In this document: positions 1-64,000 of the stretch, piece after piece
Position numbering within the stretch: position 1 is the first letter of the stretch
Layout: each line of letters begins with the position of its first letter
NCBI GenBank assembly: GCA_036495095.1
Contig: DASXNK010000194.1
Coordinates: forward strand, 14,498 to 78,497
Source: Candidatus Dormiibacterota bacterium
Lineage (GTDB): Bacteria > Chloroflexota > Dormibacteria > Aeolococcales > Aeolococcaceae
DNA: 64,000 nucleotides
Direction of reading: 5' to 3'
The notes under the pieces: generated by a model
Seen by the model: only the letters and a program-made list of their open reading frames with translations
The model's database searches: none
Told to the model about the DNA's origin: nothing
Translations under genes and position numbers: made by a program

Positions 1-594
1 CTCGGCAGCCTGGGCCAGGGCACGGTGGTCACAGTTGTGTCCCACGGTGGCCAGAACAACACCTGGTACCAGGTCAAGGGCGAGACCCAGACCGGGTGGA
101 TCACCGACAACCCCCAGTTCACCAGCCCGCGGCACTTCGAGCTCTACCAGTCCGACGCCCGCGGCTTCACCGCCCTCTACCTCAACACCTGGTCGTTCAC
201 CGAGGCCGCCGGGCCGGTGATCTTCCGTCCCCAGAGCGGCGGCTATCCGCAGATCGCCGTCGCCACCGGCGCCAACCAGGCGGCACTCGGGGCCCCGGGC
301 ATCGAGGGCTACTCGACCGTCCAGGTCGGCGCCGCCGAGGTGTTCGGCATCACCGGGGTGCTCAAGCTCTACGCGCGCAGCGGCGCCGCGCCGCCACCGA
401 CCCCGGGGCAGCCGCCGATGCCACCGCTGCTCGCCGAGCTTCGGGTCACCCTCGACGCCAACCGGGCGATGCGCCTCGACTTCCTCTACCCGACGGCCGA
501 CGACCTGCGCACCTTCCGAGACTTCTATGGGTCGATCATCGTGCCCCAGCCGGCCTCGCCGGGTGCCGTCCCGGCGACTCCGAAGCCGGCCTGA
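1..594 (+). CDS. hypothetical protein, 5' end truncated by the window edge; N-terminal segment resembles a bacterial SH3 fold
   Basis: Frame-1 ORF open from nt 1 to TGA 592-594. 'TWYQVKGETQTGWI' pattern. No confident family assignment. Confidence 0.4.
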   Translation, partial: LGSLGQGTVVTVVSHGGQNNTWYQVKGETQTGWITDNPQFTSPRHFELYQSDARGFTALYLNTWSFTEAAGPVIFRPQSGGYPQIAVATGANQAALGAPGIEGYSTVQVGAAEVFGITGVLKLYARSGAAPPPTPGQPPMPPLLAELRVTLDANRAMRLDFLYPTADDLRTFRDFYGSIIVPQPASPGAVPATPKPA

Positions 595-596
595 CC

Positions 597-1001
597 GTGC
601 TCGAGCGCGACCTCCTCGTCGACACCTCGCGGCGCCGCGTCGTCGACGTCACCGACCAGGCGGCGGCGCTGGCGCGCGAGGGCGGCGGCGACGGACTGCT
701 CAACGTGTTCGTCCCCCACGCCACCGCGGGGGTGGCGATCATGGAGACCGGCAGCGGTTCCGAGCCCGACCTCGTCGACGCGCTCGAGCGCCTGCTCCCC
801 CGCGACGACCGGTACCGCCACAGCCACGGCTCCGAGGGGCACGGCGCCGACCACCTGCTGCCGGTGCTGGTGTCGCCCTCGGTCACGGTGCCGGTGCGGC
901 GGGGGAGGCTCGGCCTCGGCACCTGGCAGCGGATCGTGGTCGTCGACCTCAACCGCGACAATCCCGAGCGCACCCTGCGCCTCTCCTTCCTCGCCGGGTG
1001 A
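597..1001 (+). CDS. yjbQ: YjbQ/UPF0047 family protein
   Basis: Translation 'LLNVFVPHATAGVAIMETGSG...HSHGSEGHGADHLLPVLVSPSVTVPV..GRLGLGTWQRIVVVDLNRD' matches the conserved YjbQ core. Start uncertain (GTG 597 or CTG 591) because the longer track ORF begins in the upstream gene. Confidence 0.6.
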   Translation: MLERDLLVDTSRRRVVDVTDQAAALAREGGGDGLLNVFVPHATAGVAIMETGSGSEPDLVDALERLLPRDDRYRHSHGSEGHGADHLLPVLVSPSVTVPVRRGRLGLGTWQRIVVVDLNRDNPERTLRLSFLAG

Positions 1002-1080
1002 CCACGAGAGTCGCCCGGCTGCTGTCGTGACGCCGCTGTCGGTGTTGTCCGCAGGGGGACGTGCTGACTAGAGTGGTCGC

Positions 1081-1722
1081 ATGAGAGGGCGTCATTCGGC
1101 CGCCGCCGCGAGCGGTGCGCTGCTCGCGATCGTCAGCCTGGCCGGTGGGGGTGAGGCCGCCGGCATCGGTGGAGGCTCCGGCATCGGTGGAGGCGCGGGC
1201 ATCGGCGTGGGCTCCGGCATCGGCGTGGGCCCGTCCGCGCTGGGATCGAGCCTCAGCTCCCCGGGCACCATCGGCCACCACACCTTCGGCGTCAGCACGC
1301 TGGTCCCGCCCCCCGCGCCGGTGCTCGACCTCCGCGGCCTCGGCACCCCGACCGGGGGAACCATCCCGCCGCCGGCGCCGCTCCACGCCGTCGGCGTGAC
1401 CGTGACCCAGAACGGGCCGACCACGCCCGCGCCGTTCACGACCTTCGACCTCGGCGGCCGCCAGACCATCCGGCCGGGAACGAGCGGCGGGACGAGCATC
1501 ACGAGCTCCTCGACCGCGAGCCAGCGCAACCAGGTCACCCTGAACCCCACCGTCCTCGGCGGCGGCAACGTCCCCGGCACCCGCGTGACCGTCGGGTTCG
1601 ACCCCGCCTCGCTGACCGGAGGCGGCGGCGCCGGCACCAGCGGAGGCGGCACGATGACCATCGGCGGCGCGTCGGGCGGCACGGCGGGCGGTGCCGGCGG
1701 CGCGGTGACCATCGCCGGATAG
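1081..1722 (+). CDS. secreted glycine-rich low-complexity protein (signal peptide plus GIGGGSGIGGGAGIGVGSGIGVG repeats)
   Basis: ATG at 1081 preceded by 'agagtgg'. N-terminus 'MRGRHSAAAASGALLAIVSLAGG' is signal-like. Long Gly/Thr/Ser tracts. The antisense Pro-rich ORF 1092-1712 is its mirror image. Confidence 0.45.
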   Translation: MRGRHSAAAASGALLAIVSLAGGGEAAGIGGGSGIGGGAGIGVGSGIGVGPSALGSSLSSPGTIGHHTFGVSTLVPPPAPVLDLRGLGTPTGGTIPPPAPLHAVGVTVTQNGPTTPAPFTTFDLGGRQTIRPGTSGGTSITSSSTASQRNQVTLNPTVLGGGNVPGTRVTVGFDPASLTGGGGAGTSGGGTMTIGGASGGTAGGAGGAVTIAG

Positions 1723-1864
1723 CTCTCCGGCGCCCGCGGTGGGGCGGGGAGGGTCCGGCCCGGCGGGTGACACCTGCCGATGCGAGTTGGCCCCGAGCCT
1801 CCGCGCGCGTATGCTCGGCGGCCGCAACGGGGCGCCGCGGGCGAGTCCGGTCACGAGGCGGACG

Positions 1865-2704
1865 ATGCCGAGATACATCCTGGACCAGACCTGGGAGCGC
1901 GAGGCCGAGCGCCTCGACGCGCTGGAGCGCTGCGGCGATCCGCTCACCGTCGACCACCTGCGCCGCACCGGCGTCGGCACCGGCTGGGACTGCCTCGAGG
2001 TGGGTGCGGGCCGGGGCTCGATCGCCCGCTGGCTCGCCGACCGGGTCGGCGACCGGGGCACGGTGCTGGCGGTGGATCTCGACACCACCCTGCTCGAGGA
2101 GGAGCGGCGCCCCAACCTCGAGGTGCGCCGCCTCGACATCCTCAGCGACCCGCTCCCCGCCGCGGCCTTCGACCTGGTCCACGCCCGCCACGTCATCGGC
2201 CATCTTCCGGACCGCGCCCGCGCGCTGCACCGCCTCGCCGCCAGCCTGCGCCCGGGCGGGTGGTTGCTCGTCGAGGACTTCGACTTCCGCTGGGCCGAGC
2301 TCGGCGACTGGCCCTGCGACCCGGTCGACGCCGGCCCCGTGTTCGGCCGGGTCTGGTCGGCGACCCTGGAGGTGATGCGCACCGGCACCTACGACGGCGG
2401 CTGGTCCTGGCGGGCGGCGGCCGGCCTGCGCGCGGTGGGGCTCGCCGAGGTGGCGGGCGAGGCGAGGGCGCCGATCGGCGACCGCGCCTTCACCGAGATG
2501 ATGCACCTCACGATGCTGCGGTTCCGCGAGCCGGTGATCGCCGGCGGCATCCCCGAGGCCGACATCGACCGCTGCCTCGCCATGCTCGCCGACCCTGGCA
2601 GCTGCGTCACCGCGGCGCCGCTGGTGTCGGTCTGGGGGCGGCGGCCGCCCCCGGACCGAACACCTCAGCGCGCCGCCCGGAGCGCGGCGACGAACCACTC
2701 GTAG
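1865..2704 (+). CDS. class I SAM-dependent methyltransferase
   Basis: Motif I 'LEVGAGRGSIARWLADRVG..GTVLAVDLD' and 'LRPGGWLLVEDF'. ATG 1865 with GAGG 7 nt upstream. The longer track ORF from 1739 is probably leader. Confidence 0.65.
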   Translation: MPRYILDQTWEREAERLDALERCGDPLTVDHLRRTGVGTGWDCLEVGAGRGSIARWLADRVGDRGTVLAVDLDTTLLEEERRPNLEVRRLDILSDPLPAAAFDLVHARHVIGHLPDRARALHRLAASLRPGGWLLVEDFDFRWAELGDWPCDPVDAGPVFGRVWSATLEVMRTGTYDGGWSWRAAAGLRAVGLAEVAGEARAPIGDRAFTEMMHLTMLRFREPVIAGGIPEADIDRCLAMLADPGSCVTAAPLVSVWGRRPPPDRTPQRAARSAATNHS

Positions 2705-3591
2705 GCGGGCGTCAGCGAGGGCCCCTGCGGCCAGCCGTTGATGACGCCGATCAGGTTCCAGTAGCGCTCCACCCGCTGGTCGCTGAAGGTCTCGAGCATC
2801 CAGACCAGCTCGGCGCGATACGCGGCGTCGTCGCTCCGGTGGGCGGCGGTCGCGAACAGCCCGACCAGCTCGTCGGCGATCGCCGCCGCCCCCTCCGACT
2901 CCGGCGCGACCCCGGCGGCGATCGCCGCCTGGCCACGCTCCACCACCGCCCGCCCGGCCTCCGCGGTGGGCTTGTCGTCGTGGCTGATGCCGGAGCCGGC
3001 CCGCAGCCGGGCCCCCTCGGTGACCATCCGCCGCACCCGGGCACGGAAGTCGGCGTCGCCGACCATTCCGGCGAGCTCGACCCAGGCGTCGATCTGGGCG
3101 TCGGACGGGTCCTCCGGCAGCGTGGGCAGGCCGCTGCGCATCACCGTGGCGAAGGGGTCGTCGGGATGGTCGGCGAAGACGGAGGCGATGAAGTCCTCCA
3201 TGATCCGTCCGGCCTCATCGGCGGACGTGCGGGCGAACGCGGTCATGCGATGTACCTCCTCGGGCCGGGAGTCGCGGCGGGCGATGGCCCGCAGCAGCGT
3301 CCGGCGCAGGGTGAGCTGACGGATGTGCAGGTCGATGGCGTCGGCGTGGGCGCTGGCCACCTCGGCGAGCCCGGCCCGGCGGTCGAGGACCTGGCGGATC
3401 GTCGCCAGGTCGAACCCCAGGTCGCGGAGGGTGCGGACCAGCTCGAGCCGGGCCAGCCCGGCCTGGTCGTAGCGGCGATAGCCGGACGGGCTGCGCTCGG
3501 CCTCGGGGGCGAGCCCGATGTCCGAGTAGTAGCGGACGGTCTTCACCGGGAGCCCGGTGAGCCGCGCCATCTGGCCGATCGAGATGTCCAT
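2665..3591 (-). CDS. MerR family transcriptional regulator with ~200 aa C-terminal effector-binding domain (TipA-like architecture)
   Basis: N-terminal HTH 'IGQMARLTGLPVKTVRYYSDIGL...SGYRRYDQAGLARLELVRTLRDLGFDL' is canonical MerR, followed by a coiled-coil and C-terminal domain. Confidence 0.8.
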   Translation of the reverse strand: MDISIGQMARLTGLPVKTVRYYSDIGLAPEAERSPSGYRRYDQAGLARLELVRTLRDLGFDLATIRQVLDRRAGLAEVASAHADAIDLHIRQLTLRRTLLRAIARRDSRPEEVHRMTAFARTSADEAGRIMEDFIASVFADHPDDPFATVMRSGLPTLPEDPSDAQIDAWVELAGMVGDADFRARVRRMVTEGARLRAGSGISHDDKPTAEAGRAVVERGQAAIAAGVAPESEGAAAIADELVGLFATAAHRSDDAAYRAELVWMLETFSDQRVERYWNLIGVINGWPQGPSLTPAYEWFVAALRAAR

Positions 3592-3691
3592 GCCCCGACC
3601 CTGAGGCCTCCAGTGGCTGGAGAGTCAAGGCCGTCACCGCGCCGTGACAGCGAGAGGGGGGCCGCGCCGGGGGCCCTTCCCGGAAGCCTAC

Positions 3692-3723
3692 ATACTCATG
3701 AGAATGCATATTCTCATGAGTAT
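3692..3723. promoter_or_regulatory. perfect inverted repeat ATACTCATGAGAAT-GCAT-ATTCTCATGAGTAT (14 bp arms, 4 bp spacer); candidate MerR operator in the divergent promoter
   Basis: Read directly from the sequence, ~100 nt upstream of the MerR start (3591), in an intergenic region. Unusually AT-rich for this genome. Confidence 0.6.
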
Positions 3724-3829
3724 CTGGTGCAAGGATGCCCTTACGGGGCATCTGTCCGCAACCGTGCACTCCCGGGATCCGCCCCGCTCGGATCTGGACC
3801 CGATGGAGTTCGCAGGTGCGGCCAGTCCA

Positions 3830-4069
3830 CTAGTAGTAGTAGGCGTCGACGTCACCGGCCGGCGCCCCGACCTGCCGGGCACCGTGGTCGACGGCCTCGG
3901 CGGGGATCTCGGATCGGCGCCGGGGGAACCGGCCCCGTTGGATGTAGAACTTGAGCAGCAGGGCAAACCCCATCCGGTTCTCGCCCCGCTTGGCCTGGAT
4001 GAGCGCCTGCTCGTCCGGAAGGACGGTCCAGTGCTCGATCAGCTCATCTGGATCGAGCTCTCGGCGCAC
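3830..4069 (-). pseudogene. tnpA: Tn3-family transposase TnpA N-terminal (DUF4158) fragment, truncated after 79 codons
   Basis: 'DELIEHWTVLPDEQALIQAKRGENRMGFALLLKFYIQRGRFPRRRSEIPAEAVDHGARQVG' matches the Tn3 TnpA N-terminal domain. It then hits a stop, and no downstream transposase frames follow. Confidence 0.6.
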
Positions 4070-4217
4070 CAGCCCTGCTTCGCCGGCAAAGTTCCGAGAA
4101 TGCTCGGAGGCGGAACTCGGGAGCCCAGGCCTTGGGGGCGGACAATTCTCTGGAAGGCGGGCTGTCGAATCGCGAGACGAGGACCCTAGCCTCCACGGCT
4201 CACGGGGTGATCAGCAC

Positions 4218-4679
4218 ATGTGGCCACTCTTGATCCTTCTGCTGGCGAGCATGGCGGCGCTCGGTGCGTACCTAGCCGCCCATGGGTTCAGGGACGGCCG
4301 CTGGGGTGGCTACGTCGTGCTCTATGCCGCGGGCGTCGCCGGCGCGGCGACATGGGGTCAGTGGTCCGGCCTCACCCAGTCGATCCGGCTCGAGCTGGTC
4401 TTCGGCTTCGTTTTGGTAGGTGTTGCGCTCTGGGGGATGGCCCTATTCGACGTCGTTTCGCGGGCCGACGCATCACTTGGTAGTCGAGTGGGGTACATCA
4501 TTTTTCTGCTACTGATCCCGCCGTACGGGGTGATCGATTGGGCTATCGATCGCACGGACGGCAGGTTGCGGGCGGAGGTCATCAGTTTGACGATTGCGAC
4601 AACCGCCACTCTACTGGGATCGTTCGCCGTAAACGCTTGGTGTAGCATGCATGGGCTTCGTGCGCTCCCTCCTTTGTGA
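4218..4679 (+). CDS. hypothetical polytopic membrane protein (lower-GC passenger gene)
   Basis: ATG 4218. 4-5 predicted TM helices ('LLILLLASMAALGAYLAA', 'LVFGFVLVGVALWGMALF', 'GYIIFLLLIPPYGVI'). Codon usage is less GC-rich than in neighbouring genes. Confidence 0.4.
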   Translation: MWPLLILLLASMAALGAYLAAHGFRDGRWGGYVVLYAAGVAGAATWGQWSGLTQSIRLELVFGFVLVGVALWGMALFDVVSRADASLGSRVGYIIFLLLIPPYGVIDWAIDRTDGRLRAEVISLTIATTATLLGSFAVNAWCSMHGLRALPPL

Positions 4680-4779
4680 TCCGAAGGCGACTCGTCGGGC
4701 CTCGTGGGCGTTCGGACAGCCATCGGGGTCTCGGTGCTCTCCGGTCTCCCCGCAGCTCTGGCGATCGAGTCCAGAGTGT

Positions 4780-4912
4780 GGGCAACCTGGCCGCCAGCGC
4801 GATCGCGGGCGTCCTCTGGTCCGCGATCTCGCCCGTGGTCGCCTTCGGCTACCTCGCCGGCTGGATGGCGCTTGCGCTCGGTGCTCTGGTCACCATCCGT
4901 CGCCGCACCTGA
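4780..4912 (+). pseudogene. C-terminal ~40 codons of an MFS transporter (remnant of the gene disrupted by the transposon)
   Basis: 'VGNLAASAIAGVLWSAISPVVAFGYLAGWMALALGALVTIRRR' is a typical MFS last TM helix. No upstream MFS body is present in any frame. Confidence 0.45.
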
Positions 4913-4960
4913 TCCGAGATCCGACCCCGAATCTCATATCCGTTGGTTTTTCGGCCATTG

Positions 4961-5452
4961 CTACCGGGCCCCCCCCTCGGCCGCGGCCTTGATCCGCGCC
5001 AATGTCGCCTCCATGCCGCGGCGGTTGTGGGCGGCGCGGTCGCCCACCCCGGTGGCGACCCTGCCGAGCGCCCGGATCACCCCGCCGCGGGAGTCGGTCC
5101 AGGTCTCGCTGATCCGGCAGCCGCCGGGGATGGCGGTCACCGTGTAGCGCCACTCCGCGACCGGCAGCCCCATCGAGGCGACCCGGAAGGCGAAGCTCCG
5201 GCCCGGGTCGGCCGACACCACCGTCGAGACCGTCGACCAGCGTCGCAGGCCGATGCGGTTGTGCCCGCGGAAGCGCGCCCCCACCGCGGCACCGCCGGCG
5301 CCGCCCATCCACTCGCAGCGCACGCACTCGGGGCTCCACTCCCCCATCCGGCGCACGTCCGAGACCAGCGCGTAGACCGCCTCGGCGGGAGCGGCGACGT
5401 CGACGCTCACCTCCACCGGCGGCGGCCCCGGCTCCCGGTTCACCCCGCCCAT
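4961..5452 (-). CDS. SRPBCC (Bet v1/START-like, polyketide cyclase-dehydrase fold) family protein
   Basis: 'VDVAAPAEAVYALVSDVRRMGEWSPE' N-terminal signature of the SRPBCC superfamily; 163 aa. Confidence 0.6.
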   Translation of the reverse strand: MGGVNREPGPPPVEVSVDVAAPAEAVYALVSDVRRMGEWSPECVRCEWMGGAGGAAVGARFRGHNRIGLRRWSTVSTVVSADPGRSFAFRVASMGLPVAEWRYTVTAIPGGCRISETWTDSRGGVIRALGRVATGVGDRAAHNRRGMEATLARIKAAAEGGAR

Positions 5453-5494
5453 CGCCCGTCCTCCGTCACGCCGCAGATCGTAGTGGGGAGCGGA

Positions 5495-5953
5495 TCAGCG
5501 GGGCAGCTGCTCGCGCCAGACGTTGCCGAGGACCCGCACCGGCCCGGCCAGCCCCTCGCGACAGCAGGCCAGGACCTCGGGGCCGATGGGCGGGTACATC
5601 TCCAGGGTGGCGAGATCCTCCACCGGCTCCCAGGCGACGCCGACGAGGCGGCCGTCCATGCCCGCGCGGAGGCTGCCGCCGCGGATGCTCCCGGCGTAGA
5701 CCAGGTTCACGAGATGGCGGCCGAGCGGCGCCACCGACTCGCAGAGCAGCAGCAGGCGGCCGACGTCGACCTCGTAGCCGGTCTCCTCACGAAGCTCGCG
5801 CTCGGCGGCGGCGGCCAGGGTCTCCCCCACCTCGACGCCACCGCCGGGCAGCAGCCGGTAGCGGCGGCCGTTCTTCAGGTGCTGGACCAGCAGGACCCGA
5901 TCGCCGTCCTGGATGAGCACCGCCACGCGGATCCGGATCTCGCGCGCGTGCAT
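5495..5953 (-). CDS. NUDIX hydrolase (MutT-like)
   Basis: Nudix box 'LPGGGVEVGETLAAAAERELREETG'. ATG at 5953-5951 chosen over the upstream track start (6079) because the extra 42 aa are low-complexity. Confidence 0.7.
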   Translation of the reverse strand: MHAREIRIRVAVLIQDGDRVLLVQHLKNGRRYRLLPGGGVEVGETLAAAAERELREETGYEVDVGRLLLLCESVAPLGRHLVNLVYAGSIRGGSLRAGMDGRLVGVAWEPVEDLATLEMYPPIGPEVLACCREGLAGPVRVLGNVWREQLPR

Positions 5954-6001
5954 CGGCGGATCATCCCACGCCCACCGCCGGTCGGGTTTCTCCCACACCT
6001 G

Positions 6002-6030
6002 TTGACTCCGAACGCCTGTTCGTGTACGCT
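6002..6030 (+). promoter_or_regulatory. sigma-A-type promoter of the LysM gene: -35 TTGACT (6002-6007), 17 nt spacer, -10 TACGCT (6025-6030)
   Basis: Hexamers and spacing read directly from the sequence. LexA box 1 lies inside the spacer. Confidence 0.5.
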
Positions 6031-6052
6031 CGCCATGCGAACAGGCGTTCGT
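6009..6052. promoter_or_regulatory. two LexA (SOS) boxes: CGAACGCCTGTTCG (6009-6022) and CGAACAGGCGTTCG (6039-6052); the whole 44 bp forms a larger inverted repeat
   Basis: Both match the Gram-positive/actinobacterial SOS box consensus (T)CGAAC-N4-GTTCG(A) perfectly in the core. Located between divergent NUDIX and LysM genes. Confidence 0.7.
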
Positions 6053-6090
6053 GAGCAGAGACGACCCCCCATCGACCACCCACCCACGAC

Positions 6091-6414
6091 ATGACCAACC
6101 TCCTCCACGACTTCGCCCCCGCCAACGCCCGCCGGCGCCGGCGCCGCATGCGCGCCATCGAACGGCGCATCCTGCTCGCGCTCGCCGGGGCGCTGATCCT
6201 CCTCGTGCTCCTCGGGAACGTGGTCTACGGCGGCAGCAGCGGTGGCACCCAGGTGGTCACCGTGGGCCCCGGTGACACGGTCTGGAGCATCGCCTCCGCG
6301 CACTACCCCGACGACGGCGACCTGCGTCAGCGGGTCGACGACATCCTGTCCATCAACCACCTCAGTGGCGGGACGCTGGTGCCGGGCCAGGCGCTGACGA
6401 TCCCGCCGCCATAG
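6091..6414 (+). CDS. chiZ: LysM-domain membrane protein, ChiZ (Rv2719c)-like SOS-induced cell-wall/division protein
   Basis: Arg-rich N-terminus, one TM helix ('ILLALAGALILLVLLGNVV'), C-terminal LysM 'VVTVGPGDTVWSIASAHY...VDDILSINHLSGGTLVPGQALTIP'. Immediately downstream of dual LexA boxes. Confidence 0.65.
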   Translation: MTNLLHDFAPANARRRRRRMRAIERRILLALAGALILLVLLGNVVYGGSSGGTQVVTVGPGDTVWSIASAHYPDDGDLRQRVDDILSINHLSGGTLVPGQALTIPPP

Positions 6415-6527
6415 GCAGGGGAGGAAGCGCCCGGCGCTGACCCACGCGCGCGATCGGACCCACCTCCCTCTCCGCTCTCGCGCCGCGGCCCCTCCCCTGC
6501 TCCGGTGGTGCTGCCTCCGACGAGCGG

Positions 6528-7451
6528 CTATGGGGCGCCCAGCAGCTGCCGCAGCGCAGGCTCGAGGTCCGGATACCGGACGGCATAGCCGAGACCGAGC
6601 AGGCGCCCGGCCGACACCCGCTGCCCGGTGGTGACCATCGACGCCATCTCGCCGTAGAGGAGGCGCAGCGCCAGCGCGGGGACGGGCGTCACCGCGGGAC
6701 GGCGGAGCACGGCGCCCAGGGTTCTCGACAGCTCGGCGTTGGTGACCGGGGTGGGCGCGACCACGTTGACCGGTCCCGCCGCCCCGGCATCGTCGACGCA
6801 GTGCAGGAGCGCGCCGGCGACGTCGTCGAGGTGCACCCAGCTGACCCACTGGCGCCCGCCGGCGACCGGCCCTCCGGCGCCGAGACGGAAGGGCGGGAGC
6901 ATCTTGGCGAGCGCCCCGCCCTCCGGCGAGAGCACCACCCCGGTGCGCGCGACGACCACCCGCAGGCCCGAGGCATCGGCCGCCGCGAGGGCCTCGCGCT
7001 CCCAGGCGACGACCACTCCGGCGAGGAAGTCGGCGCCCGCCGGCGACCGCTCGTCGAGCCATTCGTCGCCGTGAGGGCCGTAGAAGCCGGTCGCCGACTG
7101 CGACACCAGCGTCCGCGGCCTCCGATCCTCCGGCAGCCCGGCGATGGCGGCGACCAGCGAACGGGTGGAGAGCACCCGGGAGTCGGAGATCTCGCGCCTG
7201 GCGCTCTCGGTCCAGCGCTGCGCCACCGGCTCGCCGAGCAGGTGGACGACGGCGTCCGCGCCGGCGAGCGCGGCCTCGGGCGGCGGGGCCGACGCCGGGC
7301 GGGGCCACGCGTGGAGCTCCACGCCCGAGAGCCCTCGGTGGGCACGGTCTGGGTCCCGGGTCAGGGCCACGACCTCGTCGCCGCGGCGCTGCAGGGCGGC
7401 GGCCACCGCGGTGCCGATCGTCCCGGTGGCTCCGGTGAGCACCACGCGCAT
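6528..7451 (-). CDS. TIGR01777/YfcH family NAD-dependent epimerase-dehydratase-like oxidoreductase (with DUF1731 C-terminus)
   Basis: 'MRVVLTGATGTIGTAVAAAL' Rossmann motif; 307 aa; overall YfcH-like pattern. Confidence 0.6.
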   Translation of the reverse strand: MRVVLTGATGTIGTAVAAALQRRGDEVVALTRDPDRAHRGLSGVELHAWPRPASAPPPEAALAGADAVVHLLGEPVAQRWTESARREISDSRVLSTRSLVAAIAGLPEDRRPRTLVSQSATGFYGPHGDEWLDERSPAGADFLAGVVVAWEREALAAADASGLRVVVARTGVVLSPEGGALAKMLPPFRLGAGGPVAGGRQWVSWVHLDDVAGALLHCVDDAGAAGPVNVVAPTPVTNAELSRTLGAVLRRPAVTPVPALALRLLYGEMASMVTTGQRVSAGRLLGLGYAVRYPDLEPALRQLLGAP

Positions 7452-7567
7452 CGCTCTCCTCCTCGAATCCCCCGCAACCGACCCGCGACCCCGACCGTGC
7501 TGGGTGCGAGGCCGTCACCCTGTACTGCGGCGGCGACGGCGCTGCGGATCAGTCGGAGGGCCGCAGC

Positions 7568-8488
7568 TCAGCGACGGACGACGGTGGCGGGACGGCGCGG
7601 CGCCGGCGGCTCGTCCCGCAGCCGGGGGCGGTCGAGCAGGCCGAGCCAGGCGGGGGCACCGGGACGCACCGGCAGCGGGGCATCGCGACCGTCGCCGCCG
7701 CCGCTGTCGTCGTCGGCGTCACCGTCGGCGCCGCCGGGCTCGAGCATCCGCCAGAGCACCACGCTGAAGGCGGCGAAGAGGGCGAGCTTGCTGAGCAGCG
7801 CCATGCACGCGCCGGCCAGCTGCTGATCGGTGAGCGGGTTGACCCCGAGGCTGCGCGCGGCGTCCGCGTAGTCGGTGTAGAAGGCGCGGTGGGCGAGCGC
7901 GAAGAGCAGCCCGGCGAAGGTCTGGGGGATGGTGGCCAGGAGAATGTAGCCGAGCTTGCCGAGCGAGCCCATGCACCACCGCCCGCACCCACCGGGCTTG
8001 ACGATCGGCCACCAGAAGGCGAGCGAGACGGCGAGCAGGCTGACCTGCTGGAGCGAGTACAGCTCCGGGTGCCGGAGGCAGGCGCGGTAGAGGGGGCCGG
8101 CGTGCCAGCCGAAGAAGACCACGTTCACGAGCACGATGGCGAGCGCCGGGTGGGCGAGCCACTCCAGCCGCCGCCCCCAGCGCGACCGCATCCCCGCGGC
8201 GGGGTCGAGACCGAGGAGCAGCAGCGGGGGGACGAAGCCCATCACCAGCGTCACCTGGATGAGGTGGGCGGTGAGCAGGTAGTGGGCGGCGAGGGTCGCC
8301 AGCGGGGAGACGTAGGCGATGGCGAGGAGGATCAGGGCGAGCATCGCGCACCAGGGCCGCAGGCCGAACAGCGACTCGCGCCGCCGCCGGCCGGAGATCA
8401 GGGCCGCGACCACCACGACGGCGACCACGGCGAGCGCAGCCAGCAGCACCGGGCTGAGGGTCGGGTCGGTCGGAGCGGGCCTGGCCAT
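7568..8488 (-). CDS. CtaG/CopD-like polytopic membrane protein (cytochrome oxidase assembly family), weak call
   Basis: ~8 TM helices; 'LLTAHLIQVTLVMGFVPPLLLLG' resembles the AH(M/L)xQ motif region of Caa3-type CtaG; Asp/Gly-rich C-terminal tail. Confidence 0.35.
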   Translation of the reverse strand: MARPAPTDPTLSPVLLAALAVVAVVVVAALISGRRRRESLFGLRPWCAMLALILLAIAYVSPLATLAAHYLLTAHLIQVTLVMGFVPPLLLLGLDPAAGMRSRWGRRLEWLAHPALAIVLVNVVFFGWHAGPLYRACLRHPELYSLQQVSLLAVSLAFWWPIVKPGGCGRWCMGSLGKLGYILLATIPQTFAGLLFALAHRAFYTDYADAARSLGVNPLTDQQLAGACMALLSKLALFAAFSVVLWRMLEPGGADGDADDDSGGGDGRDAPLPVRPGAPAWLGLLDRPRLRDEPPAPRRPATVVRR

Positions 8489-8684
8489 CCGGTCTCCTCA
8501 GGACGCTGACGCGCCCACTGCCCGGAAACCGTAGCAGGCCGCGCCCCGGCAGGCCAGCGGGCGACGGGCACCCGCATCCCGGCCGGCCGGGGGGGCGCTC
8601 CGCACATCCGCGCTCCCTTCGGTCAGGATAGGCGACCGTGAACGGGCTGCTCCTGGGTGACCGCCCCCGCGGCTGGAGAGGCGT

Positions 8685-9245
8685 GTGACCGCCGGCCGCG
8701 GCCGGCGGGAGCCGACCATCCCCTACCACGTGTCGCGGCGCACCAGCCGCCCCCCGGAGCGGGTGCTCGCCGACATCGCCCGGCTCGAGGTCCCCCGGGC
8801 CAGCGTGGTCGCGCGCGGCTCCACCCACCTCGTGCTCGCCCCCGGCCGGTCACCGCGCTACGGCGCCGGCGCCGCGGTGACCGTGGGCATCGCGGTGGTC
8901 TTCGGAGTGCTCATCGCCTCGGCGTCGTCGGTGGCGCTGATCGCCCTGCTCCCCGCTGCGCTGCTCCCGGGGGTGCCGCTCCTGCTCCGCCACGACCCGC
9001 GGGTCGGCGTCGGTGCGGTCGAGGACGCGGGCGCCACCACGGTCACGGTCAGCGGCGACATGTGGAGCGCGCTCGCCGTCGCCCTGCACAGCTACCTGGC
9101 CGGGCTGCCCACACCCACCACCGGCGACGGCGCATCCCCGCCGCCGGAGACGGACCCGCCCGCCGCGCCCGTCGGTCCCACCGCCGTCAGCGCCACTCCG
9201 GCGTCGGCGCCGGTCGCGTCACCCGACGACTCCGCCGCGCCCTGA
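8685..9245 (+). CDS. hypothetical membrane protein
   Basis: GTG 8685 with GGAGAGG upstream. Central hydrophobic segment 'VGIAVVFGVLIASASSVALIALLPAALLPGVPLLL'. Pro/Ala-rich tail. Confidence 0.4.
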   Translation: MTAGRGRREPTIPYHVSRRTSRPPERVLADIARLEVPRASVVARGSTHLVLAPGRSPRYGAGAAVTVGIAVVFGVLIASASSVALIALLPAALLPGVPLLLRHDPRVGVGAVEDAGATTVTVSGDMWSALAVALHSYLAGLPTPTTGDGASPPPETDPPAAPVGPTAVSATPASAPVASPDDSAAP

Positions 9246-9274
9246 TCTGCGGCGGCGGATGCGGCTAGCGGGGG

Positions 9275-9904
9275 CTAGCGGAGGACGCGCACCACCGCGA
9301 CCACCACACCCTCGAGGTGGAGGTCGCGGACGTAGATGGGCTCGAGCGCGCGGTTCTCGGGCTGCAGCCGGATGCGCCCCGCCTCGCGGAAGAAGCGCTT
9401 CACGGTGACCTCGTGCTCCCCGGTCTGCTCGTTCTCGATGCGCGCCACCACGATCTGGCCGTTGCTGGCGTCGCTCTGGGGGCGGACGACCACCATGTCG
9501 CCATCGTGGATGCCGCACTCGATCATGCTGTCGCCGCGGACGTGCAGCGCGAAGGCGTCGTCGCCGCCGGCGATCTCCGGCCCGAGCACGATGCGGTCCT
9601 CGATGTTCTCCTCGGCGAGGATGGGACCACCGGCGGCCACCCGACCGACCAGCGGGACCGAGAAGCTCCGCGGGACCGCCACCGGCTCGTCGCCGACCAC
9701 CTCGACCGTGCGGGACTTGGTGGGGTCGCGACGGATGTGACCCTTCTGCTCCAACGCATTCAGGTGGTTCTGCACCGTCGACGAGGAGCTGAGCCCGACC
9801 GCCTGCCCGATCTCTCGGACGGTGGGCGGGTATGCGTGATTGCGGGCGTGATTCCTGAGGAATTCCAGGATTTCCCGCTGCCGCGGATTGAGGCCCTCGA
9901 CCAT
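9275..9904 (-). CDS. lexA: LexA repressor
   Basis: N-terminal wHTH 'LNPRQREILEFLRNHARNHAYPPTVREIGQAVGLSSSSTVQNHLNALEQKG'. C-terminal S24 peptidase with 'AAGGPILAEE' cleavage region and 'VRGDSMIECGIHDGD...VKRF' Ser/Lys dyad. Confidence 0.95.
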   Translation of the reverse strand: MVEGLNPRQREILEFLRNHARNHAYPPTVREIGQAVGLSSSSTVQNHLNALEQKGHIRRDPTKSRTVEVVGDEPVAVPRSFSVPLVGRVAAGGPILAEENIEDRIVLGPEIAGGDDAFALHVRGDSMIECGIHDGDMVVVRPQSDASNGQIVVARIENEQTGEHEVTVKRFFREAGRIRLQPENRALEPIYVRDLHLEGVVVAVVRVLR

Positions 9905-9962
9905 GAAAATGTCCTCTTCGGCTGGCGCGTCGCGGAATGTAGCACGGGCGGCGGGGGAAATG

Positions 9963-9975
9963 CAAACGTTTGTTC
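9963..9975. promoter_or_regulatory. degenerate LexA box CAAACGTTTGTTC upstream of lexA (autoregulation)
   Basis: One half-site mismatch versus GAAC-N4-GTTC. Followed on the lexA strand by TACATT (-10-like) ~21 nt downstream and a GAAGAGGA RBS. Confidence 0.5.
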
Positions 9976-10024
9976 CCGGGCACTCGCGGAGTGTGTGGGG
10001 GCCCCTCCGGGACGTGCGTTCCGG

Positions 10025-11205
10025 TCAGCCGCCGAGGGCGCGGATGCGCCGGCAGGCCTCGTCAATCCGGTCCTCGGGAGCGGTCAGCGACACCCGGAAG
10101 AACCCCTCGCCGCCGGGCCCGAAGGCGACTCCGGGGGTGACGCTGACAGCGGCGCGGTCGAGCAGCCGGGCGGCGAAGGCGCGACTGTCGCCGTCCCCGG
10201 GCACCGGCGCCCAGAGGTAGAAGGTGGCGCGGCTGCGGGGGATCTCGACGCCGACGGCGGCAAATGCCGCGCAGAGCCGGGTCTGCCGGCCGGCGATCAG
10301 CGCATTGCGCGCCGCCAGCGCCTCCGGGGGCTCGTCGAGCGCCGCCAGCGCGGCCCGCTGCACCACCGCGAAGATGCCGCTGTCGACATTGCTCTTCACC
10401 CGGGCGAGCAGTCGGATCGCCGCGGCGCTGCCCACCGCCATCCCCACCCGCCAGCCGGTCATGTTGTAGGTCTTGCTCAGCGAGTGGAACTCGACGCCCA
10501 CCTCGAGCGCCCCCGGCGACTGGAGCAGGCTGGGGGCCCGGTAGCCGTCGAAGGTGATCTCGCTGTACGGCGCGTCGTGGGCGCAGAGGATGCCGCGCTC
10601 GGCGCAGAAGGCCACCGCCCCGTCGAGGAACTCCGAGGGCGCCACCGCCGCGGTGGGGTTGTTCGGGTAGTTCAGCCAGAGCAGCCGGGCCCGCGCCGCC
10701 ACCGCGTCGGGCACGGCGCCGAGGTCGGGGAGGAAGCCCCGCTCCGGTCGCAGTCGGAGGCGGTGGGGCTCGCCCCCGGCCATCAGCGCCCCGCTGGCGT
10801 ACACCGCGTACCCGGGGTCGGGCACCAGCACCACGTCTCCGGGGTCGACCACCGCGAGGGGGAGGTGGGCGATGCCCTCCTTGCTGCCCAGCAGCGGCAG
10901 CACCTGGGTGTCGGGGTCGAGCTCGACGCCGAAGCGCCGCCGGTACCACGCGGCGATGGCGGCGCGCAGCTCGTCGAGCCCGGCGTAGGCCGGGTAGCGG
11001 TGGTTGCCGGGGTCGCGCAGCGCGGCCTCGGCGCGCTCGACGATCGCCGGCGGCGTCGGCAGGTCGGGGTCGCCGACGTCGAGCCCGATCACGTCGACGC
11101 CCTCGGCGCGGAGCTGCGCCACCCGCTCCCGGATGCCGGCGAAGAAGTACTCGGGGATCCCTGCCAGCCGGGCGGCGGCGCTCACCGGCGGCCTTCTCAC
11201 CGCGC

Positions 11206-11209
<4 letters not shown>
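10025..11209 (-). CDS. dapC: class I/II PLP-dependent aminotransferase, DapC-like
   Basis: 'SLSKTYNMTGWRVG' PLP-lysine motif and 'NYPNNPT'. GTG start at 11209 overlaps the dapF stop (GTGA); 394 aa. Location next to dapF suggests a DAP-pathway role. Confidence 0.7.
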
Positions 11210-12027
<818 letters not shown>

Positions 12028-12930
12028 CGATGACCTCGGCGGCGAGCCCGTCCACGGATCCGGCGTCGCGCTCCAGCCAGAGGATCCGGGGATCGCGCCG
12101 GAACCAGGTGCGCTGCGCCTTCGCGTACCTCAGGGTACGACGCACCAGCGAGTCGACCGCGCCGTCGACGTCGCAGACGCCGTCGAGCACCGCCAGCGCC
12201 TCGCGGTAGCCGATCCCGGCGGCGTCCAGCGCGGGCCGGGCGACACCCCGCGCCAGCGCCTGCTCGACCTCGGCGAGCAGCCCGCCGCCTTCGAGGAGGC
12301 GGCGGCTGCGCTCCTCGACGAGGCGGCGGTGCAGCTCCGGCGCCACCGTCAGCGCCACCTGGGTGGCGGGCAGCGCACCGCTGCGCCCGCGCACCGCCAG
12401 GGTGCCGCGGCCGTCGAGGATCTCGAGGGCGCGCACCACCCGCCGCGGGTTGCGCAGGTCGACCCCGGCGGCCCCGTCGGGGTCGCGCAGGACCAGCTCG
12501 GCGGCGAGCTCGGCGAGACCCTCGGGCCGCTCCCCCAGGGCGAAGCGCCGCTCCCGGGTGGCGGCGTCGGGCTCGACGTCGGCCAGGTCGAGTCCGTCCA
12601 CCAGGGCGCCGACGAAGAAGCCGGTGCCGCCGACCACGACCGGGACGGCGCCGCGCCCGTGGATCTCGGCGACGGCGCGGCGAGCGAGGTGGAGCCAGGC
12701 CGCCACCGTGAAGGGCTCGCCGGGGTCGCGCACCCCGAGCAGGTGGCAGGGCACGCCGCGCAGCTCAGCGGCGGTGGGCGCGCAGGTGCCCACGGTGAGG
12801 CCGCGGATCACCTGCCGGGAGTCGGCGTTCACCAGCTCGGCGGCGCCGAGGCGCTCGGCCACGGCGACGGCGAGCGGGGTCTTGCCGGTCGCGGTCGGCC
12901 CGGCGACCACCAGCAGATGCGGGGCCGGGG

Positions 12931-14742
12931 TCACGGACGGCGGAAGGCGCGTCGCAGGGCGGCGTCGTCGAGGAGCACCGCGGTCGGCCGCCCGTGGGGA
13001 CAGGTGGTGCCCCCCGGCGTGCTGACGAGCCGGTCGAGCAGCCGCTGCTGCTCCTCGGCGCCGAGCGCGTCGCCGAAGCGCACCGCGCTGTGGCAGGCGA
13101 GCAGCGCGGCGACGCGGTGACGCCGCTCCGCCTCCGGGCCGCCCCCGGGGTCGCCGTCGAGGGTGTCGAGGAGCTCGAGCAGCAGCCGGGTCACGTCGGC
13201 GCCGGCGCAGGCGGCGGGGACGGCGGCGCAGCGCAGCGTCCGCGGGCCGAACTCGTCGATGGCGAAGCCGAGGGCGGCGATGGCGCCGGCGTGCTCGGCC
13301 CGGCGCGCCATCGCGGTGGCGTCGACCTCGACCAGCACCGGCAGCAGCAGCAGCTGGGAGGCGCCCGCCGGGCCCGGTCGCGGCGACCCCGCCCCGGGCT
13401 CCCAGGCGGCCAGCAGCTCCGCGTAGAGCACCTTCTCGTGGGCGGCGTGGGGGTCGACGAGCACCACCCCGAGCGGCGACTCCGCGACCATCCAGGTGGT
13501 CCCCGCCTGGCCGAGGCTGCGCAGCGGGGAGAGGGCGGCGATCCCCCCGGGCGGAGCGGTGCCGCCGGCGAGCGCCTCCGCGGGCGGGCTGGCGGGCTCG
13601 ACCGCGGCGGCGCCGCCACCGGGGTGCGGCGGCCACGCCCCGGCCCCGCTGCGCCGGTAGGGGTGGGGCCCGGCGGAGTCGTGGAGGGCGAGTGCCGCCA
13701 TCGGCCGGGCGCCGTCGCCGAGCATCCCGTCCCAGTGCATCGCCGCGCTGTGGGGGCGCCCCTGCTGCTGGACCACCGCCCAGCAGGCGCGCTGCACCGC
13801 GGCGAACACCCTCCCCTCCTCGCGGAACCGCACCTCGCGCTTCGCCGGATGCACGTTGACGTCCACGGCGGAGGGGTCGAGCGCCACCGTGACCACGCCG
13901 AAGGGATGGCGACCGGCGGGCAGCAGGCCGCGGTACGCCTCCTCCACGGCGACGCCCAGCGCGCGGTTGTGCACCCGCCGGCGGTTGACCACGAGCACCA
14001 CCCCGCCCCGGCCGGCGCGGTGCGCCCGGGGCTCGGAGACGGCGCCGCCGACCTCGATCTCGCCCTCGGCGGCGATCTCGATGAGCTGGCCGGCGGCCTC
14101 GGCGCCGAGCACCCCGCGGAGCGCGTCGAGGAGCACCCCGCCGGGGGTGCGGAGCGCGCTGCGACCGTCGAGGCGGCAGCTGAACGCGACCTCGGGACGG
14201 CAGAGGGCGAGATCGGCGACCGCGCGCACGCAGGCGGCCCCCTCGCCCCGGCGGGTGCGCAGGAAGCGGAGCCGGGCGGGCGTGGTCGCGAAGAGATCGC
14301 GGACCTCCACCGTCGTTCCCGGTGCGTGGGCGGCGGGGCCATGCTCGAGGGTCTCCGAGCCGCGCACCCGCAGCCGCGCCCCGGCCGCGGCGTCGCGGCG
14401 GCGCGAGGCGAGCACCACCTCGGCGACCGCGGCGATGCTCGCCAGCGCCTCCCCGCGGAAGCCGAGGCTGCCCACCCGCTCGAGGTCGCCGACCCCGCCG
14501 ATCTTCGACGTGGCGTGGCGGGCCACCGCGAGGGGGAGCTCGGCGGCGGCGATGCCCTCGCCGTCGTCGCTGACCCGGATCCGCACCAGGCCACCATCCT
14601 CGACCTCGACGTCGACCCGGGCCGCGCCGGCGTCGACCGCGTTCTCGCAGAGCTCCTTCACCACCGACGCGGGGCGCTCGACCACCTCTCCGGCGGCGAT
14701 GGCGTCGGCGACCGCGGGAGGCAGCAGCCGGATCGGGCTCAC
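12931..14742 (-). CDS. mutL: DNA mismatch repair protein MutL
   Basis: GHKL ATPase N-terminus 'IRLLPPAVADAIAAGEVVERPASVVKELCENAVDAGA', 'VSDDGEGI'. GTG 14742 overlaps the mutS stop. Confidence 0.9.
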   Translation of the reverse strand: MSPIRLLPPAVADAIAAGEVVERPASVVKELCENAVDAGAARVDVEVEDGGLVRIRVSDDGEGIAAAELPLAVARHATSKIGGVGDLERVGSLGFRGEALASIAAVAEVVLASRRRDAAAGARLRVRGSETLEHGPAAHAPGTTVEVRDLFATTPARLRFLRTRRGEGAACVRAVADLALCRPEVAFSCRLDGRSALRTPGGVLLDALRGVLGAEAAGQLIEIAAEGEIEVGGAVSEPRAHRAGRGGVVLVVNRRRVHNRALGVAVEEAYRGLLPAGRHPFGVVTVALDPSAVDVNVHPAKREVRFREEGRVFAAVQRACWAVVQQQGRPHSAAMHWDGMLGDGARPMAALALHDSAGPHPYRRSGAGAWPPHPGGGAAAVEPASPPAEALAGGTAPPGGIAALSPLRSLGQAGTTWMVAESPLGVVLVDPHAAHEKVLYAELLAAWEPGAGSPRPGPAGASQLLLLPVLVEVDATAMARRAEHAGAIAALGFAIDEFGPRTLRCAAVPAACAGADVTRLLLELLDTLDGDPGGGPEAERRHRVAALLACHSAVRFGDALGAEEQQRLLDRLVSTPGGTTCPHGRPTAVLLDDAALRRAFRRP

Positions 14743-17333
14743 GTCGCGGACTCGGCGGTGCCCACCCGGTGCCGCCACTCGGCGAGCTTGTTCAGCGCCG
14801 CCAGCGGGGTGAGCCCGTCGAGGTCGAGCCGCCCCAGCTCCTCGACCACGGGGTGGGTGGCGGCGGGCAGGGGCAGGCTCAGCTGGGCGCTGGGGGCGGT
14901 GCGGGGCCCCAGCGGCCGCGCGCTCTCGAGCTCGGCCAGCAGCTCCCGCGCCCGGGCCACCACCCCGGCGGGGATGCCGGCGAGGCGGGCGACGTGGATG
15001 CCGTAGGAGCGGTCGGCGCCGCCCTCGACGATGCGGTGGAGGAAGGTGACGCTGTCGCCGTCCTCGACCACCTCGACCCGCGCGTTGCGCACCCGCGGCA
15101 GCTGCCCGGCGAGCGCGGTGAGCTCGTGGTAGTGGGTCGCGAAGAGGGTGCGGCAGCGCAGCTGCGGGGCCTCGGCGAGGTGCTCGACCACCGCCTGGGC
15201 GATGCTCATCCCGTCGTAGGTGGAGGTGCCCCGCCCGATCTCGTCGAGGATCACCAGGCTGCGTGGGGTCGCGGTGTTGAGGATGGCCGCGGTCTCGGTC
15301 ATCTCCACCATGAAGGTGGAGAGCCCGGCGGCGAGGTCGTCGTGGGCGCCCACCCGGGTGAAGATGCGGTCGCAGACGCCGATCCGGGCCCGGCGCGCGG
15401 GCACGAAGCAGCCCACCTGGGCGAGCAGGGTGATCAGCGCCACCTGCCGCAGGTAGGTCGACTTGCCCGCCATGTTCGGGCCGGTGAGGATGACGATCGG
15501 CGCCGCGCCGCCGTCGAGGACGCAGTCGTTGGCGACGAAGGCGCCCGCCGGCAGGCTGTGCTCGACCAGCGGATGGCGTCCCGCCTCGACCTCCAGCACG
15601 GTGGAGGCGTCGACGGTCGGACGCGTCCAGCCGAGCTCGTCCGAGATCTCCGCGAACGCCCGGGTGACGTCGAGCTCGGCGACGCAGCCGGCGGCGGCGA
15701 GCAGCGCCCCGGCGTGGCTCGCGACCAGCGCGGTGCAGGCCTCGAGCACCTCGAGCTCGCGGGCGACGGCGCGCTCGCGGACCCCGAGGACCACCGTCTC
15801 CTGCTCCTTGAGCGCCGGGGTGATGTAGCGCTCGGCGCCGACCAGGGTCTGCTTGCGGACGTAGTCGGCGGGCACCGCGTCGCGGTGGGCGTTGGGGATC
15901 TCGAGGTAGTACCCGAAGATGCGGTTGTAGCTCACCCGGAGCGAGCGGATGCCGGTGCGGCGCCGCTCCTCCTCCTCGAGCCCGGCGATGTAGACGCGCG
16001 CCCCCTCCCCCGCCGCCAGCAGCGAGTCGAGCTCGGCGTCGGCGCCGGGACGTACCGCGCCGCCCTCGCGGGCGTGGGCGGGCGGGTCGTCGACGAGCAC
16101 CTCGGCCAGCCGGCCGGCGAGCCCCTCGGGGGCGGTGCAGCCGGCGGCGGCGGCGACGAGCAGTGCCCCTCCCCCGCCGGGGACGGTGGCGGCGACCAGC
16201 GGCATCGCCTCGCAGGCGGCGCGCACCCCGGCGAGGTCGCGGGGCGAGGCCAGCCGCTGGACGCAGCGGCCCACCAGCCGCTCCAGGTCGCGCACCCCGG
16301 CGAGCGCCTCGCCGAGCCGCTGGCGGGCGGCGCGGCCGGCGACCAGCGCCTCGACCGCGTCGAGGCGGGCGCGGATCGGCTCCACCTCGACCAGCGGCTC
16401 CTGGAGGCGGCCGCGCAGCATCCGCGCCCCCATCGGGGTGCGGGTGCGGTCGAGCAGCTGGAGCAGCCCCGGGCCGGCACCGCCGAGGGGGCCGAGCAGC
16501 TCGAGGTTGCGGCGCGCCGGCGGGTCGAGGCGCATCACCTCCCCCAGCGCCCGGGGGCGCACCCGCAGCCAGCCGCCGCCGGTGGCGATGCGGGAGCGCT
16601 CACAGTAGGCGAGGGCGGCGCCACCGGCGGCGATGGCGGCGCCCAGCCCCTCGACCCCGAGCCCGCGCAGGCTGGCGGTGCCGGTGGCCTCGCGAAGCCG
16701 CTCGCCGGCGCGCACCGGGTCGAAGAGCGACCCCGGCAGGGTGGTGCGGACCGCCCGCGGCGCCAGCGTCGCCGGCGCCTCGCACCCCTCGGGGAGGAGC
16801 AGCTCGGCCGCGGCCAGGCGCTCGCACTCCTCGGCAAGCGCGGCGGAGTCGAGGCCGCCGGCGACCTCGCAGAGCTGGAGGTCGCCGGTGCTCGCCTCCA
16901 GCGCCGCCAGCCCGACCCGCCCGGGCAGCGGGGCCAGGACGACGCAGCGCACCGCCCGGGCGGGCTCGAGGAACGCGTCCTCGAGCACCATCCCGGCGCT
17001 GAGCACCCGGGTGACCTCGCGGCGCACCAGGCCACGCCCGGTGGCCTCCTCGACCTGGTCCCAGAGCACCACCCGCAGCCCCGCCTCGAGCAGCCGGCGC
17101 AGGTAGCCGGTGAGCGCGTGCACCGGCACCCCGCACATGGCAAGCCGCCCGGCGCTGCCATAGGCACGGCTGGTCAGCGCCACCCCGAGGATCGGCGCGG
17201 CGCGCTCCGCATCCGCGCCGAGCATCTCGAAGAAGTCGCCGAGGCGGGCGAGCACGATCGCGTCGGGGTGCCGCTCCTTGACGGCGCGGTACTCGCGCAG
17301 GATCGGGGTCTCGCCGGCGTCGTCGAGGGTCAC
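14739..17333 (-). CDS. mutS: DNA mismatch repair protein MutS
   Basis: 'TPILREYRAVKERHPDAIVLARLGDFFEMLG' mismatch-binding N-terminus and Walker A 'LTGPNMAGKSTYLRQ'. GTG 17333 chosen. The 1310-aa track ORF includes upstream out-of-gene sequence. Confidence 0.85.
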   Translation of the reverse strand: MTLDDAGETPILREYRAVKERHPDAIVLARLGDFFEMLGADAERAAPILGVALTSRAYGSAGRLAMCGVPVHALTGYLRRLLEAGLRVVLWDQVEEATGRGLVRREVTRVLSAGMVLEDAFLEPARAVRCVVLAPLPGRVGLAALEASTGDLQLCEVAGGLDSAALAEECERLAAAELLLPEGCEAPATLAPRAVRTTLPGSLFDPVRAGERLREATGTASLRGLGVEGLGAAIAAGGAALAYCERSRIATGGGWLRVRPRALGEVMRLDPPARRNLELLGPLGGAGPGLLQLLDRTRTPMGARMLRGRLQEPLVEVEPIRARLDAVEALVAGRAARQRLGEALAGVRDLERLVGRCVQRLASPRDLAGVRAACEAMPLVAATVPGGGGALLVAAAAGCTAPEGLAGRLAEVLVDDPPAHAREGGAVRPGADAELDSLLAAGEGARVYIAGLEEEERRRTGIRSLRVSYNRIFGYYLEIPNAHRDAVPADYVRKQTLVGAERYITPALKEQETVVLGVRERAVARELEVLEACTALVASHAGALLAAAGCVAELDVTRAFAEISDELGWTRPTVDASTVLEVEAGRHPLVEHSLPAGAFVANDCVLDGGAAPIVILTGPNMAGKSTYLRQVALITLLAQVGCFVPARRARIGVCDRIFTRVGAHDDLAAGLSTFMVEMTETAAILNTATPRSLVILDEIGRGTSTYDGMSIAQAVVEHLAEAPQLRCRTLFATHYHELTALAGQLPRVRNARVEVVEDGDSVTFLHRIVEGGADRSYGIHVARLAGIPAGVVARARELLAELESARPLGPRTAPSAQLSLPLPAATHPVVEELGRLDLDGLTPLAALNKLAEWRHRVGTAESAT

Positions 17334-17401
17334 CGTCGACCGCGGCGAGGGGCTCTCTCCGGCCGCCGCGGCGTGCGGCGCCCCGCCGCGGCGTCGGCGG
17401 G

Positions 17402-18787
<1,386 letters not shown>

Positions 18788-18877
18788 GACCGGGAAGTCT
18801 AGGGGCTCACTCGGTGGTCGACGCCATCCAGGGCAGCATAGCGAACATCCGTACGGAAGACCAGCGCCGGACCAGGC

Positions 18878-19138
18878 TCAGCGCGACTCCACCAACAGCC
18901 GGATCCCGGTCCTCTCCTCTCCGTCGATGCTGATGTCGATGAAGGACGGGATGCAGATGAGGTCGATCCCGCCGGGGGCGACGTAGCCTCGGGAGATGGC
19001 GATCGCCTTGATCGCCTGGTTGATGGCGCCGGCCCCGATGGCCTGGACCTCCACCTTCTGAGAGCTGCGGATCACACCCGCGATCGCTCCCGCCACGGCA
19101 ACGGGCTTCGAGGTGGCCGAGACCTTGAGGATTTCCAC
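18878..19138 (-). CDS. spoVS: stage V sporulation protein S homolog
   Basis: 86 aa 'MEILKVSATSKPVAVAGAIAGVIR...QAIGAGAINQAIKAIAISRGYVAPGGIDLICIPSFIDISIDGEERTGIRLLVE' is near-colinear with B. subtilis SpoVS. AGGAA RBS. Confidence 0.9.
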   Translation of the reverse strand: MEILKVSATSKPVAVAGAIAGVIRSSQKVEVQAIGAGAINQAIKAIAISRGYVAPGGIDLICIPSFIDISIDGEERTGIRLLVESR

Positions 19139-19257
19139 GGCGGGTTCCTACGACGTTGCGAGAACGGCTTGCGGACGTGCCGGGCCGAGAACGGCCGGGC
19201 CGGAGAGGAGTGGTGCGAGCGGATTCTCTGAAGCGGGAGCAGGAAAGTCAATTGCGG

Positions 19258-20787
19258 TCACTTGGCGTACTCGACGGAGCGGGTCTCGCGGAGCACCGTC
19301 ACCTTGATCTGACCGGGGTAGGTGAGCTCGGTCTCGATGCGCTTGGCGATGTCGCGGGCCATGACCACGGCGGTGTCGTCGTCGACGCGCTCGGGCCGGA
19401 CCATGACCCGGATCTCCCGGCCGGCCTGGATGGCGAAGGTGCGCTCGACCCCCGGCATCTCGTTGGCGATCGCCTCCAGCCGCTCCAGGCGCTTGATGTA
19501 GGAGGCGAGGGTCTCGCGACGCGCCCCCGGCCGTCCCGCGGAGATCGCGTCGGCGGTGAGCAGCACGAAGGCTCCGATGGTCCTCGGCTCCTCGTCGTAG
19601 TGGTGGGCGCGGACCGCGTGGACCACGTTGGCGGGCCGTCCCAGCCGGGAGAGGATCTCGGCGCCGATGACGGCGTGCGACCCCTCGATCTCGTGGTCGA
19701 CCGCCCGGCCGATGTCGTGGAAGAGGGCGACCTCCCGGGCCTCGTCCTCGTCGGCCCCGATCTCGGCGGCGATCATCCCCGCGAGGGCGGCCACCTCGGT
19801 GCTGTGGACGAGCACGTTCTGGCCGTACGAGGTGCGGAAGCGCAGGGTGCCCAGCAACTTGACCAGCTCGGGATGCACGCCCTGGATGCCCGCCGCGAAG
19901 CAGGCCTTCTCCCCCTCCTCCTTGATCAGCAGCTGGATGTCCGAGCGGCTCTTGGTGACCATCTCCTCGATCCGGGCGGGGTGGATGCGACCGTCGGTGA
20001 GGAGCTTCTCGAGGGTCATCCGGGCGACCTCGCGGCGCACCGGGTCGAAGCCGCTGAGCACCACCGCCTCGGGGGTGTCGTCGATGATCAGGTCGACCCC
20101 GGTGGCCGCCTCGAGGGCGCGGATGTTCCGGCCCTCGCGGCCGATGATGCGGCCCTTCATCTCGTCGCTGGGAAGCTGGACCACCGTCACCGAGGTCTCG
20201 CCCGACTGGTCGGCGGCGTGCCGCTGCATCGCCGCGATGAGGATCTCGCGGCTGCGCTGGTCGGCCTCCTCGCGGACCCGGTCGGAGGCGGCGCGGATGC
20301 GGGCGGCGATCTCCGGGGTCAGCTCCGCCTCGACCCGGGTGATGATCTCGTCGCGCGCCTCGCCCTGGGTGAGGGCGGCCACCCGTTCCAGCTCGGTGGT
20401 GATCCCGGCGCGCTCGGCGTCGATGCCGCCGCGCACCTCCTCGAGCTCCAGCTCGCGGCGGCCGAGCCGCTCCTCCCGGGAGTCCATCTCCTGGGCCCGG
20501 CGCTCCATCGCCTCCTCGCGCTGGGCGCCGCGCTGCTCGAGGCGGGCCAGCTCGGCGCGGCGCTCCCGGTTCTCCGTCTCCACCTCGGAGCGGAGCTTCA
20601 GCGCCTCCTCCTTGGCGGCGAGCATCATCTGCTTGCGCTGCTGGTCGAGCTCGGCGAGGGTCTCGCGGTGGCGCTCCTCGTCGGCGGCGCGGGTGGCCCG
20701 CTCCTTCTCCAGCTGCTGTCGGGTGTAGAGGATGGCGCCGGCCAGGGCGACCGCGGCCACGGCCAGCAGGATCAGGGCTACCAGCAT
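19258..20787 (-). CDS. rny: ribonuclease Y (N-terminal TM, KH, HD domains)
   Basis: '[21 protein letters not shown]' TM anchor, coiled-coil, KH '[17 protein letters not shown]', HD '[17 protein letters not shown]...HDIGRAVD'. ATG 20787. Confidence 0.9.
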
Positions 20788-21016
20788 CGGGAGGGGGGAC
20801 CTCGTTGATGGAGCGGGTCGTGAGGTGCTCGCCACCTCGCGAGGACGACTGCGTTCCCAGGGGTGTTGGGGCGGTGTGCGGGGCGGGGACGCAGAGGTCC
20901 GGTGCTCCGTCGGCTGGGTGTGCCGACGCCTCCCTCCGGGTAAGCCCCGACATTGTACGAACGCGTAAAGGGGGTAGGCGTGGCGGGGTGTGTTGGGCGG
21001 GCGGTGAGCGGCGGGG

Positions 21017-22372
21017 TTGTACCCTTGCCGGGTGCCCAGCACCCTGCGACAGGACGGCGCCGCGGGGTCGCCGCCGGCGCGGCCCGGGGCGTCTCCGCCG
21101 CCGCGCCCCGGTGCGGAGCCCGGTCGCGTGGCGGCGCTGACCGCCCGCAGCGGCATCGAGCTGGGCGCCCTGCTCGCCGGCTGCGCCCTGCTCCGGGTGG
21201 GCGCCGCCGGGGCCGGCCAGGCGGTGCAGCTCGACCTCGTCGACCTCGGCGGGGGCCGTGCCAGCCACATCACCGTGGGCCTGGTGGGCGCCGCTCAGGC
21301 GGTGCCGGAGATGCTGCTGGCCTTCGGCCTCGCCCGCCTCGCGGACCGGTTCGGCCGCCGCCGCTTCCTCATCGGCGGCCCGCTCCTGGGGATGCTCGCC
21401 GTGCTCCTGCTCGCCGGCGCCGTGCACCCCGCGCAGATCGGCATCGCCCGGCTCTTCGAGGGGGTGGGCGCCGCCGCCTTCGTGCCCACCGCGCTCGGCA
21501 CCATCGCCGCCGCGACCTCCTCCGACCGGGCGGTCAGGGCGCGGGCGAGCGGCGCCTTCGAGGGCGCCACGCTGGTGGGCTACGCCGGCGGCTTCCTGGT
21601 GGGCCCGCTCTTCTATCACCTGCTCGGCAGGGGATGCTTCCTCGTCCTCGCCGCCTTCTACCTCGCCGCCGCGCTGGTCTCGCTGCGCTTCGTCCCCTGG
21701 ATCCCGCCGCTGCAGACCAGCCCGGTGGGGGTGATCATGCGGGCGATCACCGGGCCGGGTCCGATCCGGGTCTTCATCCCCGCCTGGCTGGCGGTGAACA
21801 CCCTGGTGGGCGGCTGGTACTTCAACCTCGCCTCGCTGCTCCGGCAGTCGCGCGACCCCTCCCAGACGCTGGTCCACGGCTTCGACAACCGGGTGATCTC
21901 CGCGATCCTGCTCGGCTGGGTGGTGCTGCTCATCCTCGGCATCCTCATCTGGACACCGGTGCTGCGCCGGATCGGCGGCCCGGCCACGATGCGCCGAGCC
22001 ATCCCCGGGGTCTACCTGATCGGCATCGGCACCCTGCTGATGAATCACCTGCCGCTGGCCTGGGCCCCGGCGCTGCTCCCGATCGCCGCCGTCGGGGTGA
22101 TGACCATCGGAGGGTTCGGACCCGCCGCGGTGGCCTACCTCGCCGACTGCTCGGAGAGCCTGGCCGCCGACCGTGCGGCGCTGATGGCCTTCTACACCAT
22201 CACCCTCGCAGGTGGCGGCGCACTCGGATCACTGCTCGGCGGCCTCCTGGCGAAGTGGCTGCTCCTCGACGGCCTGGTGCTGCTCGGCGTGCTCTGCGCC
22301 ACCGTCGCCCTGGTCTCGCTGAGCGCGGTGGTGCGCTACGAGCGGGGGCGCGAGGTGGTGCCGGAGCCCTGA
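21017..22372 (+). CDS. MFS transporter
   Basis: 12-TM pattern with MFS motif A '[15 protein letters not shown]'. Start uncertain (GTG 21017 from the track). Confidence 0.7.
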
Positions 22373-22376
22373 AGCT

Positions 22377-23450
22377 CTACCCCCCGGTGGCCGGCGCTGC
22401 CGCGGACCCGTTTGCGGACGGCGTCGCCGGCGTCGCCGGGACGTCGGCGGCGGGGGCCGGGGCGGGGAGCAGGCTGGCCCGGACCCGCTGGGCGATCTCG
22501 CCGAGCAGGTCGGGGTTCTGGCGCAGGAAGTCGCGGACGTTCTCGCGCCCCTGGCCGAGGCGCATGTCGCCGTAGCTGAACCAGGCGCCGCTCTTCTCGA
22601 CGATGCGGCTCTCCAGGGCGACGTCGAGGACGCTGCCCGCGTAGGAGATGCCCTCGTCGTAGAGGATGTCGAACTCGGCCGCGCGGAAGGGCGGGGCCAC
22701 CTTGTTCTTCACCACCTTGACCTTGACCCGGCTGCCGACCACGTCGAGGCCCTGCTTGATGGAGTCGATCTTGCGGATGTCCATGCGCACCGAGGCGTAG
22801 AACTTCAGCGCCCGGCCGCCGGTGGTGACCTCGGGGTTCCCGAACATCACCCCGACCTTCTCGCGCAGCTGGTTGATGAAGATCACGCTGGCGTTGGAGC
22901 GGCTGATGGCAGCGGTGAGCTTGCGCATCGCCTGGGACATCAGCCGGGCCTGGAGGCCGACGTGAGTGTCGCCCATCTCGCCGTCGATCTCCGCCTTGGG
23001 GACCAGCGCGGCGACGGAGTCGATGACGATCACGTCGACCGCACCGCTGCGCACCAGCACCTCGACGATCTCCAGGGCCTGCTCCCCGGTGTCGGGCTGG
23101 GAGATGAGCAGCTCCTCGGTGCGCACCCCGATGCGCGCGGCGTACTGGGGGTCGAGGGCGTGCTCGGCGTCGATGAAGGCGGCCACGCCCCCCCGCTTCT
23201 GGGCCTCGGCGATGATGTGGAGGGTGAGCGTGGTCTTGCCCGACGACTCCGGCCCGTAGATCTCGACCACCCGGCCGCGGGGCACGCCGCCGACGCCGAG
23301 GGCGATGTCGAGGGTCAGCGCCCCGGTGGGGATGGCGTCGACGTTGCGCTGCGCGTCGGCTGCCCCCAGCCGCATGATCGCGCCCTTTCCGTAGGAGCGC
23401 TCGATCTGGCCCAGCGCTGTGCTCAGCGCGCGTTCTCGCTCGGTGGACAC
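22377..23450 (-). CDS. recA: recombinase RecA
   Basis: '[26 protein letters not shown]', Walker A 'GPESSGKTT'. GTG 23450 preceded by AAGGAG. The 438-aa track ORF overextends upstream. Confidence 0.9.
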
Positions 23451-23604
23451 CGGCTCGGTCTCCTTGGGGGCGGCGCCACGCCGCCCGCTGCCTGCGGTGC
23501 TCCGGAGTGTCCCACTTTCCAGTGTGTTTGTCAATGCTTCAACTCCGGGGGTGGTCGGACCGAACATATGTATGGTAGCCGGACCCGCAGGGGGGCTGCA
23601 GGGA

Positions 23605-24261
23605 TCACCCCCCGGCGACCCGACCCCGTCCCCGGGCCGCCCGCCGGGCGGCCTCGGTGCAGAGACCCAGCGCCGCCCGCACCGCCACGCCACGGTTGGC
23701 CTCCCGCCCGTGGTCGCCCTCCAGGCGCACCGCCCGGCGCCGGCCGTCGGGGCCGGCGACCGCCACCCAGATGAGCCCCGGCGGCTTCTCCGAGCCGGCG
23801 GCGCCGGGGCCGGCGACGCCGGTGATCCCGAGGCCGATGTCGGCGTGGAGCCGGCGGCGCGCCCCGGCCGCCATCGCCAGCGCCACCGCCTCGCTCACCG
23901 CCCCGTGGGCCTCGATGAGCTCGGCGGGCACCAGGAGGAGGTCGATCTTCACCTCGTCGGCGTACGCGACCACCCCGCCGAGCATGTAGCGCGACGAGCC
24001 CGGCAGGGCGGTGATCACCGCCCCGAGCAGGCCGCCGGTGCACGACTCGGCGGTGGCCACGGTGAGGCCGGCGGCGAGCAGCGCCGCCGCGGACGCCGCC
24101 GACTCCGGGTAGAGCTCGGCCAGCAGCGGCTCCGCCGAGGGATCGCGGCGGGCGCGGCGCCGGACCAGCCCCCGGGCGGCCGCGCCGACGCCGACCCCGA
24201 TCGCCCCGGCCCCGGCGCCGATCAGCACCGAGATCGCCGCCCCCCGACCCTCGTCCGCCAT
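23605..24261 (-). CDS. cinA: CinA C-terminal domain protein / NMN amidohydrolase PncC-like
   Basis: '[25 protein letters not shown]...[40 protein letters not shown]'. The N-terminal 40 aa are hydrophobic, so the start is uncertain. Confidence 0.75.
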
Positions 24262-24303
24262 CGCCCCGATGATACGGCCCGCCCGGCGGCTCCCACCCGG
24301 ACC

Positions 24304-24846
24304 TCAGACGACGAAGCGCCGGTACCGCCAGAGGTAGTCGAGCCCGCTGAGGACGGTGGCGGTGACCGCCAGGGCGACCGAGGCGATCGCGACCCCGTGG
24401 AGCACCGGGAACGGACGCTGCAGGATCAGCAGCTCGAGCATGAGGTTCTGGGTCAGGGTCTTCGACTTCCCCCACGGGGTCGAGCCGATCACCACGCCCT
24501 GGGAGGCGGCGAGCAGCCGCAGGCCGGTGATCAGGAACTCGCGGGAGACCACCACCAGCGCCACCCACGCCGGGATCACCGACGCGCTGACCATGATCAC
24601 CAGCACGGTGATCACCAGCAGCTTGTCGGCGAGCGGGTCGAGGAACTTGCCCAGCTCGGTCACCAGCCGCCGGCGGCGGGCGATCTCGCCGTCGAGGGTG
24701 TCGGTGGCGGCCGCGGTGGCGTAGACGGCGGCGCCGACCTGGTCGTGGTACGGGAACGACGCCGAGATCGAGTAGCCGACCACGGGGATCAGCGCCAGGC
24801 GCAGCAGGGTCAGCTGGGTGGGCAGGTTGAGCCGCGAGCGGATCAA
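24304..24846 (-). CDS. pgsA: CDP-diacylglycerol--glycerol-3-phosphate 3-phosphatidyltransferase
   Basis: CDP-alcohol phosphatidyltransferase motif 'DTLDGEIARRRRLVTELGKFLDPLADK'. TTG start overlaps the rimO stop (TTGA). Confidence 0.8.
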   Translation of the reverse strand: MIRSRLNLPTQLTLLRLALIPVVGYSISASFPYHDQVGAAVYATAAATDTLDGEIARRRRLVTELGKFLDPLADKLLVITVLVIMVSASVIPAWVALVVVSREFLITGLRLLAASQGVVIGSTPWGKSKTLTQNLMLELLILQRPFPVLHGVAIASVALAVTATVLSGLDYLWRYRRFVV

Positions 24847-26210
24847 CCCTCGACCGTCGCGGGGACGCCGGCCACCTGGTAGGTGCCCGCGGCGGTGATC
24901 CGCACGGTCAGGAAGCGGTCGAGGAGGGCGGCGGGGTCGTCGAGGCCGCGCACCACCACCCGGCCGTCGACCTCGGGCGCCTCGCGCTCGGACCGTCCCA
25001 GCAGCACCGGGGGACGGCCGCCCCGCCCCGGGGCCACCGCCTCGCCGAGGACGAGCAGGTCGCGGCCGACCACCCGCCGGTTGCGCGCCCGCGAGGCCGG
25101 AGCCTGGGCGGCGTACACGGCGCGGCGCCGCTCCTCCCGGAGCTCGGGCGCCACCTGGCCGGTCATCCGGGCGGCGACGGTGCCGTCCTCCTCCGAGTAG
25201 GCGAAGGCGGTGACCCAGTCGAGCTCGGCCTCGCCGAGGAAGTCGAGGAGGAACTGGAACTCAGCCTCGGTCTCCCCGGGGAAGCCGACCACGAAGGTGC
25301 TGCGCAGCGCCAGGTCGGGCATCGCGGCCCGGAGCCGGGCGAGGACGTGCATCGCCCGGTCGGCGCTGTACGGCCGCTTCATCCGCCGGAGCACGTCGGG
25401 GTGGACGTGCTGGAGCGGCATGTCGAGGTAGCGGGCCACGCAGGGGGTGGTCGCGATCGTCTCGATCAGCTCCTCGGAGACCCCCTCGAGGGTGGCGTAC
25501 ATCATCCGGATCCAGGTCGGCGCCGGCTCCAGGGCCGCCAGCCGGCGCAGCAGCTCGGAGAGCGAGCTGCGCTCGGGGAGGTCCTTCCCGTAGCCGGTGA
25601 GGTCCTGGGCGACCAGCACCAGCTCCTCGACCCCGCGGTCGAGGGCGGCGGCGGCCTCGGCGGCGATCACCTCCACCGGCTTGCTGCGCAGGTTGCCGGT
25701 GAACGACGGGATCGTGCAGAAGGCGCAGCGGAAGTTGCAGCCGTCGCTGAGCTTGAGGTACGTGGTCGCCGGCGCGGTGGGACGGAAGGGCAGCTGCGAG
25801 TAGTCCACCGGGCGCAGCTCCTCCACCCGCACCACCGGGCGTCCGATCCGGGGGCCGGCGAGCTCGTCGGGGAGCGCAGGCCAGTCGCGGGTGCCGATCA
25901 CCAGGTCGAGCTCGGGCATCGATTCCGCAAGGTCGGCGCCGTGACGCTGGGCGAGGCAGCCGCTCGCCACCAGCCGCATCCCGGGGTTGCGCCGCTTCAC
26001 CTCGCCGAGCTCGAGCAGGGTGTCGACCGACTCCTGGGCGGCGGCCTCGATGAATCCGCAGGTGTGCACGATGGCGACGTCGGCCTGCTCGGGGGAGGCC
26101 GCGGGCTCGTACCCCCGACCCTCCATCAGGCCCTCGAGGTAGCCGCCGTCCACCTGGTTCTTCGGGCAGCCGAGGACCCGCAGGTGGTAGGTCGGCGGCG
26201 TGCCGGCCAT
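24843..26210 (-). CDS. rimO: ribosomal protein S12 methylthiotransferase RimO (radical SAM, TRAM)
   Basis: 'YHLRVLGCPKNQVD', 'CNFRCAFCTIP', C-terminal TRAM. ATG 26210. The 635-aa track ORF includes 180 aa of out-of-frame yajQ region. Confidence 0.85.
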   Translation of the reverse strand: MAGTPPTYHLRVLGCPKNQVDGGYLEGLMEGRGYEPAASPEQADVAIVHTCGFIEAAAQESVDTLLELGEVKRRNPGMRLVASGCLAQRHGADLAESMPELDLVIGTRDWPALPDELAGPRIGRPVVRVEELRPVDYSQLPFRPTAPATTYLKLSDGCNFRCAFCTIPSFTGNLRSKPVEVIAAEAAAALDRGVEELVLVAQDLTGYGKDLPERSSLSELLRRLAALEPAPTWIRMMYATLEGVSEELIETIATTPCVARYLDMPLQHVHPDVLRRMKRPYSADRAMHVLARLRAAMPDLALRSTFVVGFPGETEAEFQFLLDFLGEAELDWVTAFAYSEEDGTVAARMTGQVAPELREERRRAVYAAQAPASRARNRRVVGRDLLVLGEAVAPGRGGRPPVLLGRSEREAPEVDGRVVVRGLDDPAALLDRFLTVRITAAGTYQVAGVPATVEG

Positions 26211-26212
26211 CG

Positions 26213-26704
26213 TCAGCGGTAGTTGGTGAACTGCAGGGGGACGTCGAGCTCGAGCTCGCGGAGGTCCTTGATCACACCCTGCAGCGTGTCCTTCTCCTTC
26301 GACGAGACCCGCAGCTTGTCGCCCTCGATGCGCACCTGCACCTTGGGATGCGCGGCGCGGATCCTCTTGTTGAGATCCCGGCCGAGATCGTCCGAGATGC
26401 CCTTTTTGAGCTTGACCACCTGGCGGAGGTTCCCCCTGGCGGCGTCCTCGGGCTTCTGGGGGTCGAGGATCTTGAGATCGATCCCACGGCGGTGCAGCTT
26501 GCTCTGGAGCACGTCGAGCATCGCCTTCAGATGCATGTCCGAGTCGCTCAGGAAGACCAGCTCGTCCTTCTCCTGGGTGATCTCGGCGGTCACGTTCTTG
26601 AAGTCGTAGCGGGTCGTGATCTCCCGCCGCGCCTGGTCGAGCGCGTTCACCAGCTCCTGCTGGTCGTAGTCGCTGACGACGTCGAAGCTGTGGTCTGTTG
26701 CCAT
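26213..26704 (-). CDS. yajQ: YajQ family (UPF0234) nucleotide/cyclic-di-GMP-binding protein
   Basis: 163 aa 'MATDHSFDVVSDYDQQELVNALDQARREITTRYDFKNVTAEI...' colinear with YajQ. Confidence 0.85.
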   Translation of the reverse strand: MATDHSFDVVSDYDQQELVNALDQARREITTRYDFKNVTAEITQEKDELVFLSDSDMHLKAMLDVLQSKLHRRGIDLKILDPQKPEDAARGNLRQVVKLKKGISDDLGRDLNKRIRAAHPKVQVRIEGDKLRVSSKEKDTLQGVIKDLRELELDVPLQFTNYR

Positions 26705-26731
26705 GGCGTAGCAGAGGATACTGAGCCAGCC

Positions 26732-27151
26732 ATGTCCACCGGTCCCCCACGCCCCGGAGCTCGCTCCGGATCGCCCTTCGAGGAGGCCTTCGGCTTCCGC
26801 CGCGCGGTGGCCGTCGACGGCCGGGTGGTGGTGTCCGGGACGGCGCCGATCGAGCCGGACGGCGGCTGCGCCGAGGGCGCCGGGGCCCAGGCGCGGCGGT
26901 GCCTGGCGATCATCGCCGAAGCGCTGCGGGAGCTCGGGGCGGCACCCGCCGACGTGGTCCGCACCCGGATGTACATCGTCGACCCCGAGGACGCCGAGGC
27001 GGTCGGCCGCGCCCATCTCGACGCCTTCGGCGAGGCCCGGCCGGCGGCGACGATGGTGGTGGTTGCCGGCCTCCTCGACCCCCGATGGCGGGTGGAGATC
27101 GAGGCCGAGGCCGAGGTCAGCCGGCCCGGAGCCGCCGCGCCACCAGGCTGA
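26732..27151 (+). CDS. RidA/YjgF/RutC family protein
   Basis: 'FGFRRAVAVDGRVVVSGT...RMYIVDPEDAEAVGRAHLDAFGEARPAATMVVVAGLLDPRWRVEIEAEA' matches the RidA fold pattern. Confidence 0.7.
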   Translation: MSTGPPRPGARSGSPFEEAFGFRRAVAVDGRVVVSGTAPIEPDGGCAEGAGAQARRCLAIIAEALRELGAAPADVVRTRMYIVDPEDAEAVGRAHLDAFGEARPAATMVVVAGLLDPRWRVEIEAEAEVSRPGAAAPPG

Positions 27152-27740
27152 GGTCGTCGACCAGGCGGGCCATCTCGAGGTGGCGCTGGCCGGGGTCGTC
27201 GACCCGCAGGACCGACGAGGGGTGCACGGTGACGTACGCCTCCCGGCCCCCCTCCAGGTCGAGGCACTCGCCGCGCTGGCGGGTCAGCCGCACCCCCGGC
27301 CCGAGCAGCGCCCGCACCGCGGTGGCTCCCATGGCGACGACGATGCGGGGGTTCACCGCCTCCAGCTCGGCGTCGAGCCACCGATGGCAGGCGTTGATCT
27401 CGCTGACCAGCGGGGTCTGGTGGATCCGCCGTGACCCTCGCCGCACCCACCTGAAGTGCTTCACCGCGTTGGTCACGTAGGCGGCGCCCCGGTCGATGCC
27501 CGCCTCGGCGAGCGCCCGGTCGAGGATCTGCCCGGCGGGACCGACGAAGGGACGGCCCTCCCGGTCCTCGCGATCGCCGGGCTGCTCGCCGACCAGCATG
27601 AGCGGGGCGGGCACCGGCCCCTCCCCGAACACCGTCCGGGTGGCGTGCTGGTGGAGCGAGCAGGCCGTGCACCGCGCCGCCCCGGCGCGCAGCGCCTCGA
27701 ACGCGGCGACCGGCGCCGCCACGACCTCGCCCCGTGCCAA
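27117..27740 (-). CDS. udgX: family 4 uracil-DNA glycosylase paralog with UdgX-type motifs
   Basis: 'CTAC' Fe-S ligands, 'GEGP', R-loop 'HFRWVRRGSRRIHQTP' (RRIH), motif B 'HPSSVLR'. TTG start with GGGGGTGAGG RBS. Confidence 0.65.
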   Translation of the reverse strand: MARGEVVAAPVAAFEALRAGAARCTACSLHQHATRTVFGEGPVPAPLMLVGEQPGDREDREGRPFVGPAGQILDRALAEAGIDRGAAYVTNAVKHFRWVRRGSRRIHQTPLVSEINACHRWLDAELEAVNPRIVVAMGATAVRALLGPGVRLTRQRGECLDLEGGREAYVTVHPSSVLRVDDPGQRHLEMARLVDDLSLVARRLRAG

Positions 27741-27888
27741 GCCTCACCCCCGTGCTTCATTTTCACAATACGATATATCCACTGCATCATAACTAGAGGT
27801 AACGCAGCGGTGGGGGTTCGAAGGGGAGTGTGGCCTCCCCCCCGGAGAAACCGGCCCGCCGCGAAACCCGTCACTGATATCCGAAGTG

Positions 27889-28221
27889 TCAGGTTATCCC
27901 CGACTTGTCCCCACTGTCCCCAGCCAGCTCGCGGAGCCGGTCGGACCAGAAACGGTGGCGGCCGTCGAGCCGGCTCTCCTCGGCGACGAGGATGACCAGG
28001 TCGTTGTCGAGCTCGGCGCGGGCGGCGTCGGCGCCCTTCCCGAGCCTGCTGGCCAGCTCGCTGATCAGCGCGCGCTTGAACTCGAGGAGCTCCGCGTACA
28101 CCGCCGTCCAGTGGGCGGCGTCCCGGGGGTCGGTGGACCGGAGGTCCCGGTCCTCGCCCGGGAGCCGGCGCTCCGGGTCCACCGCCCGCATGGCGGCGCG
28201 TCGGAGGTCGTCGTCGTCCAT
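27889..28221 (-). CDS. hypothetical acidic protein
   Basis: 110 aa, Asp/Arg-rich, predicted helical. No recognisable family. Confidence 0.35.
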   Translation of the reverse strand: MDDDDLRRAAMRAVDPERRLPGEDRDLRSTDPRDAAHWTAVYAELLEFKRALISELASRLGKGADAARAELDNDLVILVAEESRLDGRHRFWSDRLRELAGDSGDKSGIT

Positions 28222-28312
28222 GCGGGCGCCATCCTAGGCGCTGCCGTGCCGCTCCTGCCGCCCGGGACGGGGAGGGCCGGCCCCGGGCCGGCCCTCCCGC
28301 CCGCTCACGGGG

Positions 28313-28957
28313 TCAGAGACCCGCGCACTGCCCGGTCTCGGCGCCGGACACGGTGTTCGGGGGGCCGAACGTGAAGGGTGGGCTCGCATTGCCGCTGCAC
28401 GCCAGCGAGCCACGGATGGTGTTCCCCCCGATGAGGAGCGGGTTCCCGGTGTTGCTGGCCACCGCCACCCCACCGGAGATCTGGTTGCCGTCCAGAACGA
28501 CGGAGGAGTGGTTGCCCGCGAGGGTCACCCCACCCAGCAGGGTGTTCGGGCGGCAGGGAGTGTCCTCCTGCTGCAGGAGCTGAGCGAGATCGGGTCCGCC
28601 GAGGAGGAGGAAGCCGGTCGCGCCCCGCATCGTCACCGCGCCCTTGACCGTGCTCCCGCACATCGTCACCGAGGTGGCGCCGTCGCCGCTGACACCGCCC
28701 TTCACCGTCGCCCCGTCCATGAACAGGGTGCCCCCGGGCCGGACGATCACCGCGCCCGGCACGGTGACGTTGATCAGGCAGACGGTCTGCCCGGGACCCA
28801 CGATCACCGGCGACCCGCTCGGGTTGGTGGTGCAGCCGGTGGGCGGGGTGCAGGCGGTGAGCCCGAGCCCTCCCAGCACCGGGCCGATCACCGCCGCCGC
28901 CATCTGCGCGGCGCGCCGGCGCGACCGGCCACGCGGGCGCGTCTCGCTGCTTGCCAT
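28313..28957 (-). CDS. lipoprotein with glycine-rich parallel beta-helix-like repeats
   Basis: Tat/lipobox-like N-terminus 'RRRAAQMAAAVIGPVLGGLGLTAC'. Repeated 'GxTVxGGV..G' units. Confidence 0.45.
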   Translation of the reverse strand: MASSETRPRGRSRRRAAQMAAAVIGPVLGGLGLTACTPPTGCTTNPSGSPVIVGPGQTVCLINVTVPGAVIVRPGGTLFMDGATVKGGVSGDGATSVTMCGSTVKGAVTMRGATGFLLLGGPDLAQLLQQEDTPCRPNTLLGGVTLAGNHSSVVLDGNQISGGVAVASNTGNPLLIGGNTIRGSLACSGNASPPFTFGPPNTVSGAETGQCAGL

Positions 28958-29056
28958 GTCCCTGTCCCCCTCCCGTGGGTGGCCCGAACGATGCGGACCG
29001 ACTCCCTGTTGCCCTCCTTCAGTCGTCCGGCGGCCGCGGAACCCTGCGGTCCCCGG

Positions 29057-31417
29057 TCATTCCTCGCCCTGCTCGGCGAGGAACTCGTCGACCTGGATGA
29101 CGTCCATCAGCACCTCGCGCGACTTGCTGCCCTCGTAGGGGCCCACCACCCGGGCCTCGGCGAGCTGGTCGACGAGACGGGCGGCGCGGGTGTAGCCGAC
29201 GTTGAGCTTGCGCTGGAGCAGGGAGGCGGCGGCGCGGCCCTCGGCGGCGACGGTGTGGGCCGCCTTGGCGAAGAGCGGGTCGCGCTTGGTGGCGTCCCTC
29301 GCCCAGGACACCGTGGCCTCGACCTGGAAGATCTCCTCCTGGTAGTCGGGGCGCCCCTGCGCCTTCCAGCTGTCGATCAGGCGGTCGAGCTCGCGGTCGC
29401 TGACGTAGGCGCCCTGGAGGCGGCGCGCCTTGCCCTGGTCGATGGGCAGGTAGAGCATGTCGCCGCGGCCGAGCAGCTTCTCGGCGCCCATCTCGTCGAG
29501 AATGACCCGGGAGTCGACGCCGCTGGAGACCGCGAAGGCGATGCGGCTGGGGATGTTGGCCTTGATCAGGCCGGTGATGATGTCCGCCGAGGGGCGCTGG
29601 GTGGCGACGATCAGGTGGATGCCGACGGCGCGGGCGAGCTGGGCGATGCGGCAGATCAGGTCCTCGATCTCGCCGGCGGCGACCATCATCAGGTCGGCGA
29701 GCTCGTCGATGACCACCACGATGTTGGGCAGGGGGTTCAGCCCCAGCTGGGGCACGCGCTCGTTGAACGCGGCGATGTTGCGGGCCCCGTGGGAGGCGAA
29801 GAGCTTGTAGCGCTCCTCCATCTCCCGCACCGCCCAGCGCAGCGAGGCGACGGCGGCGTCGGGCTCGACCACCACCGGGACCAGCAGGTGGGGGATGTCC
29901 GCGAACCCGCTGAGCTCGACCCGCTTGGGGTCGATCAGGATCAGCTTCAGCTGCGCCGGGGTGGCCTGGAGGAGGAACCCGGCGAGCACCGCGTTGATGC
30001 AGACCGACTTGCCGCTGCCGGTGGCGCCGGCGATCAGCAGGTGGGGCATCCGGGCCAGGTCGCCGACCACCGGGTGGCCGCTGACGTCGGCGCCCAGCGC
30101 CACCCCCAGCCGGCTCCGGACGTCACCGAAGGCGCCGGAGTTGACGACGTCCTTGAGGGTGACCAGCTGGGCCGCCTTGTTCGGCACCTCGATGCCGATC
30201 GCCGCCTTGCCGGGGATCGGGGCCTGGATGCGGATCGGCGCCGCCAGCGCCAGGGACAGATCGGTCTGGTGGCTGACGATCTTCCGCACCGGCACGCCGA
30301 CGGCGGGCTGGAGCTCGTACTGGGTGACCGTCGGTCCGCTGTTGACGCCCCGCACCCGGGCCTCGATCCCGAAGGCGAGCAGGGTGGACTCGATGGTTCC
30401 GCGGGTGGTGCGGATCTCCGCCTCCAGCCGCTCGCGCTTGCCGGTCACGGTGTCGAGCAGCTCCATCGACGGCACCGTCCAGATCCGCTCCGGCTCGGGC
30501 TCGTCGGTGGCCAGCTCGACCGCGTGCAGCGGCACCTCGGCGGTGCCGAGGACGGCGGGCTCGGGCTCGGGCACCGGCTCCATCGGCAGCCCCTCGAACT
30601 CGCGGGCGAAGGGGATGATTGGCGACGGGGCCTCGTCGGGAGCCGGCTCCTCGGCGGGCGGGGACCCGAGGTCGGCCCCGTCGGGGATGAACAGGGGGAG
30701 CGAGACCGCCTCGGCGGAGGCCCCCCGGCGGCGGCGGCCGGTGGCGGCGGGCTCGGGCGGCCCCGGAAGCGGGGGCGGCGCGGCAGGCGCCTGCACCGGA
30801 GCCTCCGCGTCCGCCAGCCGCACCTCGGCCCACCAGGCGCGGAGCGCCGCCGCCACCCGGCCGACCCGGAGCTCCACGGCGAGCACCAGGCCCAGGGAGG
30901 CGAAGACCAGCCAGGCGGTGCCCGCGGCGGCGCCGCCGAGGCGGTTGCCGAGCCCGGGGCCGAGGCGCTGCCCCACCCGCCCCGCGGTCCCGGGATCGAC
31001 CAGCCCGAGGAAGCCGAGCAGCGCCACCGCGGTGAGGAGGCTGCCGGCGGCGCCCTGGATGCCGCCGCTCCAGCCCCGCACGCCGATCATGCGGACGCCC
31101 GCGACCAGGGGCGCCGCCGCCACCAGCCACGCGCCGACGCCGAGCCAGGTGAAGAGAGCATCGTGGATCGGCGCCGCCACCGAGCCGCCGCCGGGGAGGG
31201 CGAGGACCGCGGCGAGCACCACCCCGGCGCCGATGCCGCCGACGCCGCAGAGCTCGCGCCGCTGGTCGGGGGTGAGCAGCGGCGTCCGCGGGGTCGACAC
31301 CGTGCGCGGGGTGCGCGGCCGGCGGGCGCGCGGCGCCGCCGTACGGGATCGCGATCGGGCGGGGCGGCGGACCCGGGAGCGGGCCGATGCCGGACCGGCA
31401 CCCTTGGTGCGGGCCAT
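29057..31417 (-). CDS. ftsK: DNA translocase FtsK/SpoIIIE
   Basis: N-terminal TM helices, Pro-rich linker, motor 'LLIAGATGSGKSVCINAVLAGFL...IDPKRVELS', C-terminal gamma domain. ATG 31417 with AGAGAGG RBS. Confidence 0.9.
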   Translation of the reverse strand: MARTKGAGPASARSRVRRPARSRSRTAAPRARRPRTPRTVSTPRTPLLTPDQRRELCGVGGIGAGVVLAAVLALPGGGSVAAPIHDALFTWLGVGAWLVAAAPLVAGVRMIGVRGWSGGIQGAAGSLLTAVALLGFLGLVDPGTAGRVGQRLGPGLGNRLGGAAAGTAWLVFASLGLVLAVELRVGRVAAALRAWWAEVRLADAEAPVQAPAAPPPLPGPPEPAATGRRRRGASAEAVSLPLFIPDGADLGSPPAEEPAPDEAPSPIIPFAREFEGLPMEPVPEPEPAVLGTAEVPLHAVELATDEPEPERIWTVPSMELLDTVTGKRERLEAEIRTTRGTIESTLLAFGIEARVRGVNSGPTVTQYELQPAVGVPVRKIVSHQTDLSLALAAPIRIQAPIPGKAAIGIEVPNKAAQLVTLKDVVNSGAFGDVRSRLGVALGADVSGHPVVGDLARMPHLLIAGATGSGKSVCINAVLAGFLLQATPAQLKLILIDPKRVELSGFADIPHLLVPVVVEPDAAVASLRWAVREMEERYKLFASHGARNIAAFNERVPQLGLNPLPNIVVVIDELADLMMVAAGEIEDLICRIAQLARAVGIHLIVATQRPSADIITGLIKANIPSRIAFAVSSGVDSRVILDEMGAEKLLGRGDMLYLPIDQGKARRLQGAYVSDRELDRLIDSWKAQGRPDYQEEIFQVEATVSWARDATKRDPLFAKAAHTVAAEGRAAASLLQRKLNVGYTRAARLVDQLAEARVVGPYEGSKSREVLMDVIQVDEFLAEQGEE

Positions 31418-31663
31418 CGGGATGGCAGCCTCTCTGAGTGGGACGTGGAGCTGAGCGGCGACGGGCTGCGAGTTCCGTCGAACGGATGCGCCGCCGATGG
31501 TAGCAGTCCTCGTGCTACTGTGGACCACGGCCCCCACTGATGGGGCCTGCCAACTTGGTGAGATCCCTCTCCCCGCCCTCCTTCCGCGGCGGTGTCCTCA
31601 AGTCAGCGGCATCACGCATCCCGAGGGGGAGCCCGGGCTCCACGGAGCCCCAGAAAGGATCCC

Positions 31664-32956
31664 ATGGCCACCTTTGCCGATCTCGGCGTGCGCTCGCGCA
31701 CCGCCGACGCCCTGAGCCGCGGTGCGATCAACGAGCCGCTGCCGGTGCAACGCGACGCCATCCCCCCGCTGCTGGCCCGCCGCGACGTCGTCGTCGAGGC
31801 TCCCACCGGCTCGGGGAAGACGCTCGCGTTCCTCGTCCCCATGGTCGAGCGGCTGTCCGGTCACCGCTCCGGCGGCGCCCGCGCCCTCGTCGTCGTCCCC
31901 ACCCGTGAGCTCGCCAGCCAGGTGGCCTCGGTGCTCCGCACCGTCGACCCGGCGCTGCGGGTCGCGCTCGTCGTCGGAGGCGTCGGCTACGGCGGGCAGC
32001 TCTCGCTGCTCCGCAACTCGCCCGACGTCATCGTCGGCTGCCCGGGGCGGCTGCTCGACCTCGCCGCCCGCGGCGCCGCCCGGCTCGACCGGATCGAGTA
32101 CCTGGTGCTCGACGAGGCCGACGAGATGCTCGACCAGGGCTTCGCCCCCGACGTCGAGCGGATCATGGCGATGACCCCGCAGAACCAGCCCGGCCGCATC
32201 CTCCGCCAGACCGTCCTCGCCTCGGCGACGATGCCCGCCTGGGTGCGCACCATGATCGACCGCCACCTGGTCGACCCGGTGCGCCTCGCGGTGTCGACCG
32301 AGCAGGTGCCCCTGCTCGAGCAGGGGCTGCTGCGGGTGCGCCGCGACCAGCGGGTCGCCACCCTCTCCGCGCTGCTGCGCCAGTTCGACGGCTCCGCGCT
32401 CGTCTTCCACCGCACCAAGCACGGCGCCAAGCGGCTGGCCTCCGATCTGCACCGGCTCGGCCACCGCGCCGACGAGCTCCAGGGCAACCTCTCCCAGAAC
32501 GCCAGGGACCGCGCCATCGCCGGCTTCCGCGCCCGCAGCACCGACGTGCTCGTGGCCACCAACGTGGCCGCGCGCGGGCTCGACATCGACCACGTCTCGC
32601 TGGTGGTGAACTACGAGCTGCCCGACAGCCCGCAGTGGCTGACCCACCGGGCCGGGCGCACCGCCCGCAACGGCGCCGAGGGCACCGCGGTCACCTTCCT
32701 CTCCGACGACGACATGGAGCAGTGGAGCAAGCTGCGACGCCTCGGCGGCCCCGCGCTGCGCTGGGCGGACGGTGACGCGCTGCTCGGCGAGGGTGAGCTG
32801 CGGCTGCTGGAGACGCCGCCCCCCGGTGAGCCCAACGGCCGCCCGGCACCCCGGCGTCCCGTCCCGCTGCGCGGCTACGGCCGCGGCCGCGGCGCCGGCA
32901 ACGGCGCCGGACGCCCCCGGGCCGCGGAGGGACGGCGCGCGCCTAGACCTCGGTGA
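31664..32956 (+). CDS. DEAD-box ATP-dependent RNA helicase
   Basis: Q motif, 'APTGSGKT', 'LDEADEML', 'ASAT', 'HRAGRTAR'. ATG 31664 with AAAGGA RBS. Confidence 0.9.
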   Translation: MATFADLGVRSRTADALSRGAINEPLPVQRDAIPPLLARRDVVVEAPTGSGKTLAFLVPMVERLSGHRSGGARALVVVPTRELASQVASVLRTVDPALRVALVVGGVGYGGQLSLLRNSPDVIVGCPGRLLDLAARGAARLDRIEYLVLDEADEMLDQGFAPDVERIMAMTPQNQPGRILRQTVLASATMPAWVRTMIDRHLVDPVRLAVSTEQVPLLEQGLLRVRRDQRVATLSALLRQFDGSALVFHRTKHGAKRLASDLHRLGHRADELQGNLSQNARDRAIAGFRARSTDVLVATNVAARGLDIDHVSLVVNYELPDSPQWLTHRAGRTARNGAEGTAVTFLSDDDMEQWSKLRRLGGPALRWADGDALLGEGELRLLETPPPGEPNGRPAPRRPVPLRGYGRGRGAGNGAGRPRAAEGRRAPRPR

Positions 32957-34631
32957 TCACCGGGAGGATCATCGGCCGGCGACGGGTGCGGCGGTAGAGG
33001 AAGCGGGCCAGTCCCTCGTGGATCGCCGACTGCCACACCGACCACTCGGAGTCGGGGCGCAGCTTCGACACCAGCTGGAGGATGTGGGCGCGCGCCTCGT
33101 CGAAGAGCGACTCGGTCGAGGACTCGTCGACGAAGCCGCGTGACACCAGGTCGGGGCCGCCCACCACCATCCCGGTGGAGCGCTCGACGGTGAGCACCAC
33201 GATGAGCACGCCGTCCTGGGCGAGGGCGCGGCGGTCGCGCAGCACCACGTCGCCGGCCTCCTCGATCTCCAGACCGTCGACGTACACGTAGCCCGCGGGG
33301 GCGCGCAGGGTGGTGCGGCGGATTCCCGCGGCGTCGATCTCGATGATGGTGCCGTTGTCGATCGGCAGCACCCGCTCGGCGGGGATGCCCACCGCCCGGG
33401 CGAGCTCGGAGTGGATCGCGAGGTGGCGGTACTCGCCGTGCACCGGCACGAAGTAGCGCGGCCGCACCAGGGTCATCAGCAGCTTGAGCTCCTCGCGGCT
33501 GGCGTGGCCCGAGGCGTGCACCCGGTGACGTGACGAGTGGAAGACGCGGCTGCCCTGCCGGTAGAGGTTGTTGATGGTGCGATGCACCAGCTCCTCGTTG
33601 CCGGGGATGGGGTTGGCGCTGATGATGACGGTGTCGCCGCGCTGCAGCTGGACGATCGGGTGCTCGCCGGCGGCGATCCGGGTGAGCGCCGACAGCGGCT
33701 CGCCCTGGGCGCCGGTGCAGACGATCAGCACCCGGTCGGCACTCAGCCCGTCGAGCTGGCGGGGCCAGAGCAGCGACCCCGGCGCCACCTTGAGGAACCC
33801 CAGCTCCTGCGCGGTCGCGACGTTGTTGAGCATCGACCGTCCCACCACGAGCGAGCGGCGGTTGTGCTCCTCGGCGCAGTCGAAGGCCTGCTGCAGCCGC
33901 GAGATGTTGGAGGCGAAGGTGGCCATCAGGATGCGCCCGGGCGAGGTCGCGAAGATCGGCGACAGCCCCTCCCCCACCTGGCGCTCGCTCGGCGTTGTGC
34001 CCTCGGACTCGGCGTTGGTGCTGTCGCTGAGCAGCAGCAGCACGCCCTCGTCGCCGATCCTGGCGAGCCGGGCGAGGTCGGGCGGCTCGCCGTTGATCGG
34101 GGTGTGGTCGAGCTTGAAGTCGCCACTGTGCACGATGGTGCCGAGCGCGGTGCGGATCGCCAGCGCGCAGGCGTCGGGGATGCTGTGGGTGGTGTGGATC
34201 CACTCCACCGCGATGCCGCCCAGCTCGACGGTGTCGCCGGCGCGCACCACCTGGGTCTCGGTGGAGTCGAGCAGCCCGTGCTCCTTCAGCTTGGAGCGCA
34301 GGAACCCGAGGGTGAGGCTGGTGCCGTAGACCGGCACCGGCAGCCGCGGCAGGATGTACGGAAGCCCGCCGATGTGGTCCTCGTGCCCATGGGTGAGCAC
34401 GATGCCGCGGACCCGCTGGGCGCGCTCGAGCAGCCAGGAGATGTCGGGGATCACCAGGTCGATGCCGAGCATCTCCTGCTCCGGGAACATCAGCCCGCCG
34501 TCCACGACCACGATGTCGTCGTTGCACTCGATCGCCATCAGGTTGCGGCCGATCTCGCCGAGGCCGCCCAGGGGCACGAGCGACAGCCGCCCCCCTCCCA
34601 CCGCCGGTGGGGCGTGCAGGACGTCGGTCAT
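32943..34631 (-). CDS. rnj: ribonuclease J
   Basis: 'LVPLGGLGEIGRNLMAIE...VLTHGHEDHIGGLPYIL' metallo-beta-lactamase/beta-CASP; 562 aa. Confidence 0.9.
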   Translation of the reverse strand: MTDVLHAPPAVGGGRLSLVPLGGLGEIGRNLMAIECNDDIVVVDGGLMFPEQEMLGIDLVIPDISWLLERAQRVRGIVLTHGHEDHIGGLPYILPRLPVPVYGTSLTLGFLRSKLKEHGLLDSTETQVVRAGDTVELGGIAVEWIHTTHSIPDACALAIRTALGTIVHSGDFKLDHTPINGEPPDLARLARIGDEGVLLLLSDSTNAESEGTTPSERQVGEGLSPIFATSPGRILMATFASNISRLQQAFDCAEEHNRRSLVVGRSMLNNVATAQELGFLKVAPGSLLWPRQLDGLSADRVLIVCTGAQGEPLSALTRIAAGEHPIVQLQRGDTVIISANPIPGNEELVHRTINNLYRQGSRVFHSSRHRVHASGHASREELKLLMTLVRPRYFVPVHGEYRHLAIHSELARAVGIPAERVLPIDNGTIIEIDAAGIRRTTLRAPAGYVYVDGLEIEEAGDVVLRDRRALAQDGVLIVVLTVERSTGMVVGGPDLVSRGFVDESSTESLFDEARAHILQLVSKLRPDSEWSVWQSAIHEGLARFLYRRTRRRPMILPVITEV

Positions 34632-35341
34632 CAGAAGAGGGTGAGCTGCTCGTCGGCGGCGCGGACCGCGACGGCGCGCGCGGCCTCCTCCGCCAGCTCA
34701 CGCTGCCGGCGCTCCCGCTCCGCCCGGGCCTCGTCGAGGTAGCCGCGCACCTTCTGCATGTCCTCCTCCAGGGTGCGCAGCAGCGAGGCGTTGTAGAGCG
34801 CGGCCGCGGGATGGAGGAGGGGCACGTAGAGACGGTCGCCGCGGCGCACCCGCTGTCCGTGGATGCGGCTGATGCCGGGCATGCCCGGGAGCAGACGTCC
34901 CACGGCGTGACGGCCCAGCAGCAGGATGACGTCGGGGCGGATCAGTGCCACCTGGTCGTCGAGGAAGTGCGCGCACGAGCTCACCTCGGCGGGCTCGGGG
35001 TCGCGGTTGCCCGGCGGGCGGCACTTCAGGACGTTGCCGATGTAGATGTCCTGGCGGTCCAGCCCGATCGACTGGAGCAGCCGGGTGAGCAGCTGGCCGG
35101 CGGCGCCGACGAAGGGCCGGCCGGTGCGGTCCTCCTTCTCGCCCGGAGCCTCGCCGACGGCCATGATCCGCGCCGTCACCGGCCCGTCGCCGGGCACCGC
35201 GCGGGTGCGGGTGGCGTGAAGCGGGCAGGCGGTGCAGGACTCGATGGAGCGGTGGAGCGCGAGCAGCGCCTCGGCGCCGGCGGCGCCGGCCCCGGGCACG
35301 GCCGGGACGGTGCTGCCGAAGGGGATGTGCCCGAGGCTCAC
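34631..35341 (-). CDS. udg: uracil-DNA glycosylase, family 4 (canonical)
   Basis: 'CTACPLH', 'GEAPGEKEDRTGRPFVGAAG', 'NVLKCRPP', 'HPAA'. GTG start overlaps the dapA stop. Confidence 0.8.
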   Translation of the reverse strand: MSLGHIPFGSTVPAVPGAGAAGAEALLALHRSIESCTACPLHATRTRAVPGDGPVTARIMAVGEAPGEKEDRTGRPFVGAAGQLLTRLLQSIGLDRQDIYIGNVLKCRPPGNRDPEPAEVSSCAHFLDDQVALIRPDVILLLGRHAVGRLLPGMPGISRIHGQRVRRGDRLYVPLLHPAAALYNASLLRTLEEDMQKVRGYLDEARAERERRQRELAEEAARAVAVRAADEQLTLF

Positions 35342-36270
35342 GCGCTGCGGACCGCGCGAGGGGGGGCTGCGGCATGGCCGGGGGCGAGCCCGACGAGGTC
35401 GCCGCAGGCGTCGAGCAGGGCGCCGAGGGTGGCGCGCCGGACCGGGTCGAGGGGCACCAGCGGCAGCCGCACGCCGCCCACGTCGACGCCGAGGTGCTGG
35501 AGCGCCGCCTTGACCGGGATCGGGTTCGAGGTCACGAACAGGCCGTGGAAGAGCGGCAGCAGCCGCACGTGCAGCCCGGCGGCGGCGGCGGTGTCGCCGG
35601 CCACCTGGGCCTCGATCATCCGGCGCACCGCGGCCCCGCAGACGTGGGACACGACGCTCACCACGCCGAAGGCGCCGACACTCATGAAGGGCAGGATGAG
35701 GCCGTCGTCGCCGCTCCAGACCCGGAAGCCCGGCGGCGCGCCGGCGACGATCTGCGCCACCTGGTCGGCGTCGCCCGCCGCCTCCTTGGTGCCGCAGATG
35801 TGGGGATGCCGGGCGAGGGTCAGCGTCGTCTCGACGGTGAGGTTCACGCCGGTGCGCCCGGGGATGTTGTAGAGGATGACCGGAAGGCCGACGTCCGCGA
35901 CCGCCTCGAAGTGGGCCACCAGCCCCTCCTGGGGCGGCTTGTTGTAGTACGGCGCCACCACCAGCGCGGCGTCCGCCCCCGCGTCCTTCGCCTCCAGGGT
36001 GGCGAGCTCGGTCGCGGCGGTGCTGTTCGAGCCCGTCCCCATCACCACGGCGTGGTCGGGGATGGCCCGGCGCACCGCCCCGAGCAGGCCGAGGCGCTCG
36101 GGGTGGGTGAGGGTGGGCGACTCCCCGGTGGTGCCGTTCACCACCACCCCGTCGCTGCCGGAGGCGACGAGCGCGCGGGCGAGGCGCGCCGCCACGTCGA
36201 GGTCGACGGCGCCGGCGGCATCGAAGGGCGTCACCATGGCGGTGAGCAACCGGCCCAGGCTCGCCTGCAT
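35338..36270 (-). CDS. dapA: 4-hydroxy-tetrahydrodipicolinate synthase
   Basis: 'MVTPFDAAGAVD', 'VVNGTTGESPTLT', 'YNIPGRTG'. ATG 36270. TACAAT 9 nt upstream suggests a leaderless or short-leader transcript. Confidence 0.9.
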   Translation of the reverse strand: MQASLGRLLTAMVTPFDAAGAVDLDVAARLARALVASGSDGVVVNGTTGESPTLTHPERLGLLGAVRRAIPDHAVVMGTGSNSTAATELATLEAKDAGADAALVVAPYYNKPPQEGLVAHFEAVADVGLPVILYNIPGRTGVNLTVETTLTLARHPHICGTKEAAGDADQVAQIVAGAPPGFRVWSGDDGLILPFMSVGAFGVVSVVSHVCGAAVRRMIEAQVAGDTAAAAGLHVRLLPLFHGLFVTSNPIPVKAALQHLGVDVGGVRLPLVPLDPVRRATLGALLDACGDLVGLAPGHAAAPPRAVRSA

Positions 36271-36440
36271 GGGGCCAGATTGTACGTGCCGGTCACCGGG
36301 GGACGAGCAGAGGATGAGACTGATCCCGTCGCCGCGGCAGCCTGACGGGCGGCGGGCGCCGGCGCCGCCGCCGCGCAGGGAAGCCCCCGCTCGGCCGTTG
36401 ATCACGAAGAGGGCGGTGACGCCCAGGAGGGGGACGACGC

Positions 36441-36962
36441 ATGGTCACGCCGACGGTGGAGGGGCTCCGGGCCCGTTCCGCCGAGCTCGTCGCCGGGCTC
36501 CGCGCCCGGATCCGCCGGTCGAGCTGGGGTGAGCGCGCCCTGGTGGGCGGCTCCGCGGCGGTGCTCTTCGCGCTGCTCTTCCTCCCCTGGCTCACCACCA
36601 GTTGCGACGCCGACTGCAACGGCTTCGGCCTCGACGCGAGGACCATCGACGGGGTCCACGGCTGGGGACTGCTGACCATGCTCGGGCTGCTGGCCGTGGT
36701 CGGCCTCTGGGCGGTGCGCTGCTATCCCGACCGGGTGAGGCTGCCGGCGCTGCCGCTGCGCGATCCCCAGGTCTACATGGTCGCCGGTGCCCTGGAGCTG
36801 GTCGGGGTGGTGCTCTTCTGGTTCGAGTTCCATGCCAGCGTGGCCTCCTTCGTCAGCGTCGGGGTGCGGCCCACGCTGGGCTGGTTCCTCGCCCTCGCCG
36901 GGGCCACCGCCACCCTGCTGGGCGGCTGGCTGCTGCAGTCGGAGCGACTCTCCCCGGGTTGA
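36441..36962 (+). CDS. hypothetical membrane protein
   Basis: ATG with GGAGGGGG RBS; 4 predicted TM helices. Confidence 0.45.
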   Translation: MVTPTVEGLRARSAELVAGLRARIRRSSWGERALVGGSAAVLFALLFLPWLTTSCDADCNGFGLDARTIDGVHGWGLLTMLGLLAVVGLWAVRCYPDRVRLPALPLRDPQVYMVAGALELVGVVLFWFEFHASVASFVSVGVRPTLGWFLALAGATATLLGGWLLQSERLSPG

Positions 36963-37036
36963 CATCAACCCGCGTAGGAAGCCGGCGCCCCCGCGCGTCA
37001 TAGGGCCGGCCATCCACCTCTGGGGAGAGGAACCAC

Positions 37037-37381
37037 ATGAACGACCCGCGAACCGTCCGCGGCGCGCGCCCTGCGCCCGCCGGTCACGCCACCCTCACCG
37101 GCCACCGGTCGCCCTGGCGACCCGCGCCGCCGGCCGAGACCATCCCGTCCGCGGCCGACGCGCCGCCGCTGCCCTTCGTGCAGGCGCGCATCCGCGCCGG
37201 CCGCGAGGCCTCCGACCAGGGTCACGCGATCGGGCAGTGGGCGCCGGGCACCGTCTATCCGGGGGGCGAGCAGGACTGGTGGGCGACCTGCCAGCGCTGC
37301 GCCTGCCTGATCTGGGTGGTGTGCCGCAGCGACCGGATGGCGACCGTGCAGCACGTGCCGGGCCGCTGCCGGCCGGGCTGA
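37037..37381 (+). CDS. hypothetical protein with Cys-rich C-terminus (CQRCAC..C..C)
   Basis: ATG with GAGAGGAA RBS. C-terminal cysteine cluster could be a zinc ribbon. Confidence 0.4.
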   Translation: MNDPRTVRGARPAPAGHATLTGHRSPWRPAPPAETIPSAADAPPLPFVQARIRAGREASDQGHAIGQWAPGTVYPGGEQDWWATCQRCACLIWVVCRSDRMATVQHVPGRCRPG

Positions 37382-37394
37382 TCTGAGGAGTGCC

Positions 37395-38420
37395 TTACGC
37401 CCCGCGGGAGGCGAGCAGCTCGCCGACCTGGACCGCGTTGGTGGCGGCGCCCTTGCGCAGGTTGTCGACGCTGAGGAAGAGGGCGAGCGCACCCGGCCGG
37501 CCGATGTCGGCGCGGATCCGGCCGACGAGCACGTCGTCCTGGCCGGCGGCGTCCCGTGGGGTGGGATAGCGCTGCTGGGCGGGGTCGTCGACGACCCGCA
37601 CCCCGGCGGCGCCGGCGAGCAGCTCGCGGGCGGCGTCGGGGCGCACCGGCTCGGCGAACTCCGCCCAGACCGCGGCGCTGTGGCCGGTGGCGACGGGGAC
37701 CCGCACGGTGGTGACGCTCACCGGCAGCTCGGCGAGGCCGAGCACCCGGCGGGTCTCGGCGATCACCTTCAGCTCCTCGTCGGTGTCGTCCCCATGCATC
37801 GTCCAGCCGCCGGGGACCACGTTGCCGTGGAGTACGTGGGGGTACACGGCGTGGGAGGGGGCCTCGCCGGCGGCGTCGGCCCGCGCCTGCTCGTGCAGCT
37901 CGCCGGCGAGGGCGCGGCCGCCACCGCTGGCCGCCTGGTAGGTGGCCACGGTGATGCGCAGCAGCCCGAAGGCCCGGTGCAGCGGCGCCAGCGCCACCGT
38001 CAGCGGGATGGCGACGCAGTTGGGGTTGGCGACGATGCCGTGGTGGCCGTCGAGCTCGACGGCGTTGACCTCGGGCACCACCAGCGGGACGTCCGGGTCC
38101 ATCCGGTAGGCGCTCGACTTGTCGATGGCGACGCCGCCGTTGCGGGCGACCACCGGGGCGTAGCGGCGCGCCGTCCCCGAGCCGGCGGCGAAGAAGACGA
38201 CGTCCAGGCCCTCGATGGCCTCGTCGCTCACCTCGACGACCTCGAGGTCGCGGCCGCCGAAGCGCACCGTGGTCCCGGCACTGCGGGCGCTGGCCATGCA
38301 GCGCAGCTCGGCGAGCGGGAAGCCCCGCTCCTCCAGGATGCGCAGCACCGTGCTCCCGGCGGCGCCGGTGGCGCCGACCAGCCCAACCCGGGGCGCTCCG
38401 CGATCTCCGTTCCGGCTCAT
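37395..38420 (-). CDS. asd: aspartate-semialdehyde dehydrogenase
   Basis: 'RVGLVGATGAAGSTVLRILEER', active-site 'ANPNCVAIP', 'SGGG'. ATG 38420. The track ORF overextends into dapB. Confidence 0.9.
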   Translation of the reverse strand: MSRNGDRGAPRVGLVGATGAAGSTVLRILEERGFPLAELRCMASARSAGTTVRFGGRDLEVVEVSDEAIEGLDVVFFAAGSGTARRYAPVVARNGGVAIDKSSAYRMDPDVPLVVPEVNAVELDGHHGIVANPNCVAIPLTVALAPLHRAFGLLRITVATYQAASGGGRALAGELHEQARADAAGEAPSHAVYPHVLHGNVVPGGWTMHGDDTDEELKVIAETRRVLGLAELPVSVTTVRVPVATGHSAAVWAEFAEPVRPDAARELLAGAAGVRVVDDPAQQRYPTPRDAAGQDDVLVGRIRADIGRPGALALFLSVDNLRKGAATNAVQVGELLASRGA

Positions 38421-39244
38421 CAGGTCTCCGATGATGCCATGGCCCGGGTGACCGTGGCCGCGGGGGGCAGGCCGAGCACCTCCTCGAGGCTGGTGGAGAA
38501 ACGCTCGGTCGCGGTGACCGCCCGGGCGGCGGCGAGCACCCCCGGGGCGAAGGCGGCGCGCGAGGTGGTGCGGTGCTCGAGGGTCAGGGTCTGGCCGGGG
38601 GCGCCGAAGATCACCGACTGGTCGGCGATCGGCCCCTGGAGCCGCAGGCTGTGGACGCCGGCGCCGCCGAGGCTGCCCCCGCGGGTGCCCGGCAGCGTCT
38701 CGGTGCGGGGCTCGGTGTGCTCGAAGGGACGCCCCCCGCGGGCGGCGAGCAGTCGCTCGGCGGTGCGCAGGGCGGTGCCGCTGGGCGCGTCGAGCTTGCC
38801 GGGATGGTGGCTCTCGATGATCTCGCAACTCTCGAAGTGGCCGGCGCAGACCTCGGCGAGCCACATCATCAGCGCGGCGCCGAGGGCGAAGTTGGGGATC
38901 ACGCAGCCGCCGAGGCCGGCGGCGGCGCAGCGGTCGCGCAGCTCCTCGACGGCGGCGTCGCCGAGCCCGGTGGTGCCGACCACCGGACGCACCCCGTGGT
39001 CCACCGCGGTGAGCGCGTTGCCGAGCGCCGCGGTGGGGACGGAGAAGTCGACCAGCACCTGCGCCCCAGCTCCGGCGAGGGCGGCGGCGAGGTCGTCGCC
39101 GACGTCGACCGCCGCCGCGCACTCGAAACCGGGATCGGCCTCGAGCGCGGCGACGATCTCGCGACCCACCCGTCCCCGCGCGCCGCTCACGGCGACGCGC
39201 AGGGGGGGCGCCGGGGGGGAGTCCCCCCCCGACAGACCGGTCAC
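38420..39244 (-). CDS. dapB: 4-hydroxy-tetrahydrodipicolinate reductase
   Basis: 'LRVAVSGARGRVGREIVAAL', 'EIIESHHPGKLDAPSGTA'. GTG overlaps the pnp stop. Confidence 0.9.
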   Translation of the reverse strand: MTGLSGGDSPPAPPLRVAVSGARGRVGREIVAALEADPGFECAAAVDVGDDLAAALAGAGAQVLVDFSVPTAALGNALTAVDHGVRPVVGTTGLGDAAVEELRDRCAAAGLGGCVIPNFALGAALMMWLAEVCAGHFESCEIIESHHPGKLDAPSGTALRTAERLLAARGGRPFEHTEPRTETLPGTRGGSLGGAGVHSLRLQGPIADQSVIFGAPGQTLTLEHRTTSRAAFAPGVLAAARAVTATERFSTSLEEVLGLPPAATVTRAMASSET

Positions 39245-41379
39245 GCCGGGCTTGCCGTCCCGGCGCCGGCGGCCTGCGCCTGCTTGCCCGCCAGCTCGCT
39301 GATCGCCAGCTTGCGGGAGAGGTTGACGCGGCCCTTGTCGTCGATCTCGATGACCTTGACCATGATCTCGTCACCGATGTTGACCACGTCCTCGACCTTG
39401 TTGACGCGGTGGTCGGCGAGCTGGGAGATGTGGACCAGCCCGTCCTTCTTCGGCAGGATCTCGACGAAGGCGCCGAAGTTCATGATCCGGACCACCTTGC
39501 CCTTGTAGATCTTGCCCACCTCCACGTCCTCGGTGAGGTCGCGGATCATGGCGATCGCCTGCTGCATCGCGGCGCCGTCGTTCGAGGCGATCGACACCCG
39601 GCCGTCGTCCTCGACGTCGATCTGGACGCCGGTCTCCTCGACGATCCGGCGGATGGTCTTGCCACCCGGGCCGATGACGTCGCGGATCTTGTCGGGGTTG
39701 ATCTGGATGGTCTCGATGCGTGGCGCCCACATCGACATCTCCTCCCGCGGCGCGGGCAGGGTCTCGGTCATCTTGCCGAGGATGTGCAGCCGGCCCACCC
39801 GGGCCTGCTCCAGCGCCTGCTCCATCAGCTCCCAGCGGAGCCCCTTGATCTTCATGTCCATCTGCAGGGCGGTGATGCCCGTCTCGGTGCCGGCGACCTT
39901 GAAGTCCATGTCGCCGAGGGCGTCCTCCATCCCCTGGATGTCGCTGAGGATGGCCGCCCTGTCACTGTTCTCGTCGGTGATCAGCCCCATGGCGATGCCC
40001 GCCACCGGCGCCTTCAGCGGCACCCCGGCGTCCATCAGCGCCATCGTCGAGCCGCACACCGAGGCCATCGAGGTGGAGCCGTTGCTGCTCAGGATCTCGC
40101 TGACGATGCGGACCACGTACGGGAAGTCCTCGTCGGAGGGCATCACGTTGTGCACCGCGCGCTCGGCGAGCGCGCCGTGACCGATCTCCCGCCGGCCCGC
40201 GGAGCGCAGCGGGCGCGCCTCCCCGACCGAGTAGGGCGGGAAGTTGTAGTGGTGCATGAAGCGCTTGAACTCCTCGAGACCGAGGCCGTCCAGCTTCTGC
40301 TGATCCTGGCCGGAACCGAGGGTGACGACGCTCAGCGCCTGGGTCTGGCCGCGGGTGAAGAGGGCGCTGCCGTGGGTGCGGGGAAGCAGACCGACCTGCG
40401 ACCAGATGTGCCGGATCTCGTCGGTGCGGCGGCCGTCAGGACGGATGCCCTCGTCGAGGATGGCGGCGCGCACGGCGCGCTTGACCTCGCCCTCGAACGC
40501 CTTCTTGATCTCGGCCTCGCGATCGACGAAGCGCGGCGCCAGCTGCTCGACGGTCTGCTTCTTGAGCTCGTCGAGGGCCCGCTCCCGGGCCGCCTTGTCG
40601 GCGTTGCGGGCGGCCTCGCCGATGCTGCCGGCGATCGCCTCGGCCACCGCGGCCTTGACCTCGGGGTCGACCGCGTTGGAGGGATAGGTCATCGGCGCCT
40701 TGCCGACCTTCGCCTTGATCTCGTTCTGGAAGGCGACCAGGCGGCGGATCTCGTCGTGGGCGAGGTGGAGCGCCTGGAGCATGACCGCCTCGGGCACCTG
40801 CATGGCCCCCGCCTCGACCATGCCGATGGCGTCGTCGGTGCCGGCCACGATCAGGTCGAGGTCGGACTCCTGGAGTTCCTGCAGGGTGGGATTCAGCACC
40901 AGCCGGCCGTCGATGAGGCCGACCCGGACGCAGCCCACCGGGCCCGCGTGGGGGACGTCGCTGATCGCCAGGGCGAGCGATGCGCCGGTGACAGCGAGCG
41001 TGACCGGGTCGTTCTCCTGGTCGGCGCTGACCACGGTGGCGACCACCTGGACGTCGTTGCGGAAGTCCTTGGGGAAGAGCGGCCGCAGCGGCCGGTCCAT
41101 CAGCCGGCAGGCGAGCGTCGCCGCCTCGGTGGGACGGCCCTCACGGCGGGGGAAGCTGCCGGGGATGCGACCCGCGGCGTAGAGCTTCTCCTCGTAGTCG
41201 CAGGTGAGCGGGAAGAAGTCGATGCCCTCTCGGGGCTGGTGCGCGCCCACCGCGGTGACCAGCACCATGGTGTCGCCGGAGCGGATGAGCACGGCGCCGC
41301 TGGCCTGCTCTGCGATGTGGCCGGTCTCGACGGTGAGCTTTCGGCCGGTGTAGTCCATTTCGAATTTCTGGTAGGGCAT
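39241..41379 (-). CDS. pnp: polyribonucleotide nucleotidyltransferase (PNPase)
   Basis: Two RNase PH domains, KH, S1 '[21 protein letters not shown]'. ATG 41379 with GAGG RBS. ~310 nt leader after rpsO. Confidence 0.95.
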
Positions 41380-41637
41380 GGGAACCTCGGATGTCGGGTG
41401 ATGATCCCGGTCCGGGTATCTCCGCCACGGGCACCTGCGCCACCGAGGGTGAGGTGTTGGGGATGAGAGAGCGACGGTGCGGTCGCGCCGTTGGGCAGCG
41501 GTCCGTTGCCGATCTCCGATCGCCAACGTCTCACCGCGTCGGCCGCGCAGCGCGTCCTGTGAAGGGACACCCGCGACCGGGTGGGACGTGGACGGTGTGG
41601 GTTACAAAGTGTTGTAGTGGTGATGCCCACGCATCAG

Positions 41638-41667
41638 CGGGGCGAAACGCCCTCCCCGAGGAGGGCG
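41638..41667 (-). terminator. GC-rich hairpin(s) (GGGCGaaaCGCCC / GCCCTCCccgaGGAGGGC) directly after rpsO; likely a partial terminator/attenuator before pnp
   Basis: Perfect 7-bp stem and adjacent 5-bp stem read from the sequence. Followed on the coding strand by only a short GTTTCG tract, so read-through is likely. Confidence 0.45.
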
Positions 41668-41689
41668 GCGGCCATTGAGCGCTGGCAGC

Positions 41690-41956
41690 TCAGCGGCGCA
41701 GTCCCAGGCGGGCGATGATGGCACGGTAGCGCGACACATCGGTCCGGGTCAGGTAGTCGAGCATCCGCCGGCGGCGTCCGACCAGCTTCAGCAGACCGCG
41801 CCGGGAGGCGTGATCCTGCGGGTGCTCGCGCAGATGCTCGGTGAGCATCCTGATGCGCTCGCTGAGGATCGCGATCTGCACCTCCGCCGAGCCGGTGTCG
41901 GTCTCGTGCTGGCGGTGCTCGGCGATGATCTCGGACTTCTCGCGGATGTCGGGCAC
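41690..41956 (-). CDS. rpsO: 30S ribosomal protein S15
   Basis: 88 aa '[59 protein letters not shown]'. Confidence 0.95.
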
Positions 41957-42102
41957 TGGGTTCTCCTGGGGCCCTGGAGCGGGCAGTCACCGTGCGGAGG
42001 GCCGTTCGCCGCGCATCGCTGGACGCGTCACCACGGCGGGGGCTCCCCGCAGGTCGTGAGGGAGTGTACAGGAAGGCGGGGGTCGGCACCCGGCGCCGGG
42101 CC

Positions 42103-43020
42103 TCAGCCGGGGGCGCAGAGGCGGACCGCCCCGGGCAGGATCTCCAGCGTGGCCGGCGCCGGGCCCACCTCCTCCCCCTCCATCTCGAAGCAGAGCGGCG
42201 GCTGCTCGAGGGGGGTCACCCGCACCCTGCGGCCGTGGAGGAGGCGGATGCCGGGCTGCCCGATGTGGGTCCCCGCGTAGATGCGGCGGATCCCGGTGAG
42301 CGAGCGCAGCCGGGGCAGGTCGCCGAAGAGCACCACGTCGAAGAGACCGTCGGCGGGATCCGCGCCCGGGGCGACGCACATGCCGCCGCCGAAGTAGCGG
42401 CCGTTGGCGATCACCACGTTCTGGTAGCGGCCCTCCTCGGCGACGCCGTCGATCTCCACCCGCGCCGCCCTCGGCCGGTAGCTGAGCAGCGAGGCCAGCG
42501 AGTGCCAGAGGAACGTCGCCGTGCCCCCGGCCCGCTTGCTGCTGCGGTTGACCCGGCCGACCACCTCGCCGCCGATGCCGCAGTCGGCGATGTTGATGAA
42601 ATGCCGGGGCGCGGCGCCGTCGAGGGTGATCCGGCCCACGTCGACGGGCCGGCTGGCGCCGGCGGCGAGCACCGCGGCGGCGCCGGCCGCGCTCGCGGGG
42701 ATCCCGGCGGTGCGGCGGAAGTCGCCGCCGGTGCCGCTGGGGAGCAGCCCGAGCACCGCCAGCGGGGCGATCGCGCTCCCGTCGGCGTCGAGGAACCCGT
42801 TGACCACCTCGTTCAGGGTGCCGTCGCCGCCCACCGCCACCACCCGCTCGCAGCCCTCGCGCAGCGCCGCGCGGGTCAGCTCGGTGGCCTCCCGCGGGGC
42901 GGTGGTGAGACGCTCCTCGACCTCCACCCCGGCGGCGGCGAGCACCCGGCGCGTCTCCGGCCAGCTCCGGCCGGTGCGCCCGGCGCAGCTCGCGGGGTTG
43001 ACGACGGCGACGGTGGTCAC
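42103..43020 (-). CDS. diacylglycerol kinase catalytic-domain (DAGK/YegS/BmrU family) lipid kinase
   Basis: 'VAVVNPASCAGRTG', 'VVAVGGDGTLNEV', 'LGLLPSGTGGDF'. GTG 43020 overlaps the upstream stop (GTGA). Confidence 0.75.
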   Translation of the reverse strand: MTTVAVVNPASCAGRTGRSWPETRRVLAAAGVEVEERLTTAPREATELTRAALREGCERVVAVGGDGTLNEVVNGFLDADGSAIAPLAVLGLLPSGTGGDFRRTAGIPASAAGAAAVLAAGASRPVDVGRITLDGAAPRHFINIADCGIGGEVVGRVNRSSKRAGGTATFLWHSLASLLSYRPRAARVEIDGVAEEGRYQNVVIANGRYFGGGMCVAPGADPADGLFDVVLFGDLPRLRSLTGIRRIYAGTHIGQPGIRLLHGRRVRVTPLEQPPLCFEMEGEEVGPAPATLEILPGAVRLCAPG

Positions 43021-44201
43021 CGCGGCGCCTCCGCCGTGCCGAGGTGGGCGGCAACCGCCTCGGCCAGCTCGAGCACCGGCACCGTCGCCGCCCCCTCGAG
43101 CCGGGCGGCGCAGCGCGCACAACCGGTGACCACCGCGCTGGCGCCGGCCGCGGCCGCGGCGGCGACCTCGGCGGCGAGGCGGTCGCGGTACCCGCCCGCG
43201 ATCGTCGGGTGGGTGAGTGGCAGCCCGCCGCCGCCTCCGGAGCAGGCGGTGGTGGCGCCCCGGCCGCGCAGCTCGACGACCTCGAGCCCGAGGCCGCTCA
43301 GCACGGCCCGCGGCGGGGCGGTGCAGTCGAGGTGGCGGGCGAGGAAGCAGGGGTCGTGGTAGGCGACCCGGCCGGTGGCCCCGGCGGGGCGGCCGGCGAG
43401 CGCCGCGCCGAGAACGGCGGCGAGCGGCTCGACGGTCAGGCCGGCGCCGAGCTGCGCCGCCCGGGTCGCCAGCAGGTGGGCGCACGACGGCGACTGCACC
43501 GCCACCCGGCGCGCCCCGGTGGCGGCGACGGCGGCGCACAGCCGCTCCAGCATCGCGGTGAGCGCCCCGGTGTCGCCGAAGCTGCGCGCCGGCGCGCCGC
43601 AGCAGCGGTGCTCGTCGAGCACGGTGAAGGCGACGCCGAGGGCGTGGAGCGCCCGCCCCGCGGCCAGCGCCGCCGCCGGACGCAGGCCGAGGGCCCCGCA
43701 GCCGGGGAGCAGCAGCATCCCGGCACCGGGGGTGGCGAGGCGGCGGAGCCCGGCGAGCGTCCCCGCCGGGTCGGTCCAGGCCGGCGTGCCCGTCTCGGCG
43801 GCGGGAACCCGGCCGGCGGCGGCCTCGGCCACCGCGCGCAGCCCCACCGGCGGGGTGGCCCCGGCGGCGAAGACGGCGGCACGCACCGCCCAGCTCAGCT
43901 CCGGGGTCTCCACCCCGTCCACCCGGCAGGGTGGCGTGCAGGCGCCGCAGGTGGCGCAGGCGAACGCGGCCTCGGCGGTGGCCGGCGCGGCGAATCCGCC
44001 GGGGGTGCGCAGCGCCGCGAGCACGCTGCGGGCGTGGCCCCAGGGCTGGTGGCGCTCGTTGGCGGTCACCGCCAGGGTGGGGCAGGCACTGCGGCACATC
44101 TTCGGACAGGCGGCGCAGCGCCCGGCGGCGATCGCCTGCGCCTCCGGCAGGGGGAGGGCGGTCATCGCGCCGGCGATGAGCGGCCGGGGGGAGTCCCCCA
44201 C
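43017..44201 (-). CDS. Fe-S oxidoreductase with two cysteine-rich CCG domains (GlcF/GlpC-like)
   Basis: 'CAACPKMCRSACPT' ferredoxin-type motif plus 'HDPCFLARHLDC' CCG motif. Confidence 0.7.
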   Translation of the reverse strand: MGDSPRPLIAGAMTALPLPEAQAIAAGRCAACPKMCRSACPTLAVTANERHQPWGHARSVLAALRTPGGFAAPATAEAAFACATCGACTPPCRVDGVETPELSWAVRAAVFAAGATPPVGLRAVAEAAAGRVPAAETGTPAWTDPAGTLAGLRRLATPGAGMLLLPGCGALGLRPAAALAAGRALHALGVAFTVLDEHRCCGAPARSFGDTGALTAMLERLCAAVAATGARRVAVQSPSCAHLLATRAAQLGAGLTVEPLAAVLGAALAGRPAGATGRVAYHDPCFLARHLDCTAPPRAVLSGLGLEVVELRGRGATTACSGGGGGLPLTHPTIAGGYRDRLAAEVAAAAAAGASAVVTGCARCAARLEGAATVPVLELAEAVAAHLGTAEAPR

Positions 44202-44214
44202 GACAGGCCCGCGC

Positions 44215-45645
44215 TCACAGCCCCCACTTCCCCGGGTTGGCGACCCCGCCGGGGTCGAGCGCCAGCTTCAGCCGGCGGAGCACCTCGAGCCCGCCCTCCC
44301 CCAGCTCCGCGGCCATGTGGGGAGCCCGGGCGAGGCCGGCGCCGTGATGGTGGCCGATGCTCGCCCCGGTCTCGGCGGCGGCCGCCATCACCTCCTCCCA
44401 GAGCCGCTCGTGGAGGGGGACCGCCGCCTCCTCCTCGGCGGCGACGCCGGCGAAGCTGAAGTACAGGCAGGCCCCGTCGGGGTAGCCGTGGCTGAGGTGG
44501 CAGAGCACGATCAGCCGTCCCCCCAGCCGACGGCGCACCGCCTCGTGGAGGGCCACCAGCCGCGACCAGGGAGCGGCGAGCTCGACGGTGTCGATCACCG
44601 CGCCGGGCAGGGGCAGGTAGCGCGCCTGGGCGAAGCCGATGTCGTCGCGGCGCGCGTACCAGGCGGCGACCGCGCCGGGGTCGCAGGCACGGGCGCCGTG
44701 GGCGGCGCAGATCGCGGCGAGCTCGGCGGCCTCGGCCCCGGCGACCCCGGCGCGGCCCTCGCAGGAGGTGAGCAGGAGCGCATCATCGTCCAGCCCCTCC
44801 CCCGCCCCCGCACCCACCCCCAGCTCGGCGGCCTGGAGGGCGGTGTCGGCGGGGTCGTAGAGGCGGAGCAGCGAGGGCCGCAGCCCGGCCTGGAGGAGCT
44901 CGCGCACCGCCGCCACCCCGGCCGCGAAGGTGGCGAACACGGCGGCGTGGTCGACCCGCCGCTCCGGCAGCGGACGGAGCCGGAGGGTCACCTCGACCAC
45001 CACTCCGAAGCCGCCCTCGCTGCCCAGGAACAGGCGGCGCAGATCGGGACCGGCGCCGCTCGCGGGCTGGGCGCGGAGGGAGACGGCGGTGCCGTCGGGG
45101 AGCACCGCCTCGAGGCCGGCGACGAGGTCGTCGATGCGCCCGTAGCGGGTGCTCAGCTGCCCCGCCGAACGGGTGGCCACGAAGCCGCCGACGGTGGACA
45201 GCGCCAGCGAGGAGGGGTGGTGGCCGGTGGTGCGGCCACGCTCGCGGCAGGCGTCCTCGAGGCGGCTGCCGAGCACCCCGGGCTCGACCACGACCCAGCC
45301 GCTCTCCAGATCCCAGTCGAGGATGCGGTCGAGCCGCTTGAGGTCGAGCACCACCCCGCCCCGGACCGGGACCGCGGCGCCGCACACCCCGGTGCCGGCG
45401 CCGAAGGGCGTGAAGGGCACCCCGGCACGGTGGCAGGTGGCGCAGACGGCTGCGACCTGTTCGCGGTCGGCGGGCCAGACCACTGCGTCGGGGCCGGGCA
45501 GGGGGTGGCCGCCGCGCTCGGCGATCAGCGCCCGCGGCCAGAGGTCGTGGGCGACGGCGTCGCGGTCGGCGGGCTCGGTGCTGAGCCCGCGGTCGCCGAC
45601 GGCCTCGCGGAGCTCGTCGAGAAACCCCGCAGGCAGAGCGCTCAC
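44215..45645 (-). CDS. FAD-linked oxidase (PCMH/GlcD family; FAD_binding_4 plus FAD-oxidase_C)
   Basis: 'PFTPFGAGTGVCGAAVP', 'GHHPSSLALSTVGGFVATRSAG'. GTG 45645 overlaps the upstream stop. The track ORF overextends. Confidence 0.7.
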   Translation of the reverse strand: MSALPAGFLDELREAVGDRGLSTEPADRDAVAHDLWPRALIAERGGHPLPGPDAVVWPADREQVAAVCATCHRAGVPFTPFGAGTGVCGAAVPVRGGVVLDLKRLDRILDWDLESGWVVVEPGVLGSRLEDACRERGRTTGHHPSSLALSTVGGFVATRSAGQLSTRYGRIDDLVAGLEAVLPDGTAVSLRAQPASGAGPDLRRLFLGSEGGFGVVVEVTLRLRPLPERRVDHAAVFATFAAGVAAVRELLQAGLRPSLLRLYDPADTALQAAELGVGAGAGEGLDDDALLLTSCEGRAGVAGAEAAELAAICAAHGARACDPGAVAAWYARRDDIGFAQARYLPLPGAVIDTVELAAPWSRLVALHEAVRRRLGGRLIVLCHLSHGYPDGACLYFSFAGVAAEEEAAVPLHERLWEEVMAAAAETGASIGHHHGAGLARAPHMAAELGEGGLEVLRRLKLALDPGGVANPGKWGL

Positions 45646-46937
45646 GCCGCCGCGACGCCGCGCAGGCGCGCCGCGGCCCGGCCGGCGCGCGCCCCCGTCC
45701 AGGCGGCGACGCCGAGGCCGCCGCCGCGCAGGGTGGTGTCGAGGCCACCGAGCAGAGCCCCGCAGGCGAGGAGGTTGTCGAGCACCGGGGCGCCGAAGCC
45801 GTCGACGGGGCGGCCCTCGGCGTCGGTGCGCACCCCGGCGGCGAGAAACGGCTGGGGCGTGAAGCGGGTTCGCTCGACCAGGTCGCGCGGGCTCTGCGCC
45901 TCGAGGGCGAGACCGCCGGCGAAGAGGGGCAGCCCGAGCAGCGGCTCGCGCGGCCGGGGCTCGCCGGTCAGCCCTCCACCGAGGAACTTCCCGGTGGCGA
46001 GGATCAGCACCTGGCAGCTCAGGGTGTCGCCGTCGGCGGCCACGACCGCGGTGACCCGGCGCCCGCCGCGGTGCACCCCCGTCACCGTGCCGGTGATCAC
46101 CTCCACCCCGGCGCGGCGGGCCATCGCCTCGGCGGCGCGGGCGAGCCGCCATCCCGGCGCCGACGGCGGCGGGCTGAGCAGCTCGGCGACCCGCACCCCG
46201 GCGGCCGCCTCGACCCGGGCGCGGACCCCGTCGGCGTCCTCGAGGCCGAGCACGGCGGGGAGCAGCGCCAGCTCCACGTCGCCGTCGCCGAGCCCGGCGC
46301 GGAGTGCCGCGCCCAGCGCCTCGGCCCCGCCCGGGCCCTCGACGGCGCGGGCGACGGTGGCGTCGTCGAGGTCTCCGGCGAGGCTCTCGTCGATGCCCGG
46401 AAGCTCCGGGTCGAGGGTGACGGCGCGGGCGGAGACGGCGTCGCCGAGGCGCTCGGCGATGGCCGCCGCGACCGCCGGGGCGTCGACGCGCAGCAGCCCG
46501 CGGATGCCGGCGACCGCGACCCGCCCGCCGCCGTCGAGGTCGCCTGCGCCAATGGTCTCGAGCACCACCCCCGCCCGGCGCAGCTGGCCGGTCACCGCGG
46601 CGAGCAGGGCCGGCCGGTCCAGGCCCACCCGCAGCCGGAGGCCGGCCCCGCCGAGCTCGGCGGCGAGGCGGCGGGCCTCGGCCTCGAGCTCGAACCGCGG
46701 GGGCGGCGCGGCGCCGCCGGCGACGTAGGGGTGGTCGGGCGCGTCGCGGGCGAGGCGGCCGAGCCAGCCTCCGGGGTCGGCGGCCTCGGCCGGAGGGACG
46801 AGGTCGAGGGCACCGGAGGAGACCGCAGTCGCAGCCGGGCCGCGCCGGACCAGGACGACCTGGAGCCCGGCACGGGCGGCGGTCACCGCCGCCCAGGCGC
46901 CCGCGAGTCCCCCGCCGACAACGACGACCTCCGGCAT
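45642..46937 (-). CDS. FAD-dependent oxidoreductase (GlpB-like Rossmann flavoprotein)
   Basis: 'VVVVGGGLAGAWAAVTAARAGLQVVLV' dinucleotide-binding motif; 431 aa. ATG 46937. Confidence 0.6.
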   Translation of the reverse strand: MPEVVVVGGGLAGAWAAVTAARAGLQVVLVRRGPAATAVSSGALDLVPPAEAADPGGWLGRLARDAPDHPYVAGGAAPPPRFELEAEARRLAAELGGAGLRLRVGLDRPALLAAVTGQLRRAGVVLETIGAGDLDGGGRVAVAGIRGLLRVDAPAVAAAIAERLGDAVSARAVTLDPELPGIDESLAGDLDDATVARAVEGPGGAEALGAALRAGLGDGDVELALLPAVLGLEDADGVRARVEAAAGVRVAELLSPPPSAPGWRLARAAEAMARRAGVEVITGTVTGVHRGGRRVTAVVAADGDTLSCQVLILATGKFLGGGLTGEPRPREPLLGLPLFAGGLALEAQSPRDLVERTRFTPQPFLAAGVRTDAEGRPVDGFGAPVLDNLLACGALLGGLDTTLRGGGLGVAAWTGARAGRAAARLRGVAAA

Positions 46938-46995
46938 GTCGCGGATGCTACCGGGCGCCGGCCCTCGGGCGGCCGCTCCGGCTGGGTGTGATCCG

Positions 46996-47946
46996 CTACC
47001 CGAGCTCGGCGGGCGCGCTCCCCGGACGCAGCCGCAGCCGGGTCTCCACCACATCCCGCCGCATCTGCTCGCTCAGCGCCTCCGGCGTGGCATAGCGGAC
47101 GTCGTCCCGCAGCCGCGACATGAACGCCACCCGCACCGGCTGGTGGTAGATGTCGCCGGAGAAGTCGAGCAGGTGGGGCTCGACGGTCAGCTTCGTCCCC
47201 CCGAAGGTGGGGCGGTAGCCGACGTAGGTCGCCGCCGCGTGCCACTCCCCGCGCACCCTCACCCAGGTGGCGTAGATGCCCCGCGGCGGCAGGCACTTGC
47301 CCGGGGTGATCGCCAGGTTGGCGGTCGGAAAGCCGAGCCCGGTGCCGATCCTCTCGCCGTGCTCGACCCGGGAGTCGACGAAGTAGGGGTGTCCGAGCAC
47401 GCGGTTGGCGCTGTCGAGGTCGCCGTGGGAGAGGGCGGCGCGCACCAGCGAGCTGGAGAACACCTCTCCCCCCTCGCGCTCGGCGTCGACCACGTCGACG
47501 TCGAAGCCCCGGGTGGCGCCCCAGGAGCGCAGGAAGGGGATGTCGCCGCTGCGGCGGTGGCCGAGGGCGAAGTCGTGGCCCACCACCATTCGGCGCAGGT
47601 TGAAGCCCTGGCTGAGCCGCTCCAGGAACTGCTCGGCGGTCCAGCGGCTGAGCTCGTGGGTGAACTCGAGCACCACCAGCCGGTCGAGCCCGGCGGCGGT
47701 GAGCAGGTCGGCCTTCTCGTCGAGGGTGGTCAGCCGCGGCGGGCAGTGATCGGGGTCGAGCACGCAGCGCGGATGGGGGTCGAAGGTGACCAGCACCGAC
47801 TCGCCGCCGTGCTCGGGAGCGGCGGACACCATCCGGTCGACGATGCGGCGGTGACCCCGGTGAACCCCGTCGAAGTTGCCGATGGTGACGAACGCGAGCG
47901 GGTCGCCCTCGCCGGCGCCGTCGGGCAGCCCGAACTCGGTCCTCAC
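46996..47946 (-). CDS. ribF: bifunctional riboflavin kinase / FMN adenylyltransferase
   Basis: 'VTIGNFDGVHRGHRRI', 'PTANL', flavokinase C-domain. Confidence 0.9.
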   Translation of the reverse strand: MRTEFGLPDGAGEGDPLAFVTIGNFDGVHRGHRRIVDRMVSAAPEHGGESVLVTFDPHPRCVLDPDHCPPRLTTLDEKADLLTAAGLDRLVVLEFTHELSRWTAEQFLERLSQGFNLRRMVVGHDFALGHRRSGDIPFLRSWGATRGFDVDVVDAEREGGEVFSSSLVRAALSHGDLDSANRVLGHPYFVDSRVEHGERIGTGLGFPTANLAITPGKCLPPRGIYATWVRVRGEWHAAATYVGYRPTFGGTKLTVEPHLLDFSGDIYHQPVRVAFMSRLRDDVRYATPEALSEQMRRDVVETRLRLRPGSAPAELG

Positions 47947-47947
47947 C

Positions 47948-48889
47948 TCAGCACCCGGCCAGCACCTTGGTGGGGCGGTAGAGATTGCCGGTGAGCTCGC
48001 CGACGGCGAGCAGCTCGCCGAGCGCGCTGTGGGCGCGGCAGGCCCCGCGGGGACGCGGATCGGGCAGCTTCGGCACCCACACCGACTGCCCGCGCTGCAC
48101 CTGGAGCGCCTGGGCGGGGCCGAGGTCGAGCCGGGGGAGGAAGGCGACGGCGAGGTCGAGCGGGCGGAGTGCGGCGGCGGGGTCGTCCATCGCCTCCAGC
48201 TCCGCGACGGTGATCGAGTCGGCGACGGTCATCGGGCCGTAGGCGGTGCGCTCGAGCCAGGCGAGCAGCCCGCCGGTTCCGAGGGCGTCGCCCACGTCGG
48301 AGGCGAGCACGCGCATGTAGGTGCCCTTGCCGCAGAGAACGTCGACCTCGGCCTCGGCGACCTCGCCGGGGCGGAACTCGAGCAGCCGTGCCTCGAGGAT
48401 CGTGACCGGGCGCGGCTGCCGCTCCACCTCCACCCCCTGGCGGGCGAGCTCGTAGAGGTGGCGCCCGTCGTGGCGCACCGCCGAGTGCATCGGCGGCACC
48501 TGCTCGATGTCGCCGACGAAGCGCGCCAGCGCCGCACGCACCGCGTCGGCGTCGACCGCGCTCGCATCGCCGGTGCGGGTGACCTCGCCCTCGAGGTCCA
48601 TGGTGGTGCTGCGCTCGCCGAGGCGGAGCACGCAGTGATAGCGCTTGGGCTGCTGGTGCAGGTAGTCGACCAGCCGGGTGGCCTGGCCGACACAGATCGG
48701 GAGCAGCCCGGTGGCGGCAGGATCGAGCGTCCCGGCGTGCCCCACGCGGCGCTCGCCGAGGATGCGGCGCACGTCGCGCACCGCCTGGAACGAGGTCACC
48801 CCCCGCGCCTTGTTGAGCGGCACGATGCCGTGATGGCGCGCGGGTGGGCGCCCCCGCCGGGTGGGGGCCGCCGTGACCGTCTCGTTCAC
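47948..48889 (-). CDS. truB: tRNA pseudouridine(55) synthase
   Basis: 'GIVPLNKARGVTSFQAVRDVRRILGERRVGHAGTLDPAATGLLPICVGQATRL'. GTG 48889 overlaps the nrnA stop. Confidence 0.9.
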   Translation of the reverse strand: MNETVTAAPTRRGRPPARHHGIVPLNKARGVTSFQAVRDVRRILGERRVGHAGTLDPAATGLLPICVGQATRLVDYLHQQPKRYHCVLRLGERSTTMDLEGEVTRTGDASAVDADAVRAALARFVGDIEQVPPMHSAVRHDGRHLYELARQGVEVERQPRPVTILEARLLEFRPGEVAEAEVDVLCGKGTYMRVLASDVGDALGTGGLLAWLERTAYGPMTVADSITVAELEAMDDPAAALRPLDLAVAFLPRLDLGPAQALQVQRGQSVWVPKLPDPRPRGACRAHSALGELLAVGELTGNLYRPTKVLAGC

Positions 48890-49884
48890 GGCGCGCTCAG
48901 CAGCTCGCGAGCGAGCTGCAGCACCCGCTCCTGGGCGGCCGCCAGCGGCAGCTGCAGCTCCGCGCCGGCGGCGCGGCGGTGGCCGCCACCCCCGAAGGGG
49001 GTGCAGAGGTCGGTGGCGTCGGCGTCGCCGCGGGAGCGCACGCTGATCTTGGTCAGCTCGGGCTGGAGCTCCTTGAAGAGCACCGCCAGGGTCATCGTGC
49101 TCACCGACTGGAGGACGTCGATGACGCCGTCGGTCTCCTGCCAGGTGCCGCCGGCCTCCGCCAGCATGTCCCGGGTCACCTCGGTCCAGACCAGCCGGCC
49201 GTCGAGCTCGCTGTGCATGCGGGCGACCGCGAGCGCCTCGAGGCGCAGGGTGCTCACGGCGCGGGACTTGTAGCTCTTCAGCGCGATCCACGCCGGATCG
49301 GCGCCGAGCTGCACCAGGTCGGCGCCGAGACGCAGCGCCGCCTCGGTGGTGTTCTCGTGACGGAAGCCGCCGGTGTCGGTGAGCAGCGCCGCGTAGAGGT
49401 TGGTCGCCGCCTCCGGCGGGATCGGCAGGTCGAGCTCGCGCAGCAGCCGGAAGACCACCTGGCCGGTGGCGCTGGCGTCGGCCTGGACCAGGTTCACCGA
49501 GCCGTAGGCGGTGTTGCTCACGTGGTGGTCGATGTTCACCACCGGGTGGGCGCCGGATTCGAGCAGGCTGCGCTTCTCGCCGAAACGGCCGGTGGTGGCG
49601 CAGTCGAAGGTGAAGATGGCATCGATCTGCTGCGGCTCCTGCTCCAGGGTCTCGAACCCGGGCAGGTAGTCGAGGGTGAACGGCACCGGGTCGGGGACCA
49701 CGGTGTGGGGCTCCTTGCCGATCGCACGCAGCGCCGCGGCGAAGGCGAGGGCGGAGCCGAGGCTGTCGGCGTCGGCGTCCTTGTGGGCCATGCAGACGAT
49801 GTGGTGACTGCTGTCGATGATCCTGCGGACGTCGCCGGCGACGTCGGACAGCGAGGGCCATGTGACAGCGGTGGTGGCCGTCAT
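48886..49884 (-). CDS. nrnA: DHH-DHHA1 phosphoesterase (NrnA-like nanoRNase / pAp phosphatase)
   Basis: 'IVCMAHKDADADSLGSAL', 'NIDHHVSN', 'GGGH'. Own ATG 49884 with AGGAGA RBS 7 nt upstream. Lies in the same open frame as rbfA. Confidence 0.8.
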   Translation of the reverse strand: MTATTAVTWPSLSDVAGDVRRIIDSSHHIVCMAHKDADADSLGSALAFAAALRAIGKEPHTVVPDPVPFTLDYLPGFETLEQEPQQIDAIFTFDCATTGRFGEKRSLLESGAHPVVNIDHHVSNTAYGSVNLVQADASATGQVVFRLLRELDLPIPPEAATNLYAALLTDTGGFRHENTTEAALRLGADLVQLGADPAWIALKSYKSRAVSTLRLEALAVARMHSELDGRLVWTEVTRDMLAEAGGTWQETDGVIDVLQSVSTMTLAVLFKELQPELTKISVRSRGDADATDLCTPFGGGGHRRAAGAELQLPLAAAQERVLQLARELLSAP

Positions 49885-50286
49885 GCCGGTGTCTCCTGAG
49901 GGGTGCGGCGGCCGCGCGACGGCCGGCGGGGTGGGGGGGGCGGGCGGGCTGTGGGGGGTGTCGTCGAGCCCGCGCAGCATCGCGCTGACCCGCACCGCGT
50001 AGGCGATGGAGTCGTCGAGCACGAAGTGCAGCCGCGGGATGTTCTTGAGGTTCTCGAGCCGGTCGCCGAGGGTCGAGCGCAGGAAGCCCTCGGCGTGGCG
50101 CAACCCGGCCATCACCGCCTCGCGCTCGGCGTCGGTGCCGATCGCGCTGACCTTGACGGTGGCGCTGCGCAGGTCGCGCGAGGGGCGCACCTCGGTGACC
50201 GAGGCCATCCGGATGCGCGGATCCTTCATCTCCGTGAGCATGAGCATCGACAGCTCCTCACGGAGCTGCTTGGCGACGCGCAGCAT
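49885..50286 (-). CDS. rbfA: ribosome-binding factor A; as sequenced it has no in-frame stop and reads through a Pro-rich linker into nrnA
   Basis: 'MLRVAKQLREELSMLMLTEMKDPRIRMASVTEVRPSRDLRSATV' is canonical RbfA. A +1 frame would terminate at a TGA overlapping the nrnA ATG (ATGA). Confidence 0.7.
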
Positions 50287-50345
50287 CCGCTGCGGCCCAC
50301 CGCCGCCGCGGCCGGCCGGGGCGGTGGCGTCTCCCGGTCTCCAGG

Positions 50346-52121
50346 TCACAGGTTCTGCTGCTCGACCACGTACGCCTCGAGGATGTCCCTCTCCTGGAAG
50401 TCGGAGAAGTCCTCGAGCGTGATGCCGCACTCGTAGCCCTGGGCCACCTCGCGCACGTCGTCGCGGAAGCGCCGCAGCTGGGCCATGCGTCCCTTGGCCA
50501 CCTCCCTGCCGTCGCGCAGCACCCGGACGATGGCGTTGCGGGTGATCCTGCCCTCGGTGACGTAGGAGCCGGCGATCGAGGCGCGGCCGTCGACGGTGAA
50601 GACCTTGCGGACCTCGGCGCGGCCCTGGAGGACCTCGACGAAGGTTGGCTCGTAGAGACCCCGGATCGCCTTCACGATGTCGTCGGTCACCTGGTAGATG
50701 ACGTCGTAGTAGCGCACGTCGACGCCCTGCGACTCCGCCGCCGCGCGGGCGGCCACGTCGGGCTTGACGTTGAAGCCGATCACGATCGAGTCGCTCACCG
50801 CGGCGAGGTTCACGTCGGACTCGCCGACCTCACCGACGCTGTCGGCGACGATCTTGATGCGGACGGTCGGGTCCGAGATCTGGAGGATCTGCCCCTTCAG
50901 CGCCTCGAGCGAGCCGTTCGCCTCCGCCTTGATGATCAGGTTGAGGGTCTTGAGACCGCCCTCGTTGATCTGGCTGGCGAGGTCCGCGAGGGTGATCCGG
51001 CGCACCGGCTGGGCCCTCTGCTTGTCCGCCTGGAAGCCACGCTGCTCGGCGAGGTTCCTCGCCGCGCGCTCGGTGTCCATCACCTGGAAGATCTCGCCGG
51101 CGACGACCACATCGGAGAGGCCGGTGACCACCACGGGAAGGCTCGGTCCCGCCTCCTTGACCCGCTTGCCGGTGTCGTCGATGAGTGCGCGGACCTTGCC
51201 GAAGACCGAGCCGGCGACGATGTTGTCGCCGATCCGCAGGGTGCCGTTCTGCACCAGCGCGGTGGCGATCGGGCCGCGGCCGCGCTCGAGGTGGGCGTCG
51301 ATCACCGTGCCCACCGCCGGACCGTTCGGGTTGGCCTTGGGATCCTCGATCTCGGTGAGCAGCAGGATCATCTCGAGCAGGTCGTCGATGCCCTGGCCGG
51401 TGCGCGCGCTGGTGCGCACCACCGGGGTGGTGCCGCCGTACTCCTCGGGGATCAGGTCGCGCTCGGCGAGCTGCTGGAGCACCCGCTCCGGGTTGGCGTT
51501 GTCGCGGTCGATCTTGTTGAGGGCGATCAGGATCGGCACCCCGGCGGTGCGGACGTGCTGGATCGCCTCCTCGGTCTGGGGCATGACGCCGTCGTCGGCG
51601 GCGACCACGAGGACGGCGACGTCGGTGACGTCGGCCCCTCGGGCGCGCATCGCGGTGAAGGCGGCATGGCCCGGGGTGTCGATGAAGGTGATCTTCCGGC
51701 CGTTCTTCTCGATCTGATACGCGCCGATGCGCTGGGTGATCCCGCCCGCCTCACCTGCGGCCACCTTGGTCTGGCGGATGGCGTCGAGCAGCGACGTCTT
51801 GCCGTGGTCGACATGGCCCAGCACGGCGACGACCGGCGGGCGCGGGACCAGCGACGCGGGGTCCGCCTTCGAGAGGTCGAGGAGGGGATGGCGCACCCGG
51901 CGCCCCTCGGCCGGGGCTGCAGCCGGGGCCGCATCCTCGTTCTCCGCCTCGAACCCGAAGTGGTCGGCGGCCAGGGCCATGGTGTCGAAGTCCAGGGCCT
52001 GGTTGACGTTCGCCATCACCCCGTTGCCCATCAGGTACTTGATGAGCTGGGGGCCGGAGACCGAGAGACGGTCGGACAGCTCCTTCACCGTGAGCGTCGC
52101 GGGCAGGGTCAGCTTCTTCAC
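50346..52121 (-). CDS. infB: translation initiation factor IF-2 (short form)
   Basis: '[16 protein letters not shown]', 'DTPGH', 'NKID'. GTG start overlaps the ylxR stop. Confidence 0.95.
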
Positions 52122-52435
52122 CGTGGCGATGTCAGTACCTCCTGAGTGACCGTGTCCAGGCCGCCGGCGAGGCTGTCCCAGTCGATGCGGTCGGATGTTG
52201 TGCGCAGGGCGCGGACGAGCGCATGACGGCGCCTCGCCTGCGCCAGACAGGTTGTACCCCGATCACGGCACAGGTATGCACCGCGGCCGTTCCGCTTCCC
52301 GGTCGGATCGAGGGCGGCCGGACCCTCGGCGGGGAGGACGATGCGCAGCAGCTCGCGCTTGGGCCGCACCGTGCGGCAGCCGATGCAGGTGCGCTCGGGG
52401 CGGCTGGGGGCGGCGGCGAGGGGAGCGTCACTCAT
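52118..52435 (-). CDS. ylxR: YlxR/DUF448 family RNA-binding protein
   Basis: '[17 protein letters not shown]...[14 protein letters not shown]'. Confidence 0.85.
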
Positions 52436-53406
52436 GACTGCTCCAGGTCGTCGCTGCGGATGTCGATGCGCCAGCCGGTGAGCCGGGCGGCGAGCCGGGC
52501 GTTCTCTCCCGAGCGGCCGATGGCCAGGGAGAGCTGCCCGGCGGCGACGGTGATGTGGGCGGTGCGGGTGGTCTCGTCGAGCTCGACGGCGACCACCTCG
52601 GCGGGGGCGAGCGCCCGGGCGCAGAAGACCGCCGGGTCGGCCGACCAGCCCACGATGTGGAGCTGCTCGCCGGCCAGCTCGGCGACCACGGCGCGGTGGC
52701 GGACGCCGCGCGGCCCGATGCAGGCGCCCTCGGCGTCGAGGGTGCCGCCGGCCGCGTAGACGGCGACCTTGGTGCGCCGCCCCGGCTCGCGGGCGATGGC
52801 GCGGATGGCGATCTGCCCCGAGGCCATCTCCGGCACCTCCTGCTCGAGCAGGCGGCGGACCAGGTTGGGGTGGGAGCGCGAGACCACCACGGCGGCGTCA
52901 CGGCCGCGGCGGCGGACGTCGACCACCACCACCTTCAGGTGGCGGTTGCGCTCCGGGATCTCGCCGGGGATCTGCTCCTCGATGGGCAGCAGCGCTGGGA
53001 AGCGGTCGTTGCGCAGCCACCAGGCGTCGCCGTCGGGGCGCTCGACGATGGTGTCGATCAGCTCGCCCCGCCGGGCCGACCCCTCGCGGAGCACACGGTC
53101 GCGCTCGGCCTCGCGCAGCCAGCCGCCGACGGCGCCGCGGACGGCGAGCGCCGCCTGGCGGGAGAAGTCGGGCCCGGGGTCGTCGACTCGCTCGCGGCCG
53201 CCGCTCCGGGTGGGCCGGAAGAGCTCGACGGCCCCGGAGCCGAGGTCGACGTGGGCGCGCACCTCCGCGTCGGTCGGGGCCACCCGGTGGTAGGCCTCGG
53301 TGACCGCGCGCTCCATCACCGCGAGCAGCTCGGCCTCGCCGACCTCGGCGGTGGAGCCCAGCTCGGCGAGGGCGGAACGCAGCTCGCTCACCACCGAATC
53401 GGCCAC
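52432..53406 (-). CDS. nusA: transcription termination/antitermination factor NusA (no C-terminal AR repeats)
   Basis: S1 and KH domains; 'GPRGVRHRAVVAELAGEQLHIV', 'IGRSGENARLAARLTGWRIDI'. Confidence 0.9.
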   Translation of the reverse strand: MADSVVSELRSALAELGSTAEVGEAELLAVMERAVTEAYHRVAPTDAEVRAHVDLGSGAVELFRPTRSGGRERVDDPGPDFSRQAALAVRGAVGGWLREAERDRVLREGSARRGELIDTIVERPDGDAWWLRNDRFPALLPIEEQIPGEIPERNRHLKVVVVDVRRRGRDAAVVVSRSHPNLVRRLLEQEVPEMASGQIAIRAIAREPGRRTKVAVYAAGGTLDAEGACIGPRGVRHRAVVAELAGEQLHIVGWSADPAVFCARALAPAEVVAVELDETTRTAHITVAAGQLSLAIGRSGENARLAARLTGWRIDIRSDDLEQS

Positions 53407-53407
53407 A

Positions 53408-53965
53408 TCAGATCTCCACCGCGAGGCGGCCGGCGAGGAGGTCGGCGAAGGCCACGTGCACCGTGCCGGGATTGCGCTTCACCCGCACCTCGACGTCCAT
53501 GCCGTCGTCGGAGACGGCGAGCAGGCGGCCCTCGACGACGGTGTCGGCGTCGCCGTTGCGGAAGCGCACGTTCACCCGCGAGCCCACCGCGCCGAGCCAG
53601 TGCTCGTGCTCGTGGAGCGGACGCTCGGCGCCCGGCGAGGAGACCTCGAGGGTGTATTTCGAGCTGATCGGGTCGTTCGCGTCGAGGACGGCGGCGACCG
53701 CGTGGGAGACGTGCGCGCAGTCGTCGAGGTTCACCCCGCCCGGCTTCTCGATCAGCAGGCGAAGCGTCGGGGGCGTGTGCTGACCGTCCCACTCGGCTCC
53801 GTACAGCTCGACGCCGCAGAGCGCCAGGGAGGGCAGGACCAGCTCGGTGATGCGCGCAAGCGCGTCGTTCGACACTTCAGGACGCTGTGGTGGAGCGGGT
53901 GGAGGCCCGTTCCGGGGGTTGGGTCGGGTGCTGCGGCACCCCGACACCGCCGGCGGCAGGAGCAC
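53408..53965 (-). CDS. rimP: ribosome maturation factor RimP
   Basis: 'LRLLIEKPGGVNLDDCAHVSHAVAAVLDANDPISSKYTLEVSSPG'. Start uncertain (track GTG 53965 or an internal GTG near 53875). Confidence 0.8.
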   Translation of the reverse strand: MLLPPAVSGCRSTRPNPRNGPPPAPPQRPEVSNDALARITELVLPSLALCGVELYGAEWDGQHTPPTLRLLIEKPGGVNLDDCAHVSHAVAAVLDANDPISSKYTLEVSSPGAERPLHEHEHWLGAVGSRVNVRFRNGDADTVVEGRLLAVSDDGMDVEVRVKRNPGTVHVAFADLLAGRLAVEI

Positions 53966-54065
53966 GGTGGTGGGCAGCCCCTGAGTATAACGCGAACACC
54001 TGCTCGCCGCAGGAGCCCCTTTCCCGAGCGGGCGCGGGGGAGGCGTCGCCCTCTCCCGCGCGGCG

Positions 54066-56567
54066 TCAGGAAGCCGCCCGCTTCGCCTGCACCCGGCGCA
54101 CGCCCGGGCCGGTGGTCTGCGACGGCCGCTCCCGGTCGATCGACTGCCAGGCGATCAGCAGGGTGCTGGCGTTGAAGATCGAGCTGAACGTCCCGGTCAC
54201 GATGCCGATGAGCAGTGCGAGCACGAACCCGCGGATCGTCGAGCCGCCGAAGAGCACCAGCGCGAAGAGCACGAAGGCGACGGTGAGCGCGGTGTTCAGC
54301 GAGCGGGTCATGGTCTGCACCGTGGACAGGTTCACGATCTGGTCGAAGGTGAGCCGGGGGCCGCTGCGCAGGTTCTCGCGGATGCGGTCGAAGACCACGA
54401 TGGTGTCGTGGATGGAGAACGAGACCGAGGTGAGGATGGCGGTGACGAAGAGGGTGTCGACCTCGGCGACGGTGCTGAAGTGCCCGAGGATCGCCCAGAT
54501 GCCGGCGAGCACGAACACGTCGTGGAGCAGCTTGAACAGGGTGGCGACGCTGAACCGCCAGCGCGAGATCGTCTGGGTGCGGAAGCGGACCGCGAGGTAG
54601 ACGGAGATCAGCACCGACGAGAGGACGACGAGCAGGATCGCCTTGCGCACCAGGTCGGTGGCGATGGTCGGGCCCACCGTCTGGGTCTGGACGATCGGGG
54701 CGCCCTTCGAGTCCTTGACGTAGCCGAAGTCCTTGCCCAGCTTGTCGACGATCAGCTGCTCCTGCTCGAGCGACGTCGGCAGGGTGCGGATCGAGAAGCG
54801 GTTGCCCGACTCCGACTGGATGCTGGGCTGCAGGGTGGAGGCCACGCTGGTCACCGACTTCTCCACCTGGGCCTGGGTGGCGGGGGTCGCCAGGGTGGCG
54901 TCGATGCGGTTGCCGCCGGCGAAGTCGAGGCCGAGGCGGAATCCCCAGAAGAGGATCGCCAGGATGCCGGGGACGATGATCACCAGCGAGCCGAGGAAGT
55001 ACCAGTTCCGGGTCTTGACGATGTCGAAGCGGCCCTTCGGCGGCGACGCCTCGTACTCCTCGTGGATCTCGGTGTACAGCTTGGGATTGCGCGCCCGGCG
55101 CCAGCTGAGCACGCCGACGAAGAGCGACTGGGTGATGAGGATGGCGCTGAACATCGACACCGCCACGCCGAGCCCGAGGGTGAGCGCGAATCCCTTCACC
55201 ACGTCGGTGCCGAAGATCCACAGCACCACGCAGGCGATCATCGTGGAGATGTTGCTGTCGCGGATCGCCGGCCAGGCGCGGCGGAAGCCCGCCTCGACGG
55301 CGAGAGGCGCGCTGCGCCCGTGGCGCAGCTCGTCACGTGTTCGTTCGAAGATGAGCACAATGGCGTCGACCGCCATGCCCACGCTGAGCACGAAGCCCGC
55401 CAGGCCGGCCAGGGTCACGGTGACCGGGATCAGCTTGTAGAGGGCGAGGACGATCGCCGCATAGCAGAGCAGGGCGACGCTGGCGAGCAGGCCGGGGAAG
55501 CGGTAGTACCCGACCATGAACAGCACCACGATCACCAGCCCCACGAGGCCGGCGATCAGGCTCTTGCGGACCGTGTCCTGGCCGAGGGTGGCGCTCACCT
55601 CGTTGGCCTGGACGGTGGCGATCTCGGCGGGGAGGGCGCCGGCGGTGATCGAGCTGGCCAGCCGGGTGGCTCCGTCGGCGGTGAAGTTGCCGGTGATCTC
55701 GGTGGTGTTGCTCGAGGGTGAGCGGACGCTGGGTGCGCTGATGATGGAGTCGTCCAGGAAGATCGCGATCCGGTTGGGCGGGGTGTCCTGGGTCGCCGCG
55801 AAGGCCTGGTTCGTGATCCGCGACCACTCGGCGGCGCCATGACCGTTGAAGGTGATGTCGACGGCGTACTGGTTCGACTGGGTGCTGAACCCCGCGTCGG
55901 CCTTGGAGACGTCGGTGGCGAGGATGTTGTCGTCGATCTTCCAGTGGTAGCCCGGCGGATACAGGCTGGTGTCCCCGAGCTGTTTGAGGTCGTAGTGCCG
56001 CTCCTGATCGCGGATGAACGCCGGATCGGCCGGGTTGGCCGGCCCCGGCACCGACGTGGCGAAATGGAGGCGCGCGGTGGTGCCGATGACCTCCTGCGCC
56101 TTGGCGAGGTCGACGCCGGGGATCTGGACCAGGATCTGGTCGCTGCCCTGCGCCTGCACGCTCGCCTCGGCGACACCGAGGCTGTTCACGCGCTGGCTGA
56201 GGACGGTGATGGTGGCGTTCTGCACGTCGCCGAGGTTGGCGCCCTTCGGCGGACCGTTCCGGCAGCTCGTCCCCGGCGGATCGTTGAACCCCTTGCAGAT
56301 GGCGATGGTCAGCTCGGTGCCACCGCTGAGGTCCAGACCCTTGTGGATGAAGACGGGGAGGCCGCCGATGTGGGGGTCGCTGCTGAGCGTGGCGCCCAGC
56401 GGCTTGCGCTCCACGAGGAAGCGGTAGGTGTACCCATAGGTGTCGATGAACAGGGCGGCGAGGATGATGAACAGGACCCCGCCCATCATCCAGCGGTTGA
56501 GGCGGATCACGGCCGGGGAGTGTAGCGGAGGCCGGCGGGTCGAGGACTGCCGGCCCCGCGCCGGCAT
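54066..56567 (-). CDS. secDF: fused protein translocase subunit SecDF
   Basis: SecD periplasmic domain, TM bundle, then SecF-like second half ('FDIVKTRNWYFLGSLVIIVPG...') in one frame. Start ATG 56567 or ATGATG 56489. Confidence 0.85.
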   Translation of the reverse strand: MPARGRQSSTRRPPLHSPAVIRLNRWMMGGVLFIILAALFIDTYGYTYRFLVERKPLGATLSSDPHIGGLPVFIHKGLDLSGGTELTIAICKGFNDPPGTSCRNGPPKGANLGDVQNATITVLSQRVNSLGVAEASVQAQGSDQILVQIPGVDLAKAQEVIGTTARLHFATSVPGPANPADPAFIRDQERHYDLKQLGDTSLYPPGYHWKIDDNILATDVSKADAGFSTQSNQYAVDITFNGHGAAEWSRITNQAFAATQDTPPNRIAIFLDDSIISAPSVRSPSSNTTEITGNFTADGATRLASSITAGALPAEIATVQANEVSATLGQDTVRKSLIAGLVGLVIVVLFMVGYYRFPGLLASVALLCYAAIVLALYKLIPVTVTLAGLAGFVLSVGMAVDAIVLIFERTRDELRHGRSAPLAVEAGFRRAWPAIRDSNISTMIACVVLWIFGTDVVKGFALTLGLGVAVSMFSAILITQSLFVGVLSWRRARNPKLYTEIHEEYEASPPKGRFDIVKTRNWYFLGSLVIIVPGILAILFWGFRLGLDFAGGNRIDATLATPATQAQVEKSVTSVASTLQPSIQSESGNRFSIRTLPTSLEQEQLIVDKLGKDFGYVKDSKGAPIVQTQTVGPTIATDLVRKAILLVVLSSVLISVYLAVRFRTQTISRWRFSVATLFKLLHDVFVLAGIWAILGHFSTVAEVDTLFVTAILTSVSFSIHDTIVVFDRIRENLRSGPRLTFDQIVNLSTVQTMTRSLNTALTVAFVLFALVLFGGSTIRGFVLALLIGIVTGTFSSIFNASTLLIAWQSIDRERPSQTTGPGVRRVQAKRAAS

Positions 56568-56574
56568 CGGCCGG

Positions 56575-56982
56575 TCAGTTGCAGATCGGGTCGTGGAAGC
56601 GATCCTTCCAGGTCCACGGGCCCTCGGTGCCTCCCTTGCCGCCGATGTACGACGCCCGATAGGTGCGGTTCCGGGCGTCGCGGTAGCTCCAGCCGTAGAT
56701 GTACAGCCAGTCCTCATAGGACCCCGACGGGTTGCTGCGGAAGTTCACACAGGCGGGGTCGCAGCACGCCTGGCCCAGGTCGATCACACCTCGGTCCTCG
56801 AAATGGGTGCATGGACCAGGGATGTTCTGCCACGGGCAGTCCGGGCATGGTGCCGGTGCCTGGGCGCCGGGCGGACAGTCGCTCCGGGCGGCGCGGGCCA
56901 TCTCGGACCCCACCGCGAGGCTGGCGGCGACCGCGAATGTGGCGCTGGCGAGCACCCGGGCCGCCGTCTGCAGAGCTCTCAC
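56575..56982 (-). CDS. secreted cysteine-rich hypothetical protein (8 Cys)
   Basis: Signal peptide 'MRALQTAARVLASATFAVAASLAVG'. 'CPPGAQAPAPCPDCPW...CTHF...CCDPAC...PICN'. No family assignment. Confidence 0.45.
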   Translation of the reverse strand: MRALQTAARVLASATFAVAASLAVGSEMARAARSDCPPGAQAPAPCPDCPWQNIPGPCTHFEDRGVIDLGQACCDPACVNFRSNPSGSYEDWLYIYGWSYRDARNRTYRASYIGGKGGTEGPWTWKDRFHDPICN

Positions 56983-57120
56983 GGGGACGTTCCTCCCAGC
57001 GGGATCCGGCGGATGCCGGTTCCCTTGGACATTCCTCGATGAGACGACCGACCGGACGGAAAACCTACGCGGAAACCGCGACTTGAATGACCCACACGCG
57101 CCAGACGAGGCGAGGCGTTC

Positions 57121-58302
57121 CTACTCCGGACCGGTGCCGCAGACCACCGCGGCGCTCCGCCTCGCCTCGGCCACCGCCGCTGCCTCGGAGTCGATCCCCC
57201 CGGCCAGCCCGGCCAGCACCACCCTCCGGTACTCGGCGAGGCGCCCCCCGGCGATCGCGGCCCGGGCACCCTCCATCAGCAGGCCGAGGTGGGTGAGGTT
57301 GTGGAGCGAGAGCAGCCGGTGGGCGAGGATCTCGCCCGCGGCGAAGAGGTGGCGGAGGTAGGCCCGGCTGAACCCCCCGGCGCAGGCCGGGCAGGGGCAG
57401 CCCTCCTCGAGCGGGCGGAGGTCGTCGCGGTGGGCGGAGCGGCGCAGCGGCAGCCGGCCGCCGCAGGTGAGCGCGGTGCCGTTCCGGGCCAGCCGGGTGG
57501 GGAGCACGCAGTCGAACATGTCGACGCCGGCGGCGACCATGGCGAGGAGCTCGGCGTCGGTCCCGAGCCCCATCACGTAGCGGGGCAGTTCCTCGGGGAG
57601 CCGCTCCAGCGCCGCCGCCGCCATCGCCTCCATCACCGGCGGGGGCTCGCCGAGGGCGAGGCCGCCGATGGCGACGCCGTCGAAGTCGAGACCGGCGATC
57701 AGCTCCGCCGAGCGCCGCCGCGCCGCCGGGTCGAACCCGCCCTGGACGATGCCGAAGAGGAGGTGACGGTCGCGGCCGGGATGGGCGCGGCGGCAGCGCT
57801 CCGCCCAGCGGTGGGTGCGGGCGGTGGCCTCGGCGGCGGCCGCCTCGGGGGCCCCGTAGGCGACCGGGTGGTCGAGGCACATGATCACGTCGGCGCCGAG
57901 CCGGGCCTGGAGCGCGACCGCGTCCTCGGGGGTCACCCGGAGCCGGCTGCCGTCGTAGGGGGAGACGAAGGTCGCGCCGTCGTCGTCCAGCGACGCCACC
58001 CCCTCGAGGCTGACCAGCTGGTAGCCGCCGCTGTCGGTGAGGATCGGTCCGTCCCAGCGCATCAGCTCCTGCAGCCCGCCGAGCCGCTCGACCAGCTCGA
58101 CGCCGGGGCGCAGGGCCAGGTGGTAGGCGTTGCAGAGCAGGATGTCGGCCCCGCAGGCGCGCACCTCGGCGGGATGGACCGCCTTGACCGCGGCGTGGGT
58201 GCCCACCGGCATGAAGGCGGGCAGCCGCACCTCGCCGTGGGCGGTGCGCAGCATGCCGGTGCGGGCGGCGCCGTCGCGGCCGGTGATGGTGAGCGCGCTC
58301 AT
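57121..58302 (-). CDS. tgt: queuine tRNA-ribosyltransferase
   Basis: 'LPAFMPVGTHAAVKAV', 'LTDSGGYQ', Zn site 'CPCPACAG...H'. ATG 58302 overlaps the queA stop. Confidence 0.9.
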   Translation of the reverse strand: MSALTITGRDGAARTGMLRTAHGEVRLPAFMPVGTHAAVKAVHPAEVRACGADILLCNAYHLALRPGVELVERLGGLQELMRWDGPILTDSGGYQLVSLEGVASLDDDGATFVSPYDGSRLRVTPEDAVALQARLGADVIMCLDHPVAYGAPEAAAAEATARTHRWAERCRRAHPGRDRHLLFGIVQGGFDPAARRRSAELIAGLDFDGVAIGGLALGEPPPVMEAMAAAALERLPEELPRYVMGLGTDAELLAMVAAGVDMFDCVLPTRLARNGTALTCGGRLPLRRSAHRDDLRPLEEGCPCPACAGGFSRAYLRHLFAAGEILAHRLLSLHNLTHLGLLMEGARAAIAGGRLAEYRRVVLAGLAGGIDSEAAAVAEARRSAAVVCGTGPE

Positions 58303-59375
58303 GGGCCCGGGCTGCGCCAGCAGAGCATGCAGTCGCCGAACGAGAGGAAGCGGTAGCCGGCGCCGAGGGCGTGATCGTAGGCGGCGCGCCACCGCTCGGT
58401 GCCGATCAGCGCGGCGAGGAGCACCAGCAGGCTGGAGCGCGGCTGGTGGAAGTTGGTGAGCAGCCCGTCGACCACCCGCACCGGCACCCCCGGGCGCAGG
58501 TAGAGGCGGGTCGTCCCCTCCCCCGCCTCGACGGTGCCGTCGTCGTGGGCGCGGCTCTCCAGCACCCGGACCGCGGTGGTGCCGACGGCGATCACCCTGC
58601 CGCCGCGAGCCCGGGCGGCGGCGACCGCGGCGGCCGCGGCGGCGGGCAGCGCGTAGCGCTCCTCGTGCATGGGGTGCTCGTCGACCCGCTCGTGGCGGAT
58701 CGGCGCGAAGGTGGCCAGCCCGACCTCGAGCCGCACCTGGGTGCGCTCGACCCCGGCGGCGTCGAGGGCGGCGAGCACCGCCGGGGTGAAGTGGAGGCCG
58801 GCGGTGGGCGCCGCCGCCGAGGCCGGGCCGCCCGCGGCGTAGACGGTCTGGTAGCGGCCGGGATCGTCGAGGGTGGCGCGGATGTAGGGCGGCAGCGGCA
58901 CCCGGCCGGCCGCCTCGATGGCCGCGTCGACGTCGCCCCCGGCGGCCTCGAGCCGCACCGAGCGCGCCCCGGGGTGACCCGGCACCCGGCCGCCCATCAC
59001 CGCCTCCAGCCGCGGCCGGATGGTCAGCCGGGTGCCCTCCGGGAGCCGCCGGGCGGGACGGACGAGGCACGCGTACCCCCCCTCCGCGAGGGGATGGAGC
59101 ACGAGCAGCTCGGCGGCGCCGCCCCCGGGCCGCCGGGCGGCCAGCCGGGCGGCGCGCACCCGGGTGTCGTTGACCACCAGCAGGTCGCCGCGGCGGAGCA
59201 GGGCGGGCAGCTCGCGGAAGCCGCGATCCTCGGGAGGGCCCTGGAGCGGGAGGTGGAGCAGCCGGGAGGCATCGCGTTCGGCGAGCGGCCGCTGGGCGAT
59301 GCGCTCCGGCGCCAGCGGGTAGTCGAAGGCGGCGGTGGCCGTCTCCGCCGCGGTCCCGGCCGCGTCCGTGCTCAG
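58299..59375 (-). CDS. queA: S-adenosylmethionine:tRNA ribosyltransferase-isomerase; the conserved N-terminus lies upstream of the first ATG/GTG, so the start is non-canonical
   Basis: In-frame '[27 protein letters not shown]...[10 protein letters not shown]' matches the QueA N-terminus but precedes the track start (GTG 59177). No ATG/GTG/TTG upstream. Candidate CTG overlaps the ruvB stop. Confidence 0.6.
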
Positions 59376-60418
59376 AGCAGCTCCGGCTGCACCGCGACGG
59401 CGCCGGGCGCCCCGGGGGGCACGGGCAGGCCGAGGTGGCGGTAGGCGCCGGCGGTGGCCAGCCGCCCGGAGGGGGTACGGGCGATGTAGCCGAGGCGGAT
59501 GAGGTAGGGCTCGACCACGTCCTCGACGGTGTCGCTGTCCTCCTGGACGCTGACGGCGAGGGTCTGCAGCCCCACCGGCCGGCCCGAGTAGGCGCCACAG
59601 AGCACCCCGAGCACCCGACGGTCCATCTCGTCGAGACCGCCCGCGTCGACCCCGAGCACGCGCAGCGCCCGCTCGGCGACGGCGGCGTCGATGTGGCCCG
59701 CGGCGCGCACCTGAGCGTAGTCGCGGGCCCGGCGCAGCAGCCGGTTGGCGATCCGCGGGGTGCCCCGGGCGCGAGCCGCGAGAAGGAGTGCGCCGTCGCC
59801 GTCGATCTCGATCCCGAGCAGCCCGGCGGAGCGGCGGATGATCGCGCAGAGCTCGGCGACCTCGTAGAAGTCGAGCCGGATGGTGATGCCGAAGCGGTCG
59901 CGGAGGGGGCCTCCGAGCGCCCCCGCCCGGGTGGTGGCCCCGACCACGGTGAACCGCTGCAGGCTGAGGCGCATCGCCTGGGCGCCGGCGCCCTTGCCCG
60001 CCACCCAGTCGAAGGCGAAGTCCTCCATCGCCGGGTACAGGGCCTCCTCGACGGTGCGACTGAGGCGGTGGATCTCGTCGACGAAGAAGACGTCGTTGGC
60101 CTCCAGGTTGGTGAGGATCGACGCCAGGGTGCCCTGGTGCTCGATCGCCGGCCCGCTGGTGGTGCGCAGCCGCACCCCCATCTCGGCCGCGATGATCTGG
60201 GCGAGGGTGGTCTTGCCCAGCCCCGGAGGGCCGTGGAGGAGCACGTGGTCGAGCGCCTCCCCCCTCCCCCGCGCCGCCTCGAGGAGGATGCCGAGCTGCT
60301 CGCGTACCGCCGGCTGGCCGACGAAGTCGGCGATCCGCCTGGGGCGGAGCGCGGACTCCTCGGCGCGATCCTCCTCCACCTCGGCCGGAGCTACCACCCG
60401 GGGGTCGGGATCGGTCAC
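59372..60418 (-). CDS. ruvB: Holliday junction branch migration helicase RuvB
   Basis: '[12 protein letters not shown]', '[14 protein letters not shown]', 'DEIHRL'. GTG 60418 overlaps the ruvA stop. Confidence 0.9.
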
Positions 60419-61029
60419 GTCGGCACCCGGTCGAGGCGGCGCAGGGCGGCGGCGACCAGGGCGCCGACGGCGACCTCGGTGCCGCTCTCGGCCACCCCCG
60501 CGGCCACCGCGGCGCGGGCCTCGGGCTCGCGGAAGCCGAGCGCCACCAGGCCCTCGACCGCCGCCGCCACGGTGCGCTGCTCGGGAGCGGTGGCGGTGGC
60601 GTCGCCGGGCAGGGCCATGTCGTCGAGCCGGTCGCGGAGCTCGAGCACGATCCGCTCGGCGGTCTTGCGACCGATCCCCGGCACGGTGGCGAGGAGGGCG
60701 ACGTCGCCGCTGCGCAGCGCCCGCACCAGGGTGGGCAGGTCGGCGCGGCCGAGGATGCCGAGCGCCGCCTTGGGCCCGATCCGCTCCACGCCGAGGAGCA
60801 GCCGGAACAGCCGCAGCTCGGCGGCGCCGAGGAAGCCGTAGAGGCGGATGGCGTCGGCGCTCACCGAGGTGTGGATGTGGAGGGTGACCGGCACCTCGCC
60901 CACCGACCACTCGTGGAGGGCGGCGACGGTGCGCAGGTGGCAGCCCACCTCGTAGCCGACCCCGCCGGTGTCGATGATCGCGGTCGAGCCGTCGAGCGCG
61001 GCGACCCGGCCGCTGAGCAGCGCGATCAT
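60415..61029 (-). CDS. ruvA: Holliday junction DNA helicase RuvA
   Basis: 'MIALLSGRV...GGVGYEV', '[13 protein letters not shown]'; 204 aa. Confidence 0.9.
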
Positions 61030-61613
61030 TTTCGGGGGGCCTCCCCCCACCCCCCCGGCGCCGCCCCCGCCCGGGCCACGGCGGCGGCGAGACCGGCGGT
61101 CATCCCCGCCCCGGTCACCGCCGGCGCCCGAGCGGCGCCGGAGAGCCGGGCGCGGTGGTGGTGGCAGACCGCCACCGCGCAGGCGTCGGCGACGTCGTCG
61201 GGGCCCTCGACGGCGGCACCGCCGAGCAGGGTGCGCACCATCCGGGCCACCTGCGGCTTCGGCGCCGCCCCCCAGCCGGCCACCGCCTCCTTGACCTGCA
61301 GCGGGGTGTACTCGGCGACCGCGAGGCCGGCGCGGGCGAGCCCGCAGAGGATCACCCCCCGCGCCTCGCCGACCCGCATCGCGGTGCGGCGGTTGGTCGA
61401 GAAGAAGAGCTGCTCGACCGCGGCCGCCTCGGGGCGCTCCCGGGCGATCAGCAGCTCGAGAGCGCCGAGCAGGAGGGCGAGCCGGTCGGGGTCGGGGGTG
61501 CCCGCGGGGGTCTCGATGCACCCGGCGTGGCGGAGGCGGAGCCGGCCCGGCGAGCCCTCGACCACGGCGACGCCGGTGCGGGCCAGGCCGGGGTCCACCC
61601 CCAGCACGATCAT
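61026..61613 (-). CDS. ruvC: crossover junction endodeoxyribonuclease RuvC
   Basis: '[19 protein letters not shown]', catalytic D/E residues. Confidence 0.9.
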
Positions 61614-61628
61614 CTCGGAGCGGTCACC

Positions 61629-62387
61629 TCAGCCAACCGACTCGAGGACCTCGTCGGGGATCTCCACGTTGGCGTAGACCTGCTGGACGTCGTCGTGCTC
61701 CTCGAGCGAGTCGAGCAGCCGCAGCACCGCCGGCGCCTGCTTGGCGTCGACCGCCACCGAGGTGCTCGGGGCCATCGTGACCTCGGCGTTCTCGATGGTG
61801 TAGCCACGGTCCTCGAGGGTGCGGCGGACCTCCTCGAAGCGGGTCGGCGCGACCGTGACCTGGACCGAGCCGCCGTCGACGGCGACGTCGCCCTCCTCAC
61901 CCACGTCGACGGCGTCGAGCACCTCGAGGGCGAGCTCCTCGGGGTCGGCCGCGCCGGCGTCGAGGCGGAGCACGCCCTCCTGGCGGAACATCCAGGCGAC
62001 GGTGTTGCTCTCTCCCAGCGACCCGCCGGAGCGGGTGAACATGTTCCGCAGCGCCGCCACGGTGCGATTGCGGTTGTCGGTGAGCACATCGACCATGACC
62101 GCCACGCCGTGGGGCCCGTAGCCCTCGTAGCGGATGTCCTCGAGCTGGGCGCCCTCCTTGCCACCGACGCCGCGCTGGATGGCGCGCTCGATGTTGTCGG
62201 CGGGCATGTTCACCTCACGCGCCTTCTGGATGGCGAGGCGGAGCCGGAAGTTGCCGTCGACGTCGTTGCCGCCCTCACGGACCGCGACGGTGATCTCGCG
62301 GGCGACCTTGGTGAAGACCTGTCCGCGCTTGGCGTCGACGATCGCCTTCTTGTGCTTGATCCCCGCCCATTTGCTGTGACCGGACAT
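61629..62387 (-). CDS. yebC: YebC/PmpR family DNA-binding transcriptional regulator
   Basis: 'MSGHSKWAGIKHKKAIVDAKRGQVFTKVAREITVAVREGG'. Confidence 0.9.
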   Translation of the reverse strand: MSGHSKWAGIKHKKAIVDAKRGQVFTKVAREITVAVREGGNDVDGNFRLRLAIQKAREVNMPADNIERAIQRGVGGKEGAQLEDIRYEGYGPHGVAVMVDVLTDNRNRTVAALRNMFTRSGGSLGESNTVAWMFRQEGVLRLDAGAADPEELALEVLDAVDVGEEGDVAVDGGSVQVTVAPTRFEEVRRTLEDRGYTIENAEVTMAPSTSVAVDAKQAPAVLRLLDSLEEHDDVQQVYANVEIPDEVLESVG

Positions 62388-62419
62388 GTGGTCCTCCCCG
62401 CGCCGCCCTCCGCCCCCCG

Positions 62420-62444
62420 GTTCGGCGCGCCGAACAGACGTTCC
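62420..62444. promoter_or_regulatory. LexA box CGAACAGACGTTCC (62431-62444) overlapping a 16-bp perfect palindrome GTTCGGCGCGCCGAAC (62420-62435), upstream of yebC-ruvCAB and adjacent to a TAGAAT -10-like hexamer
   Basis: Perfect GAAC-N4-GTTC core. On the coding strand TAGAAT immediately precedes the box. Confidence 0.6.
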
Positions 62445-62508
62445 GAAATTCTAGCCTCTCCTGCCATCGACAGTGTACTGAGACGCCGGTCGCGCGCCCC
62501 CTTGCGAC

Positions 62509-63792
62509 TCAGCCGGCGACGCACCGGACGAAGGTCTTCCTGCCGAGCTGGAGCACCGCCCCCGGCCGCACCGTCACCCCACCCTCCCCGACCACCACCC
62601 GGGGCTCCGAATCGCCGTTGGCGGCGAACCGGATCGGCGTCTTCGGATCGGTGAGGAGGTGGCGCAGGCCGGCGGGCCGGTCGTGGAGGGAGACGCCGTT
62701 CTGGGCGAACGTGCGCCGCAGGTCGCTGTTCGAACGGCCTCCCTCCCCGGCGGCCCGGAGCGCGTCGGCGACGAACGCGACGGCGTCGCGGTCGCCCTCG
62801 CCGGTGGGCAGCGCCGCCTCCGGCATCTCCTCGGGGAGGCCGCCGCCCGCGTGGACCCGTCGGAACGCCGCCTCGGCCGCCTCCGCGGCGGCGTCGCCGT
62901 GGAACTGGGCGACGATCGCCCGGGCCAGCCGGGCCTTGGCGTCGCGGGGATTCACCTCCGCGGCGGCGAGCTCGCGGGCGATCTCCTCCACCTCGGGCGC
63001 GGGCACGTCGGTGGCCAGGGTCAGCCAGCGGACGATGAGCCCGTCGGGGATCGACATCGCCTTGCCGTACTGGTCCTCGGCGGGCTCGGCGACCCCGATG
63101 TAGTTGCCCAGGCTCTTGCTCATCTTCCGGACCCCGTCGGTGCCCTCGAGGATCGGGAAGGTGGCCACGTCCTGGACCGGCCTCCCGTACCAGCGCTGCA
63201 CATCCCGGGCGGCGAGCAGGTTGAAGAGCTGGTCGGTGCCGCCGATCTCGAGGTCGGCGTCGACGGCCACGGAGTCGTATCCCTGGAGCAGCGGGTAGAG
63301 CAGCTCGTGGACGCCGATCGGCCGCTCCGCCGCCATCCGCTCGGAGAAGTCGGCGCGCTGGAGCAGCTGGCCGACGGTGCGCCCGGCGCAGAGGCGGAGG
63401 ATCTCGGAGAGCCCGATGCCGTCGAACCACTCGCTCTGGAAGCGCACCTCGGTGCGCTCCCGGTCGAGGATCGAGAAGAGCTGGTCGAGGTAGGTCTGGG
63501 CGTTGGCCGCCACCGTCTCCGGGGTCAGCGGTGGACGCGTCTCCGAGCGTCCGGTGGGATCGCCGATCCGCGCCGTCCAGTCACCGATGATGATCACCGG
63601 CAGGTGGCCCGCCTCCTGCCACGCCCGCAGCCGCCGCATCGGCACGGTGTGCCCGAGGTGGATATCCGGAGCGGTGGGGTCGACCCCGAACTTGATCCGC
63701 AGCCGATCACCCCGGTCGAGCCGCGCCGCGAGGTGGGCCCGGTCCTCCAGGTGCTCGGTCCCCCGCGCGAACTCGTCGATGCTCTGACCCAT
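62509..63792 (-). CDS. tyrS: tyrosine--tRNA ligase
   Basis: 'PDIHLGH', 'KMSKS', C-terminal S4-like domain. Confidence 0.9.
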   Translation of the reverse strand: MGQSIDEFARGTEHLEDRAHLAARLDRGDRLRIKFGVDPTAPDIHLGHTVPMRRLRAWQEAGHLPVIIIGDWTARIGDPTGRSETRPPLTPETVAANAQTYLDQLFSILDRERTEVRFQSEWFDGIGLSEILRLCAGRTVGQLLQRADFSERMAAERPIGVHELLYPLLQGYDSVAVDADLEIGGTDQLFNLLAARDVQRWYGRPVQDVATFPILEGTDGVRKMSKSLGNYIGVAEPAEDQYGKAMSIPDGLIVRWLTLATDVPAPEVEEIARELAAAEVNPRDAKARLARAIVAQFHGDAAAEAAEAAFRRVHAGGGLPEEMPEAALPTGEGDRDAVAFVADALRAAGEGGRSNSDLRRTFAQNGVSLHDRPAGLRHLLTDPKTPIRFAANGDSEPRVVVGEGGVTVRPGAVLQLGRKTFVRCVAG

Positions 63793-63852
63793 GGCGGACG
63801 AACTCTACAGGCTGGCCGCATCCACCGAGACCGTGGCCGCCGTTGCAGAGAA

Positions 63853-63879
63853 GGGACCGGCCCCACGATGGGCCGGTCC
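63853..63879 (-). promoter_or_regulatory. perfect 11-bp stem hairpin GGGACCGGCCC-acgat-GGGCCGGTCCC in the tyrS 5' leader, followed by UUCUCU on the mRNA strand (terminator/attenuator-like)
   Basis: Read directly. Lies ~60-85 nt upstream of the tyrS ATG. The leader continues beyond the window end. Confidence 0.45.
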
Positions 63880-64000
63880 CCCGGTGCCGAGTACCTCGGC
63901 GCCCGACCTGACGGCCGGGCTGGTCGCCGCCCCCGAAGGGGCAACGGAGGGTGCGGAGCCCACTGGTCGACGTCGGGCGATGCTGCGCCGGCGCTCCCCG

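Follow-up and report, generated by a model that had tools for sequence, protein, structure and literature searches.

Organization of the locus

The window analysed here comprises 64,000 nt of DNA from a Candidatus Dormiibacterota bacterium (GCA_036495095.1, contig DASXNK010000194.1, positions 14,498-78,497, forward strand). Within it, a lower-GC mosaic of 1.2 kb (3753 to ~4975) occupies a variable spot upstream of a MerR-family regulator gene. The features of the locus are as follows:

2665-3591, minus strand: MerR-family regulator gene (308 aa; Pfam MerR_1, MerR, MerR-DNA-bind)
3598-3628, minus strand: MerR-type promoter and predicted operator of the MerR gene (consensus over 22 loci)
3692-3723: perfect AT-rich palindrome ATACTCATGAGAAT-GCAT-ATTCTCATGAGTAT (arms conserved, centre variable)
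3734-3752: small GC hairpin (7-bp stem GATGCCC/GGGCATC, loop TTACG; RNA fold)
3754-4117, minus strand: dead 5' stub of a Tn3-family tnpA (PF13700; alignment to L026)
4136-4683, plus strand: membrane-protein module (CDS 4218-4679, 153 aa, with ~80 bp of its own upstream region)
4684-4768: 85-bp filler that separates membrane module and MFS tail
4769-4912, plus strand: MFS transporter gene, orphan 3' end only (47 codons and stop; PF07690-bearing matches)
4913-4975: right junction zone (blastn to L001 and L031)
4961-5452, minus strand: SRPBCC (Polyketide_cyc2) gene (PF10604, E = 1.7e-22)
5495-6079, minus strand: NUDIX hydrolase gene (PF00293), part of the backbone

All five features listed in the first-pass annotation are present in the sequence, with minor coordinate corrections. 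The MerR gene (2665-3591, minus strand) is confirmed by Pfam and PDB matches, the DUF4158 fragment of a Tn3-family transposase ending in a stop by its PF13700 match, and the perfect 14+14 palindrome (3692-3723) and the lower-GC ORF for a small membrane protein (4218-4679) were likewise recovered. The C-terminal MFS fragment is also there, although it starts at 4769 by tblastn (instead of 4780) and spans 47 codons rather than ~40.

The mosaic combines the tnpA stub, an intact gene for a membrane protein and the 47-codon MFS tail, and its GC content (62-68%) lies below that of the window (74%). In a GC and codon-usage profile, as suggested by the first-pass annotation, the 4001-5000 bin is the lowest-GC kilobase of the 64 in the window; the membrane module is the lowest-GC part of the window, and the membrane ORF (GC 62%) has a GC3 of 73% versus ~96% in the host genes MerR and SRPBCC. 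The mosaic DNA is foreign in composition and the closest relatives lack it, which upholds the earlier view of a horizontally acquired segment. The joints between its pieces are short (18 bp and 85 bp), and in all other contexts examined the stub, the membrane gene and the MFS tail are unlinked to one another. An independent metagenome contig (L025) carries the same mosaic at 99.5% identity, with six differences and with both left-hand junctions included (its coverage stops short of the right-hand junctions 4683/4684, 4768/4769 and 4913-4975), and thus the arrangement is no assembly chimera. The adjacency of the membrane ORF and the MFS tail is also found under the tags VGL20_19225 and VGL20_19230 of a deposited MAG, possibly the window's own source.

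A MerR-family regulator with its own predicted promoter and operator

The regulator matches PF13411 (MerR_1, E = 6.8e-17), PF00376 (MerR) and PF09278 (MerR-DNA-bind). Residues 1 to ~105 comprise an N-terminal winged helix-turn-helix and a dimerisation coiled coil; a ~200-aa helical C-terminal domain comes next. The best solved-structure match of the helix-turn-helix is TipA-N (2vz4, E = 3.5e-12), and the PDB matches to TipA-N, MerR, CueR and CadR span residues 1-105 only, even with a 19-sequence profile. Searches of Pfam (E up to 1) and NCBIfam, and the PDB search with the 19-sequence profile, revealed no C-terminal domain, TipAS (PF07739) included; a fold search with a single-sequence AF2 model (all-helical, low confidence, pLDDT 62) matched the N-terminal domain only. 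The C-terminal effector domain thereby appears to fit no described family. Orthologues were found at 21 Dormibacterota loci (59-96% identity). The gene looks monocistronic, since it is convergent with a methyltransferase gene (1739-2704, plus strand) that overlaps it by 40 bp.

Its promoter has a -35 element TTGACT (3623-3628), a 19-nt spacer (3604-3622) that encloses the dyad CTCCAG-CCA-CTGGAG (3608-3622), and a -10-like CAGGGT (3598-3603), with the ATG (3589-3591) 6 nt further on. Across 22 loci (the window and 21 relatives) the consensus is cCTTGACTCTCCaGt.aCtGGAGacctCAagcT.GgGgca-ATG, and the conserved pattern reads TTGACT, 19 nt with CTCCAG-N3-CTGGAG, then CAnnnT ~6 nt ahead of the ATG, the promoter-to-start-codon spacing being the same in most of them. 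In L009 the dyad is preserved by paired changes (CTCCCC-CTA-GGGGAG). The predicted operator of MerR is this dyad in its own promoter. As the ATG lies only 6 nt past the -10-like element, the mRNA is probably leaderless, and given that the gene has its own MerR-type promoter, autoregulation (as in TipA) is probable.

In TipA-type autoregulation the regulator acts on its own promoter, whose 19-bp spacer carries the operator dyad. Following this logic, we infer that a MerR dimer most likely binds the dyad in its own promoter, and that a ligand at the helical C-terminal domain would cause the overlong spacer to be realigned and the single-gene transcript of MerR to be switched on, with no divergent efflux partner at the window locus. 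The likeness to TipAL and the tipA promoter of Streptomyces lies in the helix-turn-helix (closest to TipA-N), in the monocistronic gene with its own promoter and dyad-bearing 19-bp spacer, and in the long helical C-terminal effector domain (by a low-confidence model), whereas TipAS is undetectable in the window protein by all three profile searches. Thus, the locus offers a clean comparative definition of promoter and operator for a conserved MerR-family regulator whose effector domain seems to belong to no described family.

A palindrome and a hairpin at the border of the mosaic

The palindrome arms (3692-3705 and 3710-3723) have 14 nt each and are 100% complementary around a 4-nt spacer (GCAT), with the 8-bp palindrome CTCATGAG inside each arm. 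The 64-kb window has no second copy: a half-site search returned four matches (0.3 expected), all of them within the palindrome itself. Across the window, L001-L004, L020, L025, L031 and L032, the arms are invariant, unlike their flanks and the 4-6 nt in the centre. The palindrome is confined to the closest clade, it is present without MerR in L031 and L032, and in L004 it lies ~500 bp away from MerR. As a candidate MerR operator it was rejected: the conserved dyad is elsewhere, and the palindrome is clade-restricted and also found without MerR. The first-pass annotation had MerR facing a divergent efflux target by way of this palindrome, which disagrees with the other dyad being the predicted operator and with upstream neighbours that are mostly co-directional.

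The hairpin accompanies the palindrome, at equal distance and with another loop or stem sequence, in L001-L003, L031 and L032. It ends at 3752, which forms the left border of the mosaic and is where the backbone alignments with L002, L003 and L020 all stop. The palindrome is older than the tnpA stub, given that stub-less relatives carry it too.

Pieces of the mosaic

The tnpA stub retains ~111 codons (4087-3754) of the N-terminal DUF4158 DNA-binding domain and 29 bp of upstream region (4089-4117). Its 79-codon ORF (3830-4069, minus strand) matches PF13700 at E = 2.4e-11 (profile positions 16-89 of 165), and a translation read through the TAG stop does so at E = 1.5e-12 (positions 15-105 of 165); DNA and protein homology to the nearest relative likewise extend beyond this stop, to 3754. 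That relative, P0072, is 63% identical to the stub over 110 codons (window 4087-3758) and aligns with residues 40-135 of Tn4430 TnpA (E = 7.5e-8); by blastn, 3754-4072 is 73% identical to L026/L027. Compared with L026, the stub has a 42-nt deletion by which the start codon is lost, a nonsense codon (GAG to TAG, 3830-3832), a frameshifting 2-nt deletion near 3775 and a truncation at 3754. The description of a decayed Tn3-family transposase is therefore well founded.

Of the two profiles that the first-pass annotation named, DUF4158 (PF13700) is found and the DDE catalytic domain (PF01526) is absent: tnpA homology stops at 3754 (~codon 111), at the backbone hairpin, and since this conserved hairpin starts there, no space is left for the other ~900 codons. 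Tn3-family elements end in terminal inverted repeats of ~38 bp (GGGG...TAAG). The inverted-repeat remnants suggested earlier were sought with the pattern GGGG-N26-36-TAAG, which gave no match in the 64-kb window, the 85-bp filler included (a divergent repeat could escape the pattern). No resolvase match was obtained among the ORFs of 3753-4960, and the relic has neither a res site nor a 5-bp target-site duplication. It shares with Tn3-family transposons (Tn4430 TnpA, PDB 7QD4) the N-terminal DNA-binding domain, and differs from them in that ~11% of a ~1000-aa transposase is left, with four inactivating lesions; the Tn3 sequence here is a relic, not an element.

The membrane-protein gene is intact and its product predicted to be multi-pass, with no Pfam match over the cut-off (a PLDc_N-like match is sub-threshold, E = 0.041). 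Four homologues (P0067-P0070) show 66-80% identity, and with a Ka/Ks of 0.15-0.23 the gene is under purifying selection and probably functional. Homology to L022, L023 and L024 is limited to 4136-4683, with unrelated flanks on both sides. In L022 the homologue is cut by an IS110-family element, and thus located in DNA rich in mobile elements. Tn3 elements carry passengers or the resolvase at a position divergent from the tnpA 5' end; the membrane gene occupies just this position, and may be a Tn3 passenger, although its homologues have unrelated surroundings and the scan for a Tn3 inverted repeat gave no match.

The MFS tail covers about the last one or two transmembrane helices. By tblastn, homology starts at 4769 and ends at 4909-4912 (73-81% identity to MFS C-termini), and 65 database proteins, many of which bear PF07690, match its last 33-47 residues. 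Set against an MFS permease (PF07690, ~400 aa, 12 helices), the homologous part amounts to 47 C-terminal codons (4769-4909), and the 78-aa ORF that holds them has no Pfam match of its own. Similar orphan tails occur in unrelated contexts in L033-L037. The filler that precedes the tail (4684-4768) is similar to none of the fetched loci; one weak in-frame MFS alignment (P0008) extends into it, to 4721, and it may consist of badly decayed MFS sequence.

The same spot in related genomes

Conserved backbone lies on both sides of the spot (methyltransferase-MerR and NUDIX-epimerase-CtaG), and the content between differs per relative. On the right, similarity to L001 and L031 resumes at ~4968-4976, inside the last SRPBCC codons (aligned stretches: 4968-5199 to L001 and 4974-5135 to L031), and the SRPBCC C-terminus reads ..AAAEGGAR* in the window versus ..AAAEAVAAPA* in L001. 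The SRPBCC gene is a backbone neighbour with the same direction as MerR, and adjoins the hairpin and palindrome in L001 and L031. Two close relatives provide empty sites: in L001 (MerR 96% identical) the order is MerR, palindrome, hairpin, ~75 bp, then SRPBCC, and in L003 (95%) window position 3752 is joined directly to 5492, so that the NUDIX stop codon lies ~10 bp from the hairpin-palindrome module and both the SRPBCC gene and the mosaic are missing. Hence, 3753 to ~4975 is an insertion. Different cargo sits at the spot in L002 and L020 (AraC, an NmrA-like gene assigned by sequence motif only, and SnoaL) and in L004.

These empty sites also imply that the MFS tail should be counted as part of the inserted material and not as the remnant of a resident gene, contrary to the Tn3 insertion into a resident MFS gene put forward in the first-pass annotation. 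Comparison with related genomes revealed no intact MerR-MFS pair: an MFS gene of the tail's family is found neither within 10 kb of MerR in the 21 relatives nor elsewhere in the window, which speaks against an inactivated MerR-MFS efflux system. The upstream neighbour of MerR is co-directional in the closest relatives (NUDIX, SRPBCC or SnoaL), and in more distant ones a co-directional gene ends just ahead of the MerR -35 element. In L004 a divergent ORF157-MOSC unit adjoins the MerR promoter, so that in some relatives MerR may act on a divergent target other than an MFS gene.

Origin of the mosaic

We consider it likely that the locus consists of two unrelated parts, a self-contained MerR regulator and a variable upstream region that holds trimmed foreign DNA. 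Foreign DNA, at least one Tn3-family element included, would have been taken up and later cut down by deletions or illegitimate recombination. Since no genome represents an intermediate state, with the Tn3 element whole or the MFS gene at full length at this site, we infer the order of events and the arrival of the pieces on mobile DNA. Both outer junctions are imprecise, one falling inside tnpA and the other inside the last SRPBCC codons, and are thus not transposition joints; no inverted-repeat pair brackets 3753-4975. The mosaic is an ordinary case of decayed mobile DNA at an intergenic spot whose content varies.

The pairing of MerR-family regulators with multidrug transporters is well known (e.g., BmrR-bmr), and the layout of a tnpA 5' end (minus strand), a divergent small gene and an MFS tail (both plus strand) is that of a Tn3 element inside an MFS gene. 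It could be argued, with the divergent unit of L004 as a precedent, that MerR, palindrome and MFS gene once formed a divergon, that a Tn3 element bearing the membrane gene entered the MFS gene, and that most of the transposon and the MFS 5' part were then deleted. We regard this history as very unlikely: the conserved operator is the other dyad, within the promoter of MerR itself, the palindrome is also found where MerR is missing or (in L004) at a distance from it, none of the 21 relatives has an MFS gene near MerR, and the window scan found no Tn3 inverted repeat. Furthermore, MFS homology stops short of the membrane module, the intervening 85 bp match nothing, and in L001, L003 and L031 palindrome and hairpin adjoin SRPBCC or NUDIX with no MFS remnant, for which several independent clean deletions would be needed. 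It is rather unlikely that the three pieces arrived separately by independent insertions and deletions, the membrane gene being a free-standing orphan gained alone. In its favour, the relatives of each piece are flanked by sequence unrelated to the remaining pieces, the cargo of the spot differs among L001, L002/L020, L003 and L004, and the L022 homologue of the membrane gene lies amid mobile elements; yet the 18-bp and 85-bp joints are more economically explained by a single acquisition with internal deletions, and the lowered GC is common to all three pieces. As for one event versus several, the data may fit both. It is extremely improbable that the short DUF4158 ORF has been kept as a domesticated protein that binds DNA, perhaps at the nearby palindrome, even if the 79-codon ORF persists in two samples and P0072 is also a short DUF4158-only ORF (151 aa, two samples). 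The ancestral start codon is gone, recognisable homologous codons continue past an in-frame stop, and there is a frameshift, which together mark a pseudogene. Of the six differences from L025, two lie in the stub, and both alter the amino acid; the palindrome, present in stub-less relatives, predates the stub.

Trimmed foreign DNA beside a self-contained regulator thus remains the preferred reading, and its main value is a correction, namely that annotation of the locus as an inactivated efflux system under MerR control is to be avoided. The resemblance to MerR/multidrug-transporter pairs (BmrR-bmr; merR-merTPAD) resides in a MerR regulator with a large C-terminal domain near MFS-derived sequence. 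Unlike in the BmrR-bmr type, the MFS sequence of the window is a 47-codon tail in imported DNA, 1.2 kb from the promoter, the relatives lack an MFS partner, and the predicted operator serves the regulator's own promoter; the loci compared give no sign that MerR ever controlled an efflux pump here. Ordinary decaying mobile DNA is hereby documented in a poorly studied, uncultured phylum (Candidatus Dormibacterota).

With variable intergenic spots that hold mobile-element fragments the locus shares conserved flanks, lower GC, a pseudogenised transposase and gene fragments; it differs from them in that the border of the spot coincides with a strictly conserved 32-bp palindrome and a hairpin. Palindrome (described in this reading as 32 bp with 13-nt arms and a free 6-nt centre) and hairpin could represent a site of recombination or insertion not described before, or else an operator for an unknown DNA-binding protein, marking a cargo-exchange hot spot of Dormibacterota, a proposal that we hold to be decidedly doubtful. 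If true, such a hot spot would explain why differing DNA lies beside the palindrome-hairpin module in every genome examined, and this module at the edge of the variable region is the sole part of the locus with some potential.

A MerR-family regulator with a conserved upstream block

The analysis centres on the following window features, several of them assigned by sequence comparison.

Features of the window around the MerR-family regulator gene
2665-3591 (-): regulator gene (MerR)
3598-3603: CAnnnT hexamer, candidate -10-like element of the conserved upstream block
3608-3622: dyad CTCCAG-N3-CTGGAG, candidate operator inside the 19-nt spacer of the same block
3623-3628: TTGACT, candidate -35 element of the same block
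3692-3752: palindrome and hairpin
3754-4117 (-): 5' fragment of a Tn3-family transposase gene (tnpA stub)
4136-4683: membrane-gene module (extent of homology)
4684-4768: filler
4769-4912: tail of an MFS transporter gene

The MerR protein was searched against one genome per species, which yielded 21 loci with MerR identities from 59% to 98%; 19 of them are labelled as Candidatus Dormibacterota or Chloroflexota MAGs, the exceptions being L017 ('bacterium') and L020 (Solirubrobacteraceae). On this basis the window derives from an uncultured, Dormibacterota-like bacterium. The first-pass annotation had recognised the window gene correctly: it is a 308-aa ORF with MerR_1, MerR and MerR-DNA-bind domains, and the structures closest to its HTH are TipA-N, MerR, CueR and CadR. 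It converges on a SAM-methyltransferase gene (1739-2704, +), the 3' ends overlapping by 40 bp (2665-2704), and this pairing is kept in the close relatives L001-L004. The convergence and overlap imply that the transcript bears MerR alone.

An alignment of the sequences that precede the MerR start codon in the window and the 21 loci showed the block cCTTGACTCTCCaGt.aCtGGAGacctCAagcT to be conserved in the window and in every locus, with an ATG or GTG 6-7 nt further on. Judged from its sequence, this block is a textbook MerR-type promoter. Both half-sites of the operator are altered jointly in L009 (CTCCCC-CTA-GGGGAG), so that the dyad symmetry is retained, and since transcription is expected to begin at the start codon, the predicted mRNA is probably leaderless. 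A standard sigma-70 promoter scan gave no match, as it permits only spacers of 16-18 bp. By analogy with the established behaviour of MerR-family promoters, especially that of tipA, MerR is likely autoregulated: a dimer would occupy the dyad in its own promoter and, once ligand-bound, distort the overlong spacer and so activate its own synthesis.

The HTH and the regulatory layout merit the label 'TipA-like'; the effector domain, which has no database match, does not. This C-terminal domain of ~200 residues (about 108-308; window 2665-3270) is conserved in all orthologues (21 Dormibacterota), where Trp, Arg and Asp occupy many invariant positions, and has no counterpart by sequence in Pfam, NCBIfam or PDB, profile search included. 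A single-sequence AF2 model of MerR was all-helical and of low confidence, and a fold search with it was uninformative on this region, possibly a kind of MerR effector domain not described before.

Window-specific DNA in a variable intergenic spot

The backbone is syntenic on both sides of the spot (methyltransferase-MerR on one, NUDIX-epimerase-CtaG on the other). In the close relative L003 the alignment covers window 1802-3752 and passes straight on to 5492-6502, its hairpin lying ~10 bp from the NUDIX stop codon, while in L001 the hairpin is followed, after ~75 bp, by an SRPBCC gene. At the same spot L002 and L020 carry AraC(cupin)-NmrA-like-SnoaL genes, and L004 a 157-codon ORF plus a gene resembling, by eye, a MOSC-domain protein. 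The window-specific DNA starts at 3753, the base next to the end of the hairpin stem, and extends to about 4975, within the final codons of an SRPBCC gene whose C-terminus is unlike that in L001. On these alignments, the 1.2-kb segment is an insertion. The independent metagenome contig L025 matches window 3348-4576 at 99.5% identity and has the same 3752/3753 junction, the same stop codon and the same joint between tnpA and the membrane gene, which means that the arrangement is real and fixed in a population.

The GC content of the window is 74% overall, and among its 64 kilobase bins it is lowest in 4001-5000. Other bins have a GC of 67-69% against the mean of 74% (54001-57000, 19001-20000, 26001-27000 and 41001-42000). 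Elsewhere, window 1010-1802 is unaligned to L001-L003 though both its flanks align; it includes a Gly-rich repetitive ORF at 1081-1722 (GIGGGxGIGGG...), and its overlapping long ORFs are typical of high-GC sequence.

Remnants within the segment

The DUF4158 match proposed by the first-pass annotation is confirmed: the 79-codon ORF at 3830-4069 (-) reaches E=2.4e-11, above the Pfam threshold. The nearest relatives of the tnpA stub, on contigs L026 and L027 (protein P0072), show 63% amino-acid and 73% nucleotide identity and align from 4117 down to exactly 3754; P0072 aligns in turn to residues 40-135 of the Tn4430 transposase. Base-level alignment to this nearest relative revealed four lesions in the window copy, namely the loss of the start codon via a 42-nt deletion, a GAG-to-TAG nonsense change at 3830-3832 (beyond which the homologous codons WTGRT..HR.QIR persist), a frameshifting 2-nt deletion that leaves the RECTVAD motif in another frame, and truncation near codon 111. 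The whole window contains no DDE domain, no resolvase and no Tn3 inverted repeat (GGGG...TAAG). The sequence GGGGTCTC...CCCC at 4725-4751 was considered as such a repeat and rejected: it has neither the inner TAAG nor the A-rich core, the MFS homology does not abut it, and its orientation is ambiguous.

Just upstream of the lost tnpA start, a 29-bp block (4089-4117), 86% identical to L026, contains nested inverted repeats (GTTCC..CCGAG-AATG-CTCGG..GGAAC) and may derive from the tnpA operator or the res region of the element. P0072 (L026 992-1447, L027 223-678) is a DUF4158-only ORF of 151 aa that ends in a stop and is identical in two samples; it represents either a second decayed copy or a stand-alone DUF4158 protein.

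The lower-GC ORF for a small membrane protein (4218-4679, +) is likewise upheld, with a GC of 62% and a GC3 of 73%, the host genes on either side having a GC3 of about 96%. It has four metagenome homologues (66-80% identity). Similarity to the module in the homologue-bearing contigs L022, L023 and L024 reaches no further than the CDS and 80 bp or less ahead of it, the flanks being unrelated to the window and to one another; the L022 homologue (868-1191) is cut by an IS110-family element, being truncated at 107 aa with the transposase gene (DEDD_Tnp_IS110/Transposase_20, 1406-2662) directly downstream. A Ka/Ks of 0.15-0.23 indicates that the gene is functional. Family searches gave only a sub-threshold PLDc_N-like match, and exact-sequence look-ups of the window ORF and of P0001 and P0066 retrieved no contigs. 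Tn3 elements carry cargo at a similar position, and the label of Tn3 passenger is therefore possible.

The 85-bp filler matches nothing. In the MFS tail the last 47 codons before the stop (4910-4912) do match the C-termini of many PF07690 proteins, at 65-85% identity, but by tblastn the homology begins at 4769 and not at 4780; apparent upstream homology in another frame was discarded, the candidate frames overlapping the same nucleotides without significance. Orphan tails of the same family (48-90 aa; P0022, P0017) occur on other long contigs, among integrase, rve, SIR2 and Prim-Pol genes in L033 (6001-6147) and L034 (5831-5977), and after msrB in L035-L037. Nucleotide similarity of L033 and L034 to the window starts at one same codon (VQSVGN). 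Their presence in other contexts shows that such remnants are not unusual.

A palindrome-hairpin module

The 14+14 palindrome is exact, with arms at 3692-3705 and 3710-3723 around a 4-nt spacer, and occurs once in the window. Its pattern, ATACTCATGAGAA-N6-TTCTCATGAGTAT, has invariant 13-nt arms in the window, L001-L004, L020 and L025, and a variable 6-nt centre (TATGCA, CCTGCC, CATGCA, TGAAGG). Beyond it, at an about fixed distance, lies a short GC hairpin whose loop or stem sequence has changed between loci.

Palindrome and hairpin sites in other loci
L001: about 315-384
L002: 159-227
L003: 9842-9912
L004: 9424-9455
L031 (metagenome contig): 2327-2397
L032 (metagenome contig): 2432-2469

The 32-bp AT-rich palindrome and its hairpin are conserved in at least 7 contexts with DNA differing on both sides, and in the closest relatives the gene that ends upstream of the module (NUDIX, SRPBCC or SnoaL) is co-directional. 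The palindrome is absent upstream of MerR in the 16 more distant loci; its distance to the MerR -35 element is ~170 bp in L001, and in L004 it lies ~500 bp from MerR, with the 157-codon ORF between. A metagenome-contig scan placed it in two more contexts that have no MerR: L031, where it separates unknown DNA and an IS21 istB remnant from the hairpin and an SRPBCC gene, and L032, whose flanks hold no recognisable families; the other three of the five matches (L028-L030) were low-GC chance matches. By its distribution, the palindrome appears to be neither the MerR operator nor tied to the regulator, and it could be the operator of some other protein, an insulator/terminator or a recombination site.

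In viral contigs, plasmids and phages the palindrome gave nothing beyond partial matches due to chance; the module had no database match, and an Rfam scan of 3400-5100 gave one meaningless sub-threshold match only. A reading of the region as a His-rich peptide (THENMHSHEY) was dismissed, as the hairpin distance varies by non-multiples of three and start and stop codons are not conserved.

Origin of the segment

The first-pass annotation envisaged a MerR-controlled, divergent MFS efflux gene wrecked by a since-decayed Tn3-family insertion. Horizontal origin and decay of the segment are supported by the window-specific lower-GC DNA and the tnpA stub lesions. The destroyed MerR-regulated locus, on the other hand, does not fit a regulator that has its own conserved operator and a palindrome that is not tied to it; an intact MerR-MFS pair was found in no relative (0/21 have an MFS gene within 10 kb of MerR), and the empty sites in L001, L003 and L031 mean that a resident MFS gene would need several independent clean deletions. 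Most economically, foreign DNA that included at least one Tn3-family element would have come into a variable intergenic spot, its three pieces together or separately, and would then have been whittled down by deletions, the membrane gene, as the sole intact one, being kept, perhaps by selection.

Pseudogenised transposase stubs and orphan gene tails are commonplace in variable regions, and the locus is a further instance of such debris, in a little-studied phylum. The useful by-products are the comparative definition of a putative promoter/operator for a conserved Dormibacterota MerR-family regulator, a candidate MerR effector domain outside every described family, and, bordering a cargo-variable region, a palindrome-hairpin module that is strictly conserved and so far unexplained.

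Other observations

The SRPBCC gene was considered as part of a toxin-antitoxin pair and set aside (the match to toxin family Rv0910 is far below the cut-off, and there is no antitoxin ORF), and a tblastx comparison gave composite-score noise only. Eight more distant loci (L005-L008, L011, L013, L018 and L019) share a non-coding-looking block of ~200 nt that precedes the MerR start by ~60-260 nt (e.g., L005 9740-9950; ..GGCGGCCATACCC..GATCGTGGAGC..CCGCCGTCTCCGAGAA..TGTCGGTCCGCAAGCG..), for which Rfam gave no match at the gathering threshold. In L004 (MerR 76% identical) the 157-codon ORF (9474-9947, -), with coding-like GC3 and no homologue among the other loci, lies on the strand opposite to MerR, its start 53 bp away from the MerR ATG, and is followed by the palindrome and the MOSC-like gene (8651-9343, -); ORF and gene may form a divergent MerR-controlled unit.

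Follow-up and report, generated by a model that had tools for sequence, protein, structure and literature searches.

A putative LexA operator pair in the promoter of a YneA/ChiZ-type membrane LysM gene of Candidatus Dormibacterota

Results

Operator sites and promoter of the LysM gene

In the analysed stretch of DNA (64 kb, hereafter the window), a gene encoding a 107-aa LysM protein of the YneA/ChiZ type (6091..6414, plus strand; Pfam LysM, E 3.5e-10) is divergent from a gene encoding a 152-aa Nudix hydrolase (5495..5953, minus strand; Pfam NUDIX, E 7e-19). The region between them contains two SOS (LexA, Cheo-type) boxes, which like the other boxes described below are given without a strand: box 1 at 6009..6022 (CGAACGCCTGTTCG) and box 2 at 6038..6051 (CGAACAGGCGTTCG). 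Both are perfect copies of CGAAC-N4-GTTCG, the LexA box canonical for Gram-positive bacteria, a type also bound by LexA of Bacillus subtilis and Mycolicibacterium smegmatis, and each is the exact reverse complement of the other. The original prediction had located box 1 correctly and placed box 2 one base too high, at 6039-6052. The arms of the resulting palindrome are 14 nt long and separated by 15 nt (29 nt from start to start), so its total span is 43 bp and not the 44 bp that had been proposed. These boxes are the only exact matches to the motif in the window, for which the chance expectation is a mean of 0.04 matches; two matches were reached in none of 100 dinucleotide-preserving shuffles.

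Box 1 lies within a promoter that was read from the sequence upstream of the LysM gene. Its -35 hexamer TTGACT (6002..6007, plus strand) and its -10 hexamer TACGCT of the TAnnnT type (6025..6030, plus strand) are separated by a 17-nt spacer (6008-6024) that encloses box 1, while box 2 starts 8 nt past the -10 hexamer, over the expected transcription start, the position of which we infer. A generic scan of 5800-6600 for sigma-70 promoters and terminators found nothing and missed this promoter, since only three of the six positions of TACGCT agree with TATAAT, the E. coli consensus; this is why conservation was used as promoter support instead. The LysM gene has no Shine–Dalgarno sequence, though lexA has one. 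A 19-codon upstream ORF, which begins with an ATG at 6035 and ends in ATGA on the LysM start codon, was rejected as meaningless; its ATG is missing in most close relatives, including L001, L081, and L002.

The series TTGACT, box 1, TACGCT, and box 2 is unchanged in 11 close loci, where the -35 hexamer and the half-sites of box 1 are invariant, the -10 hexamer is near-invariant, box 2 is conserved too, and the flanks vary in sequence and length. Distant loci with the same gene order as the window (arrangement B, see below; about 40% protein identity) retain TTGACA, a box, TAnGCT, and a degenerate second box. The same design was found in 84 further distinct operators located upstream of homologs from Dormibacterota, Actinomycetota, and Bacillota. 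In all 84, TTGACn is positioned 0-2 nt ahead of box 1, and in 78 of them TAnnnT occurs between the boxes (chance 0.15), with a -35/-10 spacer of 17 nt in 63 operators and of 18 nt in 14. The modal box spacing of 29 nt is shared by 59 of the 85 distinct operators, a set that includes Bacillota and Actinomycetota loci. The proposed layout, in which box 1 occupies the 17-nt TTGACT/TACGCT spacer and box 2 is just downstream of the -10 hexamer, is thus borne out, and its geometry is conserved in the relatives.

Other SOS sites and lexA

A weight matrix built from other genomes, with the window left out, was scored on the 64-kb window and revealed seven sites at 15.7-20.9, the next score being 8.6. 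The top five belong to the LysM gene (two boxes at 20.9 each, the joint maximum of the window), followed by yebC-ruvCAB, recA, and lexA. The yebC site (62431..62444, score 18.7) is 44 nt upstream of yebC (61629-62387, minus strand), after which come ruvC, ruvA, and ruvB. The recA site (23561..23574, score 17.8) is upstream of recA, which corresponds to the ORF listed at 22377-23693 (minus strand) with the RecA domain starting at residue 88. In the window, recA, lexA, and ruv have one imperfect site each, and the LysM gene has two perfect ones.

The cognate repressor gene lexA (9275..9904, minus strand) encodes a 209-aa protein (TIGR00498, 213 bits, cutoff 111; Pfam LexA_DNA_bind and Peptidase_S24), in the translation of which the Ala-Gly cleavage site and the Ser/Lys motifs are present. 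It has its own degenerate SOS box at 9963..9976, reading CAAACGTTTGTTCC (GGAACAAACGTTTG on the gene's strand; score 16.8), 59-72 nt upstream of the lexA ATG. Nearly every arrangement-B locus has a box of the same type ahead of lexA, at a distance of 58-67 nt, L042 being different. It resembles ATGCAAACACTTGTTCG, the lexA-proximal box of the alternative gene order described below as arrangement A.

The LysM protein

The 107-aa protein is predicted to have the small bitopic architecture of the YneA/ChiZ type, in which one TM helix links a cytoplasmic N-terminus to an extracytoplasmic LysM domain at the C-terminus. Its N-terminus (residues 1-26) is Arg-rich, having 9 Arg/Lys versus 2 acidic residues in accordance with the positive-inside rule, and would be cytoplasmic; the TM helix at residues 27-45 (Kyte-Doolittle hydropathy 2.79) is predicted to be oriented N-in. 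The LysM domain at residues 57-105 is predicted to be external, the C-terminal part having a net negative charge. No catalytic domain was found in the protein, which consists of the TM helix and one LysM domain only. The AF2 model (pLDDT 74) combines a beta-alpha-alpha-beta LysM fold with a helix spanning residues 9-47. Within the P-G-D-T-V-W motif, which includes the peptidoglycan-binding GDT, alignment A1 shows an invariant G61 and at least 90% conservation of D62, and its rows carry either Thr or Ser at position 63; the corresponding residues of YneA, D46 and T47, are essential (PMC13396833).

The best NCBIfam match of the protein is YneA (NF010723; 33.4 bits, E 3.2e-8, cutoff 60), and the same model is on top for the arrangement-A ortholog (38.3 bits, covering 9-86 of the 87 model positions). 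Since the score is under the equivalog cutoff, the LysM protein represents a relative of YneA and not an equivalog. The ChiZ-like architecture proposed for it stands as regards the Arg-rich, single-TM, and LysM features; by size and by the match to the curated model, under the YneA cutoff as it is, the protein is nearer to YneA than to ChiZ. It did not cluster with unrelated LysM lipoproteins.

Only generic LysM domains were returned when PDB was searched by sequence, using the family profile, and by fold, using Foldseek and the AF2 model; no ChiZ or YneA entry was among them, and the matches are informative about the domain but not about the family. The likeness to the named relatives resides mostly in the common LysM domain.

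Gene order and its history

In the window, three genes and 2.9 kb separate the LysM gene from lexA, which lies on its other side, in agreement with the original prediction of a distance of about 3 kb and no adjacency. Divergence from lexA, the usual trait of the YneA/ChiZ type, is not observed here. It represents the recognised synteny of these division inhibitors (PMC6851548), and it is found for the orthologs in most Dormibacterota and also in Actinomycetota and Bacillota; in total, lexA is divergent and adjacent in 113 of the 161 sequences examined, including the sister clade and the outgroups. Most relatives have arrangement A, in which the LysM gene is divergent from lexA, three boxes are present, and the Nudix gene is located just downstream. 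In arrangement B, to which the window belongs, the Nudix gene is flipped and lexA is 3 kb off with its own box; these loci form one derived clade on the LexA tree. Judged from these sequence comparisons, the LysM gene was parted from lexA by a rearrangement derived within a single clade.

The comparisons indicate that in the ancestral layout lexA was divergent from the LysM gene, the third box being lexA-proximal, and that the Nudix gene joined downstream of the LysM gene in one Dormibacterota lineage. A later rearrangement occurred in the window's clade, with lexA keeping its own box and the LysM gene keeping the two promoter boxes. The locus illustrates how an operator cluster can be split when a checkpoint gene and lexA become separated, each gene retaining the site or sites that it needs.

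The Nudix neighbour

The Nudix box (GX5EX7REUXEEXGU) of the divergent hydrolase is intact (GGVEVGETLAAAAERELREETGY at residue 38). All matches of the protein to NCBIfam equivalogs were far under their cutoffs, so no substrate-defined subfamily (MutT, NudC, RppH, or others) was assigned, and the nearest solved structures are generic MutT/NUDIX proteins, 8-oxo-dGTPase, and NUDT18 (E 1e-7 to 1e-11). In this part of the phylum the gene is a conserved neighbour that adjoins the LysM gene in both gene orders, downstream on the same strand in arrangement A and divergently in arrangement B. A putative -10 hexamer, GATGAT on the minus strand (5960..5965), is 6 nt ahead of the Nudix ATG, and at the same position the relatives have GATAAT-N6-ATG (distant arrangement-B loci) or TAGACT-N6-ATG (L004/L006/L084/L085). 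This suggests that the Nudix mRNA is likely leaderless. The sharing of the operator with the divergent Nudix gene, which had been proposed as possible, is doubtful in this genome because the distance from the Nudix ATG to box 1 is 56-69 nt, which puts the box upstream of the likely leaderless promoter.

Discussion

All available in silico tests support the reading that two LexA operators are built into the promoter of a gene for a membrane LysM protein of the ChiZ/YneA type. The best overall explanation, which we consider probable, is that a LexA-repressed promoter drives an SOS-induced division inhibitor of the YneA/ChiZ group. Two LexA dimers would be bound, one at the spacer box (box 1) and the other at box 2, over the transcription start, and together they would block the binding of RNA polymerase and initiation. 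Upon DNA damage, RecA-stimulated self-cleavage of LexA would free the promoter. Given two perfect sites versus the single imperfect ones at recA, lexA, and ruv, the LysM gene is expected to rank with the SOS genes that are held down most tightly and switched on last. If the product works as YneA does, its TM helix may be directed at FtsW, the septal peptidoglycan synthase, and its LysM domain may bind nascent peptidoglycan, so that septation would be paused until repair is complete. For YneA and ChiZ, the reported arrangement has the TM helix touching TM7 of FtsW and the LysM domain placed above the FtsW cavity. Since the mechanisms of inhibitors differ between species and ChiZ was once reported as a hydrolase, the FtsW-targeting step is proposed by analogy only.

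The two boxes might be read otherwise, as a nucleic-acid structure formed by the 43-bp palindrome (a 5′ leader RNA hairpin serving as an attenuator or stability element, or a DNA cruciform) and not as two protein sites. The region does fold into a stable hairpin with 14-bp arms that are 100% complementary (centroid -31.7 kcal/mol, z-score -3.8), but the pairing between the boxes is not conserved, and this reading was rejected as very improbable. Full complementarity of the N4 spacers is seen in just 7 of the 85 distinct operators (the commonest values being 1-2 of 4), and because of this the exact reverse-complement relation, and with it the “super-palindrome” of the original prediction, turns out to be incidental. 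In the close relatives L002, L003, and L005 the pairing is disrupted with no compensating changes, and conservation falls on the GAAC/GTTC dyad within each box, the hallmark of a site bound by a protein dimer. Moreover, the conserved -10 hexamer would fall in the “loop” and the -35 hexamer is upstream of box 1, which means that box 1 would not be transcribed; no T-run follows the stem, and an Rfam search of 5700-6700 at a permissive threshold gave no match. It is just as hard to credit that the boxes are the operator of a non-LexA repressor, or a product of chance or a relic, placed ahead of an ordinary constitutive cell-wall protein gene. LysM proteins are indeed very common and LexA binding is deduced from sequence, but the motif is the canonical Gram-positive LexA box with the 0.04 exact copies expected as given above, it recurs ahead of recA, lexA, and yebC-ruvCAB in the window, and it is conserved ahead of lexA-adjacent orthologs in three phyla.

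A different question is posed by the function of the product, since the LysM gene could be SOS-induced and yet encode no division inhibitor, acting instead as a damage-induced factor for peptidoglycan binding or remodelling or as a membrane anchor that works with the linked Nudix protein. We consider this unlikely, although the score under the YneA cutoff, the first description of ChiZ as a cell-wall hydrolase (cited in PMC6851548), and the conserved Nudix pairing, which has no counterpart in the yneA, chiZ, or divS loci, are in its favour. On the other side, the protein is made of a TM helix and one LysM domain without a catalytic domain, the position and architecture are the same as in tested inhibitors (PMC6851548, PMC13396833), and two perfect operators suggest a toxic product that needs tight repression.

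The closest known counterpart is YneA of Bacillus subtilis, whose operon partners are yneB and ynzC and whose lexA-yneA region has three LexA sites. The two proteins are alike in the single N-terminal TM helix, the C-terminal extracytoplasmic LysM domain with the GDT motif, the control by LexA (Cheo box) via more than one site, and the small size (107 aa in the window, 87 positions in the YneA model, 108 aa in Alicyclobacillus). The lexA-divergent homolog from Alicyclobacillus (Bacillota, L069) has 38% identity and is colinear with the window protein through the TM helix and LysM domain. The window protein differs from YneA in its strongly Arg-rich 26-aa cytoplasmic N-terminus and in ending directly after the LysM domain, and its gene is paired with the Nudix gene and not adjacent to lexA.

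ChiZ of Mycobacterium tuberculosis is longer, about 165 aa, with a long disordered N-terminus. Comparison with it was made via proxies, lexA-adjacent actinomycete homologs, one of which, from Geodermatophilus (L028), has 46% identity and is colinear through the TM helix and LysM domain. ChiZ (Rv2719c) is DNA-damage inducible, with several SOS boxes, three of four being in the lexA-Rv2719c intergenic region; the boxes are imperfect (2-3 mismatches) and induction occurs mostly via a RecA-independent promoter (PMC3381160). It is predicted to act on FtsW as YneA does (PMC13396833). In contrast to this imperfect set, the window gene has two perfect boxes placed in its core promoter, and it lies 3 kb from lexA, the gene from which chiZ is divergently transcribed. 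SosA of Staphylococcus aureus and DivS of Corynebacterium glutamicum are also small, LexA-controlled, single-TM proteins with an extracellular C-terminus that act late in division (PMC6851548). They have neither a LysM domain nor sequence similarity to the window protein and represent analogues, not family members. The same physiological role is played in Escherichia coli by SulA, an SOS-induced division checkpoint tightly repressed by LexA, but it is an unrelated cytoplasmic FtsZ-binding protein and is preceded by a different type of LexA box.

The locus is a well-known kind of system, whose only unusual traits are the relocation of the gene away from lexA and its association with a Nudix hydrolase gene, and it leaves the current understanding of the SOS response unchanged. 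With it, the range of the YneA/ChiZ-type SOS division checkpoint and of the Gram-positive LexA box comes to include Candidatus Dormibacterota; none of the papers in the collection searched names both Dormibacterota and LexA. This abundant, uncultured soil phylum is known here from metagenome-assembled genomes only.

A weaker novel point concerns the promoter. Bacillota, Actinomycetota, and Dormibacterota all retain its design, which places a box within the spacer and another at the start, and this conservation across three phyla suggests an old, constrained way to keep a toxic gene silent. The “box in spacer plus box at +1” promoter with a spacing of about 29 bp would be an ancient regulatory cassette common to these phyla.

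The conserved Nudix partner is the sole element without precedent and offers a testable lead. One can tentatively suggest that in one large Dormibacterota lineage the SOS checkpoint is a two-gene module composed of the YneA/ChiZ-type LysM protein and a dedicated Nudix hydrolase, the two genes being co-transcribed from the double-operator promoter in arrangement A and kept back to back in arrangement B. If this possibility were true, the Nudix enzyme would be an SOS effector not recognised before, one that might clear damaged nucleotides from the pool or, alternatively, act on a nucleotide-linked cell-wall precursor, reinforcing or relieving the septation block.

The two SOS boxes and their promoter

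The promoter of the LysM gene (6091–6414, + strand) carries two SOS boxes, box 1 at 6009–6022 (CGAACGCCTGTTCG) and box 2 at 6038–6051 (CGAACAGGCGTTCG), each with a weight-matrix score of 20.9. They are exact reverse-complement 14-mers, as had been noticed before, lying 15 nt apart with their starts separated by 29 nt. The original prediction placed box 1 correctly and box 2 one base too high (6039–6052), and it gave the palindrome as 44 bp; with two 14-nt arms and 15 nt between them, it spans 43 bp. Apart from box 1 and box 2, the 64-kb window has no exact match to CGAAC-N4-GTTCG; dinucleotide-preserving shuffles predict 0.04 matches, and two were not reached in any of 100 shuffles.

The 17-nt spacer between the −35 hexamer TTGACT (6002–6007) and the −10 hexamer TACGCT (6025–6030) holds box 1, while box 2 begins 8 nt past the −10, at the expected transcription start. 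A generic sigma-70 scan did not call this promoter because TACGCT agrees with TATAAT at only three of six positions, and the promoter call therefore rests on conservation.

When the window was scanned with a weight matrix built from 40 distinct boxes of other genomes, the window being left out, seven sites scored 15.7–20.9 and the next best 8.6. Besides the two boxes, they include a site at 62431 (18.7), found 44 nt upstream of yebC, with ruvC, ruvA and ruvB next in order after this gene; a site at 23561 (17.8) upstream of recA; and a site at 9963 (16.8), 59–72 nt upstream of lexA (9275–9904, −; TIGR00498, 213 bits, with LexA_DNA_bind and Peptidase_S24 domains). Thus three canonical SOS transcription units of the window share the motif, whose sequence is that of the Gram-positive LexA box; M. 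tuberculosis uses it in the form TCGAAC-N4-GTTCGA (PMC3381160). Among the units with this motif, only the LysM gene has two sites, both perfect. The remaining two sites score with the LexA group yet do not precede classical SOS genes: 18842–18855 (CGAACATCCGTACG, 16.4) lies 55 nt upstream of miaB (17402–18787, −), and 53993–54006 (CGAACACCTGCTCG, 15.7) is upstream of an ORF (53408–53965, −) that precedes nusA (52432–53406, −).

Conservation of the operator

Relatives of the LysM protein were collected at 160 loci from species-representative genomes and metagenomes. The nearest locus, L001, comes from a MAG contig that shares about 95% identity with the window, and therefore represents a related genome rather than the window's own. 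The closest relatives carry the labels Chloroflexi, Chloroflexota, Chloroflexia or Candidatus Dormiibacterota, the last being a separate phylum in the NCBI taxonomy. In 11 close loci (78–98% protein identity), TTGACT, box 1, GTACGCT and box 2 are invariant or nearly so, while the rest of the NUDIX–LysM intergenic region differs in length and sequence. Farther loci with the same gene order (about 40–54% identity) retain TTGACA, CGAACGGGTGTTTG and TAnGCT; their second box is degenerate (CAAACAGACGTTCC or GGAACAGACGTTCT) and mostly lies 32–34 nt past the first.

Across all loci, the pattern of TTGACn, 0–2 nt, box 1 and box 2 yielded 85 distinct operator segments, the window's included, from Actinomycetota (L046, L057, L061, L065) and Bacillota (L060, L069) as well. 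The boxes are spaced by 29 nt in 59 operators and by 33 nt in 11. Of the 84 operators besides the window's, 78 have a TAnnnT between the boxes, compared with a chance expectation of 0.15, giving a −35/−10 spacer of 17 nt in 63 operators and 18 nt in 14. Therefore, the promoter geometry originally read by eye is a conserved design, and judging from these alignments the double-operator promoter is conserved across phyla. In addition, the lexA–LysM intergenic regions of other phyla contain three or four boxes whose spacings recur (30 then 33–34 nt in the Actinomycetota MAGs L046, L057 and L061; 25 then 33 nt in L065; 14, 28 and 29 nt in the Bacillota L060 and L069), which suggests a conserved multi-site operator geometry.

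The original prediction described the two boxes as a super-palindrome, and a stable hairpin is predicted whose loop would contain the −10, the −35 lying beyond the structure; its region has no Rfam match. However, the N4 spacers are fully complementary between the boxes in only 7 of the 85 operators, namely those of the window's subclade and that of a single locus where both boxes have the same self-palindromic sequence, whereas the commonest complementarity is 1–2 of 4 positions, and in the relatives L002, L003 and L005 the inter-box pairing is broken without compensation. The super-palindrome is thus not maintained as a feature. The conserved element is the own dyad of each box, the pattern expected of two sites each binding a dimer.

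The LysM protein

The product of 107 aa matches the description of a small, Arg-rich, single-TM LysM protein: residues 1–26 include 9 Arg/Lys versus 2 acidic residues, residues 27–45 are strongly hydrophobic, and the net-acidic C-terminal part contains a Pfam LysM domain (57–105, E 3.5e-10). This is a positive-inside signature, predicting an N-in/C-out bitopic protein. An AlphaFold2 model from the family alignment (mean pLDDT 74) shows a long helix (9–47) followed by a beta-alpha-alpha-beta LysM fold.

In a profile search of NCBIfam, the top model was NF010723, “cell division suppressor protein YneA” (E 3.2e-8, 33.4 bits; residues 44–105 against model positions 21–85 of 87). The same model is best for an ortholog of the commoner gene arrangement (38.3 bits, positions 9–86 of 87), and neither protein reaches its equivalog cutoff of 60 bits. 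PDB sequence and fold searches returned generic LysM domains only. Two cultured organisms have lexA-divergent LysM genes whose products are built likewise, with a TM helix between a basic N-terminus and a LysM domain; these proteins of Alicyclobacillus (L069; 38% identity, residues 16–105) and Geodermatophilus (L028; 46%, residues 29–105) are colinear with that of the window across both TM helix and LysM domain, including a stretch inside the latter that is about 7 residues longer than in canonical LysM domains. The Geodermatophilus ORF, when listed from its first possible start codon, resembles ChiZ in having a long Arg/Pro-rich N-terminus.

In the family alignment, the GDT peptidoglycan-binding motif has an invariant G61, D62 conserved in at least 90%, and Thr or Ser at position 63. 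The motif residues are equivalent to D46 and T47 of YneA, which are needed for peptidoglycan binding and toxicity (PMC13396833). The TM helix of YneA binds FtsW TM7, and its LysM domain blocks septal synthesis only when bound to peptidoglycan; ChiZ is predicted to work in the same way (PMC13396833).

The LysM gene has no Shine–Dalgarno sequence at 6075–6093 (ccacccacgacATG), while lexA has GAGGA a few bases before its ATG (9905–9925). A 19-codon ORF (6035–6094; ATG at 6035), whose stop overlaps the LysM start (ATGA), is probably meaningless because most close relatives, L001, L081 and L002 among them, lack its ATG.

Gene order and the Nudix neighbour

Dormibacterota show two layouts. In arrangement A (69 loci with lexA in view), the order is lexA(−), three boxes about 29 nt apart, LysM(+) and NUDIX(+); for example, L013 reads ATGCAAACACTTGTTCG, 9 nt, TTGACG, CGAACACCTGTTCG, TGT, TATCGT, 6 nt, CGAACGCATGTTCG. 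Its NUDIX ATG lies 18 nt past the LysM stop codon, and the extrapolated gap in other arrangement-A loci is 52–65 nt, so the two genes look like an operon. The LysM start codon in arrangement-A relatives falls inside or just past the second promoter box, and these mRNAs may be leaderless or nearly so. In arrangement B (the window and 24 loci), the order is NUDIX(−), two boxes and LysM(+), with lexA(−) 2–3.7 kb downstream; in the window, an epimerase/DUF1731 gene, a CtaG-type gene and an ORF without family match intervene.

Divergence from lexA is a recognised hallmark of these SOS division inhibitors (PMC6851548), and in the M. tuberculosis lexA/Rv2719c region three of four boxes regulate Rv2719c (PMC3381160). 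A neighbour-joining tree built from 107 distinct LexA sequences groups the 21 arrangement-B tips in a single exclusive clade, sister to the arrangement-A clade; four Dormibacterota loci with a lexA-divergent LysM gene and no NUDIX (L007, L010, L020, L048) branch outside both, and Actinomycetota and Bacillota lie beyond. Therefore, the most parsimonious history comprises an ancestral divergent lexA/LysM pair, the gain of NUDIX downstream of the LysM gene, and a single rearrangement in the window's lineage. The relocated lexA genes nearly all have a CAAAC-N4-GTTCC box 58–67 nt before the start codon (in the exception, L042, CGAACGGAGGTTCC at 74 nt), resembling the lexA-proximal box of arrangement A; thus the ancestral three-box cluster was split, each gene keeping its own site or sites.

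The Nudix gene (5495–5953, −) encodes a NUDIX fold (E 7e-19) with an intact Nudix box. In relatives, the start codon is preceded at 6 nt by a −10-like hexamer (GATAAT-N6-ATG, TAGACT-N6-ATG), with a putative counterpart in the window (GATGAT-N6-ATG, hexamer at 5960–5965), which suggests a leaderless mRNA. The idea of an operator shared with the LysM gene is plausible in distant arrangement-B loci, since the Nudix −35 would overlap box 1. The window's subclade has about 20 additional nucleotides of poor conservation, which place its box 1 at 56–69 nt upstream of the Nudix ATG, and direct repression of the window's Nudix gene is therefore doubtful. Our literature search, which returned three general genome surveys, gave no documented parallel for the conserved LysM-gene/Nudix partnership.

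Proposed mechanism

By analogy with the characterised systems, LexA dimers on box 1 in the spacer and box 2 at the start site would occlude the LysM-gene promoter, which would be derepressed by RecA-stimulated LexA cleavage upon DNA damage. With two perfect sites, the gene is predicted to be tightly repressed and induced late, as would suit a toxic checkpoint protein. The product, inserted N-in, might engage a septal peptidoglycan synthase through its TM helix, and binding of its LysM domain to nascent peptidoglycan would delay septation until repair is complete. Among the papers searched, none names Dormibacterota together with LexA. The description of an SOS/LysM system in an uncultured phylum goes beyond routine annotation, as do the cross-phylum double-operator promoter and the conserved Nudix partner.

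Neighbouring sequence

A 1.76-kb segment (3730–5491), which ends directly beside the Nudix gene, is missing from L001 and represents either a recent insertion in the window or a deletion in L001. It holds an ORF without Pfam match (3951–4679, +) and an SRPBCC/polyketide-cyclase-type gene (4961–5452, −), and G+C falls to 58% around 4400–4700. Six nucleotides from its edge is an inverted repeat (3692–3723) whose 14-bp arms match perfectly around a 4-nt centre (ATACTCATGAGAAT-GCAT-ATTCTCATGAGTAT); the repeat is AT-rich in a part of the window that runs at about 65–80% G+C. A MerR-family regulator gene (2665–3591, −) begins about 100 nt downstream of the repeat, which could be the operator of MerR or mark one end of an inserted element.

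Follow-up and report, generated by a model that had tools for sequence, protein, structure and literature searches.

Genes and features of the udgX locus

The window, i.e. the whole 64-kb stretch of DNA that was analysed, belongs to a MAG of Candidatus Dormibacteraeota (Dormiibacterota) and contains on its minus strand two homologous uracil-DNA glycosylase (UDG) genes, one of the UdgX type and one of the canonical family-4 type. The features of the locus are the following:

26732..27151, plus strand: RidA/L-PSP family gene (Pfam PF01042; also a gene call on contig L081), convergent to udgX, its 3' end overlapping the 3' end of udgX by 35 nt
27117..27740, minus strand: udgX, coding for 207 aa, with a TTG start and a TGA stop (from the ORF list, the profile TIGR03914 and the structures of M. 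smegmatis UdgX, MsmUdgX)
27761..27812, minus strand: non-coding AT-rich block, conserved, located 21-72 nt before the start codon of udgX
27889..28221, minus strand: orf110, the unannotated gene immediately preceding udgX, with an acidic product of 110 aa (GC3 0.946)
34631..35341, minus strand: canonical family-4 UDG paralogue of 236 aa, flanked by dapA and the RNase J gene (GEAPG, HPAA and, at the KCRPP position, a Cys)

The overall gene order is rpsO-pnp-dapB-asd ... dapA-UDG4-RNase J-DEAD helicase-FtsK-orf214-orf110-udgX, where the ends of the family-4 gene (UDG4) overlap those of its dapA and RNase J neighbours. Beyond udgX lies the convergent RidA gene, followed by YajQ, a MiaB/RimO-type methylthiotransferase, PgsA, CinA and RecA.

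A sequence-only reading of this DNA had placed an ORF at 27117-27740 and had quoted from its translation the strings GEGP, HFRWVRRGSRRIHQTP and HPSSVLR. The ORF and all three strings are present, the latter as residues 39-42, 95-110 and 173-179 of the product, respectively. The GC content of udgX by codon position (0.80/0.53/0.957, GC3 last) is typical of real genes in this window of 74% GC, and the shadow ORFs overlapping udgX have a profile unlike that of real genes. The TTG start is supported by the sister contig L082, where the orthologue (90% identical) has an ATG at exactly the same position. The same 207-aa gene has been called on the JGI contig L081. The DNA itself is represented (99.96% identical) by the JGI contig Ga0376677_0000141, and the protein is identical to HEY2705843.1, which GenBank places on a 100,692-bp contig of a Candidatus Dormibacteraeota MAG and names "UdgX family uracil-DNA binding protein".

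Assignment to the UdgX family

The UdgX family profile NCBIfam TIGR03914 (curated cutoff 189.95) scores the window protein at 278.7 bits, whereas the paralogue, at 131 bits, stays below the cutoff. With the family-4 model TIGR00758 (cutoff 125.3) the paralogue reaches 203.4 bits and the window protein 129.8 bits, the latter a marginal pass that lies 149 bits below its own TIGR03914 score. The sequence-only reading had proposed a UdgX-type protein at 27117-27740 and a canonical family-4 UDG (with GEAPG and HPAA) some 7 kb away at 34631-35341, and the profile scores bear out both assignments. Its wording of a "second family-4 UDG paralog" holds for the homology between the two products (38-40% identity, E 4e-30; genes 6.9 kb apart) but not for an ordinary family-4 status, the window protein being of the UdgX type.

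A sequence search of the PDB gave MsmUdgX as the best match (E 1.5e-54, 53% identity). In fact, MsmUdgX and its point mutants account for all of the 24 best distinct sequences (E from about 1e-54 to 2e-52, residues 12-201 aligned), and the canonical family-4 UDGs come next, with E values of 5e-34 and weaker. We conclude with high confidence that 27117..27740 encodes a stand-alone UdgX-family uracil-DNA glycosylase of this Candidatus Dormibacteraeota (Dormiibacterota) MAG, which by homology would follow an MsmUdgX-like mechanism. Family membership and the conservation of every functionally tested residue (described below) are established here.

The occurrence of UdgX outside Mycobacterium had been put forward as notable, an expectation that does not survive comparison with the existing record. 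The 2015 discovery paper already listed homologues in Streptomyces, Rhodococcus, Nocardia and Gordonia, as well as in Xanthomonas, Thiobacillus, Rhizobium and Bradyrhizobium (PMC4787834), and UdgX activity has been demonstrated for R. imtechensis and B. diazoefficiens (PMC10359453). Our genome scan (tblastn-confirmed, E <= 1e-3, one genome per GTDB species) identified at least 528 relatives of the window protein. The best 80 of these at least 528 relatives are spread over about ten phyla and include Actinomycetota, Acidobacteriota, Chloroflexota, Dormibacterota, Alpha- and Gammaproteobacteria, and further Myxococcota, Binatia and Eremiobacterota. With HEY2705843.1 so labelled in GenBank, the window protein is nothing out of the ordinary: it has been annotated before, and its family is known and widespread.

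Motifs and catalytic residues

UdgX is defined by motif A of the form GEQPG, in which Q53 replaces the Ala or Gly of family 4; motif B has the form HPS(S/A)(L/V)(L/V)R and contains the catalytic His and a DNA-binding Arg; and the co-occurrence of Q53, R107 and H109 in more than 98% of UdgX proteins provides a signature of the family (PMC10359453). In MsmUdgX, H109 is the crosslinking nucleophile, E52 its dyad partner and R184 a DNA-binding residue (PMC4787834, PMC10359453, PMC10776899). The roles of E52 and Q53 have been described (PMC10359453), the acidic pair D56/D59 anchors the loop arginine R107 (PMC10776899), and one Fe-S Cys of family 4 is replaced in UdgX by His (PMC4787834). The corresponding features of the window gene are:

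27576..27590, minus strand: motif A GEQPG, residues 51-55, with E52 (catalytic-dyad partner) and Q53 (UdgX-diagnostic), from alignments
27411..27461, minus strand: K94-P110 segment with the R-loop (KHFRWVRRGSRRIHQTP), its RRIH in register with KRRIH of MsmUdgX
27420-27422, minus strand: codon of H107, aligned with the crosslinking nucleophile H109 of MsmUdgX
27204..27224, minus strand: motif B HPSSVLR, residues 173-179, from alignments (H173 = Msm H178, R179 = Msm R184)

Residue numbering of the two proteins coincides up to residue 100. The alignment shows conservation in the window protein of E52, Q53, D56 and D59, of F65, N91 and K94 in the uracil pocket, and further of R105 (= R107), I106, H107 (= H109), H173 (= H178) and R179 (= R184). 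The predicted Fe-S ligands C24, C27, H95 and C118 (= Msm C120) are likewise kept. Motif A is nearly invariant: of 82 sequences compared (the best 80 of the at least 528 relatives together with the query and MsmUdgX), 81 have GEQPG and the remaining one has GEQLG.

The sequence-only reading had offered GEGP, RRIH and HPSSVLR as UdgX hallmarks, and they fared differently. HPSSVLR fits the definition of motif B. On the other hand, GEGP is no hallmark; its counterpart in the alignment is GAGG for MsmUdgX and GDGP for the canonical paralogue. Judged by the alignments, the true motif A is G51-E52-Q53-P54-G55, which that reading had left out. As a check it had named alignment with MsmUdgX, with an RRIH outside the R-loop position counting against its proposal, and the result favours it. 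In this alignment the RRIH of the window protein falls column-for-column on the MsmUdgX R-loop (S103-R104-R105-I106-H107 on K105-R106-R107-I108-H109), between the identical anchors NAVKHF and TP..E..AC. Since the alignment is ungapped on both sides of the loop and the identity to the solved structures amounts to 53%, a loop His of differing geometry appears unlikely.

Variation of the R-loop, selection and alternative readings

The K94-P110 segment exceeds its counterpart in the family-4 paralogue by a net 7 inserted residues (KHF plus the insertion vs K-CRPPG-NRDP). It is 17 residues long in 73 of the same 82 sequences, and in 6 of them it has the 19 residues of the mycobacterial form; the window protein, with a segment 2 residues shorter than that of MsmUdgX, thus has the form commoner among relatives. 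An xRR[I/L]H-type loop is present in all of the best 80 relatives. Unlike MsmUdgX, the window protein has Ser (S103) for Lys at the first position of KRRIH, and among the more than 80 sequences compared this SRRIH is confined to the window and its 90%-identical L082 sister. The first position is otherwise Lys (79/82), or else Arg or Thr, and the more distant members of the lineage have GKRR[I/L]H. We found no mutational data on K105 in PMC4787834, PMC10359453 or PMC10776899. The natural SRRIH variant is a minor point of possible interest to UdgX specialists.

The dN/dS of udgX against the sister contigs is 0.37-0.45, about 5 times that of the neighbouring housekeeping genes (0.07-0.08), which points to a gene under relaxed constraint relative to its neighbours on which purifying selection nevertheless persists. 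None of the substitutions between the window and the sister contigs affects a catalytic residue.

The Ser restricted to this pair of sequences and the elevated dN/dS could be taken as signs of an altered UdgX, in which loop anchoring or DNA contact is weakened, so that crosslinking would be slow or part-hydrolytic and the enzyme leaky and capable of turnover. A precedent of a kind is provided by MsmUdgX, from which AP-DNA escapes when the attack by H109 is delayed (PMC10359453). We nonetheless consider such an alteration distinctly unlikely, as the loop residues named in the family signature are R107 and H109 rather than K105 (PMC10359453), both of them are conserved, and D56 and D59, the anchors of R107, are kept as well.

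Still less probable is a conventional turnover family-4 UDG, arisen as a plain duplicate of the 34631-35341 gene and carrying the RRIH loop incidentally. The bare pass of the TIGR00758 cutoff, the fold common to the canonical paralogue and the 40% identity to it would all fit such a duplicate. Against it stand the higher TIGR03914 score (by 149 bits), a motif A with Q53 instead of Ala or Gly, the replacement of the third Fe-S cysteine by His as in UdgX, and a 7-residue loop insertion that has the Arg and His of the signature in exact register with MsmUdgX, given that Q53, R107 and H109 occur together in over 98% of UdgX proteins (PMC10359453). A decaying or unexpressed remnant, to which the TTG start and the nonsynonymous rate above that of neighbouring genes might point, has a next to negligible probability in view of the intact full-length frame (GC3 0.957), a dN/dS below 1 at two divergence levels, the retention of all catalytic residues in four lineage relatives and the conserved promoter-like block upstream.

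Proposed mechanism

For the preferred reading, a UdgX with the chemistry of MsmUdgX, the following course of reaction can be proposed. The uracil would be flipped into a pocket of the family-4 type, where F65 would stack on the base, N91 would form bidentate hydrogen bonds with it, and H173 together with the main chain of E52 would contact the uracil O2. After cleavage of the N-glycosidic bond by UdgX, C1' would be attacked by the imidazole of H107 (located on the inserted R-loop) instead of water. H107 would be activated by E52, and the loop would be held in place by salt bridges between R105 and D56/D59. R179 would contact the DNA backbone, and a [4Fe-4S] cluster would be held by C24, C27, H95 and C118. 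UdgX would in this way become irreversibly crosslinked to the DNA at the abasic site, and each molecule would therefore act a single time. We infer this crosslinking chemistry from the characterised orthologue, MsmUdgX. Ordinary uracil repair with turnover is presumably carried out by the canonical family-4 UDG encoded 6.9 kb away.

The AT-rich block upstream of udgX

The 40-mer at 27756-27795 has a GC content of 0.30, the lowest in the 64-kb window. Between the window and L082 the AT-rich block (27761-27812) is identical at 50 of 52 positions, as compared with 50-57% in the flanking intergenic sequence (30/53 in the GC-rich middle of the spacer and 10/20 in the leader before the start codon); for the codon third positions of the flanking genes the identity is 86-91%. 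L087 has the block as well, and L088 has part of it; AGTTATGAT does not vary among four related contigs. The block is absent where the gap between orf110 and udgX is only 24-25 nt (L084/L085, L090). It is probably the udgX promoter, with a -35-like TTATGA, a 16-nt spacer and a -10 element TATTGT (TATTAT in L087). This minus-strand assignment is based on conservation, since a strict sigma-70 scan gave its sole match on the plus strand (27762-27790, pointing away from udgX), the minus strand staying below the thresholds. The sequence-only reading had spoken of an unusual AT-rich promoter island; the island does exist and is conserved, but in appearance it is an ordinary promoter.

Other candidate elements were sought in the same region. 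The PafBC/RecA-NDp promoter has the consensus TGTCRGTG-N8-TANNNT. With up to 2 mismatches allowed, this pattern has no match in 27741-27900, and upstream of UdgX it occurs in just 6 of 81 related loci (the 81 including the window's own). A search for a LexA/SOS box of the Cheo type (CGAAC-N4-GTTCG, up to 2 mismatches) upstream of udgX was also negative. A structured RNA in the AT-rich island was rejected, with no Rfam match and an unremarkable fold of 27735-27895 (z = -1.87). Anywhere in the window, neither an Rfam match at gathering score nor a tRNA or tmRNA was found.

orf110, a recurrent upstream gene

The acidic product of orf110 (pI 4.9) matches no Pfam or NCBIfam model, and a collection of 5.8 billion proteins contains just 16 clusters homologous to it. 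GenBank has a 100% identical protein from a "Candidatus Dormibacteraeota bacterium" MAG. The AlphaFold model of the orf110 product is a confidently predicted helical hairpin (pLDDT 86), with which Foldseek found nothing in the PDB at E <= 0.001 (generic helical hairpins only, the best at E 0.25).

The window and five other distinct related contigs, namely L082, L084 (with a protein identical to that of L085), L087, L088 and L090, have orf110 immediately before udgX, in the same orientation and with a gap ranging from 24 to about 200 nt. In L056, which belongs to a distant Dormibacterota MAG, an orf110-like gene (39% identity, E 1e-12) is followed by a PAS histidine kinase gene and then by UdgX. 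Two further contexts, L083 and L089, contain orf110 without udgX. A functionally linked two-gene module of orf110 and udgX in this Dormibacterota lineage is conceivable, though we rate it as unlikely. As a partner of UdgX, the orf110 product could act as an inhibitor or chaperone limiting toxic crosslinking, or as an adaptor for crosslink removal. The adjacency may equally well reflect a gene order simply inherited within one lineage. If true, the module would bear on the cellular role of UdgX. As a recurrent small upstream gene encoding a candidate partner, orf110 is of minor interest for UdgX specialists.

Gene neighbourhood in other lineages

The order UDG4...FtsK-orf110-udgX is retained within the window's own lineage. 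ORF clustering of the loci of the 80 relatives revealed no partner gene conserved among them and no neighbours in common with the window udgX, and in none of these 80 loci is a family-4 UDG found within 6 kb of UdgX; the proximity of UDG4 and UdgX is specific to the window's lineage. The neighbours of UdgX in other lineages are scattered: among the 80 loci, DUF72 is found in 11, an ATP-dependent DNA ligase in 6 and a polymerase of the Pol III alpha subunit type (possibly DnaE2-like) in 5, and in about 5 UdgX is immediately preceded by a PAS histidine kinase. A link to a dedicated radical-SAM partner exists for some UdgX-domain proteins. The sole radical-SAM gene near the window udgX encodes a methylthiotransferase of the MiaB/RimO type (UPF0004, Radical_SAM and TRAM domains) and is part of a conserved housekeeping gene order.

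Comparison with known systems

The significance of the locus beyond correct annotation is small. It provides one Dormibacterota MAG with both a turnover family-4 UDG and, by analogy with MsmUdgX, a single-use crosslinking UdgX, in keeping with the scattered occurrence of UdgX already known among bacteria. The window locus alone makes the physiological role of UdgX no more testable.

The closest known system is MsmUdgX (MSMEG_0265; PDB 6AIL, 6AJO, 6IO9, 8IIE and others), with 53% identity over the whole length. Both are stand-alone proteins of about 207 aa, with the RRIH R-loop and its His (the nucleophile in MsmUdgX), the D56/D59 pair for anchoring the loop Arg and the Cys-Cys-His-Cys pattern of Fe-S ligands (predicted ones in the window protein) in common. 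Unlike MsmUdgX, the window protein is known from sequence alone, and its host is a Dormibacterota MAG with a canonical family-4 UDG nearby.

The canonical family-4 UDGs (T. thermophilus TTHA1149, PDB 1UI0, and the window paralogue) have in common with the window protein the alpha/beta UDG fold family, the N-terminal CxxC, the PFVG.AG block, N91/K94 and the motif B histidine, at 38-40% identity. They are characterised by GE(A/G)PG, a short loop after the N..K(C) segment and the lack of an R-loop, an Fe-S cluster bound by four Cys with a Cys at the H95 position, a water nucleophile, and turnover. The window protein differs from them in motif A, in the R-loop, at H95 and, by analogy with MsmUdgX, in the nucleophile and in turnover.

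Among the relatives from the genome scan some are long UdgX-type ORFs (450-650 aa) in which GEQPG is located towards the C-terminus; these could represent either fusions or ORF-calling artefacts. The TIGR03914 domain is common to them and to the window protein, which differs from them in being stand-alone. A more distant similarity (PDB 9qhs, E 9e-9) connects the window protein with the N-terminal UDG-like domain of family A DNA polymerases of the phage SPO1 type, and this similarity accounts for the legacy UdgX names "phage SPO1 DNA polymerase-related protein" and "DNA polymerase"; indeed, the JGI annotation of the window protein still has a polymerase-type name of this kind. In contrast to the SPO1-type polymerases, to which its match is much weaker, the window UdgX has no polymerase domain and is found in a non-phage context.

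Gene ends around udgX and a conserved element 3' of orf110

The 3' end of udgX overlaps that of a convergent RidA-family gene by 35 nt (27117-27151), and the same 35-nt overlap is present in the sister contig L082. On the other side of udgX lies orf110, the directly upstream 110-aa gene, with a conserved element at its end:

27889-28221, minus strand, orf110, member of a tiny uncharacterised family
27866-27895, minus strand, conserved short block immediately 3' of the orf110 stop codon

The orf110 family comprises 16 clusters, shares the conserved motif LPGE..D...DA.HW..VY.EL..KR and is probably confined to Dormibacterota; structure prediction suggests a helical hairpin for its product. The block, CCTGACAC-N7-TATCAGTGAC(GGGTT), is kept in all eight related contigs, regardless of whether it is followed directly by udgX, by the AT-rich block (the probable udgX promoter) or by a gene resembling orf214, the gene upstream of orf110. 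It could fold into a hairpin (AACCUG.CACU / loop / AGUG.CGGGUU) with constant stems and a variable loop, and may represent a 3'-end element of orf110.

Setting of the canonical family-4 glycosylase and of recA

The canonical family-4 UDG gene (34631-35341, minus strand) is wedged between dapA and the RNase J gene, and the overlapping ends of these genes suggest that it is co-transcribed with housekeeping genes. This arrangement recurs in L082. The recA gene is located about 4 kb downstream of udgX within the conserved gene order ftsK...pgsA-cinA-recA:

22377-23440, minus strand, recA

Its upstream region (23505-23575) is another low-GC spot of the window, where the sole SOS-like box is a degenerate one, CATACATATGTTCG.

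Candidate regulatory sites elsewhere in the window

The pattern GAAC-N4-GTTC occurs three times in the window versus 0.24 occurrences expected by chance, and a perfect inverted repeat was also found:

6009-6051 and 62432-62443, SOS-like box sites (CGAAC-N4-GTTCG / GAAC-N4-GTTC pattern)
3692-3723, perfect 14-bp inverted repeat, ATACTCATGAGAAT-GCAT-ATTCTCATGAGTAT

The first site holds two perfect CGAAC-N4-GTTCG boxes, spaced by 15 nt and mutually reverse complementary, within the 5' portion of a minus-strand ORF (5495-6079) with a putative Nudix-box-like motif, as judged by eye. These boxes are candidate LexA/SOS operators or, alternatively, the arms of a single long hairpin. The inverted repeat lies in the spot that ranks second-lowest in GC across the window and precedes, by ∼100 nt, a minus-strand gene (2665-3591). 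The deduced N-terminus of that gene's product (MDISIGQMARLTGLPVKTVRYYSDIGL...) resembles a MerR-type helix-turn-helix, and the repeat is probably the operator of this putative regulator.

UdgX neighbourhoods in other phyla

Among the loci of 80 UdgX relatives, a DUF72 protein is encoded within 3 kb of UdgX in 11 (including L003, L015, L027, L028, L032 and L047). An ATP-dependent DNA ligase is found nearby in six (L005, L011, L026, L049 and L061 among them), and a polymerase of the Pol III alpha subunit type, which may be DnaE2-like, in five (L036 and others). Each of these three kinds of neighbour sometimes adjoins UdgX directly. Together these neighbours hint, if weakly, at a DNA-repair neighbourhood. 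Upstream of the UdgX anchor, at a distance of ∼160 nt, four alphaproteobacterial loci (L035, L051, L077 and L080) share a near-identical 22-mer, CGTCGGTG(C/G)(A/C)(A/G)AT(C/G)ATGAG(G/A)AT. This conservation may reflect mere relatedness or a coding region; the 22-mer fits, with two mismatches, a RecA-NDp-like pattern (TGTCRGTG-N8-TANNNT).

Follow-up and report, generated by a model that had tools for sequence, protein, structure and literature searches.

What reaction does a four-gene operon serve that lies between ribF and rpsO in an uncultured soil bacterium (a Dormibacterota MAG) and unites a relative of the animal ether-lipid enzyme, two electron-transfer proteins, and a lipid kinase? The kinds of enzyme are known, the gene set is uncharacterised, and related sets occur in many bacterial phyla and apparently also in the tuberculosis bacillus. 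In the window, the whole 64,000-nt stretch of DNA that was analysed, GC3 frame analysis resolves the minus strand from 42103 to 46937 into four consecutive genes, A-B-C-D, with no room left over. The gene order around them is truB-ribF-[A-B-C-D]-rpsO-pnp, in which ribF is the upstream boundary (58-nt gap to A) and rpsO the downstream boundary (146-nt gap from D). The frames and the flanking genes bear out the original prediction of a four-gene operon at this site. The features are as follows:

46996..47946, minus strand: ribF, bifunctional riboflavin kinase/FAD synthetase (FAD_syn and Flavokinase domains; NF004160 score 306, above the cut-off of 295)
45642..46937, minus strand: gene A, GlpB-like FAD flavoprotein, 431 aa, ATG start (GC3 frame, Pfam, NCBIfam)
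44215..45645, minus strand: gene B, AGPS-family (alkyl-DHAP synthase-like) FAD-linked oxidase, 476 aa, GTG start (Pfam, profiles, AF2)
44151..44212, minus strand: 62-nt segment after the B stop, where relative L008 has 3 nt (junction comparison)
43017..44165, minus strand: gene C, Fe-S protein of GlcF/GlpC architecture, 382 aa, ATG start at 44165 (Pfam, NCBI call)
42103..43020, minus strand: gene D, YegS/Rv2252/BmrU-family lipid kinase (DAGK fold), 305 aa, GTG start (Pfam, TIGR00147)
41690..41956, minus strand: rpsO, ribosomal protein S15 (Ribosomal_S15; TIGR00952 score 127, above the cut-off of 63.65)

The starts of A, B, and D are exactly those of public gene calls. B matches a protein from a Dormibacteraeota MAG at 100% identity, the sequence of D is that of HEY2705857.1, and NCBI lists the 382-aa form of C as HEY2705858.1. 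Pfam and NCBIfam bear out the domain assignments of all four proteins, so that none of the components as originally named had to be moved to an unrelated family. The host group is Dormibacterota and not Thermoleophilia or Rubrobacteria, as had been supposed, and the description of ribF and rpsO as universally adjacent was overstated: the order truB-ribF-rpsO-pnp is typical of Gram-positive-type lineages, and ribF of E. coli is located away from rpsO.

All three internal junctions had been read as GTGA overlaps. True start/stop overlaps of this kind join A to B (45645-45642) and C to D (43020-43017), and these two pairs are translationally coupled, but the reading fails for B and C. A GTGA is present at the B stop (44218-44215), but its GTG is not in the frame of C, owing to a net insertion of 59 nt, and meets a stop after 18 codons. 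The junction was compared between the window and L008, L009, L001, L012, and L013. The 95%-identical relative L008 has 3 nt where the window has 62, and C begins at the B-stop GTGA in L008, L009, and L013. By this comparison, the 62-nt segment has broken the ancestral GTGA coupling of B to C and given C its new ATG start. As a result of the insertion, C starts either at ATG 44165 or at GTG 44201 (394 aa), which leaves a spacer of 13-49 nt after B. The 4-nt start/stop overlaps are found in the window and also in relatives. Apparent A-B and C-D fusions in ORF maps were rejected after frame checks as frame artefacts, and neither a fusion nor another sign of physical interaction was found among the A-D proteins.

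B contains the Pfam domains FAD_binding_4 (1.3e-39) and FAD-oxidase_C (7.8e-41) and so has, like AGPS, a PCMH/VAO-type FAD-binding domain with a cap domain. Searched against solved structures as a single sequence, it matches AGPS best (184 bits; D-LDH, 165 bits), and its family profile scores 348 and 298 bits with AGPS over the full length, 269 with D-LDH, and 224 with the glycolate-oxidase entry 9qgz. The AF2 model likewise has AGPS 4bby as its best structural match (TM 0.86; D-LDH, TM 0.83). R261, Y395, and H432-434 of B align with R419, Y578, and H615-617 of cavia AGPS, and the three histidines fall on SHHHGVG in the two AGPS structures that have been solved. About 91-93 of the 95 sequences in the alignment retain these residues; in alignment A1, R261 and Y395 are invariant and the HHH triplet is invariant or nearly so (H434, at least 90%). 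At the Arg, Tyr, and HHH positions, D-LDH carries E, L, and G-E-H instead. The earlier label “GlcD-like” does not survive this comparison: HHH stands where D-2-hydroxyacid dehydrogenases have E-H, both the Arg and the Tyr of AGPS are in place, and the score against the GlcD equivalog TIGR00387 (200.7) is far under its cut-off of 567.9. Judged by its active-site residues and its best solved match, B is better described as an AGPS-family enzyme than as GlcD.

The alignment begins at residue 6 of B, which corresponds to residue 93 of Dictyostelium and residue 163 of cavia AGPS. In the profile alignment, the AGPS-type N-terminal domain (about 90-160 residues before the FAD domain) is missing from B, as is the cap-domain insertion. 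Identity between B and AGPS is only about 27-28%. A simple NJ tree places eukaryotic AGPS outside the bacterial B clade and therefore does not establish orthology of B with validated AGPS. The low identity and the almost equally close fold of D-LDH were counted against the AGPS reading, together with the missing neighbours: neither a fatty-acyl reductase (FAR) nor a DHAP acyltransferase lies beside B-C-D in the window or the related loci examined.

A carries a GGGLAG dinucleotide-binding motif at its N-terminus and matches Pfam FAD_binding_2 across its full length (1.5e-19). Its best ten NCBIfam matches are all GlpB models, and all stay under their cut-offs (214 against 680; TIGR03378, 129.5 against 174.15). 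An identical 431-aa public call bears the JGI name G3P dehydrogenase subunit B, and A shares 30-35% identity with GlpB-like genes located directly after GlpA-like ones in other loci. The AF2 model of A (pLDDT 91) has no near fold in the PDB (TM at most 0.45). C contains two [4Fe-4S] motifs and two CCG domains (Pfam Fer4_8 and twice CCG). Six of its eight ferredoxin cysteines are present in 38/38 homologues, the remaining two in 32 and 34, and the CCG cysteines are largely conserved. The description of C as GlcF/GlpC-like stands for the domain architecture. By sequence, C is nearer to the CCG protein encoded after B in other phyla than to the GlpC encoded after GlpB, and it scores 17 against the GlpC equivalog NF008369 (cut-off 278) and 59 against GlcF NF008434 (cut-off 333). 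D combines DAGK_cat and YegS_C (Pfam) with a GGDG nucleotide-binding motif at residue 64 and exceeds the TIGR00147 cut-off (145.5 against 118.65); among solved structures, YegS and DgkB are its best matches. Transmembrane helices are absent from all four proteins.

Co-conservation of the four genes, on which the predicted module depended, is seen in the recurrence of the partners beside B across phyla. A-B-C-D is kept at the same site between ribF and rpsO in Dormibacterota relatives at only 65% identity, and the set B-C-D, or the shorter B-D, turns up again in Dormibacterota, Actinomycetota, Myxococcota, Bdellovibrionota, and Thermodesulfobacteriota, nearly always next to G3P-dehydrogenase genes. 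Among 44 loci centred on B and reaching 4 kb or more to both sides, C is present at 20, D at 19, GlpA/D at 18, and a paralogue of B at 13, while 15 have none of the partners. G3P-dehydrogenase genes (GlpD, or GlpA plus GlpB) adjoin B in most contexts and independently suggest that a DHAP moiety is involved. The order on one strand is GlpA-like, GlpB-like, (B2), B, C, D in Myxococcota, Bdellovibrionota, Thermodesulfobacteriota, and unclassified MAGs (L018, L025, L029, L031, L045, L068, L070, L080). In Actinomycetota, a divergent GlpD comes after B-C-D (L003, L005, L015, L016, L022, L024), and Binatia and Acidimicrobiia-type loci have GlpD, B, and a GlpK-like kinase. The third partner in the B clusters is always a kinase, either D or, in its place, an FGGY kinase that resembles GlpK, which fits a linear route of kinase, dehydrogenase, and B. 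Many relatives add a GlcE-like, FAD_binding_4-only paralogue of B; no GlcE-like gene is found in the window.

Within Dormibacterota-like lineages, the content of the site varies between A-B-C-D, A-B-D (L065), and A-D (L088, without B and C). C occurs only with B in the loci examined, never without it. B, in turn, occurs without C in L065, L076, and L090; an Fe-S acceptor is therefore not strictly needed by B, as expected for redox-neutral AGPS chemistry. The neighbours in L090 are lipid-catabolic (alpha/beta-hydrolases, thiolase, acyl-CoA dehydrogenase, HAD phosphatase), and L089 has a neighbouring PAP2 lipid phosphatase. Wherever GlpA is present, the A-type gene adjoins GlpA and not B. A tblastn search of the 64-kb window with GlpA-like and GlpD-like queries found neither gene; this absence and the A-D pair of L088 were counted against a role at the glycerol backbone of lipids.

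The original prediction had inferred a membrane-lipid oxidation-phosphorylation module. Its ether-lipid lead is strengthened by the active site of B and by the G3P-dehydrogenase genes in the neighbourhood. The reading that is tentatively preferred here, at somewhat less than an even chance, is a conserved operon that acts on the glycerol backbone of lipids, with B doing AGPS-type chemistry on 1-substituted DHAP. D, a soluble DAGK-fold lipid kinase, would phosphorylate a glycerolipid alcohol (diacylglycerol or mono-radyl-glycerol). B, a bacterial AGPS-family member in which every known catalytic hallmark is present, would bind a 1-substituted dihydroxyacetone phosphate and exchange its C1 substituent via a flavin-N5 adduct, and may in this way make, swap, or remove an sn-1 ether or ester. 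A and C would transfer electrons, as similar subunits do in glycolate oxidase and anaerobic G3P dehydrogenase, linking oxidation at the G3P-to-DHAP level and/or re-oxidation of the B flavin to the quinone pool in a complex of putative composition, and their catalytic partner, GlpA or GlpD, would be encoded elsewhere in the host genome. The direction may be that of ether-lipid synthesis or of alkyl-/acyl-glycerol salvage or catabolism. To our knowledge, neither Dormibacterota nor mycobacteria have been reported to contain ether lipids, a point against the reading.

Against this reading counts the GlcD-GlcE-GlcF-like layout, with C found only beside B and a GlcE-like paralogue in relatives, which suggests real electron transfer from B. 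It is possible, if unlikely, that B and C, with A as an extra flavoprotein, form a respiratory dehydrogenase of the GlcDEF or Dld-II type that is linked to quinone and oxidises some small soluble compound, for example a phosphorylated triose or a 2-hydroxy acid, in which case no ether chemistry would take place and D would be a housekeeping DAG kinase that shares the operon by chance. Besides the layout, the combination of a flavoprotein with an Fe-S/CCG protein, known from GlcD/GlcF and in fused form from YdiJ, whose model NF049975 gave a hit, and the nearness of D-LDH to AGPS in fold and single-sequence score are consistent with such an enzyme. However, B has HHH and not E-H and keeps the AGPS-specific Arg and Tyr, the GlcD and GlcF scores fall far below their cut-offs, several lineages have B without C, and the linkage to G3P dehydrogenase and kinase across phyla would be left unexplained.

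A more doubtful possibility is that A, B, and C assemble at the membrane periphery into a new complex of the GlpABC kind, with the AGPS-family B in the place of GlpA and with D as the source of the phosphorylated lipid substrate. B would oxidatively cleave or form the C1 substituent of 1-radyl-DHAP or 1-radyl-G3P, hydrolysis of a flavin iminium would leave reduced flavin, and the electrons would pass via A and C to quinone. Such chemistry is plausible, as the AGPS flavin passes transiently through a reduced-type adduct. The GTGA coupling of the Dormibacterota glpB-like gene to B with no glpA nearby, the co-occurrence of C with B alone, and the lack of transmembrane helices, as in GlpABC, agree with it; bacterial glpB is otherwise reported with glpA and glpC (PMC11962113). 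It is opposed by the preference of A for GlpA where GlpA exists, by A-D without B and C and A-B-D without C, and by the missing signs of fusion or interaction. It is improbable that the genes merely share a location without a common function, so that a permissive slot between ribF and rpsO would have collected what remains of a G3P dehydrogenase (one subunit), an orphan oxidase together with its Fe-S partner, and a DAG kinase. The variable content of this site and the 15 partnerless B loci would be explained in this way, but in at least five phyla the same partners surround B although the chromosomal settings are unrelated, and the 4-nt overlaps in the window and relatives also speak against it.

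Compared with known systems, B has the two-domain FAD fold of AGPS (EC 2.5.1.26; eukaryotic peroxisomal; MXAN_1676 of Myxococcus xanthus) and retains its HHH loop, catalytic Tyr, and phosphate-binding Arg, but differs in the missing N-terminal domain and cap insertion and in its low identity. MXAN_1676 shares an operon with a FAR-GNPAT protein (bioRxiv 10.1101/2025.10.10.681575), whereas B clusters with Fe-S/CCG, GlpB-like, and DAGK-family genes. With GlpABC, the operon has in common that A is most like GlpB, that C has the GlpC architecture, and that transmembrane helices are absent. The clusters in other phyla open with a GlpA-like and then a GlpB-like gene, whereas an AGPS-like gene occupies the place of glpA in the window, and A and C stay under all GlpB and GlpC equivalog cut-offs. 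GlcDEF, YdiJ, and Dld-II likewise pair a PCMH-type flavoprotein with a GlcF-type Fe-S/CCG protein, and relatives of the B cluster add the GlcE-like paralogue that the window lacks; the E-H site of D-2-hydroxyacid dehydrogenases is, however, replaced in B by the AGPS motif set. D shares both domains, the GGDG motif, and the family-level cut-off with the soluble lipid kinases YegS, DgkB, and BmrU, but stays under every equivalog-level cut-off, those of the YegS and DgkB types included.

The likeness to the mycobacterial flavoprotein/DAG-kinase cluster had been aptly drawn. In glpD1-(Rv2250c)-Rv2250A/Rv2251-Rv2252, which is taken here from the literature alone, a flavoprotein is immediately followed by a YegS/Rv2252-family lipid kinase, with a G3P dehydrogenase adjacent. 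Rv2250A and Rv2251 are one split 529-aa flavoprotein gene that adjoins Rv2252 (PMC1501019, PMC3229680), and Rv2252 is described in the latter source as an experimentally shown DAG kinase. The mycobacterial cluster has GlpD, whereas the window has the GlpB-like A instead, plus the Fe-S/CCG protein C. Actinomycetota have B-(C)-D with a divergent GlpD: the mycobacterial-type layout is found in L076, L090, L005, and L003, and with C in the Nitriliruptoria loci.

The four genes lie in a minus-strand run with the order truB, ribF, A, B, C, D, rpsO, pnp. Raw ORF lists are crowded with spurious frames because the window is about 74% G+C; third-position GC resolves a single coding frame at a time, on the minus strand throughout, between 39 and 50 kb. 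The features are as follows:

46996-47946, minus strand: ribF, matched above the curated cut-off in Pfam and NCBIfam
45642-46937, minus strand: gene A, GlpB-like flavoprotein, 431 aa
44215-45645, minus strand: gene B, FAD-linked oxidase of the alkyl-DHAP synthase (AGPS) family, 476 aa
43017-44165 or 44201, minus strand: gene C, Fe-S/CCG protein, 382 aa from the ATG at 44165 (the NCBI call, HEY2705858.1), with an alternative GTG at 44201
42103-43020, minus strand: gene D, YegS/Rv2252/BmrU-family lipid kinase, 305 aa
41690-41956, minus strand: rpsO, matched above the curated cut-off in Pfam and NCBIfam

The lengths of A, B, and D (431, 476, and 305 aa) equal those of public gene calls from a “Candidatus Dormibacteraeota” MAG, which places the host in Dormibacterota and not in Thermoleophilia or Rubrobacteria, to which the original prediction had looked. 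Total G+C is 77-82% in A-D versus 69-73% in ribF, rpsO, and pnp, an excess that is explained by the Ala/Gly/Arg-rich proteins (C is 26% Ala). GC3 amounts to 0.95-0.98 in A-D, ribF, and pnp and to 0.91 in rpsO. Horizontal transfer was rejected on compositional grounds, as GC3 is the same in the cluster, ribF, and pnp and gives no transfer signal. Pattern scans for sigma-70 promoters and intrinsic terminators found none in 41300-48100, and neither the Rfam nor the tRNA scan matched anywhere in the window. The spacers between rpsO and pnp (41380-41689, about 310 nt) and between D and rpsO (41957-42102, 146 nt) are free of Rfam, sigma-70, and intrinsic-terminator matches; to our knowledge, leader structures of rpsO or pnp are undescribed in Dormibacterota.

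All three internal junctions had been predicted to overlap as GTGA. This holds for A/B and C/D, but the GTG of the B/C motif (44218-44215) is out of frame relative to C. In the window, 62 nt lie between the B stop and C (44151-44212, minus strand), where a close relative with a 95% identical B (L008) has 3 nt. The longer segment shifts the frame, so that the ancestral GTGA no longer serves as start of C, and provides a new ATG in its stead. In L008 and two other related loci (L009 and L013) C begins at the B/C GTGA, and in L001 an ATGA takes its place; three overlaps are probably the ancestral state. Insertion, duplication, or an assembly difference are possible origins of the 62-nt segment.

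A is matched over its full length by FAD_binding_2 (Pfam), and its ten best NCBIfam matches are all GlpB models, each scoring below its cut-off. Its AF2 model (pLDDT 91) finds KstD- and SdhA-type flavoproteins as best solved matches with TM scores of at most 0.45; judged from this model, GlpB-type flavoproteins seem to be without a structural representative. C harbors two CCG domains with largely conserved cysteines and two ferredoxin-type cysteine motifs, of which six of the eight cysteines are present in 38/38 homologs and the others in 32 and 34. D combines DAGK_cat and YegS_C domains with a GGDG motif, scores above the cut-off of TIGR00147 (“YegS/Rv2252/BmrU lipid kinase”), and has YegS and DgkB as its closest solved relatives. 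Transmembrane helices are predicted in none of A, B, C, or D.

B had been described as GlcD-like. The predicted domains, FAD_binding_4 and FAD-oxidase_C, are present (Pfam), but the protein is AGPS-like and not a GlcD: it scores 200.7 against the GlcD equivalog with a cut-off of 567.9, and its top sequence matches among solved structures are alkyl-DHAP synthases. A profile built from 13 family members gives 348 bits for Dictyostelium AGPS (full-length), 298 for cavia AGPS, 269 for D-lactate dehydrogenase (D-LDH), and 224 for 9qgz, a PDB entry deposited as glycolate oxidase. R261, Y395, and H432-H434 of B align with Arg419, Tyr578, and the His615-617 loop of cavia AGPS, positions at which D-LDH carries E, L, and G-E-H; the AGPS structures 4bc7 and 4bca are deposited mutants at Arg419 and Tyr578. 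In one alignment of the B family these positions of B show little or no variation (H434 at least 90%). In a set of 95 aligned sequences, 91-93 retain each of them, and the losses are confined to some second, GlcE-like paralogs. The fold was tried as a discriminator and dropped, since the AF2 model of B (pLDDT 83) matches AGPS best with a TM score of 0.86 and D-LDH with 0.83, which gives no separation. The argument for AGPS-type chemistry therefore rests on the motifs. Validated AGPS contain an N-terminal domain and a cap insertion that are both absent from B and share only about 27-28% identity with it; a simple NJ tree with D-LDH as root places the two eukaryotic enzymes outside the bacterial clade. 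For these reasons B, which by sequence and active site belongs to the AGPS family, is named a family member rather than a demonstrated ortholog.

The predicted co-occurrence of the genes in other genomes was borne out by tblastn of related loci, in which B-C-D or B-D partners recur. Relatives within Dormibacterota that share 65% identity in B retain truB-ribF-A-B-C-D-rpsO-pnp with the 4-nt overlaps. A more distant Dormibacterota locus (L065) reads ribF-A-B-D-rpsO without C, and a Dormibacterota-like one whose A is 52% identical (L088) reads ribF-A-D-rpsO without B and C. In the latter, A and D overlap by 4 nt, aroC is inserted on the other strand, and tandem ribF-type genes occur (4846-10267), one with FAD_syn only. 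In Nitriliruptoria and other Actinomycetota, helY, B, a C-like gene, and D are followed by a divergently transcribed GlpD. The Actinomycetota loci L076 and L090 contain B-D and GlpD, with alpha/beta-hydrolases, thiolase, acyl-CoA dehydrogenase, and HAD phosphatase nearby; a homolog search with the B of L076 yielded thousands of environmental proteins, and only environmental Actinomycetota were returned. Among the MAG contigs of L008, L009, L012, L013, and L079, Dormibacterota-like loci carry the labels Chloroflexia, “Angelobacter,” or Actinomycetes, and one Acidimicrobiia-like locus carries the label Bifidobacterium. Such disagreement of label with gene content and synteny is probably binning or labeling noise.

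A scan of species-representative genomes with the B alignment gave at least 580 confirmed relatives among the matches listed, from which 80 loci were kept and examined by tblastn with A, C, D, and GlpD. In many loci from Myxococcota, Bdellovibrionota, Thermodesulfobacteriota, and unclassified MAGs, one strand encodes GlpA-like, GlpB-like (A), sometimes a second B, B, C, and D (L018, L025, L029, L031, L045, L070, and L080). L068 has a like order of GlpA-like, GlpB-like, B, and C, with no D detected by tblastn. In L018 and L068 one CCG protein follows GlpB and one follows B, the C of the window resembling the latter. Many Myxococcota loci place an FAD_binding_4-only paralog between B and C, which results in a GlcD-GlcE-GlcF-like layout. 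Binatia, Ilumatobacteraceae, and related loci combine GlpD and B with a GlpK-like FGGY kinase, which reaches 361-375 bits on TIGR01311 (cut-off 590). This context is seen in L044, L057, L064, L073, L074, L079, and L086, and a conserved 365-aa protein without a Pfam match often follows the kinase (e.g., L074, 7016-8110). Among the 44 of the kept loci, within the matches listed, that extend at least 4 kb on each side of B, C is found in 20, D in 19, GlpA/D-like genes in 18, a B paralog in 13, and A in 8. Fifteen of the 44 have no such partner, and they are mostly long stand-alone Polyangiaceae forms. The stand-alone Polyangiaceae homologs (L006, L023, L027, L032, L037, L042, and others) are about 630-690 aa long and extend at the C terminus into what looks like a second FAD_binding_4 domain, apparently because B is fused to the GlcE-like paralog; in L037, phosphatidylserine decarboxylase and a methyltransferase-domain protein are neighbors. 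G3P-dehydrogenase genes and a lipid kinase associate even without B, as L089 lacks an AGPS-like gene and encodes (6307-12612) a DAO + DAO_C GlpA/D-like protein, a GlpB-like protein (4-nt overlap), a PAP2 phosphatase, a 127-aa ORF, and a DAGK-family kinase.

No fatty-acyl reductase (FAR) or DHAP acyltransferase (GNPAT) was seen beside the B clusters in the loci examined. The myxobacterial B-B2-C-D cluster (B2 being the GlcE-like paralog) is not the operon of MXAN_1676, the Myxococcus xanthus AGPS, since it is without FAR and GNPAT and has Lactamase_B_2 as divergent neighbor. In Archangium (L035) this metallo-beta-lactamase-fold gene lies at 5711-6793 on the minus strand. Apparent C-D and A-B fusion proteins from stop-to-stop ORF clustering of the 80 loci were discarded, as frame checks identified them as long open frames of high-GC DNA. 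Against plasmids, tblastn with B matched other oxidases in the N-terminal FAD domain only.

That B takes a DHAP-type substrate is indicated by two independent lines of evidence: its conserved AGPS active-site residues and a near-constant neighborhood of enzymes that convert a G3P moiety to the DHAP moiety. The third constant near B is a kinase, either D or the GlpK-like FGGY kinase at the same position. In the simplest proposed route that involves all three, the kinase would phosphorylate a (1-substituted) glycerol, a G3P-dehydrogenase-type enzyme would oxidize C2, and B, using the flavin-N5 mechanism of AGPS, would exchange the C1 substituent of the resulting 1-substituted DHAP. Given an acyl substrate and a fatty alcohol, the product would be an ether lipid, and no dedicated DHAP acyltransferase would be needed; given an alkyl substrate, the route would serve the salvage or degradation of alkylglycerols. 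The lipid-catabolic neighbors of L090 and the PAP2 phosphatase encoded in L089 slightly favor the latter. Like GlpB and GlpC, A and C may pass electrons on to quinone, or they may keep the flavin of B oxidized. Drawn from sequence and gene context, this order of steps with A and C as electron carriers is the favored reading, which we hold tentatively. Its extension is unlikely, namely that B and C (with A in Dormibacterota or the GlcE-like paralog elsewhere) would form a respiratory-type complex that, together with D and the G3P-dehydrogenase-type enzyme, makes or breaks the sn-1 ether bond via 1-radyl-DHAP in an undescribed, widespread route that does without FAR and GNPAT of the known aerobic pathway and occurs from soil Dormibacterota to Actinomycetota including mycobacteria.

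The succession of B, a GlcE-like protein, and C, and the absence of C wherever B is absent, would fit a GlcDEF-like dehydrogenase, but the active-site motifs of B, the subthreshold GlcD and GlcF scores, and lineages with B and without C make this doubtful. It is quite unlikely that B replaces GlpA in a GlpABC-like complex: the Dormibacterota arrangement agrees with it, as does the reported rule that glpA, glpB, and glpC travel together in bacteria (PMC11962113), but A adjoins GlpA where GlpA is present, and A-D exists without B. Mere juxtaposition of the genes is very improbable given their recurrence in unrelated chromosomal contexts. The predicted cluster is thus real, mostly accurately described, and conserved. 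It is an uncharacterized operon built from known kinds of enzymes, for which the exchange reaction on a 1-substituted DHAP would provide a plausible, unproven link to ether lipids.

Ether lipids of bacteria are in use as biomarkers in environmental studies and are relevant to the “lipid divide” between bacteria and archaea. BLAST matches to M. xanthus Agps have served as ether-lipid marker in many phyla, irrespective of gene context (PMC11868695; bioRxiv 10.64898/2026.06.23.733905). The genes of a large, abundant subfamily of AGPS-like proteins in bacteria share a conserved context with those for a lipid kinase, for G3P-dehydrogenase subunits, and for a pair resembling GlcE and GlcF, and not with FAR and GNPAT. 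If B-type proteins act on ether lipids, they represent a second, undescribed route of synthesis or salvage; if they are not ether-lipid synthases, marker surveys over-count. The significance would grow if AGPS-type chemistry or a new complex were confirmed.

The literature search found no description of an AGPS associated with glpB, glpD, glpK, or Rv2251, and no function for Rv2251. The suggested parallel with the flavoprotein/DAG-kinase cluster of M. tuberculosis is sound, judged from the literature and from Actinomycetota synteny. Rv2250A and Rv2251 represent a single flavoprotein gene split in two, which is unbroken in CDC1551 and M. bovis and encodes 529 aa (PMC1501019), Rv2249c is glpD1 (PMC4866775), and Rv2252 is, according to the citation of Owens et al. 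2006 in PMC3229680, an experimentally shown DAG kinase. By this analogy the uncharacterized Rv2249c-Rv2252 locus of M. tuberculosis appears to be the same core, so that the question can be tested in tractable organisms.
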